64,000 nucleotides of DNA, taken from assembly GCA_002269645.1 (NCBI GenBank), contig NIVC01003072.1, positions 57,336-121,335 of the forward strand, given 5' to 3'. The position numbers and the translations under genes are program-made. Below the pieces are notes generated by a model that worked only from the letters and a program-made list of their open reading frames with translations, was not told the origin of the DNA and ran no database searches. Shown one piece after another: positions 1 through 64,000 of this stretch (positions are counted from its first letter, which is position 1; each line of letters begins with the position of its first letter). Origin of the DNA: Macrostomum lignano. Taxonomy: Eukaryota.

Positions 1-310
1 TCCCGACTTTCATTTAACCTTTTTCGGTAAACATCAAAGGCGCCTCCCGACTTTCATTGAACCTTTTTCGGTAAACATCAAAGGCACCTCCCGACTTTCA
101 TTGAACATTTTTCGGTAAACATCAAAGGCACCTTCAGACTTTCATTGAACCTTTTTCGGTAAACATCAAAGGCACCTTCCCACTTTCATTGAACCTTTTT
201 CGGTAAACATCAAAGGCACCTTCCCACTTTCATTGAACCTTTTTCGGTAAACATCAAAGGCACCTCCCCACTTTCATTGAACCTTCTTCTGTTAACATCA
301 AAGGCACCTC
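1..310. repeat. 44-bp intronic minisatellite (~7 copies, runs off the window start)
   Basis: Unit CCCGACTTTCATTGAACCTTTTTCGGTAAACATCAAAGGCACCT recurs at 1, 45, 89 and onward, just upstream of the acceptor at 345. Confidence 0.9.
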
Positions 311-345
311 CCGATACGATAGTTATTATCTTAATCCCCCTGCAG

Positions 346-734
346 GGCACGAAGAGCTGGTCCGCTGCATCCGTTTCGACTCCAAACGAATTGTGTCTGG
401 CGCCTACGACGGCAAGATCAAAGTGTGGGACCTGCAGGCCGCCCTTGACCCCAGATCGTCGGCCGACGCGCTGTGCATCGTCACACTCAGCGAACACTCT
501 GGCAGGGTGTTCCGCTTGCAATTCGACGAATTTCAGATCGTTTCATCGTCCCACGACGATACTATCTTAGTGTGGGATTTCCTTGGCGACGATGGGGATC
601 AGGGGGGCACTAAGGAAGCCGCCGATGAAGAGGTTGATGAGGCTGTTGTGCTGCACTTTGCCGATGCCGACGCCGAGGATGAAGGCGGCGGTGGAGACGC
701 CGAAGACAACGAGGCCGGAGATGAGGATGATTGA
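346..734 (+). CDS. BTRC: Last exon of beta-TrCP/Slimb (FBXW1/11) F-box WD40 protein
   Basis: After the acceptor tgcag|gg the exon reads [37 protein letters not shown]...[31 protein letters not shown], the diagnostic last WD40 repeats of beta-TrCP. An acidic tail follows, then TGA at 732-734. Confidence 0.95.
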
Positions 735-984
735 ATTAAATAATAGTTCAAAATTAATGGTTTTAAAAAAAACTTTTTTTGAAAAAAAAATTAATTTAGC
801 GTGTGTTTTGTCAAAGGCATCTAAATGAAATATAGTATGTTTGTACGAGGGCTGCATGCGCCCTGGAGCAACGTCCTGCCCATTCCGCTGACTTCTGAAC
901 ACATACAAGCGTGCCAATACTGTACGCAGTCGCGCACTCGTACACACGTTCACACAGAGTGCACAGCGGCCCTGATTTTATCAT

Positions 985-1640
985 CAGCCATAGACAATAA
1001 AGCCAATCAAAGCCACTGCCGCAGAGCTGCACTCGGCCATAGACAATAAAGCCAATCAAGGCCACTGCCGCAGAGCTGCACTCGGCCATAGACAATAAAG
1101 CCAATCAAGGCCACTGCCGCAGAGCTGCACTCGGCCATAGACAATAAGGCCAATCAAAGCCACTGCCACAAAACTGCACTCGGCCATAGACAATAAGGCC
1201 AATCAAAGCCACTGCCACAAAACTGCACTCGGCCATAGACAATAAGGCCAATCAAAGCCACTGCCACAGAACTTTACTCGGCCATAGACAATAAAGACAA
1301 CCAAAGCCACTGCCACAGAACTGCACTCGGCCATAGAGAATAAAGCCAATCAAAGCCATTGCCACAGAACTGCACTCGGCCATAGACAATAAAGCCAATC
1401 AAAGCCACTGCCACAGCTGGCACAGAACTGCACTCGGCCATAGACAATAAAGCCGATCAAAGCCACTGCCACAGCTGGCACAGAACTGCACTCGGCCATA
1501 GACAATAAAGCCAATCAAAGCCACTGCCACAGCTGGCACAGAACTGCACTCGGCCATAGACAATAAAGCCGATCAAAGCCACACTGCCACAGCTGGCACA
1601 GAACTGCACTCGGCCATAGACAATAAAGCCGATCAAATTG
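985..1640. repeat. 49-bp minisatellite whose later units are ~58 bp
   Basis: Unit GCACTCGGCCATAGACAATAAAGCCAATCAAAGCCACTGCCACAGAACT; copies after ~1410 gain AGCTGGCAC. Confidence 0.9.
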
Positions 1641-2019
1641 ATAATAAAGCCTTTGAATAAAGAATTTTAAACTTGATTGGCTTTGCTGTAAAATATCATT
1701 TTTCTACCTCTATACACCAGTGTCTACTCTAGTCTGTAAATGTGTTAGTTTGTAACTTCAATTACAATCTTAACTGGTTAAATTCCATCAAATTGGTGTG
1801 CTTTTTGCCATATCTGAGCAAAGCATTCAATATGTTGTTGGTGATAATCATTGCATCTGATAAGCTAATGATTGTAAAGCATTTTATTGTGTCCATTTTG
1901 TCTACTTTGCCTATTTTGTTTGTTACTTGTATTCAGTCAGCATATATAGTGGTGTTATGTGTTTCAACTGTGTCCGTCTTATCTGCCTTTTATCTCATCT
2001 TCCTAATCTCACCCCCTCT

Positions 2020-2560
2020 TAATTTCACCAATCTCAATCCCACCAATCTCCCAATCTCACTAATCTCTCAATCCCACAAATCTCTCAATCTCACCCATCT
2101 CTCAATCTCACCCATCTCTCAATCGCCCCTATCTCTCAATCTCACCCATCTCTCAATCTCACCCATCTCTCAATCTCACCCATCTCTCAATCGCCCCTAT
2201 CTCTCAATCTCACCCATCTCTTAATCTCACCTATCTCTCAATCTCATCCATCTCTCAATCTCATCCATCTCTTAATCTCACCCATCTCTCAATCTCATCC
2301 ATCTCTCAATTTCATCCGTCTCTCAACCTCCCCCATCTATCAATCTCACCCATCTCTCAATTTCATCCGTCTCTCAACCTCCCCCATCTATCAATCTCAC
2401 CCATCTCTCAATCTCACCCATCTCTCAATCTCATCCATCTCTCAATCTCACCCATCTCTTAATCTCACCCATCTCTCAATCTCACCCATCTCTCAATCGC
2501 CCCCATCTCTCAATCTCACCCATCTCTCAATCTCACCCATCTCTCAATCTCACCCAATAT
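2020..2560. repeat. ~17-bp pyrimidine-rich minisatellite
   Basis: ATCTCTCAATCTCACCC repeated with variants. Confidence 0.9.
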
Positions 2561-3079
2561 CCATTTCACAGTAACAATGTTTTATATTCCAGTACTTTAT
2601 ATTTATCCCAGTAATTTATATTCAGTCTTAAACCATCTGAAGTCGCAGCAGTCTCACAATTTGGCAGTGTATTATTCCATGAATGTTTATAATCGTTTTA
2701 ATATGGTTCAAATAAAAGTTATTCAGTCCAAAGTACTGCAACAGGCAGTTTGCTCTTTCGTAATGTGTAAAAATAGTATTTATTATTATATGTTCGCGAA
2801 AAAATTAAAGAAAAGCGAATTTTACTACTAATATTTTAATCAAAAGTCTAGTACGTACTCAGATACGATTCAACATATCATTTTTTGTTCAACTTGAAAA
2901 AGAAGCGGCTTGATAAAAAACAACCTATTAGACTACAGAGAGCAGAAAGTAAAAAACTCAACAAAAATCTACTTTAGGCATTAACATCTTAATGGAATCA
3001 TAATTGATTATTACTAGCTAGATTTAATAAAGCATAAACAGTATCATGCAATCACTGATTAAACTAGAAAATTATTGTC

Positions 3080-3800
3080 AACAAGTTTCCCGTAGTTGTT
3101 TTGGATTTACAAAAGGGGAATCCCTTATTTATTTATAGTTTTAACATAGGATCCCGTAGCTGATTTAAGTTTTACAATGGGGAATCCCGTAACTATTTTT
3201 AGTTTTGCAAAGGGGAATCCGGATTCCGGTTGCTGTTTTTGGTTCTACAAATGGAAATTCCATAACTTTTTAGTTCTTCAAAGGGGAATCCCGCCGGTTT
3301 TTTAGTTTTACAACAGGAATTCCATAGCTATTTTAGTTTTGCAAAGGGGAATCCCATAGCTATTTTAGTTTTGCAAAGGGGAATCCCATAGCTATTTTAG
3401 TTTTGCAAAGGGGAATCCCATAGCTATTTTAGTTTTGCAAAGGGGAATCCCATAGCTATTTTAGTTTTGCAAAGGGGAATCCCATAGCTATTTTAGTTTT
3501 GCAAAGGGGAATACCATAGCTATTTTAGTTTTACAAATGGGAATCCCATAGCTATTTTAGTTTTGCAAAGGGGAATCCCATAGCTATTTTAGTTTTGCAA
3601 AGGGGAATCCCATAGCTATTTTAGTTTTGCAAAGGGGAATTCCATAGTCGTTCTGGAGTTTTACAAAAGAGACTCCCGCTGCTATTTATAGTTGCTAAAA
3701 AGGAAATCCCATATTATTGATTTTTAAGTGAGGAATCCTGTCCCGTCAATATTTGCGAGCGTATGCTAGCTGGTGTCTATGATCCCCCAAAGGGGAATCC
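3080..3800. repeat. 32-bp minisatellite with a homogeneous core (3320-3645) and decayed flanks
   Basis: CCATAGCTATTTTAGTTTTGCAAAGGGGAATC tandem copies. Confidence 0.85.
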
Positions 3801-3903
3801 CATCGATAATGTTTTTATCGATTCAGATAAAAAACGGGGAACCTTCTCGCAATGGTTTAACACCTCTAAAAATAGAAACAATTTTTCGTCTCTTTGAGTC
3901 ATT

Positions 3904-5400
3904 TTACTCAGCTGACTCGGCCGAGCTGCTGCTGCTTAGCGAGGAGTCCGACGTCCAGGCAGCCTCATTGTCGTCATCTTGGGTGGTCGCCGCGTTGTCT
4001 CCGACGCCTGGAAATTCCGTCAGCGTCGCCGTGCCGCCAAACCTCACGGCGGAAACTTTGGCGGCGGCATCGCGACCGCTGTTTCTTGCCTTCTGCTTCG
4101 ACTTTCGCTTTCGTCTGCTAGCGTTTTTTTCGCCTTTGCGTTTCTTAGAATCCGCATCCCGAAGTTGTTCTGGCGAATGCATGGTCTGTAGAACAGCGCG
4201 CAGCAGGCACAGGAACGCTTCGCTGGCGCTCTCCGAGTCTAGCGCCGTTGCCTCGCGCCAAACCAGGCCGTGGCGCCGAGCCAGCGCCAGGCCGGACTGA
4301 GCTCCGGAGGGCGTAGGGAGCTCGCGGCGGTCGAGCTTGTTGCCGATCAGAGCGATGGGGGCGTCGGCCGGTAGTCCGACGCTGTCGCCGTCCTGTGCCG
4401 GGCGCAGTCGCTGCAGCCAGGCCTCGCAGTCGCGGAGGCTGTCCGCGTCAGTGACGTCATAGACCAGCATAGCACACTGGCAGCCGCTGTAGTAGCCCTC
4501 CGAGTTGCTGCGATGGCTGGGAGTAATGGCGGTGGACTTTGTTAGCACCTACCTCACTCCCTGCACCCACCTCACTCTGCACCCACCTCAATCTGCACCC
4601 ACCCCACTTTCCGCACCCGCCTCACTCCCCGCACCCACCTCACTCCCCGCGCCCACCTCACTCTGCACCCACCTCAATCTGCACCCACCCCACTCCCTGC
4701 ACCTACCTTACTCCCTGCGCCCACCTCACTCCCTGCACCTACCTCACTTCCTGCACCCACCTCACTCCCTGCGCCCACCTCACTCCCTGCACCCACCTCA
4801 CTCCCTGCACCCACCCCACTTTCCGCACCCGCCTCACTCCCCGCACCCACCTCACTCCCCGCGCCCACCTCACTCCCCGCACCCACCTCACTCCCCGCGC
4901 CCACCTCACTCTTCGCACCCACCTCACTCCCCGCGCCCACCTCACTCTGCACCCACCTCAATCTGCACCCACCCCACTCCCTGCACCTACCTTACTCCCT
5001 GCGCCCACCTCACTCCCTGCACCTACCTAACTTCCTGCACCCACCTCACTCCCTGCGCCCACCTCACTCCCTGCACCCACCTCACTCCCTGCACCCACCC
5101 CACTTTCCTGCACCCGCCTCACTCCCCGCACCCACCTCACTCCCCGCGCCCACCTCACTCCCCGCGCCCACCTCACTCCACACATCCCTTCGCGCACCAC
5201 CGTGCGAACGTCAAAATCTCCTCACCTCTCCTGACCGGCAGTGTCCCAAATCTGGCATTGGACCGGCACCCCGTCAACCTTGACCAGTCGGCTCTGCAGA
5301 CTCGCGGCCACTGTCGGCGCATACGATTCGTTGAATTGGCCGCCTACAAAGCGAGCCAGAAGGCTTGACTTGCCAACGCCAGCGTTCCCAACAACGATTA
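3904..5400 (-). CDS. Divergent Rab-like GTPase domain 4 (exons 18-19) plus basic and Ser/acidic tail, no CC/CXC
   Basis: [14 protein letters not shown] / PTVAASL / [19 protein letters not shown] / IGNKLD / EATALD; the tail contains [19 protein letters not shown] and ends [10 protein letters not shown]. Confidence 0.88.
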
Positions 5401-8400
5401 CTGCGGGAGTTGATCGGTTTAATCATTGGTAAACATAAAGTTGTTTGGCGCCATCGATTCTTATCGTTTAGTTTGGCGCCATTTGTGTCTAGGTTGACGC
5501 CTTTAGTGTCTAGTTTGGCGCCATTTGTGTCTAGTTTGGCGCCATTTGTGTCTTATTTAAAAGCCCTAAAAATCGCCCAAGATCACCATTGACGAGCACA
5601 GCAGGCCTGTCGGGCACAGACGCAGTCTGGGACTCAATCAACGGCAGCTCCTCCACGCTGGCACCTGGCGGCGCGCTTTGCCGCTGACTGTCAACGGTGA
5701 ATCTGGACAAAACTTTCGAATCGAAATTCGACGAACTCATATCTTTGACACTCGCCAGCATGCTGTCAATCTCTGCTATCCGTATTGACGCGTTGGCCGC
5801 CTTCGTCGCTGTCTCCGCCTTCTGAAGCTTCATCTGGGCGAGGCAGCGACTCTGCAGGCCCCTGAAAGCCTGGCCGACATTCTGTCCGGTGCGGGCGCTG
5901 ACGCCCCAGCACAGCTCGACGCCGTGCGACTTGGCGAACACGTCAGCCTCCTCCTGAGTCACGGCGGCCTCATCCGAGTCGCTCTTGTTGGCCACCAAAG
6001 CCACGGGCGTGGACTCTGGCGCGGAGGCCCGCAGCTCCTGCAGCCAGCGCTCGCAGCTGTCGAAGCTGTCGCGGTTCGAGGCGTCGAAGATCAGCAGGGC
6101 GCCGGCGCAGCCTCGGTAGTAGGCGCTCGTGATGGAGCGGAACCTGCGGATGTCGGGGAGGGGCGAAGGGCGGTCTAAGGGGTGTTATGGTTTAGGTTTT
6201 ATGATCCGGGTGTTATGATCCAGGTGGTACGATCCAGGTGTTATAATCCAAGTGTTATGATCCAGGTGTTATGATCCAGGTGTTATAATCCAGGTGTTAT
6301 AATCCAGGTGTTATGATCCAGGTGTTATGATTCAGATATTATGATCCAAGATTTATAATTTGAGTGTCATGTCATGCTTCCGGTGTTTTAATATAGGTTT
6401 ATGAGCCTAGATCATAAATGGGCAACCCCCCTGATTTACACTGGCCATGTGACTTACTTTTTGACCAAAAATGCGACTTACCTGTGAAAGAAACCCTAGA
6501 GCAACATTAACGCAATTTTGGGTAAACGGCAGGAGTAACCATGACTCTCTTTTAAGGGCTAAATGCCTCGTCATCTAATTAGTACTACGTCTGTATTCTT
6601 TGGGGTGGGCATTTTTGCGACTTACCCCTGGTCCACCACAATTTATGGTGGCCAGATCGGCCAGCAGTTGCGCATGTATGGCCTAGATTCATGATTCAGT
6701 TATTATGATCCAGGTGTTATGGTCCCTGTTGTCTAATGAGTTAGTGATAGTAACTTATGTGTAAATCTAATGGGTTTTATAGCACATAATTTCGTCCAAA
6801 AATAAAGTTGATAAAGGAAACAGCGAGCTATCCGACTTCAACCTCACCTCTGTTGTCCCGCCGTATCCCAAATCTGAGTTTGCACTCGCGACCCGTCAAT
6901 GTCGCTGTTCACCACGCGAAAGTCCACTCCGATGGTGGGCATTGCCTTGAGGCTCTCGTCAAATTCCTGGTCAATAAATCGGCGGACCAGGCAGGACTTG
7001 CCGACGCCGGAGTCTCCGATTAGCACCGCTGCGTGGGAGTGGGCGGCGCGACGTGATGGACAACAAGCATTGTCACACCCACCTCACTCTACACCCACCT
7101 CCGAACCTCACTCCACTCCGCACCCACCTCACTCCGCACTCACCTCATTCCGCACTGACCTCATTCCACACCCACCTCACTACACACCCACCTCACTCCG
7201 CACTCACCCCACTCCACACCCGCTTCACTCCGTATCCACCCCACTCTAAATCCACCCAACTCCGCACCCACCCCACTCCGCACTCACCCCACTCCACACC
7301 CGCTTCACTCCGTATCCACCCCACTCTAAATCCACCCAACTCCGCACCCACCCCACTCCGCACTCACCTCACTCCGCACTCACCTCACTCCGGATCCACC
7401 CCACTCCGCACTCACCTCACTACACACCCACCTCACTCCGCACTCACCTCACTCCGCACTCACCTCACTCCTGATCCACCCCACTCCGCACCCACCTCTC
7501 TCCGCACCCACCTCACTCCGCACTCACCTCACTCCGCACCCACCTCACTCCGCACTCACCTCACTCCGCACCCACCTCACTCCGCACCCACCTCACTCCG
7601 CACCCACCTCACTCCGCACCCACCTCACTCCACACCCGCCGCACTCCGCACCCAGCTCACTCCACACCCACCTCACTCCACACCCGCCGCACTCCGCACC
7701 CAGCTCACTCCGCATATCCATCTCACTTCGCACCCACGTAACAGTCAGATGGTAAAGACAAGGATGCTATATCTCACTTTTTATCACATAGTCAGGAGAG
7801 CGATCATCGTTTAGGTTTGCCTGTCCCACTGCTGCTGGCTTCGAAATGGGAGACTCCTTCGACTGCTTAGTAGATTTACTCGCATTAATGGCCTTCGGAG
7901 CGAAAGCAGCCGATTCGTTTGACTGCTGGGTCTGTGTCGAACTGGGAATCGGTTATAAAGAGAAAATATTTGCGTTGTTATGCGGATGAAGTTGTGTTGC
8001 TATGGGGATGAAATCGTGTTGCTATGTGCTTGAGGTTTTATTGCCATGGGGATGAATTTTTGTTGCTATGGGGGATGAAATCGTGTTGTCATGTGTTTGA
8101 GGTTGTGTTGCGATGGGGATGATGTTGTGTTGCTATGACGATGAGAATGTATAGCTAAAAGGGATTAAATGCTGTTGCAAAGGCCAAACACCAACCCGAA
8201 TTGCTGGCTCTGGCTCTGCAGAACCCGACTCTGCAGGCCCCTGAATGCCTGGCCGACATTCTGTCCGGTGCGAGCGCTGACCCCCCAGCACAGCTCGACG
8301 CCGTGCGACTTGGCAAATTCGTAAGCCTCCTCCTGAGTCACGGCGGCCTCATCCGAGTCGCTCTTGTTGGCCACCAGAACCGCGGCCGTGGAGTCTGGCG

Positions 8401-11400
8401 CGTTGGCCCGCAGCTCCTGCAGCCAGCGCTCGCAGCTATCGAAGCTGTCGCGGTTCGAGGCGTCGAAGATCAGCAGGGCGCCGGCGCAGCCTCGGTAGTA
8501 GGCGCTCGTGATGGAGCGGAACCTGCGGATGTCGGGTAATTTATGGATGGGTTTGGCCCCAGTCTAACAGTAACAGGTGTCTCTGTCTAACAGGTGTGAG
8601 GCCCCAGTCTAACAGGTGTCTCTGTCTAACAGGTGTGAGGCCCCAGTCTAACAGGTGTCTCTGTCTAACAGGTGTGAGGCCACTGTCTAACAGGTGTGAG
8701 GCCTCTGTCTAACAGGTGTGAGGCCTCTGTCTAACAGGTGTGAGGCCTCTGTCTAACAGGTGTGAGGCCTCTGTCTAACAGGTGTGAGGGCCCAGTCTAA
8801 CAAGTGTGAGGCCTCTGTCTAACATATAAGCCTTCTCAGGCTAGCGTAATTCCATCTCAAACTTACCTCTCGGCACCAGCTGTGTCCCAGAACACACTCT
8901 TGACTCGACAGCCATCAATATTGTCTTTCACAGCTCGAAATTCCACTCCAATAGTTTGCGGCATTTCGTTAGTCGAATAAAATTCTTTGTCTGCAAATCG
9001 CTGAAGCAAGCTGGACTTCCCAACACCGGAGTCACCAATTAGAAGAACTGAATGATAGATTGAATGAGCGTAATGCAATAATTCTTTATTTTTACCTTCT
9101 ACAATAAAACAGTTCAATCCTGCTTACCTTTCATCTGATAATCAATATGTTCGTTAGAATTTTCACTTTTCTTAGGCACCAACTGAGGCAATTGTCGCAT
9201 GTCAGTTGACTTCATTGGAGCCTGATTTGAACTCAATCTGTGCATACATGTGCAACCTCCAAAATTCGGTCAGCCGTGCGACTTAGTTTTAACAAAAATG
9301 CGACGTAGTTTTTGGCCAAAAATGCGACTTACATATAAAAAAACCCGAAAGCAAAATTAACGCAACTTTGGGTAAACGGCAGGAGTAACTATGACTGTTT
9401 TATTAAGCTAAAATGCCTCGTCAGCTACTTAGTACTACTCTTCAGGTTATTTTTTGGGTGGGCATTTTTGCGACTTCCTTGATTGGCCGCCAAATCGGTC
9501 GGCCGGATCGGCCGACTCGGCCGACTGTTGCGCATGTATGAATCTGTGGGAAGGCGAAACCCTAAGTTCTTGGTTACCATGCGAGAGTATCTTGTTGCTA
9601 TGCGAGACTAGCGTATTGCTATGCGAGACTAGCGTGTTGCTATGCGAGACTAGCGTGTTGCTATGCGAGACTAGCGTGTTGCTATGCGAGACTAGCGTGT
9701 TGCTACGCGAGACTAGCATGTTGCTATGCGAGACTAGCGTGTTGCTATGCGAGACTAGCGTGTTGCTATGCGAGACTATCGTGTTGCTATGCTTTCTATT
9801 CTGAAACTTTCAGTAGCTCAATAACTAACCCATCAACTTTGCTCTGCAGCACCCGACTCTGCAGGCCCCTGAAAGCCTGGCCGACATTCTGTCCGGTGCG
9901 AGCGCTGACGCCCCAGCACAGCTCGACGCCGTGCGACTTGGCGAACTCGGCCGCTTCCTCCTGAGTCACGGCGGCCTCATCCGAGTCGCTCTTGTTGGCC
10001 ACCAGAACCACGGACATGGACTCTGGCGCGGAAGCCCGCAGCTCCTGCAGCCAGCGCTCGCAGCTATCGAAGCTGTCGCGGTTCGAGGCGTCGAAGACCA
10101 GCAAGGCGCCGGCGCAGCCTCGGTAGTAGGATGATATTATCGTGCGGAATCTGGAGTTTTGTTGAAGTCAGAGGCAAGTGTACATTAGGGGGTAGAGATT
10201 GAATGGGGTTGGTCAGACAGACAAGTGTACATTTGGAAGGGGTAGAGATTGAATGGGATGATAAGAGACAAGTGTACGAGCGTACATTTGGAGGGGGTAG
10301 GAATTGAATGGGATTGGTCAGACAAGTGTACATTAGGGGGTAGAGATTCGGGCTTGATCAGAGGCAAGTGCGCACAAGTAAAAATGCAAGGAATCACCTC
10401 TCTTGTCCAGCGGTGTCCCAGATCTGGCACTTGATGCTTGACCCATCGATTTCATTTTTAACAATTTTGAAGTCCACACCAATTGTTGGGATCGCGTTTT
10501 GACTTTCTTCGAATGAGTTTTCAGCAAATCTGCGCAACAGGCAGGATTTCCCGACTCCGGAATTGCCTATGAGCAGCACTGTGGAATTAAAGATAAACAA
10601 GACGATTTCTTAATATACATGTAAAAAGCCATTTAAGGACAAATATTTTTAATTTAAACTGGAAGAAATCGCACATTTTATCAAGCGTTGCTGTTTTGCT
10701 TCAGCTGCCGTCTCGGATCCGTCAACAGCAGTTCTGGACTCTGGGTTTTGAGCTGCTTTGGCTTCATTTTGTCTGAAAAGAATGTTTGGTAAAGTGAGTT
10801 TTGAATAGAACTACGTGTAGACACGTTCTTAACCGAACCAGACACGTTCTTAACCGAACCAGACACGTTCTTAACCGAACTAGACACGTTCTTAACCGAA
10901 CCAGACACGTTCTTAACCGAACCAGACACGTTCTTAACCGAACTAGACACGTTCTTAACCGAACCAGACACGTTCTTAACCGAACCAGGCACGTTCTTAA
11001 CCGAACCAGACACGTTCTTAACCGAACCAGACACGTTCTAGCGGCATTATACACTTTCACAGAGTTAAAAACACATTTTACCAAAATCAGACCAGGTTAG
11101 AGCTGTTTAGAGCGCGCTCAAACTCACTCAGTTTTGCTGCCTTCAACTCCCTGACCATCTGCCGTGGTGGCAGCGGCAGCGACTGCGGCGGCAGCGACCT
11201 GCCTCACCAGTTCCTTCCTGTCGTCGCCCCAGGCCCGGAATCGCCGAAAGAACTCTTTGTCGGGTCGATCGTGCAAAGCGGCCCAATCCAGGCCCTGAGC
11301 AGACCGCGACATCGGATGTCTGCTCAACCAATCCTGCCGTCTAGCCGTCATATCATCGCTTGTCGTCGCTGCAGCAGCAGCTTCAGCCGAGTCTTTGGAC

Positions 11401-14400
11401 TCGCTTAGCAACTCAATAGCGAGAATGTAGGCCTGATCTAGCCATCGAATATAAGAGCCGTAGCATTCAGTCTGTTCGATGACGTCATTGGCCAAGGCAA
11501 AGGCTCGTTTGGGATTGCCGGCGGCTCGGTGCAGCCTTTAGAGATTAAAAAGTATTAAAATTATTGAATCTCAATTAGATGACCCAAGTTTACCAAAAGA
11601 TTGACAGACTCATGCAGGGATTAACAGACTTAAAATCCCAGGCTCAAAATCTCAGACTCAAAACCTCACAGACTCAAAATCTCACAGACTCAAATCTTAC
11701 AGAATCAAAGTCTCACAGAATCAAAATCTCAAAGGCTCAAATCTCAGAGACTCAAAATCTCAGACTCAAAATCTCAGACTCAAAATCTCACAGACTCAAA
11801 ATCTCACACTCACTCAAAATCTCACACTCAAAATCTCACAGACTCAAAATCACCCAGACTCAAAATCTCACATACTCAAAATCACCCAGACTCAAAATCT
11901 CAAAGACTCAAAATCACCCAGACTCAAAATCTCACCGACTCAAAATCTCAGACTCCAAATCCCAGACTCCAAACCTCACAGACTCAAACTCTCCCAGATT
12001 CAAAATCACCCAGACTCAAAATCTGACAGACTCAAAATCTCACAGACTCAAAATCTCACAGACTCAAAATCTCAGAATAAAAAATCTGACAAACAAAAAA
12101 TGACCCACTTAGCCAACTGGAGTTTAGCTCTGAGCAGCAGGTGCCCTTGAGCTGGCTGGCTGTCAATCAGCGCTTCTAGAGCTTCATCAGCCAGCCGCTC
12201 AGCCTCCGGACGGTACTCCCCCGAAGGCACATCGGCCAGAAGTCTGCCCAGACAGATTCTGGCTTGCACAGCAGCCGGACTGTGCCGACCGATGGTATTC
12301 GAGAAAATTTCAACAGATTTTCTACCGAATTCGATGGCGACTTGAAGAAGTTCAACTGGCAGCATGGCGGGGTTCGCTAGGCGAGCAGCTTGGGCTAAAT
12401 TAGTCATCAAGGAGGCAGCGTTGGGATGCTGAGATGCCGACTCGCCAGAGCTCATTCTGACTGCGGCTAGAGAGGCTTCCACGTGAGCGACAACTTCTTG
12501 GGGCTCCGCAATTGCACCCTGACCGCGGCGGCTGCGATGACGGAGCCGGAGAAGGTGCGCCAACGACAGGTGCGACTGGACTTCGGCTAGTAGCGGGTGC
12601 TGGTAGCCCAGGATGAGCTGAGCGAATAAAGATGCGTTCTGGAATTTGATGGATAGGAAATTTATTAAATTTTATAAGAATGAGGTGAGAATTAGCCTTA
12701 GAAACGGAATTGATTTTTCCTAGAAAGAGAGAATAAGTTTCCTATAGAATGAGATCCAATTTTTACGAAAAGAACGAAGTTTTTTAGCTGATGCGATATT
12801 TTCTAAGAATTAGGTGTAATCTAAAAATTATATTTTGTTAGAACAGAACGACATTGGCGGAATTAGTTGGATTGATGTTAGCATTCGTCAGCAAATGAAA
12901 TCAGTGGTTCCTTTGTTTATTGGTGTATTAGGAACGAATAAAGAAAAAGGGGAAGATAAAGATATGACGATGCGCCTGCCGTATATTTATAGATATGACT
13001 TGGTTTTCGAGAAAGTTCTAAAAATATTTTCTACAGTATAACAAATTTAACGTGCTGATTAATTTACAGATAATTACACAGATATTTACTATGCTATATC
13101 CAGGACGTTTACTATACTATTTACTATAGTACATAATTTAGTATTCATTAATAAATGCTTGAAACTAGCTCGTAGAATATTATTAGGTGAAGATAAACTT
13201 CTGCAAAGATCGCGACATTTGGATTTGTGCATGGTTTCTAGAATGTTAGATTAATACGGTTAATGAAAGTTTCTCGAACGAAGGGCGGTACAATGTCAAA
13301 TCGATTCTTATTTAAAATTTACATCGGACTATCTTAAGATACTGACATGGTTTTTAAACCATGAGATACTTAAGATTGCACCGAATTACTTACTTAAAAG
13401 CTAAAAAAATTACACTAAAATAACTATTACTTAAAAAAACTAAATTTTCTGACTTTGGTTTGTTTCCTTCTTAGAATGACATCGTATAAATTTCGATACA
13501 GTAAAAATAAAATTCGTTTTTCATACATATGAGACCAAATAGTTTTCTAGGGATGTTAGAGAGATATTTCCAAACACTAGAAAATAAAACTTTGCACACC
13601 CGTGACCAAACTTACCACAGCAACTTCGACTCCAAAATCATCTTGACAGAAAGCGTTTGAAAATTTGACAAAGTTTAACAACGACTTGATGTATTCCGGC
13701 GATTCTGTTTTGTAAAATTTGCTGAAATAATAATAAATTAAAATTTATGTTAATATTAAGTCAAGCGGGTATGGAAATTACAAAAAAGTACTTACTAAGC
13801 ATGCTGTACGCAAGCAACAGCTAATTTTTCCGCTTTTCCTTCATCGGAATTTGTTAGGTAAAGTTGCAAAGCGTGGTAGAGAATTTTGAAGACGGCCTCT
13901 GTATCATTAAGATCCACAGTCTAAAATTGATATTTTATAAAATTTTCCAAGTATAAAAGAAATCTTTTCTATATTCGCTCAAGAGACGACTCAATTTATG
14001 TATAATTACCATAATTTAAATTCAATAAAAGTCTTTTTAATTTAAATTTTTACTTACTATTTTTCGTTTTTTTATTATTATATATTAAAAAACGTAAGAA
14101 AAAAATAAATATAACTAAATATTTAATAGAGCTATTGATCATTTAAAACTATAAGTAAAACAAATAATAATGAATCCTGTTTAATAAAAGAAAACTCTGC
14201 AGGCCCGCACTGGCAAATAATTAATCAATTAATATTCTTATGCTTGCATATTCTAAAAAATCTAAAAACAAATTAGCATGCACTCACCGAGATGGCGCTA
14301 CCAAAAGCACCCAACGCGGACGCCAGGCTACCCTGGTCCAGCAGCATCCGACCAATCTGTGCCTGCAGCAGGGCCTGGTTGTCCATCACTTTTTGGCCAA

Positions 14401-17246
14401 ACGACAAGCGGTTGATTCTGGCCGCCGTGGCCTGGGCCGCCTGACTGGCAGCGTCGGCCAGCTGGTAGTCGGCGTTGTTGAGCCTGGCTTCCATCAGCCT
14501 GACGCTGGCGCGGTAGGTTGGCAGCAGGGCTTCCACGCAGTCGCCGCCGAACCTTTTCAAGGAGATTAGTGAGAGTTATATACAGTCGCTTGTGTCACAG
14601 AGACTATGGTGGCTTTGTGTGTCACATGGATGTAATAAAATGGCAACATGGCCATACATGTGCAACACCCTGGCGAGGGGCTTAGCCAAGGTAAGTCACA
14701 AAAATGCCAACCCAAAAATAGACATAGCACTAATTAGGTACTGAGACATTTAGCCTTAAAAATCAAGTCATAGTTACTCCTGCCGTTTACCCAAAATTTT
14801 GTTAATTTTAGCACAAAAGCCCCAAATGAATGTCACCGTCAGTCATAGTCATCGGATGTTGTGATGGAATTATTTTATCACTAGATCGCCGAGCGTTACA
14901 CTAACAACGTGTGAAACAAGTTTTACTTCAGACAGCTCAGATACTTAAGCAGCCTCACCTATTCAGATAGTCGCACAAAGACCCGGCAACTGTCTCGCAC
15001 TCTCTAAACAGATTGACTCCGGCCAGAAAGTCGAACAGTCGGCCGGCCAAATTTGCCAGCTTAGTAGCCGCGTACCGCGACCATCCACCGTCGGTGAAAA
15101 GTCGTCGACCGTCCGGCCCGGTAGATAAGTTAGCAAACGCGGTTGCTATGGCGTTGCCAAGGCTAGGCGCATCGGCTAGTAAGTATTTATAAGCCAGATG
15201 ACGCTTGCGAATGTCGCACAGCAGACGGTGCAGCGGCGAAATGAAGCAGACCAGCATGAGTCGTTCGGGATTGGCCGAACCGGCGGCTTGCAAGGCGAAC
15301 TCGTCGGCGGTTCGCAGTCGCGACAGGCATCGACGCTCGTGCTTGGCCGCGGAGCGACCGCTGCCGCCGTTAGCTGTCCAGGCTTCGTAAGTTCGAGCCA
15401 GGTGCTCGGGCAAGTCCTCCGGTAGGCGACTCAATCGAATAGACGGATTGGCTTCGAGCTGACTCAGTCTGGACTTGGCCGCCGAGCGTAGCGCCTTCCA
15501 ACGCTGACGATGCTCTGCAGACGTCGGATCGTCTTCTTGAGGTTGAATCGGCGGCAGCGGCGGCTGCTGCTGCTGCTGCTCAGAGTGTTGCATTGAGTCT
15601 GTGGAACTCGATTTCAGATTGGCTAGATTTGTGCTGTCTAGAAAGTCAACCAGGATTTGATGATTCCGAGCGGTGGTGGCGTCGACGGTGGATGTTGCCG
15701 ATAGAGACGTCCTGGGTAGGTGACGGGACTTTGCTTCTAGATCGCTTGCTCTAGAGGTTCCTCTGGTGTGGATTAGATCTAGAGGGCGATTCTCTGGTGC
15801 AGATTAGATCTAGAGGGCGATTCTCTGGTGCAGATTAGATCTAGAGGGCGATTCTCTGGTGCAGATTAAATGTAGAGGGCGATTCTCTGGTGCAGATTAA
15901 ATGTAGAGGGCCATTCTCTGGTGTAGATTAGATCTAGAGGGCCATTCTCTGGTGTAGATTAGATCTAGAGGGCCATTCTCTGGTCCAGATTAGATCTAGG
16001 GGGCTGGTTTTCAGAATAGAGATTCGAGGGCGATTCTCAGAACAGAGATTTGAGGGCGATTCTCAGAACAGAGATTTGAGGGCGATTCTCAGAATAGAGA
16101 TTCGAGGGCGATTCTCAGAATAGAGATTCGAGGGCGATTCTCAGAATAGAGATTCGAGGGCGATTCTCAGAATAGAGATTCGAGGGCGATTCTCAGAATA
16201 GAGATTTGAGGGCGATTCTCAGAATAGAGATTCGAAGAACAGAAGGGCGTTCATTCGGCAATACTTGCAGCTCACATTCCCACCTGAACTTGTTGTACCA
16301 CTGGGTGCTGGGATCCTTGCTGGGCAGCATGTCAAGCAGCATTCGCGTCTTCTCAGACCTGTTGGCACCGCGGGACACGAAGCGAACATCGGTGTCGCTG
16401 AGAATACCTTCACGTCTCAGGTAATCAACCACGGGATCTACATTGAGCTGCTGTACAAGGCAGACTCGATTGACGCGAAGTCGAAGAACATTTTGGGCCT
16501 CTCGTTGGCTCACTGAGCTGACGCGGTCTTGCACAGATCTTGATTTGGGTTTTGAATGCAAAAATAGCTTTTTTTCAAAGACTTCTTTCATTTTAATTTT
16601 GATAGCCATGCAAAGCAAAATGTCTAACTTTTAATTTAGTTTTCTATGCTAAATCATAATTAGAAAATTAGCTTTAAGTGCATAATTTAAGAGGAAAAGT
16701 TAGAATTGATTTTCAGTAATTTTTATTCCTAAGAAGGTATGGCAGTTATTGATAAATAGCATAACAACCTAAAGCAAAGATATTAAACAAAATGCTATAA
16801 AAGCATTATTGCAATTATTAAAGCTATTACTGATAAAATAAAAAATCGATATACTATATATATTACCTAGTGACAATTAATATACAATTATATTTTAAAC
16901 CAGTTGACCAAAAGTAATATTAATAAGGTTTTTTGTTTAGCACATGCCATATGAATTCTGATGTTCTGCACTTAATGACTAGACAATGTTAGTAATGTAA
17001 ATTCTTCTTAAATGATGTACGAGCCTTTTAAAAGCAACAGTCGACAAATAAACAAAACATATGTCTAAAAATTAGATGTTTAGTAGAGAGGTAAAATTGA
17101 TCGCATACCTAGATAGATACCTACCGACAAACCATTTTTATTATATGGAGTACACGAATATCTTAAAATGAAAAACATTGAAGATTAGATTACCTCGAAG
17201 AAGCGTTACCAACTTTCTCTTGCAAAGTTGGAAAATTTCTGCTCAT
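3904..17246 (-). CDS. Multi-exon gene: CARD - helical/TPR region - four tandem Rab-like GTPase domains (~1800 aa)
   Basis: Hand-spliced exons (minus strand): 17246-17194, 16538-16284, 15711-14959, 14552-14288, 13920-13796, 13721-13616, 12638-12109, 11535-11128, 10772-10675, 10578-10398, 10150-9830, 9237-9128, 9047-8867, 8522-8196, 7941-7778, 7028-6848, 6143-5587, 5400-5226, 4516-3904. All introns are GT-AG and all phases match. The total is 5403 nt (1800 aa + stop) with no internal stop. Confidence 0.85.
4545..5180. repeat. ~18-bp intronic minisatellite (intron 18)
   Basis: GCACCCACCTCACTCCCT tandem copies; explains the spurious His/Pro-rich ORFs here. Confidence 0.9.
5587..7028 (-). CDS. 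Rab-like GTPase domain 3 (exons 16-17) plus linker
   Basis: [17 protein letters not shown] / PTIGVDF / [19 protein letters not shown] / VANKSD / GVSARTG. Confidence 0.92.
6190..6360. repeat. 14-bp minisatellite
   Basis: CCAGGTGTTATGAT tandem copies. Confidence 0.85.
6413..6680. mobile_element. hAT-type MITE, copy A (268 bp)
   Basis: Imperfect 14-bp TIRs CATAAATGGGCAAC...GTTGCGCATGTATG, flanked by a perfect 8-bp TSD GCCTAGAT (6405-6412, 6681-6688). The internal sequence is homologous to 9243-9540. Confidence 0.85.
7075..7735. repeat. ~16-bp intronic minisatellite related to the 4545-5180 array
   Basis: CGCACCCACCTCACTC core. Confidence 0.9.
8196..9047 (-). CDS. Rab-like GTPase domain 2 (exons 13-14); catalytic Gln replaced by Ala
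   Basis: [17 protein letters not shown] / QTIGVEF / [19 protein letters not shown] / VANKSD / GVSARTG. Confidence 0.92.
8560..8825. repeat. ~22-bp minisatellite
   Basis: TCTAACAGGTGTGAGGCCTCTG tandem copies. Confidence 0.85.
9243..9540. mobile_element. hAT-type MITE, copy B (298 bp), inserted at a splice acceptor
   Basis: TIRs CATACATGTGCAAC / GTTGCGCATGTATG (13/14 match); perfect 8-bp TSD AATCTGTG at 9235-9242 and 9541-9548. Confidence 0.9.
9590..9790. repeat. 21-bp minisatellite
   Basis: GTGTTGCTATGCGAGACTAGC tandem copies. Confidence 0.9.
9830..10578 (-). CDS. Rab-like GTPase domain 1 (exons 10-11)
   Basis: [16 protein letters not shown] / PTIGVDF / [19 protein letters not shown] / VANKSD / GVSARTG. 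Confidence 0.92.
10160..10380. repeat. Degenerate tandem repeat in intron 10
   Basis: Recurring GACAAGTGTACAT...GGGGTAGAGATTGAATGGG. Confidence 0.6.
10810..11040. repeat. 21-bp minisatellite
   Basis: AGACACGTTCTTAACCGAACC, about 10 copies. Confidence 0.9.
11128..14552 (-). CDS. Exons 4-8: TPR-like helical repeats (kinesin-light-chain/TPR_10-12 type)
   Basis: Recurring HP..A....L motifs: [80 protein letters not shown]. The region is Ala/Leu-rich and helical in character. Confidence 0.7.
11640..12075. repeat. ~16-bp minisatellite
   Basis: CAGACTCAAAATCTCA tandem copies. Confidence 0.9.
14653..14815. mobile_element. Truncated third copy of the same hAT MITE family, inverted orientation
   Basis: Starts with TIR CATACATGTGCAAC. 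The internal GTCATAGTTACTCCTGCCGTTTACCCAAAA is the reverse complement of GGGTAAACGGCAGGAGTAAC(C/T)ATGAC in copies A and B. No second TIR seen. Confidence 0.7.
15770..16240. repeat. Compound minisatellite: 31-bp units changing to 26-bp units that share GAGGGCGATTCTC
   Basis: TAGAGGGCGATTCTCTGGTGCAGATTAGATC followed by GAGGGCGATTCTCAGAATAGAGATTC. Confidence 0.85.
16284..16538 (-). CDS. Exon 2: CARD (death-fold) domain, completed by the start of exon 3
   Basis: [67 protein letters not shown]|RTSLSAT...HQILVDFL matches the CARD pattern (LV..L.V..V.DYL...GIL; EK.R.LLD.LP.K). Confidence 0.85.
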
Positions 17247-17646
17247 TTCCTCTTAAAAAGTATCTAGTAGTCTTATTTTTAAACACACGCAAAGTATCCA
17301 AAATTGCTAGACTACCTTACAGTCCGTGAGCTATAGATCATTCTTGGGTCTTATTAAACTTGAAATCGTTACCCCAAACAAAAAAATACTTACATAAATT
17401 TGTTCTATTTTCAATCTGTTATATCAAAAAACTTTTTATTTATTTGATACTTGCGCTATTACTATAGAATTAAGGGCGAAGTAATTTTGTTCAGAAGATT
17501 TTGTTTTACTTGTTGTAGCTAATAGTGTCGCTCCTATTCAGTTTAAAATTTGAATATGTTTTCGGCTATATACAAAATCAAATCATCGGTTTGATCTATA
17601 CCAGCGTCTTTGTATTTTCCTACTGACAAGAGAAGCAAAGCTCCTA
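17247..17646. promoter_or_regulatory. Putative bidirectional promoter (400 bp between divergent ATGs)
   Basis: Lies between the ATG of the CARD-Rab gene (17246, minus) and the ATG of CFAP90 (17647, plus). Inferred from geometry only. Confidence 0.5.
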
Positions 17647-18550
17647 ATGGAAGAAGAGCAAAGCGATTTTGTTATTCCCGTAAAGACGGATACTGACGAA
17701 TTCGTCTTGCGAGGTCGCCCTTGCGAGCTTTCCTCATTTTCTTTTGTCCCTCCAGAGCGCCATGCACCGAGGGAACGTACATATTTCAACGTAGATAAAA
17801 ATTTAAGATTTTGCCACTAGTATGAAAGTAGCTTCCAGACCATATATAAGCATTTTACATGCCCAGCTGTCCTAAAGTAATACTGGCTTAAACCCTCTAA
17901 AGTTAGAACAGACAAAATAATATAGAGTTGGTAATTTTTTTGTCAGTTTTAAGTGCTTTAATTTTATTTTAAAACCCACGAGACTTTGAAAATAGATTAT
18001 ATATAAATAAAGGAAAGGCGAAATTGAAGACTACAACTACCTTAGATGCAGCGCAGTATACAGTAAAAATAGATTAAAATTTCAATACATTTCCTCTCTC
18101 ACCCTAGCTATTGCCTTTACCGCCCATCCCACAGGAACGCTACTCGGCCTATGGCTACGATAGGATTTTTCACCAGGAGCGCGATTTCAATGCCAAGCTG
18201 CACAGAGACGACAGGGAGCATGCAAAGTCTCAAGGCCTCCAAGTGCATCAGGAGGTAATTTAAATGTTTTGTAACGGCTAGTAGTGAACTTTATAAGTTC
18301 AAAACATTTACACTGCAAATAATTACATTTTAACGGCTTGGTACGTTGATGATCCGTTTTAACACGGTTCCTGGATATAACGATATTTCCAGGAAATTTC
18401 AAAGCCGGTACCGACTCTCTACTCGTCTGTGTACGGCAAGCGGCTATCGAATCAGCTGGACCCCCGGATCGGGCGCATTGCCGCATCGGCATCGTTCAGT
18501 CCGAGTTCTACAGGCGAAACGGCACAGAGATCAATGGGCACAAGGCGTAG
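17647..18550 (+). CDS. CFAP90: CFAP90/C5orf49 homolog, 3 exons, apparent 1-nt frameshift in exon 3
   Basis: Exons 17647-17790, 18135-18254 and 18393-18550 read MEEEQSDF...LRGRPCELSSFSFVPPERHAPRERTYFN|ERYSAYGYDRIFHQERDFNAKLHRDDREHAKSQGLQVHQE|EISKPVPTLYSSVYGKRL. After a shift at the C5 run (18461-18465) it continues DRAHCRIGIVQSEFYRRNG...*. KLHRDDREHAKS and SSVYGKR are the conserved C5orf49 motifs. Confidence 0.88.
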
Positions 18551-20159
18551 ATTAAGGTTCAAACGCTCAACTATATTTATTAATTAATAATTACAGCAAC
18601 GAAATTTTCTCTTTCCTTAATTCTATTCTTGTTATAATAAGCCAACAGTTTATTGTTTAATTATATTGCTAAATAATGTTTGATAGAGTTCATGGCGTGT
18701 TCCCGTATGGAACTGGATTTGAACTGTTCTAATATGCGAAATAAACAAATACATGTCCACGTATCTTTGTTCTTTTGCATTCCTAATGAGATGAGTTCAA
18801 CTTTTATTGTCTTCATTATTTAGTTTAACGTACATCTGTACATGTACAGAACGAAAAGGACGAAATCCAGCATTCTGATGCCGTAGTTTTTTTATCTTGT
18901 TAGCTGCCCGCTGAGTTGCAGATGGCCCGTCGCTGGAGGTCACCCCCACTTTCCTTTTCTTCACAGGACGGCTCTTTCAGTTCAGTGTTGTCACTCTGAG
19001 TGCCAATACTGAGAAATCCCCCAGCCGGTTCGTCTTGGTCACGCACTGCCGCCGTGCTCGCTCGGACAAAATCTGCTTCCATCGCTGCATCTTGATGAAG
19101 GCATATTCTGATTGCCGCAGTGAAGTCTCATTGTCTGCAAGTTAAAAATATTGTGTTCTGAATTCCTGGGATTGTAACTCCAACTGTGCCCCCCAAGCGC
19201 CAACCTAAAGGGTGAAATGGATCTTTTTGGCGCCGAGTGCCATTTTTTATGCCCTGTTGGATCTTTCAAGAGGAGTAGAATAATGAGGGGTAATATATAG
19301 GGTGACACACAACAGAGGGTCGCGTCTCGGTGGGGGTGGGTGGAGCGAGCCAATCAAATGTGATTCCCGCGGGAATGACCCGTGGGAATCCCGCGGGAAA
19401 TCAGTTCCTAATTCCCGTGGCCATGACTGTACACTGTAAATCGTAAAAATAACAGCGATTATTGATAAGAGTATCAATAATTCCTATACAGTATTCGCCC
19501 ACTATAAGCAAAATTCTCGTTGTATTTATATTAAGTTATAATTTAAATCCATCATATATATTAATGGACAACTGAAGTATTAAAAATAATTTTACGTTTG
19601 CAAACAAAAGATAAGATTTTTTTGTTAATTTAATACAAACGTAAGAGAACATATTGATTTTCAAGTCCCAAAAATTGTTTATTAAGAATGAAAAACCCAA
19701 GTAGGGTCTGTATACTTATACGGCCAGTTTATGCCTGTAAATATGCAGGATGCAGAAGCAGATTTTACCAAAAACCACAGAAGCAAACACAATAGAAAAA
19801 ACAATTCAACCAAAAAATATTGATTAATAGAACAATACCGATTGCCACAGTTTCAGTGAGTATTAATCTCACGTTTTTAGCAGCTTAGATACGCTTTGTG
19901 CAATTCATTGCAGCAAAAAGCCAAATAGTTACCAATGTACGATATTGCAATTGATCATTTATCCAAACGTGAAACAGAAAAATAAAATTAATAATAGAAT
20001 TTCAAGATCACTCAGGCTGGAATTGATGATCAGAAATAGATTATTTTTGAATGGGACAAACAGAACAGTTTATTATCAACAAAAGGCGTTCGTTTCAACT
20101 TGAGTAGGGCTGAGAGTGGCTTCCGTTACAAACAAGAGAAATGAGAGCTTTGAGAAATG

Positions 20160-20520
20160 AGAAATGAGATGCAGAACCTCAGGAGAGAGTGAGATAGGGA
20201 GATACTCGTAGTGAGTTGGGAAGATAGTGAGATGGGGAGATAGTGAGATGGGGAGATAGTGAGTTGGGGAGATGGGGAGATGGGGAGAGAGTGAGATGGG
20301 GAGAGAGTGAGATGGGGAGATAGAGATAGTGAGTTGGGGAGATGGGAAGATAGTGAGATGGGGAAAGAGTGAGATGGGGAGAGAGTGAGATGGGAAGATA
20401 GTGAGATGGGGAGATAGTGAGATGGGGAGATAGTGAGACGGGGAGAGAGTGAGATGGGGAGAAGATGGGGAGAGAGTGAGATGGGGAGAGAGTGAGACGG
20501 GGAGAGAGTGAGATTGGAAA
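20160..20520. repeat. Purine-rich ~16-bp minisatellite
   Basis: GAGATAGTGAGATGGG variants. Confidence 0.85.
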
Positions 20521-20593
20521 AGGTTTAGGAGAAGCTGGCTGGCCAAAAACGAGTCGGCTGCTCAAAGCTCCGATATGTAGAATCCCCTTGGTC

Positions 20594-21094
20594 TCAACGG
20601 AAGATCCTCATGCTGGCCGCCAGGCTGCTGAACTCCTCAAAGCTGATCTGACCGTCTCCGTCGGTGTCAGCGGCCGCCATCATCTGGTCGAGGTCGTGCT
20701 CGCTCAGGCCCTCCTCTAACAGGTCGTTCATCACGTGAGCCAGCTCAGCCCTGGAGATGAAGCCGTCCTTGTTTCTGTCCAGCAGCTCAAAAATTCGCTT
20801 CCTCTCGTCGACATCTTCATCTGTCGATGCCGATGTCGACTTGCCGTTGGCTTTCTCGGCGAAGGCGTCCATCATGGCTACGAACTCGGAGAATTCCAAC
20901 CGGCCGTTGGAGTTCTTGTCGAACTCGCGGATTAGCGAGTCGGCCTCAGCTCGGGTCAGGGCCTGCCCGGCAGACCGCATCAGCCTGACGAGTTCGCGAG
21001 CCTCAATCGCTCCGCTGCCATCGACATCGAATTTGTCGAACACTTCGCGTAGAATCTCCTGACTGACGGCCCCAGTGCCGCTCTGGTTGGACAT
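20594..21094 (-). CDS. Intronless calmodulin-like protein, 4 EF-hands (166 aa)
   Basis: EF loops DVDGSGAIEARE, DKNSNGRLEFSE, DRNKDGFISRAE and DTDGDGQISFEE. Confidence 0.93.
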   Translation of the reverse strand: MSNQSGTGAVSQEILREVFDKFDVDGSGAIEARELVRLMRSAGQALTRAEADSLIREFDKNSNGRLEFSEFVAMMDAFAEKANGKSTSASTDEDVDERKRIFELLDRNKDGFISRAELAHVMNDLLEEGLSEHDLDQMMAAADTDGDGQISFEEFSSLAASMRIFR

Positions 21095-21489
21095 TTCACA
21101 GCAGTGGCTGTCTGTCGATTTTTGTATTGCAGCGCCTTATCCGGCCGACTGGGAATGCAAATTGACGAGCAATTCTGCTGCCGCTCTGAAATATGCTGAG
21201 TGGAAGGCAGCTCTTGGCAGTGTTTTGAGCGCCGTGTTGGGGTTGGCCTGCAGCCAATGCTGCTTCTCAGCTCTGCGAGATGCGTTTGCCTCACCTCTCT
21301 GCAGCCTGTGACTGGTACACGCCTCTGCTACTCCTCCTGCATGCAGCTTCCAACTCGTCTCCGTCTGTTTCTCCCTCCCCTTGCAGCTGTTGCTCCCGCG
21401 GTAGCCTGTGACAGCTCTTCCCGCTGCCTGCCTGAGCCCTGCTTGACAGCCGCATTGTTGCTGGGGGGAGTTGGGGACTGCGAAGTACG

Positions 21490-21490
<1 letters not shown>

Positions 21491-21533
<43 letters not shown>
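21491..21533. repeat. (TATC)n microsatellite
   Basis: Direct reading. Confidence 0.95.
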
Positions 21534-23281
21534 AAAATATTTAATGAAGAAATCCATCTATTGTTTCATTGTTTAATAAAACATCCATCCAAGATTGCGC
21601 AAGAATATTTAAGAGTAATGTATCTGATTTTCCTAATTAATGTAAATTTTCAGGTATTCCTAATCTCGTAACTATTTTAGCTTTTGAGATGAGTCTAAAT
21701 TTATTTACTGCACGTTCTACTGTTAGTAGACGCTGGTAAATGAGGTTTGAGTCTCGCTCCACGAATCTTGGTTGAATTCCGTGTGCGGAATTTGAAATAT
21801 TCAAATTCCAAGTGTGATCCTGTAGCACAAGCAGACACAGCTGTCACCCCAGCCCCGCAATCCCCTCCACCCCCCTGTTTCCTCGGCTCTGCACTGAGCT
21901 GGGATATTCGTCTGAGTACCTGACAGCAGCTCCGATCCTTCCCAAACTCAACAGCCAGTTCAAGGAGATCCAAAATCAGAATTAGGAGTGCCAAATTTTC
22001 CACTAAATGATCATAATTTCTTACACCCCAATGTGGCTATACAACCGATGCATCGGTCTCGCTGAGTCTCTTGGCTTCCTATATAAACCTCAACGCCAAT
22101 TTGTCTATGACAAAACTATTCTTGGATAGGGGTGTTCGGGTCGGCCATTTTTTCGGGGTTCGGGGTTTACCGGTACCCCTACCCCGAACCCCGAACCCCG
22201 TCCCGAACATTTCTTCCAACCCCGAACCCCGAACCAGGTACCAAAATCCGACCCGACCCCGAACGTAACCCCGAACATTTTCACGCTTATTTTGGTCAAT
22301 CATTTTAATAAATTAATACACGTTTTTCACCGATAAAGGTACAATATTCATTTGTACTTCACTTCAATTGTAAGCCTTTTGGGCGCGACGTTAGCTCATG
22401 AATGACTTGGGACAAACACAGGTTTATATTTGTTGTATAGGTGTAAATGGTATACTTCTTGCAATGGGATTGGGATTGAGATGGAAGGAATACCAAGACC
22501 CAAGATCTAATAGTAAGATACATGAAAGTTCACAACTAAAATCAGGACCATTTCGTACCTATACTTACAACGAAATTGCTTTCAAAGTAATATTACATCT
22601 ATGAGTTTATTTAAGCTGCAAAAATAGAGTACAATAAAATTAGATTATACCCTGTAGTGTAGTGTAGATATCAGTAGAGATAGAACTAGAGCGATAAAGA
22701 GATAGCACAGATAAAACAATGATACAATGAAACAGGAGAGTTAATCACAAATATATATTTATTTTTACTTTTGACTACAGTTAACAGTAAGTCAGTAGTG
22801 GTATAACAGAATTGCTATGTAAAAACAAAAGTGACGTCTTTACATAAAATTGTATGCTGATATGAGTAGGTAATCATTGTGATAATTGATTATTGGCGAC
22901 TGATGCGTGGAGAATAATAGTGTATTTATAAATTTTAAGCTTCCTCATCCAATCCAGAAGTTCAGACCATGTTACACGTAGCATGACCGGATTTTCAGTT
23001 CTCGGTTCAGTTCCGAAATTTAAATTAATTCACTCCGGATTGCCTCTAAATAGTTAGTGTATAAACAAAGTAAAAACATTTCTGCTCCAATTGCACTTAA
23101 ACAGCAAATAAAAAAGCATTGCCATTGCAATAAATATTTAAATAATATTATTTTTTGATGATAGTTTTACATTTTATTGTAATTTTTTCGTCAGTCATTT
23201 TAGCGCGCATATGAAACTTATGCATACGAAATTCAAAAGCACATTGCTTTCGAATTGCTTGGAGAATGCCTAAGGCAAAGG

Positions 23282-23461
23282 CAGTGGCGCAACCAGGTGG
23301 GGGGCGGGGGCGGTCGCCACCCTCTTATAGGCGCGGAGACCCAAAAAATCAAAGAATCAGAGGGGGGACCAAGCGAATTTTCGCCAAAACAGAGCCACCC
23401 CTCTCCCGGGACTTTACCCTCCAAAATCCGCCCCCTCATAAAATTTCTGGTTGCACTACTG
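23282..23461. mobile_element. 180-bp MITE nested in the hAT element
   Basis: TIR CAGTGGCGCAACCAG / CTGGTTGCACTACTG (13/15 match); no clear TSD. Confidence 0.65.
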
Positions 23462-23879
23462 AACGAAAGTTTCCTTACACACCCTCTCTTCAATATAAAT
23501 TTATAATTATATTATATTTCAATATAAAATTATAATATTTTACATATTATAATTTTAATTTTAATTTTAATTTTAATTACATGTATATATAATTATATAA
23601 TTAAAAAAGATATTTAATTTATCTGCACTTTCTTTGAAAATTTAATCTCATAAGAATAAAATATAAGCATAAAAGTCATGCTCAAATGTCTTTTGCTGAG
23701 CAAAACTGTCACTCTATAATGATGGTATTAAATATTTACGCGTAGATGAACTTTGTTTTAGTTTTTAGTTACTCTTAAGACTAGAAAAAAATTACCTGGG
23801 ACTATATGAAGTATAACTTGTTTTAACTAATTGTTTTACTTAAATGAATAAAAAATATATACACTGTAAAAGTTAGCTC

Positions 23880-24400
23880 ATAACAGCAACAACTTAACAA
23901 CAAATTATGCAGCTAGCAATCAAAGTCACAGAGCAGGGTGCTTCAGATGGCGCGCCGCAGAGCCTGAGAGCGGACGAAGTCCGCCCCGTTGGCAGTGTCG
24001 GGCGCCCTGGCGTCGCGTACGTAGGAGGCAGTCCACGTATCGACGGGTTTGGGCCTGACCCCGCCTGAGCAGGCCCTGCAGAGTGAGCAACAGGACGTCC
24101 TGAACAGGTTTTGGCGTGTTGACAACCAGTCCGACGCTCAATGCCACCTTGACCAACCTGTCGATCTGGCGGGATGCCACCTTGAACGGACGAGGACAGG
24201 AGGGCGAGTTCGTCGGCGTAGCCAAGCAAATAATAATAAGGCGCTTTTCGCCGTGGCGGCGACCGATGCGTCTGCGCAGCGCAGGAAGCCGTCGTTAGTC
24301 GAGGAGACTGCGGTCCGAAGCACCCAGTGGCAGCAGCACGAAGAGAAACGGCGCCAAAGTGTCGCCATGCAGAACTCCTGATGAAGTGTCGAACTGATGA
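23880..24400 (-). mobile_element. Degenerate, internally deleted RTE-clade LINE fragment nested in the hAT element
   Basis: RT motifs GVLHGDTLAPFLF and LGYADELALL, joined directly to C-terminal PVQDVLLLTLQ...RYVDCL (same family as 38120-38611). Frameshifted, with a decayed (TGT)n tail near 23885-23905. Confidence 0.85.
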
Positions 24401-26899
24401 TGATTTACATGTATGTAATCGCCCTACTAGTGAACCGTCTTCTCATGGGGGAAGGATCAGATCGTATGACTATGGATGGCTGCCAGCCGTCTATGACCAG
24501 ACTATGACCGACAGATCGCCCTTCAGGTTGTCCCGCCCATGCATATTGATAACAATTTTTGGTAGTGCTATATTAGAGACGCGGTAAGGACCCAAATGTG
24601 CCCCATCGATAGCTAAGGTGCAAATATTGATCATCGGGTTATTGCATGACCCACTGGCTGCCACCACTCTGTGACCTGGCGAACCTGGATCTACGGTATG
24701 ACCAGACCTGGCGAGGCCGGAGCCCCGCCTGGGATGGGTATCAAGGGTTGGAGCTAGCGGCGAGCAGCATGCAGCCGAATAGCTATAATAGGAATCTGCT
24801 TGGGCACAAATCGGGAACTCCGGGATCATACAGACGGATTTTTATCAGGGGATCCTTTTAAGGCTGTGATGACATACGGTTCAGATTGCAAAAAGTACAT
24901 GTAGTGTATAGAGAAAACGTAGAACAGCTATACATGTACATCTAGTTGTGTAAATGAATCCATGGTTCTATCTGCTATTTCCGTTTCAAATTGTATGTAA
25001 AATATAACTTAAGTTGTACCTGAAACTCAACGCATATCTTTCGCATTGTGGATTTTGCATAAGGAGTAAAAAGTGCTTGAAAATACTCTTGAGAATGATA
25101 ATTGTTCAAAACCCCGAAAAGCCGGTGGCCAAACCCGACCCGAACCGCGAACCCGGTACCCCTACCCCGAACCCCGAACCCGGTACCAAAACCCGACCCG
25201 AAACCCGACCCGACCCCGAACCCCGAACACCCCTATTCTTGGAGTAAGATTTGCTAATCCTGCTTCTAGTTTCTATAGGATCCCCTTGGCCAGCCCTCGA
25301 GCGGACCCATAGCTTTACTAGCCACATTGAGAATCGATATAAGGGAGAGAACTGTGAGAGGCACAGCTCAATGGGCTTATGCTTCCCGGCTCTAACCCTG
25401 TGAATTGCAGACAGGAAACTGCAACAAGGAGAGGCGGTTACTGCAGCACAGGCAGGAGTGGCGGCAGGTGTGGCGGCTCTGTAAAATGCTTGAACAGCTA
25501 GCGAATTCCTATAACTATAAATGGGAGAAAGGAAAAATTATAGAAATTCCTAAGCGAGAAAAAAATCAAAAACTGCTGACGCCGAATGAGCTGTGGAGCT
25601 GTGAGCGAGACAGTGACAGACTGAGCTGCCAAGTTGGAAACCCAATCCATTGTAAAAGCAGATTTTCTCTGTTGAGGGAAAAATGCAAAAAAAGGTTGTA
25701 TCCAAAGTTTCATTTTGCACTTGGCGCTGTCCACTTTTCGCGTCTCAGTCGACAGCAGACACTTCAGAGTAACTAACGGAATTTTACATACACTTTAATA
25801 CACAGCGACTTGTCAAAAACACAAGACAAGAGGAAGTATATTTTCACACAGAAGCATCCAACTTAGTGCATGTCTATGGACGAAACCCCCGAAGAAGCGT
25901 TTATAATTTGTCAAATTTTGCTTGTCACTTTTGTCACTTGTCGATTTGTCAAGTTGGAAATTTTGTCCGACATATGCTTTATGAAATAGGCCCCAGGCAT
26001 GTACACTCTGTGCCTTGGCAGGTTGGCCCCTCATGGAGTCTAATTAATGTACATAAAACATCTATAGAATTACACCGTAGATCACAAGGTCAGTCATCAT
26101 GTAAATTCCAATTTAATAATAAGATTAATTATAGTTCAGGCCCGGGGTTCTGATAATTGGATACTAAAAAATTATTTATGAGCCTACACAAATCGATAGG
26201 TAATTGATCATGCTGGCATGACTATCTATGGATAGGGTAAGGTAGTCAATAAAAAGCTTGCTAATTGAATTTGGGCTCTACCCCTATCCCCAATATGATA
26301 TTTCAGTATCATCACCTCTCTTAGAGAGAATTTCAGAATATCGTCATTAATTGCAGTTCCACACACACAGGAAACCCAGAAATTTAATGCTGCATCCCAC
26401 AGTCTGGGACTCAGCCCACACTCTCTGGATTTTGAGCACTTTTTATACGAGTTCGAATACGCTTGGGAAAAATTTCCTCCTCAAATTTTTTTAAGTAAAA
26501 AACTTTCTGCTATTAAACTTTTTGCTGGGCTATTGCGCACGCGAATCGAGGGTACAGGGAGTGAGCTAGCGATTTAAAATCCGGGGTCGCTGCACACCCT
26601 GTATAAGTAAACTGCTTCGAAAGAGAAATTCACATGTAGCCAGTATAAAGTTTTGTACAGACAATGAGTCGTATTTAAAAAGTTTTTAAAGATTAAAATG
26701 CTTCAGTCTTTCAGAAGAAAGGCATTTTTCAAGTCGGCTCTTTAATCCCTTAAAGTCTGTTTTCTAGCCTAAGATCCCAGTATCAGCATCCCCTTTAAGC
26801 CTTGGCATTGCAGGATTTCACATTGATTGATGGCACCTTAGCAACTCCCCTTTAGTCATGACCGAAGCCTAACTCTCTCTCTCTCTCTCTGATGCTTGG

Positions 26900-27140
26900 T
26901 CTCTCAGCAATTCCCCCAGTAAGCCTTGGCATCTCCGCAAACCCCCCGTGAGCCTAGACATCTCAGCAAACTCCCCCCCGTGAGCCTTGGCATCTCAGCA
27001 AACTCCCCCCGTGAGCCTAGACATCTCAGCAAACTCCCCCCCCGTGAGCCTTGGCATCTCAGCAAACCCCCCCCGTGAGCCTAGGAATCTCAGCAACTCC
27101 CCCCGTGAACCTTGACATCTCAGCAACTTCCCCCGTTAGC
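26900..27140. repeat. ~30-bp minisatellite
   Basis: GTGAGCCTTGGCATCTCAGCAAACCCCCCC variants. Confidence 0.8.
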
Positions 27141-27216
27141 CTTGTTCGTTTTCCTTAAGTTTAAGAGTCAAAGTTCAGGGAAGGGGAATAAGTATGTCGG
27201 TGAGTAGGGGGCCAGA

Positions 27217-29118
27217 GTGTGTCTACCGCAACTATCTACCCTACTACAAGTGTGTCTAGTAAGCAAATATTTACCCTACCACAAGTGTATCTACTACAGC
27301 AAATATCTACCCTACTACAAGTGTGTCTACTACAGCAACTATCTACCCTACTACAAGTGTGTCTACTACAGCAACTATCTACCCTACTACAAGTGTGTCT
27401 ACTACAGCAACTATCTACCCTACTACAAGTGTGTCTACTACAGCAACTATCTACCCTACTACAAGTGTGTCTACTACAGCAACTATCTACCCTACTACAA
27501 GTGTGTCTACTACAGCAACTATCTACCCTACTACAAGTGTGTCTACTACAGCAACTATCTACCCTACTACAAGTGTGTCTTCTACAGCAAATATCTACCC
27601 TACTACAAGTGTGTCTACTACAGCAAATATCTACCCTACTACAAGTGTGTCTGCTACAGCAAATATCTACCCTACTACAAGTGTGTCTACTACAGCAAAT
27701 ATCTACCCTACTACAAGTGTATCTACTACAGCAAATATCTACCCTACTACAAGTGTGTCTACTACAGCAACTATCTACCCTACTACAAGTGTGTCTGCTA
27801 CAGCAACTATCTACCCTACTACAAGTGTGTCTTCTACAGCAAATATCTACCCTACTACAAGTGTGTCTACTACAGCAAATATCTACCCTACTACAAGTGT
27901 GTCTACTACAGCAACTATCTACCCTACTACAAGTGTGTCTACTACAGCAACTATCTACCCTACTACAAGTGTATCTACTACAGCAAATATCTACCCTACT
28001 ACAAGTGTGTCTACTACAGCAACTATCTACCCTACTACAAGTGTGTCTACTACAGCAACTATCTACCCTACTACAAGTGTGTCTACTACAGCAAATATCT
28101 ACCCTACTACAAGTGTGTCTACTACAGCAACTATCTACCCTACTACAAGTGTGTCTTCTACAGCAACTATCTACCCTACTACAAGTGTGTCTTCTACAGC
28201 AAATATCTACCCTACTACAAGTGTGTCTACTACAGCAACTATCTACCCTACTACAAGTGTGTCTACTACAGCAAATATCTACCCTACTACAAGTGTGTCT
28301 ACTACAGCAACTATCTACCCTACTACAAGTGTATCTACTACAGCAAATATCTACCCTACTACAAGTGTGTCTACTACAGCAACTATCTACCCTACTACAA
28401 GTGTGTCTACTACAGCAACTATCTACCCTACTACAAGTGTATCTACTACAGCAACTATCTACCCTACTACAAGTGTGTCTACTACAGCAAATATCTACCC
28501 TACTACAAGTGTGTCTACTACAGCAACTATCTACCCTACTACAAGTGTATCTACTACAGCAAATATCTACCCTACTACAAGTGTGTCTACTACAGCAAAT
28601 ATCTACCCTACTACAAGTGTGTCTACTACAGCAACTATCTACCCTACTACAAGTGTGTCTACTACAGCAAATATCTACCCTACTACAAGTGTGTCTACTA
28701 CAGCAACTATCTACCCTACTACAAGTGTATCTACTACAGCAACTATCTACCCTACTACAAGTGTATCTACTACAGCAACTATCTACCCTACTACAAGTGT
28801 ATCTACTACAGCAACTATCTACCCTACTACAAGTGTATCTACTACAGCAAATATCTACCCTACTACAAGTGTATCTACTACAGCAACTATCTACCCTACT
28901 ACAAGTGTATCTTCTACAGCAAATATCTACCCTACTACAAGTGTATCTACTACAGCAACTATCTACCCTACTACAAGTGTATCTACTACAGCAACTATCT
29001 ACCCTACTACAAGTGTATCTACTACAGCAACTATCTACCCTACTACAAGTGTATCTACTACAGCAACTATCTACCCTACTACAAGTGTGTCTGCTACAGC
29101 AACTATCTACCCTACTAA
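27217..29118. repeat. 36-bp minisatellite, ~52 copies
   Basis: GTGTGTCTACTACAGCAACTATCTACCCTACTACAA with three recurring variable sites. Confidence 0.95.
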
Positions 29119-29805
29119 ACACCAAAGGCGATCTTAGCAAGCAGCAGTATCTCGAGTACTATCTCATCTCCGGTACAGCGCCAGTCTCTCTAGTGTAGCA
29201 CTTGCAACGCCAAGCAGCTAAGCAAATATTGCAGCATGGCTCCGCTCTTCTCTCGGGGCCCATGCAGTGCAATATATTCTACTAGAAGAAGCTGCGAGCT
29301 CTTATCTCGTCTGGGAACACGAACAGACGCTAGCAGATGGTAAGCCTGACAACCAGCCCTCCGTGTTGTATGTAGCAAATAATTAATCCCGAAAATCCCA
29401 ACAGGTCTTAGACTCGCTCTTCTGCTGAGCAAATTTTGTCTCAATCTGAATGAATTTGACTGAAGTTGACATCGATTGAACAGTTGAAGAATATAGTTTG
29501 TCAGCTTTCTGCTTTCGCTTGCTATCATTCCCAGCTCACACTGGCAGCGTGTGTGTGCATATTCTTTACTTCAATTCCTGGCAAGACGCATAAAAGAAAG
29601 GCGTTCCATTTTTTGGATTCTTTCTTTTAGAAGCAGCTGCTTTCAGTCACTCTCTCTCTCTCTCTTCCTGTCTCTCCTTTTGTCTTGCTGCTTGTTGCAT
29701 TCCCCAACAGCTAGTGTCACTGTAAACATATTGCTGCAGCTACTCCAGCCCCCCCCCCAGCGACGTGTGTGGCCCTCATAGTCAGCTGACTCAAATGCAC
29801 ACAGG

Positions 29806-30022
<217 letters not shown>

Positions 30023-30499
30023 GTGGGAGAATTTTCCTCCCCATTTAAGCGCTGCAAGCCGGGGTGAGAGTGAATGGCTGCATTATTATTCCACCCATAG
30101 TTTTTCCTACTATCCCCATTCTCCCATTTCTTTACCATTCTTTCCCTCAAGCCATCCCACAGGGCAACTATTGCTGGATCGAACTGGATATTTGCTTCCC
30201 TTCTCCCCCAGTTTCCCTGTCCGGCAACACGTCCCCAATCGTGCAGTTTCCCCAGTTGGCCTGTATTGGCCCAGTTTGAGTCAGTTTGAGTCCAACCCGT
30301 TGAATATTTAAGCAGTGCTGGGGTCTGAAGTTAGCCGGAATGGTTGGGACAGAGCAACAATGAACTGGGGTGCTGCCTCGGATACTATCATAATAGGGAG
30401 GCTGCGATGACATTTTTGAGTCGGTTTTATAGAGCCAAGCTCTTAACTAGCTCTGTTTTGTTTAATAGTAAGACAAAATATGCTTATTGTGATCAATGG

Positions 30500-30850
30500 T
30501 CCTAGGCTAGATATTGAGGAGAGTAGCATTGATAATGAGGGTTGTATGATAGATAATGAGGAGTGTAGGATAAATAATGAGGACTGTAGGATAGATAATG
30601 AGGAATATAGGATAGATAATGAAGAGTGTAGGATAGATAATGAGGAGTGTAGGATAGATAATGAGGACTGTAGGATAGATAAGGAGGAATATAGGATAGA
30701 TAAGGAGGAATATAGGATAGATAAGGAGGAATATAGGATAGATAGTGAGGAATATAGGATAGATAATGAAGATTGTAGGATAGATAATGAGGAATATAGG
30801 ATAGACAATGAGTACTATATATAGGATAGATGATGAGGAGTGTAGGATTC
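30500..30850. repeat. 21-bp minisatellite
   Basis: GATAATGAGGAGTGTAGGATA variants. Confidence 0.9.
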
Positions 30851-31569
30851 AGTTTTGTTCATAGAACATAAAACTTTAATAATCGATACTACTTTGCTAG
30901 AAAGCAAACTGATAACTTGAAATAAGGCCACTGTTTCAAGCCTGACATTCTGTTTACCAGACTTAATTAGAGCAGACAATTGAGTAGAAGAAAATTTTCA
31001 TCATTAAATCCAAGCAAAGCTGCTCAGTAAGCCTTGCTCTACTGCAGAGTTTCTCAGCTCTCTGTGGCCTGCAGTGAAAGTGAGACTAAATTATAATACT
31101 TTTTTCACACTACAGCAATAATTGCAGCTTAGGTCATGGGTTGGGTGTGTGCCAGTTTGCATGACTCAAACAGAGTTTTGAGTGATAGGTGGAATTGGCG
31201 CCGTATTATCAAATTTCTAGCACAGCCAACAACGGCTTAAGCTATAGCTATTCGAGACCAATATTGCTGCTTCCAGAGTTTTTTGTTATTGTTCTACCCA
31301 GGAGCAGCACAGCTCTGCGCCTTGAGCAGAGCGCGTACTGCACTTTTATATTTCATGCTCCACTCGTGTTCACCCGATCAACATACTCGGACGCTGGTAC
31401 GTCTAGCTGTATCGCTCCTCTCGGATACAAATAAGCATTTTCGATTTCTGATGCAAGTGTTTTTTATTCCCCAGCTACATCACGCATCAGTTCTTAAAAA
31501 TTGAAGTATCACTTACGATACTTGTACCTAAAGTCACCAAATAGAATATTGAAATAATAGAATAGAATA

Positions 31570-31915
31570 CAGAGTCACCTATTACATTACAGAGTCACCA
31601 GTTACATTACATAGTCACCAATTACATTACAGAGTCACCAGTTACATTACAGAGTCACCAGTTACATTACAGAGTCACCAGTTACATTACAGAGTCACCA
31701 GTTACATTACAGAGTCACCAGTTACATTACATAGTCACCAGTTACATTACAGAGTCACCAATTACAGTACAGAGTCACCAATTACAGTACAGAGTCAACA
31801 ATTATATTACAGAGTCACCAATTACATTAGAGTCACCAATTACAGTACAGAGTCACCAATTTCATTACAGAGTCACCAGTTACATTACAGAGTCACCAAT
31901 TCCATTACAGAGATT
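31570..31915. repeat. 20-bp minisatellite
   Basis: TTACATTACAGAGTCACCAG tandem copies. Confidence 0.9.
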
Positions 31916-32169
31916 TTGACACACATGCAAATCAAGACAGACTTAAATACAGTGCTGGGAATCGAAGCAAGGGGACTTGAGTACGAGAGACACTTCGAAT
32001 TAGCCTTATGTTTTAGATTGGAAGCATAATTTATCCACATATTTATTTGATAAAATGCAAAGTTCCTGTCACTGTCGACCAATGGTCCGCATAGGCCCGT
32101 GAAGCCTCTCTATCCGGCCCTCGGGTCCTTTGAAACTTCACACTAGCAATCCGGGGTTCGCGTCATTTC

Positions 32170-32595
32170 ATCTTTCTTCTCGGTTCTCTCCTATCTCCTT
32201 TCTCCCCTCTCGTCTATTCTCTTTTCTCTCTCCTCTCTCTCTCTCACCTCTCCCATACTCTTTAATCTCTCCTCTACTCTCTCCTCTCTCTCCTCACCCC
32301 TCTCTCCTCTCTCCTCGGTCTTCTCATGTCTCCTCTCTCCTCTTTCCTCTCCTCTTATCTCTCCTCTCCTCTTCTCTCTCCTCTTCTCTCTCTCTCCTCT
32401 CCTCTCATCTCATCTCTCCTCTCCTTCCTCCTTTCTCCTCTCTCTTCTCATCTCTTTCATCTCCTCTCTTATCTCGTATCCTCTTCTCTCTTATCTCTTC
32501 TCTCATCGCAGCTCTCATCCCGCATCGCGCCTTTCACATCACATCTCATCTCTTCTCATATACTGTATCCTCTTCTCTCTCCTCTATTTTCTCTC
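32170..32595. repeat. CT-rich low-complexity tract
   Basis: Almost purely pyrimidine (CTCTCCT) on the plus strand. Confidence 0.85.
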
Positions 32596-33143
32596 GTGCG
32601 AAATCGTCTATGGTGAAAACCCAGTCAGCGCTACGCAGAAAATCAAATCTTCAATTTTATAATTTGGGATTCAGAGTCCAGCTGGGGGAGATAACCGGGA
32701 TTTCAGTGCCATCAAAACTGACAGTTTCATATTATAAAAATATCCTATAAAACTGGTGTTTAAAATGAATTGCAACAGGACAGTCGTTTATTAATAGGAT
32801 AGTTTTAACGATTCAATCACCATATATAGCATTCGTCGCTAGTTTATTTAAGTATTTATTTAAAATTATTGATTATCATAAGACTTATTAAGTTAATTAG
32901 AGAGAATGGAGATAATAAATTTCTAAGGTTTAGATTTGGTCAAAAAAGCAGTTCAAACACAGTGATGACAGCTTTGGATTAGAGGGCCCTGACAGATTGT
33001 GGTATAAATAATGATAATAGCAATAGCAATACATTAGATTCTAACAATGCAGTCAGCTTTTTTCAGATTATAAATATTTATAGTTTCAGTTTGCTCAAAT
33101 AATATCCGGACGCAGCCTCATCAAGCCGTCAGTCAGTAGTTGC

Positions 33144-33605
33144 TCAGGCGTGGAAGATCTTCATCTTGGCAGCCATGTTGTTGAACTCGTCGAAGCTGAT
33201 GGCGCCGTCTTTGTCGGTGTCAGCCTCGTTCAGCATCTGCTGCAGCTGCTCGTCGGAGAGGCCCTCCTTCAGGATGTCGTTCATGACAGCCCGGAGCTCC
33301 TGCAGGGAGATCACGCCGTCCTTGTTCTGGTCCAGCAGCTGGAAGATCTTCTCCTTCTCGGACTGGGGCCGGTGCCCGCCCTTGGACAGGAAGCTGTTCA
33401 TCATGTTGACGAACTCGCCGAATTCCAGGGTGCCGTTCTCGTTCTTGTCGAACTCTTTGATGAGAGCTTCGGCCTCAACTCGGGTGATGGTGTGTCCGGC
33501 GGCGCGGATCAGGTTCACCAGCTCCTTGGCCTCGATGGTGCCATTGCCATTAGCATCGGCGCTGTCGAACACCTTCTTCAGAACTTGTTCGCTCTCGCTG
33601 GCCAT
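33144..33605 (-). CDS. Second intronless calmodulin-like protein, 4 EF-hands (153 aa), paralog of 20594-21094
   Basis: EF loops DANGNGTIEAKE, DKNENGTLEFGE, DQNKDGVISLQE and DTDKDGAISFDE. Shares AG..(L/I)TR.EA..LI.EFDKN, MND.L.EGLS and an M(R/K)IF C-terminus with the other copy. Confidence 0.93.
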   Translation of the reverse strand: MASESEQVLKKVFDSADANGNGTIEAKELVNLIRAAGHTITRVEAEALIKEFDKNENGTLEFGEFVNMMNSFLSKGGHRPQSEKEKIFQLLDQNKDGVISLQELRAVMNDILKEGLSDEQLQQMLNEADTDKDGAISFDEFNNMAAKMKIFHA

Positions 33606-35679
33606 GGCTTGTTAATTTTCGAGTCTGCAATGGAGCTGGAAGGAAACCGACTGAAGGAATGGTTTGCAGCAGCAGCAAGGGGCTTGGCCTGTGGGGGCAG
33701 TTTTATTCCCCCCTTCGCTGGATCGTTTGGCGGAGGGGGGGAGGGGAGATTTGAGGGGCGCCAGACCTCGCGCTGAAGCTCATTGGCCTAAAGCAGTTGT
33801 CAGAGCCAGAGTTGAGTACTGAGCCAAGGAGATCCAGATTCAGCAATCTGGAGAGGAAGCTCTATTGCCTGGAGCGGATCGTGGGACTCTAAAATTACTA
33901 GGGCATGGTGTGTGCACGAAAAAATGATCCAGCGGTTTGTAGTGCGATTAAAGGAGCTTAAAAAGGGACCTGTTTATGCGCGAAACAGATTCTAACGTGG
34001 TCTGACTACAGCTATTGGCTACTCAAATCATTGAACTCTCCGCTTTAAGGAAATGACAGAAGCATTTTTGTTGCAGGAACTAACATAGGGGATTAATACT
34101 CTGTCAGACAGTAAACCCGTGCGAGCTAGAAGTCCTCCACTTCCGTATACTCGTAGCTATGCTTTAGACCAGTCTGCTCCCACAGATTAGCTGCTGTGCT
34201 CCGCACAACCGTGCCTAAAGCCGAGCGCGAGTCCTGACTGCAGTGAACAAACAGTGGAGTTATAGTTTGCGTGCGAGTCCATGGACTGCTGCTGGATAAT
34301 ATCTGGACAGCGAGCTAATGCAAATGCATATAGAGTCGATTAAAGTTATAGGGAGTCTCCAAGTGTCTTTAAAACCTTAGAACGCATTGCAGACATGAAG
34401 AATGCAAAATATGCAAAAATCGGGACCCAGAGACTCCCAGGTCTAATCTGGACTCAGAGACACCAAATGTCTAATCGGGACTCGAAGACTCCCAGGTCTA
34501 ATCGGGACTCAGAGACACCAAATGTCCAATCGGGACTCACAGACACCAAAAAGGTCTAATCTGGACTCAATCTCTAATCGGGGCTAAGTTAAATAGTATT
34601 TCAGTATTTGGGGTTGATTAACATCCTTCCAGTCCAGACACTCGACTGCGGTAGTCTTCGGTTGCAACAGGCGGCGCCAGAAAAAAGCCGAATGCAAAGA
34701 GAGAAAAAAGAAGCAACAAAAACACTGCCCCGGCCTATCTCTGCTTTGGCTCTCGTTCGCTTTAATTTTCCAAAAAAACCTCCTCTCTGTGGTCCTCAGG
34801 CCATCTCCACGTTCGGCCTAGCTATCGATTCATGAATAATTAATAAGCTTTTTCCCCAAGCCTTTTTCCCTTCCTGAGGGCCGAGAAGCAGAGAGGAGCA
34901 AGATCATACATCGGCCTGGCAGAGATCAGGGATGCGGTGTCCCGGGAAGAGATATGGGCGCTGAGAGAGCAGCGAAAACCACAAAACCGGCGTGTACAAC
35001 GAAAATCACACTAAAATCACTCAATTAGAAAAATAATTGCAGGAGAAGGGCTGCGGGCTCCCCGGAGACATCGGGCCCACAACCAGCTCTGCACGAGGGA
35101 ACGCACTCGTTGAACACGCTCACACAGGCTGTGCAGCGGTCCTGACTGTTAAATCGGTCAGACATGTACACTCTCTAAGCCTTGGGGGCTGGGCCCTCAT
35201 GGGGTGTAGATCGCACGACAACCCATTGGACAATGTTTAGTGCACAGGCAAGCCTCAAATTAATGTATTGTAGCACCGCGCACAGATTCGAACCCAGGGG
35301 TCGTGACGAGAAAATCAGACGCGTTCATCGATCTGAGCTGCCTCTGCTTCGAGACCTTGGCTAGGCCATAAAAATATAACTGAACCCGTAATAAAATACG
35401 AAATCGATTGAAAAAAGCTTTCTGCATGAGCCCCCCCCTTCCAGGGAGCAGAGAGGAGAAGCAAGGTGATTGTAAAGATTGCTTTTGCAAGGAGCTTGTA
35501 AATTTGCTAGCAATTTTTCCCAGATATTTATGAGCAGAGTGCTTTGAGCTATAAGAAATTCTCAGGTTTTTACCAACTGCACCAAGTTTGATGCTGTCAA
35601 CTGCCGCTGTTACAGACTGTATAGAGATTCTGTAGACATACCCGTGGAATTTAGGAGACTTTCAGTTTAGTGGTTGCCA

Positions 35680-36120
35680 TCCCTGTAGACATGCCTGTAG
35701 ATATCCCTGCAGATATTTCTGTAGATAGCCCTGTAGATATCCCTGTAGATATCCCTGTAGATATCCCTGTAGACATCATGTAGATATCCCTGCAGATATT
35801 TCTGTAGATAGCCCTGTAGATATCCCTGTAGATATCCCTGTAGATATCCCTGTAGACATCATGTAGATATCCCTGCAGATATTTCTGTAGATAGCCCTGT
35901 AGATATCCCTGTAGATATCCCTGTAGATATCCCTGCAGATATTTCTGTAGATAGCCCTGTAGATATCCCTGTAGATATCCCTGTAGATATCCCTGTAGAC
36001 ATCATGTAGATATCTTTGTAGATATCTCTGTAGATATATCTGTAGATATCTCTGTAGATATATCTGTAGATATCTCTGTAGATATATCTGTAGATATCTC
36101 TGTAGATATATCTGTAGATG
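35680..36120. repeat. 12-bp minisatellite with higher-order blocks
   Basis: TGTAGATATCCC / TGTAGATATCTC. Confidence 0.9.
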
Positions 36121-36572
36121 CTTTTATAGATGACTTTGCAAATGTCGATTTAGATTCTCTATGCTATATTTTTATACAGATTCCAACGAAGCTATTCGTA
36201 TCCAGATGACCTATAGATGCTATCTGGATATCCCAAGCTATAACTGATTCTCATAGATGTCTGCGCTCGCAAATGAGCACAAAAACTCCATCCATGCCTT
36301 TCCTATGATAATTATAACTACTAAAATAGCTGGTTAAAATTTATTGTTTACATTGACAACATACAATTGGCACTGAGACTATCTGCGAGTGCGCAGCGCT
36401 GAGTCTGCTCAGATTTTATTGATACAGTGAGTATTCTGCCGTGTAGGCACAGACAAAATTCTGAAGCCCAAAGCAAACAAGTAATTCTGTTTTTGTATCA
36501 ATACAAACTCTAGTAACTGAGATTTGCTCCACAAAATTCTACAGAGTTATTTAATTAGTTTGTTTCTTATAG

Positions 36573-37680
<1,108 letters not shown>

Positions 37681-38119
37681 GAGCTAGTTAACGCTGATTG
37701 TGGGACGGATGTCACCGAAGGGAGCTCACAACCCTCCAGCAGCCAGTCCTAGTCGCTACTCCAGATGCCTATAGTTCTAGTTCTCCATGTAACCTTTTGT
37801 CTAAAAGCAATCGTTTAAATTGGATAAGGTTGCTTCACGGCTGCGTCACTCTATTCTAAAAGTGAATTGATGGTTGAGTATAAGGCTGCAGCCGCCCAAG
37901 AGACAGTGAAAGGGGTTGAAAATCCAATTTGGCTGATGGATTCCTCATTTCCTTCTGAAATAACTGCATAGACCATATGGAGCTGGCCCCTTTATCGTGT
38001 GACAACTCACGCCAGCTATAGTCAACCAGCAGTCATTTTCACGGGAGTTTCGCGTTATTATGCGCGAGTTTATCAATCGTTGAAGTTGCACCCGACTGCA
38101 GATTTATAGAGTTCACTAC

Positions 38120-38611
38120 AACAACAACAACAACAAAATACGCTGTCATGATGGTAAAAGTCAGCGTCACAGGGCGCGCTTCATGGCTTGGGCGCGAACA
38201 AAGGCCGCGCCACCGGCAGTGTCCGGGGCGCCGGCGTCAGCCAGCAGACAGTCGACATAACGCCGAGTTCGCGCTTGACCTCGCCGGTAGGGTGCCTGCA
38301 GCGTGAGCAGCAGCACCTCCTGCACCGGCTGTGGGCAGTACGACTCGGCGCGGATGAGATGGCCTGCGAGCTGGAGTCGCCGACGGCGCAGTAGATCACT
38401 TGGACGTGGCAGGCCAGCGCGGCGATAGAGTGCCGCGTTGGTGACTCGCTCGACGCCGATGTTGAAGGCGGCGCGCAGCAGACCAGCGTGCGCCGCATCG
38501 ACTTGCTGTTCGAGTGAGTCCGTCAGCGTCCAGGTCTCGGCGTTGTACAGCAGGACGGTCTCGATTACCGCCTGGAACAGCGCCGCCCTCTGGCGGTCCG
38601 GTAGGGCTTCG
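38120..38611 (-). mobile_element. 5'-truncated RTE-clade LINE with (TGT)n tail and 13-bp TSD
   Basis: Translates as TVLLYNAETWTLT...NAALYRRAG...RRRRLQLAGHLIR (the RTE post-RT region). (CAA)n tail on the plus strand at ~38119-38136; TSD TAGAGTTCACTAC at 38107-38119 and 38612-38624. Confidence 0.9.
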
Positions 38612-39229
38612 TAGAGTTCACTACGAAGCCATCTCAAATCCATAATGAGGCTGCAGCTCAATCAAAGCGACATGACTATCTAATTGGCTAATTATCGAAC
38701 ACCCGGAATGCAGAATTCGACTTTGTAAAATTAGTTCCTAGAAAGATCTTCCTCTCATTTCTTCTGCGTCCAATCCTATTCCTATTCCTAATCAAATTCA
38801 GGTCATGTATGAGTGCCGACTATTAAGCCCTCATTAATTTGTACATTATAAATGTACTTAAGGACTCGAGCTTCAGTCGACAGCTTGGCGTTGCCTAAAA
38901 GACTTTCTTCTTTTGTCCGCCTTCCCACAACCAGGCCCATCGATCAAGACGTCTTCAAGTCCCATTCCAAATGCGAAGTTTTTGCAATTGTATAAGCTTA
39001 TATTCTAAACTTCTTACAGCGGCTTAGCAGGCATGAGGTGCCCATTGGGAATGAATATTGTCCTGCTAAGCAATGCAGATCCATTAGTCTGAAAAGAGGC
39101 GTGGAGAATGCACTGATGCCTGTATACATATAAGCGTATGCTCATTGTTGCCAGCAAGACGTACAACTGCTTGTACTCTACCTCAACAACATGTATATCA
39201 ACTCCAGATCCACTTCTGCTGTTTATTTT

Positions 39230-39520
39230 ACCTCCACTGCCTACTCTACCCTCGTTTGCCTAGCTAATCTACCCTGCCTACTCTACCCTCGTTTGCCTAG
39301 CTAATCTACCCTCGTTTGCCTACTCTACCCTCGTTTGCCTACTCTACCCTCGTTTGCCTAGCTAATCTACCCTCGTTTGCCTACTCTACCCTCGTTTGCC
39401 TAGCTAATCTACCCTCGTTTGCCTACTCTACCCTCGTTTGCCTACTCTACCCTCGTTTGCCTACTCTACCCTCGTTTGCCTACTCTACCCTCGTTTGCCT
39501 ACTCTACCCCTGTTTTCGGC
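39230..39520. repeat. 19-bp minisatellite
   Basis: CCTACTCTACCCTCGTTTG tandem copies. Confidence 0.9.
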
Positions 39521-42005
39521 TACTCAACCTTGTTGCCTACTTTATCCCAACTGAAAACTCTATGTCAGATGCCTATTCTACTCCCGCTGCCGACTCTACC
39601 CCCACGCCAGGCAAAGTAGTAGGCCCGTTGCCTACTCTACCCCAGCTGCCGACTCTAAGCCAACAGCCTGTATACTCTACTACCGCTGCCTAATCTACTA
39701 TAACATATCGCTGCTTAACACTACCTTCACTGCGAATACATAGATACACATGTACTTAAAGTAGACTGGTTCAAAATGAAAGGCACACAAAAAGCATTAT
39801 AAGCCGGAAATTTGAATTCACGCCAAAACCAGTAGCTATGCAAAACGAATGTCCGTGCTTGAAAATTAATTATATATTTGTTTTTTAAACCGGATGCCCC
39901 CACCGTAGCGTGGCAACTAAAAGACGCATTCGCTATCAATTTTATGACAAAACTTTTCTGTTCGTTACTTTGGTTTAAAGCGAAAAGCCATTATAAGAAT
40001 ATAATAAAATACATTATTTCTTATTCGCAAAGTACGAACTAGCTAATTTCTTCCCAAAGGCAAGAAGCAACTGTTGATGGGAAAACTAGAAATAATATTA
40101 ATAATAAAACAGCATTACGATCAATTGATAAAACAAAATTGCAAAGCGAATTTTATGCAAATGATAGCTAAATTACTAACACCGTTTGATAAAACAAACT
40201 AAACGGTTTTGTTTTAATTTTAATCACCAATCGAAGTGAACCGCTTTAAAATCTTCTTAATAATACATTTTCTAAAAGAATGAGATTCTAGATAAACAAA
40301 TAACTGATTTTTTAATTTGTTTTGTATATAAAGTAAATCAAAACAACAGCCAAATACGGGAACAGAATGGGTTGTATACATAAATATTCCTAAAACAGTT
40401 TTTACTTTAAATGTCCAATTCAGCGCTGCTTTGTTGTAAAAATATATCTAAATAAATCATAACGATATTTAATCTGACTTTACTTGTACGCATAAAAGTA
40501 CATCATATCAAATTATATTCTAGTGAACAGCATATACATGTCAAGGACCACTAGGAACACTTCGTTATAGTCTAGTAGTCCTTGATACATGTACAGTGTG
40601 TATAGTACAATAAGTGTAAAATACTGGGTAATTTAGATTCCCTAATATTATTATTAGCACGAAGTACGCTCGTAATATAATAATTACTTGGTTTCATATA
40701 CATATTGTTTACTATTAAACATCATATCACAGTGCAGAAATTTTTAAGGATTCATAACATTACATAAAACAACAAATACAACTTTGCTGAAAAATTTAGG
40801 AAGTGCCACGAATAAGAGAAAACAAATGATTTGGACACATGATAAATAATGATTTGCCATTTTCGAAAGAACTAAAACTAAAATTTTATTCAAAATTCAG
40901 CAACAAAAGTATCCAGGTCGATACAGCGAATTTTCAAGGCATCACAAAGCCGGAAATTCCGGTTTCATAGATTTGTTATAAATAGCGAAATAAGCCTTGA
41001 ACCAACAACAGACTGCGCACAAACAACGAGGCAATTAATACAACAATCTAGTACTGATGGGTAAAATCGCCCTCTCCGATTTTACTATTGACAAAATTAA
41101 CTACACGAAATCCGAGTCCAACTTTTTCCGGCTTTTTTGGTGTCTCTTTTTGGTTCACACGGACATTTTCGACAACGAGAGAGAAGCCCATTTAAACATT
41201 GAAAAAGTTTTTTTAAACGACACTAATTATTACACCGAGTAAAGTGGGTTTTCTCCAATATTAAAAAAATACGTACCTGGTGCTTAATAAACTGCCGTTG
41301 CTGTGCAGGTGAGGTGGCCGCGGCTTTGAGAAACGAAACACCAATCGCGAACACAATAAAAACCTCGATTTGAGCGAACAGAAGCAGAGCAGCGCGAAGC
41401 AAAAAAAAATTAAATTGCTTTGCTTTTCTCTAGTTTTATCCGACACCAAAAATTAGAAAATGATAGTGCATGGCTCGTATGAAACCCAAAAGTTTTATGG
41501 TACGTGATAGTTAGAAATAAGAAAGAAATTACCGAGTGTGCTCTCTAATGAAAGCGACGCGTTTTAGATTGACATTCATTTTGCCCCTCCATTTTGCTTA
41601 AAAAGGCATTCCCTACGTTTTTATCAACGGATTTGACACCTAAACTGTGCAAATTTTACCATAAAATAGGTTGGGTAACTACACCATTCAGAATGATCTT
41701 ACTAAGTAAGCTCAAAATTATATAGTAAGGAAAATATTGAAAGGTTAAAAATAATAAATAAATTTCTATGAAAATAGTGAAAGAATAAAACAAGAATCAG
41801 TTTCTGCTCGGCTAGAAAAGTCGTTAAATTTTTCGAAACTTCTCCACACTTCGTATCGTATTGAGCAAATTAATAAAATCATTAAACAAATGGAACTAGT
41901 TGACCCCAACTAAAGTCTAAAGATCCCCATTACAAATATATGGCTCGATGGCTTTTTGTCCATAAATAGGTATATTTGTCGCAAAAATATATGGATAGAA
42001 TTAAT

Positions 42006-54404
<12,399 letters not shown>

Positions 54405-56324
54405 TTGAGCTCGAAAAAGGAATACAATAATTAGACTGCGACTTTGCTGTCAGATGCAGAAAGTAGGTTTTTTAATTTATTAGTCAGGAAAATTTTAAGT
54501 TTGAGTAAAATTTTTGTCAGCTGATTGCTTATGAATTAGCAAGGACTCTAGTGTTTCAAATAGATATTTGAAACACTAGAGTATAATTTTTGGAATAAAA
54601 CAGTTGAAAATTAATTTGTTCACATAAAATATTGTGTATATTGATTGATTGATAAGAGGCATTGGGCTGAACTCTTAGTATATATCTTAAATATTGTTTT
54701 TGTGTATATATAATTTAACTGAAAGGATAAGCTAACAATATGTATATGCGTTAATTTTTTAGGAATCTTTTTTAAAATATTGTGAGAAATTTAGTCCTAA
54801 AATATAATTTTATTACGAACCATAATCAATAATGTATATTTTATTTAAATACAAAATGCACTAGATTGCAGGGGAAAAATAAAGAATGTTTGGCAAAAAA
54901 TGAATGACAGAATAAAATTAAACTGGCTATTTAAATTTTTAGAAATTTTATCTACAGGCAAAACTATAGTTAAATAAATGATTATAATGTAAAATTTGTA
55001 AAATTATTGCTTTTCTTGGCCTTCATTTTAAAAAAGTCAAAATCAGATAGTCTAATAGAAAGGTGTAATTATATCATTTCTCCTTTTATATAGCTTGGCC
55101 CGATTTCTAAGTTTTGAATACAATAATTAACACCACCATCCACCAATTAACTCATTAACACTCTTGTCAGGACTGGTTTCTTTCATAATATAGTATTTCC
55201 AATATACATTTGTATTATACAGTGATTTTATACTATAAAAATGAACCTGACGAGGGAGGAGTTTTGTAAGATTATGCTATTTTTTCGTTTTTTTAACCTA
55301 CTGTACGCTCGTAGACGGAACATGCGGCACATGCAAATTCATTTCTAAGGACAAATTACAAGTTAAAAATGTAACATTTCTGGGCTACATAGCCGCCAAA
55401 CAAATTTAAAAATAACTGTTTTAAAGTTTATTAAAAAACCGTTTTAAAAAAAGTTTCTATAAATAAGGTTTAACTTCGATGGTATTTTAAAGCAACATTT
55501 TTTTCTAGGGCAAAACCGTTTTGTTTTATCTTAAAGTGAGCACGAAAAATGAAATAAGATTTTACGCGACTATTTTTACTACCGCGGCTCGTTACATTCT
55601 GATTATGTAATTACAACAGTAGGCTTCCTAGCAGTAGTATGCACGTATGATCACGCATTAGTTAGTCCAGTGTACCTGTTTTAAACTACGGACTTACATG
55701 TAAATAGAATTATTATTCACTTCATTTTCTATTTCTTACCCACGGTTATTTCATAAAAATCTCAGAAAAGGCTAATTGAAAACTTGTTCTTCTGGCCTTC
55801 ACGGATGCAAATATAAAATTCACGTTTGCAGTCAGTCAGTCAGTTTTTAGGAGAGCAGATTCTGCAGCAATTGAATTTTTCACTTTGTTAATGCAAATTA
55901 TGGACAATTTCAAAAGCCTTTTATGATAAATGATTATGGGAAACTTGGAGACTTTCATCGATTGTTTTTTATTTAAATTTACCTATTTCATCTCAGGACT
56001 GATAACTTACCTAACAAAAAAATCACTGTGCAATGCAATTTTTATGCATAAAATACACTGTACACAGTGTAAAGTGTATGGAATACACGTGCAAAATTTA
56101 CAAACAGATAACAATGTAGAGCTTCTCGACGAATTTTTCTATGAAGGCTTCTAAAATCTGTCAAAAGGGAAAATTAGCCATAAGTATTTAAGTCTTACTC
56201 ATTGTATTTTACGATCGTATCGAAAGATAATTTACAAGAAGTATTTCCTTTGAAACGATAGTACGATTAATTGCTATAAAATTAATGCTAATAGTTTTTA
56301 CGTCATAATCCAGCTAATTGACTG

Positions 56325-56943
56325 CTAAAAAGTATCGTCAATCCATGATGCCTCACACTCAGTAACAGTGGCCTGACCAATAGCAGTACTGTTGGCATCC
56401 ATAATTTCTTTACGCCTCAATGCAGCGGATCTAGAAGCGGTAAAAATTAAATCGCGATTCGCAAAGCGTCGCGACAGGCTATAACCGGTGTAGTCATGGA
56501 AACGAACCCGGTGGCAATAGAGCGAATTAGACAAAGACGCAGACTGAGAAGACCCGGCTGCTCGAGGATCGCCTAGTCCGCAGCCCCGAAGCAGTTCGCA
56601 TAGTCGCCAAGGCTTCAAACGCCGTCGTTTTCTTGACTTGCCGGTCCCCTTGTCCATTTCGGCTCCTGAGGAGCTGTCCTCCCTCAGGTCGTTGGTGCTA
56701 TCGCATCTGCTACTGCTGCTACTGCTTCTGCTGCTACTCTTCCCTCGGTAGGCTTTGTTTCCACACGTACTTTCGACTACGGGCGTTTTTATACGCAATC
56801 TTGATCGCCTTGGTGAGTGTCTACTATCTACTTCTGTCGTCTTGGTAGTGCGCGTCTTCGTAGAGTAGGCAGTACTGGCTGCAGGTCGGTCCTGGGGTCT
56901 CTCGCGCGACTTAAGTCGAGTTGGGTAGCGATGGCATAGGCTG
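56325..56943 (-). CDS. Orphan open frame, possible terminal exon of an unidentified gene (Ser/Arg-rich)
   Basis: About 205 codons open in a locally GC-elevated island, with a candidate acceptor cgccag|cc near 56943. No recognisable domain. Confidence 0.35.
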
Positions 56944-57806
56944 GCGTACTCTAGCTGCGTTGAGACTCTCTACGCGTGGTTCGGTATGAGAACAGAATTT
57001 TTTTACATTTGAAACAATGAGCCAAGCGAAAAACTTTCCGTTGTTAGTTTTCCGAACTAAAATAACTTTTTTCTAAATGGAAACCTCATTAAAACAAACA
57101 TACATGCACATACGCTCGCATCAAACCGTAAAAAATAAGTTTTAGCGTCCTTGGACAAAACGCATAGATTCTCTGTTGTTTTGTGATTCATAAAGCCAGA
57201 TAGATGTCATAAAGCCATAATATACGTCGTATTAGGAATAATGCGATTGCAGCTCAATGGCTGTAACCATTACATGTATATACAATTAATAAAACAAACA
57301 TATTTCTTACATGCAGCGTGTAGGTTGGCAAAAGTGGAGGGAGTCTAACGTCAGTAAACCTGACATTGGGAGACCGAATCTCCGACATGACGTCGACTTA
57401 CTGGACTAGTTTCTTTCAAACTCCTAAAGCTGAGTATTTTCTGCCTATCCATATAAATAAATTGGGGATGAAATGAACCACAGCTCAAGGCGACTGCCAC
57501 AGTTTCGGGATAGGCAGAGACGCAGCACTCATTCATTCATCAAGTTCCATCGCGCAGTTTGCGGAGACGTATTGTTACACTATGCGCGGGAAAAGGAAGT
57601 TGAGATGCTCTGCTCTTCTCTTGCTTTTCTTTCTTCTGCTGCAATGCAAATTCTGCATTGAGTCTGCTGTCTGAAATTTGGCAGGTCTGCGAGTGGCAGT
57701 CAATGGCAACCTTTGAGAGGGCTGTGCGATGGAGCTTTTCTCTGGCCAACATATGGGCCATTTAGGTCAGTGAAATACCGTTACTCAAAAAGCAATGTGC
57801 CGCCTA

Positions 57807-58590
<784 letters not shown>

Positions 58591-59009
58591 AATGTATTAA
58601 ATAATCGATTTAATAGTCACTGATAATAGAGTAAATTCATTAAGTATAGAATTATTTCCTAACCGCAGGAATAATGATTTAACAGATTTGTTTTGAAATG
58701 TAGGATTTTAACAGCTATACTTCATAGTGTAATAGATTTTTTAGCTGCAGGTCGCGTGGTCATAGGCAGTGGTCGATCTTGTACCAAATTGAATGAGTTA
58801 GTTTGTGCTATGAGTGCAACAAGTAAAGAAACATATTTCTAGTAAAGAACAAAAAACCCTAGCAAAAACGGATCATGGAATTGAATTTTTCGTTAACAAC
58901 GGAACTGAGGATGTAAGGACAAAATATTTCATTGAACAACTCAAGAGCTTGCGGTACAGATGTTCACGGATTCAACCAGAACAAACTGGAACGCACCAAG
59001 CACTAGCGC

Positions 59010-62000
59010 TCATCCCTGCTGATAAACGGACTCGAATGGCGGCCGCGGTCCGATATTGTAACCCCGATACCGGCAAAACAAAAACGTGGCTCCAACGCTC
59101 ACGGCAGCCAGAACGCAGGCCAAAGTAGCCGACGAAAGCAGGAAATGCCCCCTCAGCCGGAAGCTCTTCGACACTGGCTGGTCGCCGCCGAGCCAACACG
59201 CAGCCGGATCGCAATTCGTCCATCGCTGCGCTTCGCCAACGCAGAAGTCGTGCGGCGTAGCGTTGCCCAGCACGCGTTTGTTGATGCAGCTGCGCAGCGA
59301 AATGGAACGCCTGTTGCCGTTGGCGTTGCCGCACTCCGGCCGGCAGCGGTCCCACTGCGACCAGGGACTCCAAATGCCAGTCCATTGTGCGCAAGTTGGC
59401 CCGCTGTAGCCAGAGTTACATTTGCAACGACCTGAATAGCAAGCAGGCGTGGAAATGCACATATTTCCACCTAATGACCACCTAATGACCAGACACATCT
59501 AATGACCACAGAGACACAGGCACCGAGTGCAAAGACACAGCTAATGACCGCAGAGACACAGGCACCGAGTGCAAAGACACACCTAATGACCGCAGAGACA
59601 CAGACACTTAGTGCAAAGACACACCTAATGACCACAGAGACACAGACACCGAGTGCAAAGACACACCTAATGACCACAGAGACACAGGCACCGAGTGCAA
59701 AGACACAGCTAATGACTGCAGAGACACAGGCACCGAGTGCAAAGACACACCTAATGACCGCAGAGACACAGACACCGAGTGCAAAGACACACCTAATGAC
59801 CACAGAGACACAGACACCGAGTGCAAAGACACACCTAATGACCACAGAGACACAGGCACCGAGTGCAAAGACACACCTAATGACCACAGAGACACAGGCA
59901 CCGAGTGCAAAGACACACCTAATGACCACAGAGACACAGACACCGAGTGCAAAGACACAGGTAATGACCACAGAGACAGAGGCACCGAGTGCAAAGACAC
60001 AGCTAATGACCGCAGAGACACAGGCACCGAGTGCAAAGACACACCTAATGACCACAGAGACACAGGCACCGAGTGCAAAGACACACCTAATGACCACAGA
60101 GACACAGGCACCGAGTGCAAAGACACAGCTAATGACCAGAGAGACACAGACACCGAGTGCAAAGACACAGCTAATGACCGCAGAGACACAGACACCGAGT
60201 ACAAAGACACACCTAATGACCACAGAGACACAGACACCGAGTGCAAAGACACAGCTAATGACCACAGAGACACAGGCACCGAGTGCAAAGACACACCTAA
60301 TGACCACAGAGACACAGGCACCGAGTGCAAAGACACAGCTAATGACCGCAGAGACACAGGCACCGAGTGCAAAGACACAGCTAATGACCACAGAGACACA
60401 GGCACCGAGTGCAAAGACACACCTAATGACCACAGAGACACAGGCACCGAGTGCAAAGACACACCTAATGACCACAGAGACACAGGCACCGAGTGCAAAG
60501 ACACACCTAATGACCACAGAGACACAGGCACCGAGTGCAAAGACACACCTAATGACCACAGAGACACAGGCACCGAGTGCAAAGACACATCTAATGACCA
60601 CAGAGATACAGGCCCCAAATGCAAAGACACATCTAATGACAACAGAGACACAGGCACCGAACACACATGAGCTCACCATAGAGACACTTCTATCAAGTCA
60701 TTCATAAGTCAGAACTTTGCCTTCTACCCTAATAAACATAAAAAAACGCAATGAACTTGCATAAATTTCCAATTTTCGACGAAATGAAATATCCATTGAT
60801 GCAGTTCATTGACAGGCACACGTTCCTATAGGCAGCGCAGTTATCGTAGGCTAGAGCTAGGTCCCGAGCTCGTTGAAACGAGCAGACGCACTCCCAATTG
60901 GGGATCGAGTTACTCATTTTGCTCCTACGACAAGTTCCCAGGTCTGAAACATCAAGGAATGGATGAAAGCTTTCAGAAGAGATAGAATTCATGTCTCACT
61001 AGGATTCATAGTCAGATAGGATTCGCGTCAGATCGTGCTTCTTCATGTACCGATGGAAGTTGCAGCTTCTTCATGTACCGATGGAAGTTGCGTCAGCTTC
61101 TTCATGTACCGATGGAAGTTGTGTCCGCTTCTTCATGTACCGATGGAAGTTGTGTCCGCTTCTTCATGTACCGATGGAAGTTGTGTCAGCTTCTTCATGT
61201 ACCGATGGAAGTTGCGTCAGCTTCTTCATGTACCGATGGAAGTTGTGTCCGCTTCTTCATGTACCGATGGAAGTTGTGTCCGCTTCTTCATGTACCGATG
61301 GAAGTTGTGTCAGCTTCTTCATGTACCGATGGAAGTTGTGTCCGCTTCTTCATGTACCGATGGAAGTTGTGTCCGCTTCTTCATGTACTGATGATATTTG
61401 TGTCCGCTTCTTCATGTACCGATGGAAGTTGTGTCAGCTTCTTCATGTACTGATGATATTTGTGTCAGCTTCTTCATGTACCGATGGAAGTTGCGTCAGC
61501 TTCTTCATGTACCGATGGAAGTTGCGTCAGCTTCTTCATGTACCGATGGAAGTTGTGTCCGCTTCTTCATGTACCGATGGAAGTTGTGTCAGCTTCTTCA
61601 TGTACCGATGGAAGTTGTGTCCGCTTCTTCATGTACCGATGGAAGTTGTGTCAGCTTCTTCATGTACCGATGGAAGTTGTGTCAGCTTCTTCATGTACCG
61701 ATGGAAGTTGTGTCCGCTTCTTCATGTACGATGGAAGTTGTGTCCGCTTCTTCATGTACTGATGATATTGTGTCAGCTTCTTCATGTACCGATGGAAGTT
61801 GTGTCAGCTTCTTCATGTACTGATGATATTTGTGTCAGCTTCTTCATGTACCGATGGAAGTTGTGTCCGCTTCTTCATGTACTGATGATATTTGTGTCAG
61901 CTTCTTCATGTACCGATGGAAGTTGTGTCCGCTTCTTCATGTACCGATGGAAGTTGTGTCAGCTTCTTCATGTACCGATGGAAGTTGTGTCAGCTTCTTC

Positions 62001-62494
62001 ATGTACCGATGGAAGTTGTGTCAGCTTCTTCATGTACTGATGATATTTGTGTCAGCTTCTTCATGTACCGATGGAAGTTGTGTCAGCTTCTTCATGTACT
62101 GATGATATTTGTGTGTCAGCTTCTTCATGTACTGATGATATTTGTGTTTGTCAGCTTCTTCATGTACTGAAAGTTGATTACCCATGTGTGCAACGGATGC
62201 CGATCGGTGCACGGATCCGCCAGACGTTCACAACGACTGCCGCCATAGCCTTCTTTACAGACGCAGATCGTCTCGGTTTCTCCTTCCGCCTCCGTGCCGT
62301 TCTTTCCAACTTTGGTCAGGCGACTCTCGCAGTACAGTGTGTATCGTGGCGAACAGGGATACTCAGAGGAGTCGCGCGGCCGGTTGCACAGCAGCTGGGG
62401 AACGCAATCGTGAGTGCTTCTCGACCAGTAGTGACCAGCCTTGCATACGCACTCGTATGAATCGGCCCACAAGCCTGACTGGCTGATTGTGCAT
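59010..62494 (-). CDS. 3' exons of a type-I membrane protein with EGF-like repeats, one TSP1 domain, a TM helix and a short tail (5' end beyond the window)
   Basis: Exon ~62494-62182: [11 protein letters not shown]...C...[14 protein letters not shown]. Exon ~60943-60760: GTC...WECVC...DNC...C. Exon ~59430-59010: [12 protein letters not shown] + [15 protein letters not shown]...RSC...C...C + [24 protein letters not shown] + RYRGY...YQQG*. Exact junction phases are unresolved. Confidence 0.75.
59480..60690. repeat. 42-bp intronic minisatellite, ~28 copies
   Basis: TAATGACCACAGAGACACAGGCACCGAGTGCAAAGACACACC. Confidence 0.95.
61035..62170. repeat. 31-bp intronic minisatellite with two interleaved variants
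   Basis: GCTTCTTCATGTAC(CGATGGAAGTT/TGATGATATTT)GTGTC(A/C). Confidence 0.95.
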
Positions 62495-62522
62495 CTGCTC
62501 GGGTGCAAGGTGGATAAAGTGG

Positions 62523-64000
<1,478 letters not shown>

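Follow-up and report, generated by a model that had tools for sequence, protein, structure and literature searches.

A Macrostomum lignano gene that joins a CARD and an APPBP2-like core to four Rab domains

Gene structure and transcript models

The window, which is the whole 64,000-nt stretch of Macrostomum lignano DNA that was analysed, carries on its minus strand the locus BOX15_Mlig018981g1 of contig NIVC01003072.1, to which the UniProt model A0A1I8FWW3 is related; window and contig agree with 100% identity. In particular, 19 exons splice into a coding sequence of 5,403 nt (1,800 codons plus TAA) that contains no internal stop, and the introns are of the GT-AG type in 18 of 18 cases. A single open reading frame of this kind had been proposed in an earlier note on this DNA, and all of the exon boundaries quoted there were reproduced with the frame intact. 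No match to Rfam was found within the window. The exons and the features of the locus are as follows (positions are those of the window).

17246-17194, 16538-16284, 15711-14959, 14552-14288, 13920-13796, 13721-13616 and 12638-12109, minus strand: exons 1-7
11535-11128, 10772-10675, 10578-10398, 10150-9830, 9237-9128, 9047-8867 and 8522-8196, minus strand: exons 8-14
7941-7778, 7028-6848, 6143-5587, 5400-5226 and 4516-3904, minus strand: exons 15-19
17194..17246, minus strand: exon 1, start codon ATG 17246-17244, with the same N-terminus as the RNA-based GenBank model PAA53536
16284..16538, minus strand: exon 2, which with the first part of exon 3 encodes the CARD, residues ~29-130, from Pfam PF00619 and AF2
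11128..15711, minus strand: exons 3-8 with their introns, a disordered spacer followed by a predicted APPBP2-like, all-helical TPR superhelix, residues ~165-823
11125..11127, minus strand: TGA at the exon-8 donor, read directly and kept in both paralogs
10675..10772, minus strand: exon 9, linker 1, which gives ...KQQRLIK, where strand 1 of Rab domain 1 begins
9830..10578, minus strand: Rab domain 1, exons 10 and 11, Rab1-like by phmmer against the PDB and by motifs
9447..9543, minus strand: alternative coding segment of PAA53536, with acceptor AG 9545-9544 and stop TAA 9449-9447
9243..9540, minus strand: hAT-like MITE of 298 bp in intron 11, with terminal inverted repeats CATACATGCGCAAC and GTTGCACATGTATG
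9128..9237, minus strand: exon 12, linker 2, ending in ...DYQMK, where strand 1 of Rab domain 2 begins
8196..9047, minus strand: Rab domain 2, exons 13 and 14, Rab1-like by motifs and AF2
7778..7941, minus strand: exon 15, linker 3, ending in ...DYVIK
5822..7028, minus strand: Rab domain 3, exon 16 and the first 322 nt of exon 17, Rab1-like by sequence, with DTAGQQ
5587..5821, minus strand: linker 4, the rest of exon 17, a long helical extension and then a disordered part that ends in ...PAVLVN
4147..5400, minus strand: Rab domain 4, exon 18 and the first 370 nt of exon 19, Rab11-like by sequence and divergent
3904..4146, minus strand: C-terminal tail, polybasic and then acidic and Ser-rich at its end, with TAA at 3906-3904

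Each of the four joins that had been read in front of a P-loop (RLIK|LLLIG, DYQMK|VLLIG, DYVIK|TVLIG and VLVN|VIVVG) was found again. In Rab units 1, 3 and 4 the frame is open upstream of the P-loop and holds no in-frame ATG, and exons 9 (linker 1) and 15 (linker 3) have none either. Moreover, no stop follows Rab 3, where 78 sense codons lead into the next P-loop strand. The claim that the domains have no start of their own was right for units 1 and 3, and has to be qualified for unit 2: there, an in-frame ATG at 9245 immediately precedes exon 12, but it belongs to a MITE that is missing from the paralogs.

These features bear on the idea that the reading frame is an annotation artefact in which four separate tandem Rab genes were strung together through convenient choices of GT and AG. 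This idea can draw on exons 12 and 15, which end in DYxxK as coding exon 1 of a typical Rab1 gene does; on unit 2, in which the ATG at 9245 is accompanied by a CaaX-like tail when the exon-14 donor is read through (...GLCNSI*, the same in the paralogs); and on the UniProt models of the gene, which conflict among themselves across exons 7-10. Arguing against it are the missing starts of units 1, 3 and 4, the missing stop of unit 3 and the origin of the ATG at 9245, which is MITE sequence that is absent from the paralogs; because it derives from the MITE, we ruled out that unit 2 is an autonomous Rab gene that starts there. Nor would trans-splicing supply the starts: with a spliced leader that ends in AUG, the AUG would be out of frame at the acceptors of the linker exons, the frames at exons 9, 12 and 15 closing after 2, 12 and 18 further codons. 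Given also that the RNA-derived model PAA53531 takes exactly these junctions, we consider an artefact very improbable.

Support from RNA for the junctions was obtained through the GenBank annotation. For M. lignano, this annotation derives from transcripts assembled from RNA-seq (StringTie/TACO/de novo), and trans-splicing and poly(A) reads were used to place the boundaries (PMC5730564); the UniProt models with A0A1I8... accessions were handled as unverified predictions. PAA53536, the model at this locus, has its coding sequence between 17246 and 9447 and equals the earlier model at residues 1-1032. PAA53531, from a paralogous locus, is identical to what the paralog encodes between exons 8 and 19 when it is spliced at the junctions of that model. 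Over the two loci together, RNA-derived annotation supports all of the junctions, with this locus accounting for introns 1-10 and the paralogous one for introns 8-18, and the exon 8-to-9 junction is present in PAA53536, PAA82250 and PAA53531. Since RNA-derived models at both loci use the predicted junctions, the CARD-TPR-Rab fusion is real and is not a row of separate Rab genes. Thus the proposed joining of the TPR exons to Rab 1, and of the Rab units to one another, was borne out (11128|10772 and later junctions). The further proposal of one transcript through all four Rabs agrees with the paralog model PAA53531, but not with the annotation of this locus, where PAA53536 ends after Rab 1 and nothing is annotated over Rab 2-4.

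All 18 GT-AG pairs are kept in all three copies of the gene (this one and two paralogs). Indels between copies amount to about 1 in 5.4 kb of exons and 103 in 7.1 kb of introns; when compared to a paralog, the 606 nt of linker coding sequence contain 0 indels and the introns 14.5 indel events per kb. Both paralogs are frame-broken in the assembly, one through a 1-nt loss (in a G5 run of exon 7) and the other through a 1-nt loss at a G run of exon 11 and a 4-nt loss in exon 16. Peptide differences such as APMK against APMN and DYQMK against DYQIK tell this copy from the paralogs. Note that two of these three frameshifts lie in or beside G runs, as is typical of assembly error; the frameshifts may be assembly errors or real decay.

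The MITE is found in neither paralog (their intron 11 is 139 nt long), and related copies of it lie at 6623-6447 and 14687-14809. Its 8-bp target-site duplication, CACAGATT, occupies 9548-9541 and 9242-9235, with the result that the exon-12 acceptor is doubled. The C-terminus of PAA53536 matches the alternative segment that begins at the upstream acceptor rather than the sequence that follows the acceptor at 9239-9238, which the earlier note had assigned to exon 12 and which the RNA-based model does not use at this locus. The product is a CARD-TPR-Rab1 protein of 1,063 aa, and an AATAAA follows the alternative stop within the MITE (9404-9399). Pyrimidines make up 14 of 20 positions at the upstream acceptor and 9 of 20 at the downstream one. 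Because the RNA-based model takes the upstream, pyrimidine-richer acceptor, enters the MITE and stops, this allele probably makes mainly the 1,063-aa protein. A four-Rab product would need the weak downstream acceptor here, or would arise from the MITE-free paralogs, for one of which PAA53531 uses the exon-12 (linker 2) junction.

The CARD and the APPBP2-like core

A CARD was detected at residues 38-106 (Pfam PF00619, E 2e-10, 40.9 bits against a cutoff of 23.9), and AF2 models six helices over residues 29-130 with pLDDT 72-89. The nearest solved CARDs by profile are those of RAIDD, ICEBERG, cIAP1 and Apaf-1. The region that follows had been described as TPR repeats. On the M. lignano sequence itself the Pfam TPR score is 19.3 bits, below the cutoff of 30.1, and the TPR region alone gave no match in the PDB. 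The profile of the family, however, matches human APPBP2 (8JAL) with an E value of 7e-48 over APPBP2 residues 40-574, and APPBP2 is the top fold match of an AF2 model of the core (pLDDT 76; Foldseek E 4e-12, TM 0.72-0.74), with an E value about 10^7-fold better than that of the next TPR protein. The link to APPBP2 is thus made through the family profile and the predicted fold, by which the "TPR" part corresponds to the APPBP2-like superhelix over its full length. Of the proposed CARD-TPR part, therefore, the CARD stands above the Pfam cutoff, and the sub-threshold TPR assignment is better replaced by an APPBP2-like one, which the earlier note had missed.

APPBP2 is a substrate receptor of CRL2 in which a pocket formed by TPR6-11 binds R-x-x-G C-degrons (PMC10614623). 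We took the list of degron-pocket residues from the same source (PMC10614623). Of 13 key APPBP2 residues, 12 differ in M. lignano and in its spiralian CARD-TPR relatives. In the degron pocket only R437 is identical (R651 of the M. lignano protein); Y345, R380, E387, E388 and K430 are replaced by S, T, R, L and Q, and S441, H476, S479, Y483 and Y515 by D, Q, K, A and Q. The zinc-dimer residues C54 and H89 of APPBP2 align with P251 and D283.

We entertained the idea that the APPBP2-like module is still a Cullin-2 receptor, with the CARD and the Rabs delivering substrates or being regulated, so that the protein would act as a ubiquitin-ligase adaptor and control the turnover of trafficking or death-fold proteins. 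Homology to APPBP2 that is nearly full length, both by profile and by fold, is what this idea would predict. Identity to APPBP2 is just 17-21%, and the residues of the degron pocket and the zinc dimer have changed as described above. These observations argue against a retained receptor function, and we think it unlikely. The profile alignment opens at APPBP2 residue 40, so that a comparison of the N-terminal VHL box, which binds Elongin BC and Cul2, falls outside it; the preceding helices are modelled (H165-246).

Proteins with the CARD and the APPBP2-like part and no GTPase domain occur on their own, at ~830 aa (790-860), in annelids, molluscs, brachiopods and nemerteans. They include Owenia fusiformis A0A8S4N315, Lingula anatina XP_013395164 (named 'amyloid protein-binding protein 2') and Lottia gigantea V4AGT2, with further relatives in Tubulanus, Babylonia and Physella. 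They are homologous to the M. lignano protein over residues ~30-800 (phmmer E 1e-54 to 1e-28, 23-29% identity) and share with it the same CARD, the LVxFLDNT and PLPxI motifs after the CARD and the same TPR superhelix; the invariant columns include N41, Q47, W98, Y99, F102, L123, F126, L127 and T130. Unlike the M. lignano protein, these relatives end at the position of the exon-8 end, and the TGA of the exon-8 donor lies at the position of their C-terminus. This TGA (11125-11127) overlaps the donor GA|GTGAGT and would end the M. lignano protein at ...GSKTE if intron 8 were kept. Literature searches found no characterisation of these spiralian proteins. The homologue search found no Rab array on a CARD-APPBP2 core outside M. 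lignano, so that, as far as this search goes, the fusion is without deep conservation; a search with the full-length query was swamped and gave three matches only. We conclude that the CARD and TPR part is an older stand-alone spiralian protein and that the Rab array is an addition of the Macrostomum lineage.

The Rab array

Pfam finds four domains of the Ras family. Domain 1 is most similar in the PDB to Rab1a (phmmer, E 4.6e-47, chain residues 8-169) and domain 4 to Rab11A (E 1e-30), the alignments spanning the full G domain of Rab1a and of Rab11A, respectively; domain 4 is 37-40% identical to domains 1-3. The G motifs are GNSGVGKS, PTIG, DTAGQE, NKSD and SAR in domain 1; GDSGVGKS, QTIG, DTAGAE, NKSD and SAR in domain 2, in which the catalytic Gln is replaced; GDSGVGKS, PTIG, DTAGQQ, NKSD and SAR in domain 3; and GNAGVGKS, PTV, DTAGQE, NKLD and TALDS in domain 4. 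RabF motifs are present in domains 1-3 (IGVDF/IGVEF, RFRTII/RFRSIT, YYRGC and LVFD/LIFD) and are kept in part in domain 4 (VAASL, SHRSNS, YYSGC and LVYD).

No prenylation motif (CC, CXC, CCX.. or CaaX) was found: domains 1-3 are internal, the last ~100 residues contain no Cys, and the CaaX-like CNSI* arises only when intron 14 is retained. The statement that the C-terminus lacks CC or CXC was accordingly correct, the last Cys being that of helix 5 of domain 4, and there is no CaaX either. Judged by sequence, the first three domains resemble Rab1 and the fourth resembles Rab11, and none is prenylatable. That a CARD, a TPR module and four Rabs are combined in one unprenylatable gene product thus holds for the gene family, with RNA-based support. 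AF2 models of domains 2-4 contain three confident G domains (pLDDT ~85-93 for domain 2; pTM 0.37), joined by linkers that, like the C-terminal tail, have pLDDT <50, exon 15 being predicted to be disordered. The linkers are 33-78 aa long, and the segments after the G domains (37, 55 and 78 aa) are predicted to be disordered or to form a single helix.

Among Rab domains 1-3, the N-half exons have saturated synonymous sites (pS 0.72-0.79) and low nonsynonymous divergence (pN 0.21-0.29), which indicates that these domains were duplicated long ago and have been under purifying selection. In contrast, their C-half exons are 90-93% identical, with a GC content of 64-68%. Between copies of the gene, Ka/Ks is 0.2-0.46 in the domains; in the linker exons it is ~1, a value that comes from just 15 differences and is uninformative. 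The array is joined to the older core through a 5' splice site that overlaps the ancestral stop codon (ACT GA|GTGAGT). Each of the three Rab1-like cassettes, made up of a linker exon, an N-half exon and a C-half exon, is an old duplicate, with a Rab11-like fourth unit, and gene conversion has made the C-half exons of the Rab1-like cassettes uniform.

It might instead be supposed that the fusion is a young and decaying chimera, in which read-through splicing from the CARD-TPR gene into a Rab array is tolerated and unselected and the copies are becoming pseudogenes. The truncation by the MITE here and the frameshifts in both other copies would fit, as would the stop at the exon-8 donor, which leaves an unspliced, Rab-less product possible, the linker Ka/Ks of ~1 and the lack of an orthologue with the fusion. 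Such a history is hard to reconcile with Rab modules that have been under purifying selection for long enough to saturate synonymous sites, with units 1, 3 and 4 that can be translated only within the fusion, and with the intact frame of 1,800 codons in this copy; and the two frameshifts at G runs are what assembly error would give. We therefore regard decay of an unselected fusion as improbable.

Relation to known proteins and possible function

The earlier note knew of no other such architecture. Consistent with this, literature searches found no published account of a CARD-Rab or multi-Rab architecture, or of a CARD with APPBP2; however, CARD-TPR-Rab proteins already have entries in UniProt and GenBank, uncharacterised and named 'CARD domain-containing protein', and proteins with 3-7 tandem Ras domains are predicted in bdelloid rotifers, a clam, a ciliate and metagenomes. 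Examples of the latter are found in Rotaria socialis (6 Ras domains in 991 aa), Solemya velum and Stentor, and in metagenomes (up to 7), and most of the rotifer, metagenomic and Logan proteins likewise have no C-terminal prenylation motif. They are mostly unverified predictions, have no CARD or TPR, and are only 29-37% identical to the M. lignano array, and so arose independently. Other proteins with more than one G domain are Miro (two), EngA/Der (two) and GIMAP8 (three). Human APPBP2 (PAT1), an 11-TPR superhelix, shares the fold of the core over nearly its full length, but has neither a CARD nor Rab domains.

Three families of large signalling proteins invite comparison. The large Rabs (Rab44, Rab45/RASEF and Rab46/CRACR2A) have one Rab domain, N-terminal parts with EF-hands and a coiled coil, and a prenylatable C-terminus. 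The M. lignano protein resembles them in its size, its several domains and the Rab at its C-terminal end, and differs in its four Rabs, its CARD and TPR parts and its lack of a cysteine tail; no EF-hand match was found in it (Pfam, including the best 25 of 50 families), and with four Rabs and no prenylation motif it is not a member. ROCO proteins such as DAPK1 combine a Ras-like Roc domain with a death domain, and the M. lignano protein likewise combines a Ras-superfamily G domain with a death-fold domain, Pfam Roc scoring on all four of its G domains. Its G domains are nevertheless of the Rab type, its death fold is an N-terminal CARD and it has no kinase; we exclude it from the ROCO family because the segments after the G domains are short and no COR domain is among the best 25 of 50 Pfam families. 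Apaf-1 and NLR scaffolds join a CARD, a switch that binds NTP and a ligand-binding region made of helices or repeats, and here too a CARD, an NTPase and a repeat region lie in one chain. The NTPase is, however, a Rab rather than a STAND NB-ARC or NACHT domain, the order is CARD-repeats-NTPase, and there is no sign of oligomerisation. Only P-loop fragments of 20 residues match NACHT, nSTAND and AAA (for example, residues 1069-1088 against positions 3-22 of 167), and, with no NACHT or NB-ARC domain among the best 25 of 50 Pfam families, the protein is not an NLR.

The function suggested in the earlier note, a scaffold that would tie traffic to apoptosis or immunity, or a decoy or sensor for Rabs, is compatible with the domain layout. 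On balance, we somewhat favour the explanation that this is a MITE-hit copy of a real gene for a CARD-APPBP2-like protein with four Rabs, whose product would work as a docking scaffold. The mechanism as a whole is drawn from domain identity, and we put it forward tentatively, as less likely than not. The protein would be soluble and arranged like beads on a string; its CARD would recruit a CARD partner, for example an initiator caspase or an adaptor, and its TPR superhelix would bind a peptide ligand or cargo. The Rab modules would bind GTP, domain 2 probably being dead for hydrolysis. Because they have no lipid anchor and would not cycle with GDI and REP, they could act as built-in, nucleotide-dependent docking sites for effectors or regulators of Rab1 and Rab11, and CARD signalling would thereby be coupled to the machinery of ER-Golgi traffic and of recycling endosomes.

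Alternatively, the modules might serve as an integrated decoy or guard, by analogy with plant NLRs that carry integrated decoy domains: Rab1- and Rab11-like modules would bait pathogen effectors, and their modification would release or cluster the CARD and so trigger caspase or immune signalling. Rab1 is often targeted by bacterial effectors, and the RabF surface motifs are kept even though no membrane-Rab role is possible without a prenylation site; moreover, the modules form a multivalent array on flexible linkers and are fused to a death-fold signalling domain. The array shows no diversifying selection, with Ka/Ks of the domains at the values given above between copies and far below 1 between domains; there is no NLR-type NTPase oligomerisation module (Pfam, best 25 of 50 families), and the fusion is limited to one lineage. 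For these reasons we doubt the decoy reading, and it seems quite unlikely that a single flatworm lineage turned an older CARD-APPBP2-like protein into the animal equivalent of a plant integrated decoy.

Whichever function the protein has, the finding is a lineage-specific curiosity rather than the solution to an old question. The usual picture of a Rab is a single-domain switch with a lipid anchor. In this gene, four Rabs sit, as internal or cysteine-less modules, within a presumably soluble death-fold protein, and three of the four can be translated only within the fusion because they have no start codon of their own, so that the gene amounts to a natural experiment on the Rab fold away from membranes. 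The locus also shows a stepwise build-up, in which a stop was bypassed by an overlapping donor, cassettes were duplicated, gene conversion took place and a transposon-doubled acceptor probably truncated one allele. Transgenesis and RNAi are feasible in M. lignano, and these questions are therefore testable. More broadly, an uncharacterised CARD-APPBP2-like family that extends across Spiralia ties the fold of a C-degron receptor to death-fold signalling.

Structure of the gene and its RNA-derived models

On the minus strand, GC-rich exons are set in AT-rich introns full of repeats, and the gene model that we rebuilt from the sequence has 19 exons, running from 17246 to 3904, with a CDS of 5,403 nt (1,800 codons plus TAA) that contains no internal stop. 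Every exon boundary quoted in the earlier note was reproduced, and all 18 introns proved to be GT..AG, as it had said. Pfam recovered two of the claimed components, a CARD at residues 38-106 (40.9 bits versus a cutoff of 23.9) and four Ras-family domains (E 5e-179); the TPR repeats appeared in the 1,800-aa protein only as a TPR_12 match below threshold. We consider this gene structure and these domain identities solidly established. Rab domains 1-3 had also been said to lack starts of their own. A frame scan found no ATG in the open frame before the P-loop of units 1, 3 and 4, whereas unit 2 does have an in-frame ATG, at 9245. (This ATG was rejected as the start of an autonomous Rab 2 gene because it belongs to a 298-bp MITE.) No stop follows unit 3, whose exon stays open for another 78 codons and closes within strand 1 of domain 4, and the end of the protein has no C-terminal cysteine, in agreement with the claim that it lacks a prenylation cysteine.

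The window is 100% identical to the last 64 kb of the Macrostomum lignano GenBank contig NIVC01003072.1 (assembly Mlig_3_7), whose annotation draws on RNA-seq together with transcripts assembled de novo (StringTie, TACO); its gene ends were placed from reads that show trans-splicing or poly(A), and TransDecoder called the ORFs (PMC5730564). There are three near-identical loci, each between CFAP90 and a beta-TrCP-like gene; two lie on NIVC01003072.1, inverted relative to each other, and one on NIVC01000483.1. PAA53536 (1,063 aa), from the window locus, is identical to the rebuilt model over residues 1-1032, that is, exons 1-11, and PAA53531 (1,043 aa) is exactly what the second locus encodes when its exons 8-19 are joined at the junctions of that model. 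Thus, each of the 18 introns is used in some RNA-derived model, and all 18 GT-AG pairs are kept in all three copies. The single-gene CARD-TPR-Rab fusion with four Rab domains is therefore a real, RNA-supported gene architecture, and the alternative of separate Rab genes is now unlikely. In UniProt, models of this gene under the name 'CARD domain-containing protein' (1,667 and 1,675 aa) likewise extend from the CARD through Rab 4 but leave out parts of exons 7-10.

The GenBank protein models of the paralogs are partial because the assembly carries frame-breaking indels: a 1-nt loss in exon 7 of L002 (G5 to G4; L002 8480-9008), and, in L003, a 1-nt loss beside a GGGG run in exon 11 (L003 16833-17152) and a 4-nt GACG loss in exon 16 (L003 20147-20323). 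Two of these three look like homopolymer assembly errors. (Note that the block of CFAP90, CARD-Rab gene and beta-TrCP occurs twice on NIVC01003072.1 in inverted orientation, at 1-27795 and 56782-84581, the window being record 57336-121335; identity is 92-100% by segment, and the arrangement reflects either a genuine inverted segmental duplication or homeologous haplotypes assembled together.)

Origin of the fusion and the APPBP2-like part

When searched against 1.84 billion representative proteins, residues 1-831 matched a family of 790-860-aa proteins from Owenia, Lingula, Lottia, Babylonia, Physella and Tubulanus (the Lingula member is named 'amyloid protein-binding protein 2'). These spiralian relatives have CARD and TPR matches and are colinear with the M. 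lignano protein from the CARD to residue ~800; none of those retrieved has a GTPase domain, and they terminate where exon 8 ends. Read unspliced, exon 8 continues ...GSKTE and then TGA (window 11125-11130 region), a stop that overlaps the exon-8 donor GA/GTGAGT and is kept in all copies. Together, these findings argue that the Rab array was appended to a CARD-TPR protein by splicing over an ancestral stop codon, an origin that, as read from the sequence, we regard as solidly established. Thus the CARD-TPR core of the domain order exists in other phyla, and the Rab array on that core was not among the matches. (Retention of intron 8 would give a CARD-TPR protein of ~831 aa resembling the orthologues in other phyla.)

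The family profile matches human APPBP2 (E 7e-48, APPBP2 residues 40-574). For the structure that AlphaFold2 predicts from the M. lignano sequence (pLDDT 76, pTM 0.70), the top structural match is also APPBP2 (E 4e-12, TM 0.72-0.74), ahead of other TPR proteins, the first of which come in at ~3e-5. The CARD-TPR part is an APPBP2-like paralogous family. Its residues at the R-x-x-G degron pocket and zinc dimer of APPBP2 (PMC10614623) are not conserved, 1 of 13 being identical in the M. lignano protein. A role as C-degron receptor is only putative, and it is with these residues that the rival reading of the protein as a Cullin-2 adaptor has to be weighed.

The Rab array and the transposon in intron 11

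Rab domains 1-3 share 76-79% identity with one another and have Rab1 as their nearest match (E 4.6e-47); domain 4, which shares 37-40% identity with these three, comes nearest to Rab11 (E 1e-30). The G1-G5 motifs are intact. Domain 3 reads DTAGQQ, and domain 2 reads DTAGAE, having lost the catalytic Gln, a loss that predicts the absence of GTP hydrolysis. The last residues of linker exons 12 and 15 are DYxxK, with which the first strand of Rab1 usually begins, and each cassette thus has the look of what was once a Rab gene of three exons. (If the frame is followed past the exon-14 donor, window 8165-8195, it reaches a CaaX-like end, which the two paralogs keep as GLVSGLCNSI and a stop; this end may belong to an intron-retention isoform, or it may be left over from the prenylated tail of a Rab that used to stand alone.) AlphaFold2 gave domains 2-4 as three confident G domains with linkers of low confidence (pTM 0.37), one long helix after domain 3 and a disordered tail, suggesting an arrangement as beads on a string.

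The N-half exons of domains 1-3 (10398-10578, 8867-9047, 6848-7028; GC 46-58%) are only 67-70% identical in nucleotides, with synonymous sites saturated (pS 0.72-0.79) and pN 0.21-0.29, as expected of old duplicates kept by purifying selection. The C-half exons (9830-10150, 8196-8522, 5823-6143) are 90-93% identical at a GC of 64-68%, a pattern that indicates gene conversion within one gene, limited to these exons and possibly GC-biased. Between copies, Ka/Ks is 0.2-0.46 in the CARD-TPR and Rab parts; linker Ka/Ks is ~1, a value that comes from only 15 differences and is uninformative. Relative to the paralog, exons have essentially one indel in 5.4 kb versus 103 events in 7.1 kb of introns. 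At the intron rate, ~9 events would fall within the 606 nt of linker coding, and there are none, a comparison inflated by tandem repeats within introns.

Intron 11 is 592 nt long in the window copy versus 139 nt in the paralogs, the excess consisting of additional copies of a 21-nt repeat and the 298-bp element at 9540-9243. This element belongs to a hAT-like family of ~300-bp MITEs, identified from its termini and copies, and its presence in the gene is solidly established.

MITE features in the CARD-Rab gene
9243-9540: 298-bp element with 14-bp terminal inverted repeats, CATACATGCGCAAC / GTTGCACATGTATG
9541-9548 and 9235-9242: its 8-bp target-site duplication, CACAGATT, as made by hAT elements
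6447-6623: related copy in intron 16
14687-14809: related copy in intron 3

The intron-11 copy is missing from both paralogs and is therefore a recent insertion; because it landed exactly at the exon-12 acceptor, CACAG/ATT is now present twice. The upstream acceptor retains the original polypyrimidine tract (14/20 pyrimidines), and the downstream one, chosen in the earlier note, has 9/20 and is the weakest in the gene. The RNA-based model takes the upstream acceptor and reads 31 codons into the MITE, to a stop at 9449-9447 with an AATAAA beyond it at 9404-9399. Thus, the fusion holds for this allele as an ORF, whereas the RNA-based model there ends after Rab1; the allele probably yields mainly CARD-TPR-Rab1, and a 1,800-aa product from it depends on the weak downstream acceptor.

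Nearly every larger intron holds a tandem-repeat array of its own (periods 14-31 nt, 8-41 copies), a related CACCCACCTCACTCC unit being common to introns 15 and 18; the paralogs differ in the copy numbers of these arrays, and most of their differences in intron length come from this.

Repeats and neighbouring features
16011-16235, 15761-16004, 11624-12074, 10819-11039, 9579-9792, 8581-8824, 7076-7737, 6181-6348, 4545-5179: intronic tandem-repeat arrays
20594-21094 (-): calmodulin-like intronless ORF, 166 aa, four EF-hands (Pfam EF-hand_7, E ~5e-34)
33144-33605 (-): its 153-aa paralog, likewise intronless, calmodulin-like and with four EF-hands (EF-hand_7, E ~5e-34), ~12.5 kb away
27217-29198, 50914-52157, 57713-58592, 59471-60707, 62125-63988: kilobase-scale microsatellite or minisatellite arrays

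The last of these give long spurious ORFs in several frames and fit the 15% simple and tandem repeat content reported for the M. lignano genome.

Comparison with known systems and a possible working

Among the best 25 of 50 Pfam families matched there is no COR domain, as ROCO proteins have, and Pfam gave no NACHT or NB-ARC domain, as in the NLR or Apaf-1 type; these identities are ruled out, as is that of a large Rab of the Rab44/45/46 type. Tandem-Ras predictions occur elsewhere (six domains in Rotaria socialis, 4-5 in R. sordida, three in Solemya and Stentor, seven on a metagenomic contig), but these are only 29-37% identical to the M. lignano array and are without the CARD or TPR part. The earlier note knew of no CARD-TPR-(Rab)4 architecture, and our literature search found no paper on it or on the gene; the sequence is, however, already public as uncharacterised entries. 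The novelty lies in how it is read. The architecture combines known parts in a new way and, judging by public proteins, is restricted to a single lineage. (Note that the word-indexed homologue search missed UniProt A0A1I8FWW3 with its cluster, although the query sequences occur letter for letter in that entry; no match in that search does not mean absence from the database.)

The functional interpretation offered in the earlier note, predicted from anatomy, is plausible. In our own version of it, the product would be a soluble scaffold in which three parts do the work: the CARD would bind a CARD partner, the TPR superhelix would take a peptide ligand, and the anchorless Rab modules would dock effectors or regulators of Rab1 and Rab11 in a nucleotide-dependent manner. 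We hold this overall mechanism only tentatively, as a possibility that falls short of an even chance, with an integrated-decoy sensor, a Cullin-2 adaptor and a decaying chimera as its rivals. If the scaffold reading is correct, Rab docking would tie death-fold signalling to ER-Golgi and recycling compartments.

Follow-up and report, generated by a model that had tools for sequence, protein, structure and literature searches.

Probable gene conversion between half-domain exons of a CARD-TPR-Rab gene in Macrostomum lignano

RESULTS

Gene structure and protein architecture

The DNA analyzed was a 64-kb stretch (the window) whose source is Macrostomum lignano contig NIVC01003072.1. On its minus strand lies a gene with the M. 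lignano database counterparts A0A1I8FWW3 (UniProt) and BOX15_Mlig018981g1 (GenBank). Joining eleven exons gave one open reading frame that contained four Rab-like domains and ended in a stop codon at positions 3904-3906, and the exon junctions of the Rab array were matched by an RNA-seq-guided GenBank model of a sister copy (P0203). The initial annotation had proposed six exons for domains 1 to 3 on the minus strand; all six coordinates were exact, with AG acceptors and GT donors, and the three N-half exons (10578-10398, 9047-8867, and 7028-6848) were, as claimed, each 181 nt long and alike in phase. The features of the gene are as follows.

3904..17246, minus strand: whole gene, encoding a CARD, an APPBP2-like TPR solenoid, and four tandem Rab-like GTPase domains
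~17246-17193, 16543-16283, 15713-14958, 14554-14288, 13920-13798, 13720-13619, 12632-12108, and 11534-11127, minus strand: N-terminal exons, placed by tblastn with P0009
10675..10772, minus strand: linker exon from the TPR part to Rab domain 1; 98 nt, in frame, found in P0009 and P0203
10398..10578, minus strand: N1, N-half exon of domain 1 (beta1, P-loop, alpha1, switch I, beta2-beta3, DTAGQE); 181 nt, GC 0.46, GC3 0.53, not converted
9830..10150, minus strand: C1, C-half exon of domain 1 (switch II to alpha5); homogenized core 10130-9841, GC3 0.82-0.86
9128..9237, minus strand: linker exon between domains 1 and 2; 110 nt, in frame, GC3 0.39
8867..9047, minus strand: N2, N-half exon of domain 2 (DTAGAE, with Ala in place of the catalytic Gln); 181 nt, GC 0.46, GC3 0.42, not converted
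8196..8522, minus strand: C2, C-half exon of domain 2; homogenized tract 8536-8226, which takes in 14 nt of the upstream intron
7778..7941, minus strand: linker exon between domains 2 and 3; 164 nt, in frame, GC3 0.50
6848..7028, minus strand: N3, N-half exon of domain 3 (DTAGQQ); 181 nt, GC 0.57, GC3 0.69, not converted
5587..6143, minus strand: C3, C-half exon of domain 3; homogenized tract 6157-5847, then a unique 260-nt tail
5226..5400, minus strand: N4, N-half exon of the divergent domain 4; 175 nt, without the 2-aa insertion common to N1-N3
3904..4516, minus strand: C4, C-half of domain 4 with a basic/acidic tail and the stop codon; outside the putative conversion system

At the N terminus, the Pfam CARD profile (PF00619) scored 37 bits over residues 38-106, above its cut-off of 23.9. 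The closest PDB sequence match to this part was the RAIDD CARD (E, 9e-4), and the region had a pLDDT of 75-89 in the predicted structure. The top Foldseek match of the helical part was human APPBP2 (8jal_B; E, 2.9e-14; TM on the target, 0.67; 626 columns; 16% identity). Modeled with medium confidence (pLDDT, 70-85), this TPR solenoid appears superposable on APPBP2.

Pfam Ras matched four stretches (E, 1.9e-180), and the best PDB matches of the Rab-like domains were Rab1A/B, Ypt31/32, Rab11, and Sec4 (E, 1e-40 to 1e-42). Direct reading of the translation gave the G-box motifs GxSGVGKS, the switch I T, DTAG, NKSD, and SAR, together with RabF motifs including IGVDF, RFRSIT, YYRG, and LVFD, which were present in domains 1 to 3 and degenerate in domain 4. 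By these matches and motifs, the four are Ras-superfamily G domains nearest to Rabs. Neither at the protein end nor after any domain was there a Cys motif for prenylation and membrane attachment (CC, CXC, or CAAX), and they are thus Rab-like and not canonical Rabs. Nothing placed the protein among ROCO proteins, as the Roc-type matches in Pfam fell short of those to Ras and a COR domain was not found, or among STAND/NLR proteins, since NACHT and nSTAND matches were limited to a 20-residue P-loop, with zero passing stretches in Pfam. Protein searches returned high-identity matches from M. lignano only. The CARD-TPR-4xRab fusion is lineage specific and uncharacterized, with an architecture that has no prior description.

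Unequal divergence of the two half-domains

Nucleotide identity between C-half exons was 94.9% for domains 2 and 3 (15 differences in 294 nt), 91.2% for domains 1 and 2, and 92.5% for domains 1 and 3, versus 62-66% between the N-half exons. The latter had 33 of 59 complete codons identical for domains 2 and 3 (56%), 33 of 59 for domains 1 and 2, and 38 of 59 for domains 1 and 3, with amino-acid identities of 56-64%. These counts agreed with the initial estimates for domains 2 and 3 of about 15 C-half differences and about 56% N-half amino-acid identity. Synonymous divergence (NG86) differed more than 10-fold, with a C-half dS of 0.11-0.18 and a saturated N-half pS of 0.72-0.79; similar values in both halves, the outcome that the initial annotation had named as a refutation, were not observed, and gene conversion passes this test. 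Fisher tests of N-half versus C-half differences gave P values of 6e-13 to 8e-19, and the longest identical runs were 8-10 nt in the N-halves versus 49-111 nt in the C-halves. The compositional contrast noted in the initial annotation was also present, N1 and N2 having a GC content of 0.46 versus 0.63-0.66 for the C-halves, with N3 at 0.57.

As a baseline, domain 4 of the same gene and other poly-Rab proteins have an N-half that is better conserved than the C-half: N4 shared 24-28 of 57 residues with N1-N3, and C4, to which the acceptor at 4516 gives a full-length switch II, shared 31-33 of 90 (~35%) with C1-C3. Against this baseline, the direction of half-domain conservation in domains 1 to 3 is unusual. 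All three N-halves looked like members of the Rab1/8/11 group, rather than like mimics of separate Rabs. In the C-cores, nearly all amino-acid differences fell in two patches, the alpha3-beta5 loop and the alpha4 N terminus, where omega was ~1.1 compared to 0.08 elsewhere in what was a post hoc split.

Grouping of exons by gene copy or by position

A second syntenic copy with the same neighboring genes was present at loci L001 and L003; the copy in the window is labeled A and the sister loci are labeled B and E. At the nucleotide level, the comparison rests on two different haplotypes (A and B/E) of one species without an outgroup; A and B may be homeologs (S/L subgenomes) or haplotypes. The three-exon structure recurred in all three assembled loci, each with four domains.

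Positional counterparts among the N-halves differed at 4-8 of 181 nt, and N-halves of different positions at 59-69. For N1 there were 7 differences from its copy B counterpart and 61-69 from N2 and N3; for N2, 8 from copy B and 68-69 from N1 and N3; and for N3, 4-5 from copies B and E and 61-68 from N1 and N2. In the C-core, B_C1 and B_C2 differed at 4 of 274 sites, compared to 14 of 274 for A_C1 and B_C1 and 18 of 275 for A_C2 and B_C2. C-halves thus clustered by gene copy and N-halves by position. The nearest neighbor of the N-halves was the positional counterpart in 100% of bootstrap replicates, and that of E_C1 was E_C2 in 98.6% and A_C1 in 0.1%. Site-pattern analysis found no informative core sites uniting A_C1 with B_C1 or A_C2 with B_C2. 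Copy-specific sharing was seen between B_C1 and B_C2 at sites 46, 134, and 138 and between A_C1 and A_C2 at sites 85 and 250. The four-gamete test failed for 18 of 55 site pairs, and a Sawyer-type permutation test gave P = 0.0002 for A2-A3 and P = 0.0007 for B1-B2. As is the mark of concerted evolution, paralogous segments within a copy were closer to each other than to their positional orthologs, and sharp synonymous heterogeneity was accompanied by phylogenetic incompatibility inside the tract. Positional pS between A and B was 0.119 in C1/C2 and 0.071 in the N-halves, an excess that independent conversion of each copy would predict. The pooled A/B dN/dS of the N-halves was 0.40 (8.5 synonymous and 11.5 nonsynonymous changes).

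Tract ends and base composition

The first 20 nt of C1 were domain-1 specific, and BLAST identity to C2 and C3 began at exon position 21. C2 and C3 were identical over the first 83 coding-frame bases (~84 exon nt) and from 14 nt inside the intron, a stub (CCCGACATCCGCAG) that, as the initial annotation had noticed for the acceptor context, C2 and C3 have in common, and this in both gene copies. At the other end, the similarity of C3 to C1 and C2 stopped at exon position 297, where GC3 went from 0.90 in the core to 0.69 in the tail, and C1 and C2 matched to ~310. Because the tract ends differ among C1, C2, and C3, several conversion events are indicated.

GC3 was 0.86-0.90 in the converted cores and 0.54 in the 385 nonconverted codons lying in this interval (P = 5e-12), and singleton W/S variants numbered 10 W versus 2 S. 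The unduplicated exon 14554-14288 had a GC3 of 0.81, and high GC3 is therefore not peculiar to converted exons. Conversion appears to be GC biased, with the GC3 evidence being supportive rather than exclusive.

DISCUSSION

The unequal synonymous divergence, the copy-wise grouping of the C-halves, the mosaic site patterns, and the contrast in composition were all observed directly, and they make it very probable that the near-identical C-halves result from repeated, short-tract, nonreciprocal gene conversion among exons within a single gene, that is, from concerted evolution. Gene conversion was one of two explanations offered in the initial annotation, and the >10-fold inequality in synonymous divergence and the copy-wise grouping bear it out.

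We considered the possibility that one recent replacement (by a single long conversion tract, duplication of an exon, or unequal crossing-over) spread one C-half to two positions, with nothing recurrent. One event followed by mutation could yield cores that differ by a similar 5-9%, as these do, but both the 5' and the 3' tract ends are unlike among C1, C2, and C3. Moreover, copy-specific sharing runs both ways, 18 four-gamete incompatibilities were counted, and B_C1 and B_C2 are far closer to each other than to their A counterparts. Unequal crossover would also alter the domain count, which is four in A, B, and E. Such a replacement is unlikely.

The second explanation in the initial annotation held that the halves are equally old and that diversifying selection pushed apart the N-half exons (P-loop, switch I, and interswitch) to give distinct partner-binding faces. 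The N-half amino-acid identity of only 56-64%, the A/B dN/dS of ~1.0-1.2 for N1 and N3 (from just 5-7 changes each), and a CARD that hints at a signaling or immune context would be compatible with this. However, equal age predicts equal dS, whereas the N-halves are saturated and the C-halves are not; N-half dN/dS is ~0.1-0.16 between domains and 0.40 pooled between A and B; all three N-halves match one Rab1/8/11 group; and selection on the N-halves would leave the copy-wise grouping of the C-halves and the shared intron stub unexplained. We consider diversifying selection highly improbable, and the accompanying image of different faces on a shared chassis is fair as a description of the outcome but not as its cause.

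Hardly more credible is an assembly artefact, in which repeats of this difficult neopolyploid genome were collapsed or cross-polished. The Mlig_3_7 assembly is redundant, with chimeric scaffolds making up 36% of its length, and copy B has 1-nt and 4-nt indels that are absent from copy E. Pilon polishing, which is the chief reservation about the present data, used short Illumina and RNA-seq reads, which may be misplaced among nine near-identical ~280-bp segments, and part of the fine-scale single-variant sharing (the mosaics) could be a polishing artefact; the earlier ML2 assembly was built on the same PacBio data and hence is no independent check. Nevertheless, 15-26 differences separate the three C-half exons from one another, each is flanked by unique introns and N-half exons within ~4.5 kb, well inside the span of a single PacBio read, and the three-exon structure is repeated in the window, L001, and L003. 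Polishing would have had to alter ~100 positions per exon, from 63% to 93% identity, and the reading frame and splice phases are intact. Finally, that the C-halves are as old as the N-halves and evolve very slowly even at synonymous sites (owing to biased codon use, splicing enhancers, or RNA structure) would fit their GC3 and the dN/dS of 0.08 outside two small patches but is scarcely conceivable, as constraint is unable to bring B_C1 nearer to B_C2 than to A_C1 or to keep 14 intron nt in C2 and C3 alone, A/B pS in C1/C2 is above and not below that of the N-halves, and the domain 4 C-half is only ~35% identical.

Under repeated gene conversion, an old internal duplication would have given rise to Rab domains 1 to 3; N1-N3 have in common their 181-nt length, their exon phases, and a 2-residue insertion absent from Rab1 and domain 4. 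The N-halves would then have diverged independently under purifying selection and would be unable to convert now because no identical run between them exceeds 10 bases. Early divergence there, selected or accidental, may have switched conversion off. The C-halves, with their long identical runs, would go on copying ~275-310 bp onto each other, with tracts stopping near exon edges for want of homology in the introns, which are packed with fast-evolving minisatellites. GC-biased conversion, possibly through mismatch-repair-biased repair of heteroduplexes, would have brought the GC3 of the cores to its present level, and conversion is probably still ongoing.

Partial gene conversion was reportedly described for the human G-gamma and A-gamma globin genes by Slightom et al. 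in 1980. Long-lasting concerted evolution of mammalian gene pairs is described in a separate study (PMC2720389). As in those pairs, part of the duplicated unit is near-identical and the rest has diverged, paralogs are closer than orthologs, and tract boundaries are sharp and near repetitive intron sequence. Unlike in those pairs, donor and acceptor in Macrostomum are exons of one gene, each encoding half a domain; since the conversion units are half-domain exons, the boundary splits the GTPase fold at the intron between DTAGQE and RF.

The Podospora HNWD/HET repeats have a homogenized scaffold with a few hypervariable surface positions. Intragenic homogenization is documented for internal repeats of spider silk genes (PMC3933166) and for WD repeats of Podospora HNWD/HET STAND proteins (PMC2873952). 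Like these, the Macrostomum repeats evolve in concert within one ORF, and, as in Podospora, their C-core amino-acid differences are concentrated, in the two patches of the post hoc split. Unlike these, the Macrostomum repeats number only three, the converted segments are separated by introns and involve half of each repeat, and repeat number is constant among the assembled loci.

Other proteins with several small-GTPase domains in a single chain include GIMAP8, the tandem IRG protein Irgb2-b1, bacterial EngA/Der, and poly-Rab proteins from rotifers, Stentor, and ENA contigs (P0002-P0005 and P0016; 3-8 Pfam Ras stretches), all of which, unlike the Macrostomum protein, are without a CARD or APPBP2-like TPR. 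In the poly-Rab proteins it is the N-half that is better conserved between domains, the opposite of Macrostomum domains 1 to 3. A Ras-superfamily domain within a large signaling protein is also found in Rab44/45/CRACR2A and in ROCO proteins such as DAPK1 and LRRK2, and DAPK1 likewise pairs a death-fold domain with a GTPase; in contrast to this group, the Macrostomum protein showed neither a COR domain nor an EF-hand nor a kinase, has four GTPase domains instead of one, and, unlike Rab44/45, is without a prenylation motif. Spiralian CARD plus APPBP2-like TPR proteins (Owenia A0A8S4N315; Lingula XP_013395164, "amyloid protein-binding protein 2"; Tubulanus; Physella; and Lottia V4AGT2) are homologous to Macrostomum residues ~30-800 (E, 1e-27 to 1e-54; 24-29% identity), their CARD included. 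At 790-860 residues, they end where the Macrostomum Rab array starts, and because these relatives stop there, the four Rab-like domains are a lineage-specific addition.

The immune or decoy role raised in the initial annotation is speculation, for which the N-terminal CARD gives some basis. Plant NLR integrated decoys and the mouse tandem IRG decoy would be its analogues. That the protein might be an innate-immune or cell-death sensor whose nonprenylated Rab-like domains are baits for pathogen or symbiont factors targeting host Rabs is a long shot. If it were true, conversion would maintain a common C-half scaffold, distinct recognition faces would come from the independent N-halves and from two hypervariable loops in the C-half (alpha3-beta5/RabSF3 and the N terminus of alpha4), and bait number could vary through in-frame exon skipping (N_i spliced to C_i+1). 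The mechanism itself is well known, and the Rab array is most probably an ordinary, if clean, example of concerted evolution inside a protein architecture without prior description.

Architecture of the gene and its product

The window is the final 64 kb of contig NIVC01003072.1 in assembly Mlig_3_7, and the Rab-like exons belong to a single gene in it.

17246 to 3904, minus strand: one gene, UniProt A0A1I8FWW3 (P0001), "CARD domain-containing protein"; GenBank BOX15_Mlig018981g1 (P0009)

The locus of P0009 (L002) matched window positions 27246..1 at 100%. Between 10772 and 3904, eleven exons with canonical AG/GT sites formed one open reading frame encoding four tandem Rab-like domains (D1 to D4); Pfam recognized four Ras-family stretches (E 1.9e-180), and the nearest solved structures were Rab1, Ypt31/32, Rab11, and Sec4 (E about 1e-42). 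An RNA-seq-guided GenBank model of a sister locus (P0203; annotation method in PMC5730564) had identical exon junctions and read through D1 to D4. Upstream of the Rab array were a CARD (PF00619, 37 bits versus a cutoff of 23.9) and about 700 residues of helical repeats. AlphaFold prediction of the N-terminal part from a single sequence was unusable (pLDDT 47) but became usable when based on an 8-sequence alignment; in that model, the helical repeats (pLDDT 70-85) superposed on human APPBP2 (8jal_B; Foldseek E 2.9e-14, TM 0.67). With the 832-aa N-terminal part as query, a word-indexed protein search returned only M. lignano matches, and it was a full HMMER scan that recovered a spiralian CARD-TPR family, with homologs of 790 to 860 residues in one annelid, one brachiopod, one nemertean, and two molluscs. 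Since these homologs end where the Macrostomum Rab array starts, the array is a lineage-specific addition, and the host gene joins four Rab-like domains to a spiralian CARD-APPBP2-like protein in a fusion specific to the lineage. The product is not a canonical Rab, because a prenylation motif is absent from the Rab-like domains; no COR domain was found in it, so it is not a ROCO protein, nor is it a STAND/NLR protein, as neither NACHT nor NB-ARC was found.

D2 carries alanine in place of the catalytic glutamine (DTAGAE for DTAGQE, window ~8880-8867, at the end of its N-half exon), and so does D2 of two further copies of the gene, L001 and L003; the D3 motif is DTAGQQ. Judging from Rab Q-to-L/A mutants, GTP hydrolysis by D2 is predicted to be poor. 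Within window 10578-5587, the stretches C1+linker+N2 (612 nt) and C2+linker+N3 (672 nt) are both divisible by three, so that splices from N1 to C2 or C3 and from N2 to C3 would be in frame and give fewer Rab domains; entire domains would also be gained or lost in frame through unequal crossover between C-halves. No RNA family was matched by Rfam over window 1-18000.

Unequal divergence of the two halves of D1 to D3

The exon layout proposed in the initial annotation was recovered, with N-half exons of 181 nt each in equal phases and C-half boundaries as it had placed them.

10578-10398, 9047-8867, 7028-6848, minus strand: N-half exons N1, N2, N3
10150-9830, 8522-8196, 6143-5587, minus strand: C-half exons C1, C2, C3

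Its estimate of about 15 differences between the D2 and D3 C-halves was matched by a count of 15/294 nt; C-half nucleotide identity was 91.2% for D1/D2 and 92.5% for D1/D3. Its figure of about 56% amino acid identity for the N-halves agreed with the 33 to 38 of 59 residues common between domains (62 to 66% of nucleotides), the AT-rich character that it had noted in N1 and N2 corresponded to 46% GC versus 63 to 66% in the C-halves, and the shared acceptor context was a 14-nt stretch, CCCGACATCCGCAG, common to C2 and C3. The contrast in differences between N- and C-halves was significant in Fisher tests (P 6e-13 to 8e-19). It is opposite to the norm: D4 of the gene, like the poly-Rab proteins found in rotifers, Stentor, and environmental contigs, has an N-half that is better conserved than the C-half. 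The N-halves of D1 to D3 were no closer to each other (33-38/59) than to Cryptosporidium Rab1a (31-36/57). Mimicry of different Rab subfamilies by the N-halves was not supported, as the best matches of all three fell in the Rab1/8/11 group with small score gaps.

Two explanations had been put forward, gene conversion among the C-half exons and diversifying selection on the N-half exons, and similar synonymous divergence in both halves was to speak against either. The halves were not similar: C-half dS was 0.11 to 0.18 (Nei-Gojobori), and N-half synonymous sites were saturated (pS 0.72 to 0.79; dN 0.24 to 0.37). These N-half values imply a between-domain dN/dS of about 0.1 to 0.16, which is purifying and does not support diversifying selection. 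The unequal dS indicates instead that the common ancestor of the C-halves is far younger than that of the N-halves, as expected of gene conversion.

Second and third copies of the gene

L001 is a syntenic second copy (copy B; the window gene is copy A) on another contig, with the same neighbors, CFAP90 and beta-TrCP. L003 (copy E), nearly identical to L001, shares the contig of the window but falls beyond it (NIVC01003072.1 6974-20795), about 40 kb past window position 1, on the opposite strand and convergent with the window gene. Its exons equal those of L001 except for the two indels of L001 and one more mismatch in N3, and it may have originated by inverted segmental duplication or reflect chimeric joining of subgenomes. 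The indels are frame-breaking deletions in copy B, 1 nt in C1 (L001 ~17070) and 4 nt in N3 (~20215), which are absent from the otherwise identical copy E and are probably mistakes of the assembly or inactivating lesions of very recent date.

The second syntenic copy is the decisive evidence for conversion. Positional counterparts of the N-half exons differed across copies at 4 to 8 of 181 nt, and exons at different positions differed at 59 to 69. In the C-half core (the homogenized stretch), C1 and C2 of copy B differed at 4 of 274 sites, compared with 14 for C1 and 18 for C2 between copies A and B. Biopython clade support was rooting-dependent and implausibly low for obvious pairs, and a nearest-neighbor bootstrap was used in its place; all replicates (100%) joined every N-half to its positional counterpart, and C1 of copy E found C2 of the same copy in 98.6% and C1 of copy A in 0.1%. 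No informative core site joined the C1s or the C2s by position; C1 and C2 grouped within copy B at sites 46, 134, and 138 and within copy A at sites 85 and 250. The four-gamete test was failed by 18 of 55 site pairs, and Sawyer-type permutation of polymorphic sites was significant for C2-C3 of copy A (P = 0.0002) and C1-C2 of copy B (P = 0.0007). Positional A/B pS was higher for C1/C2 (0.119) than for the N-halves (0.071), which independent conversion in each copy would explain. The timing of conversion is based on two haplotypes.

Over the whole gene (window 16543-3904), divergence between copy A and L001 was mosaic: exons E2 to E6 had 3 nt differences in about 1.5 kb, pS was 0.03 to 0.15 from E7 to N3, and it was below 0.01 in C3, N4, and C4. 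This suggests intercopy exchange at both gene ends or a divergent haplotype block across D1 to D3.

Three subgenomes make up the neopolyploid genome of M. lignano, and chimeric scaffolds account for 36% of assembly length (PMC10733133). The PacBio reads behind Mlig_3_7 were those of the older ML2, and Pilon polishing relied on short DNA and RNA reads (PMC5730564). Misplaced short reads could have shifted single variants among the nine near-identical C-half segments, which makes the single-site mosaics provisional; the contrast of 63% versus 93% identity is far too large for a polishing artifact, and it was repeated in three assembled loci. P0205, from an older annotation, carried yet another C-half mosaic but counts for little, the model being visibly frameshifted; its source is assumed to be the more collapsed ML2 assembly.

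Tract ends, introns, and base composition

Similarity of C1 to C2 and C3 began only at exon position 21, whereas the likeness of C2 and C3 began 14 nt inside the intron; C3 diverged at position 297, and C1 and C2 did so at about 310. These unlike tract ends point to several events rather than one. No additional C-half donor was found within the window, and none of the best matches listed was another M. lignano protein with a near-identical C-half.

D1 to D3 would have arisen by an old internal duplication. N1 to N3 agree in exon length and phases, and their alpha1/switch-I loop has a 2-residue insertion, which Rab1 and D4 lack. Initial escape of the N-halves could have been due to selection for different switch-I faces or to chance. 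The longest identical runs are now 8 to 10 nt in the N-half exons and 49 to 111 nt in the C-half exons, so only the C-halves are still able to pair for homologous repair. The introns, each filled with a different minisatellite, are without homology, and conversion is therefore limited to about 275 to 310 bp per exon. In mechanism, the case is an ordinary one of concerted evolution through partial gene conversion.

Minisatellites of the Rab array and its 3' flank
10819-11039, Rab-array intron
10170-10324, Rab-array intron
9579-9792, Rab-array intron
8581-8824, Rab-array intron
7970-8144, Rab-array intron
7076-7737, Rab-array intron
6181-6348, Rab-array intron
5469-5553, Rab-array intron
4545-5179, Rab-array intron
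3112-3647, 3' flank
2005-2556, 3' flank
987-1637, 3' flank

Nearly all Rab-array introns, and the 3' flank, carried their own minisatellite (period 14 to 67 bp, 4 to 41 copies). A 12-nt core was common to the unit following C1 (CATAGCAACACGCTAGTCTCG) and the unit following C2 (CATAGCAACACGATTTCATCCC), and arrays 7076-7737 and 4545-5179 were one family (CACCCACCTCACTCC). Such repeats may be left over from the original duplication, and they may restrict conversion by interrupting homology. Three introns also held a dispersed element of about 180 to 250 bp (76 to 84% identity), for which Rfam gave no match.

9545-9250, minus strand: dispersed element
6623-6447, minus strand: dispersed element
14687-14809, plus strand: dispersed element

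The final exon of P0009 was made from the copy at 9545, and this ending would reflect either a genuine short isoform that has a single Rab domain or an annotation artifact. A long (GACA)n microsatellite, with an AT skew of +1.0 over the final kilobase, terminates the contig at window ~59000-64000 and is probably why the assembly stops there.

GC3 was 0.86 to 0.90 in the converted cores versus 0.54 in 385 codons of adjoining nonconverted exons (P = 5e-12), and it was 0.69 in the unconverted tail of the C3 exon itself. Singleton W/S variants comprised 10 W and 2 S, an excess of the kind expected from new AT-biased mutations on a GC-driven background. This composition fits GC-biased conversion.

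Amino acid differences inside the core fell nearly all in two short patches, codons 38 to 48 (the alpha3-beta5 loop, RabSF3 in Rab nomenclature) and codons 64 to 69 (the start of alpha4); in exon positions, the patches span 116-145 and 194-208. The pN/pS ratio of about 1.1 in these patches versus 0.08 in the remaining core is a lead and not a test, because the patches were chosen after inspection of the data. The patches did not keep a given sequence at a given position in both copy A and copy B, an argument against fixed domain-specific roles. An immune-decoy role, raised in the initial annotation, would be a possibility.

Significance

The gamma-globin pair is a known case of partial gene conversion, and the present case is similar in mechanism. 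It also resembles mammalian gene pairs with long-lasting conversion (PMC2720389), as well as the intragenic homogenization of silk genes (PMC3933166) and fungal WD-repeat STAND proteins (PMC2873952). The literature searched contained nothing relevant on gene conversion in M. lignano or on tandem or multi-Rab proteins. The unusual point is that the tract boundary falls at an intron dividing a GTPase fold: concerted evolution covers the part from switch II to alpha5, and the part from the P-loop to switch I, with the interswitch, evolves freely.

Rotifers, a ciliate, and environmental contigs also encode proteins with 3 to 8 tandem Rab/Ras-family domains; some may be fused gene models, and no description of this architecture was found in the literature searched.

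Poly-Rab proteins
P0002, 8 Ras domains
P0003, 7 Ras domains
P0004/P0005 (Rotaria), 5-6 Ras domains
P0016 (Stentor), 3 Ras domains

The gene offers a compact, well-bounded case of how gene conversion can split one protein fold. Both a recombination-substrate threshold and a GC-bias signature are seen within a few kilobases, making it a teaching or benchmark case for GENECONV-type methods and a caution for phylogenies and dN/dS scans of multidomain genes in neopolyploid M. lignano. A CARD, APPBP2-like TPRs, and four Rab-like domains, one without the catalytic glutamine, constitute an undescribed architecture, and since RNA interference and transgenesis are available in M. lignano, a role in death-fold signaling or trafficking is open to direct test.
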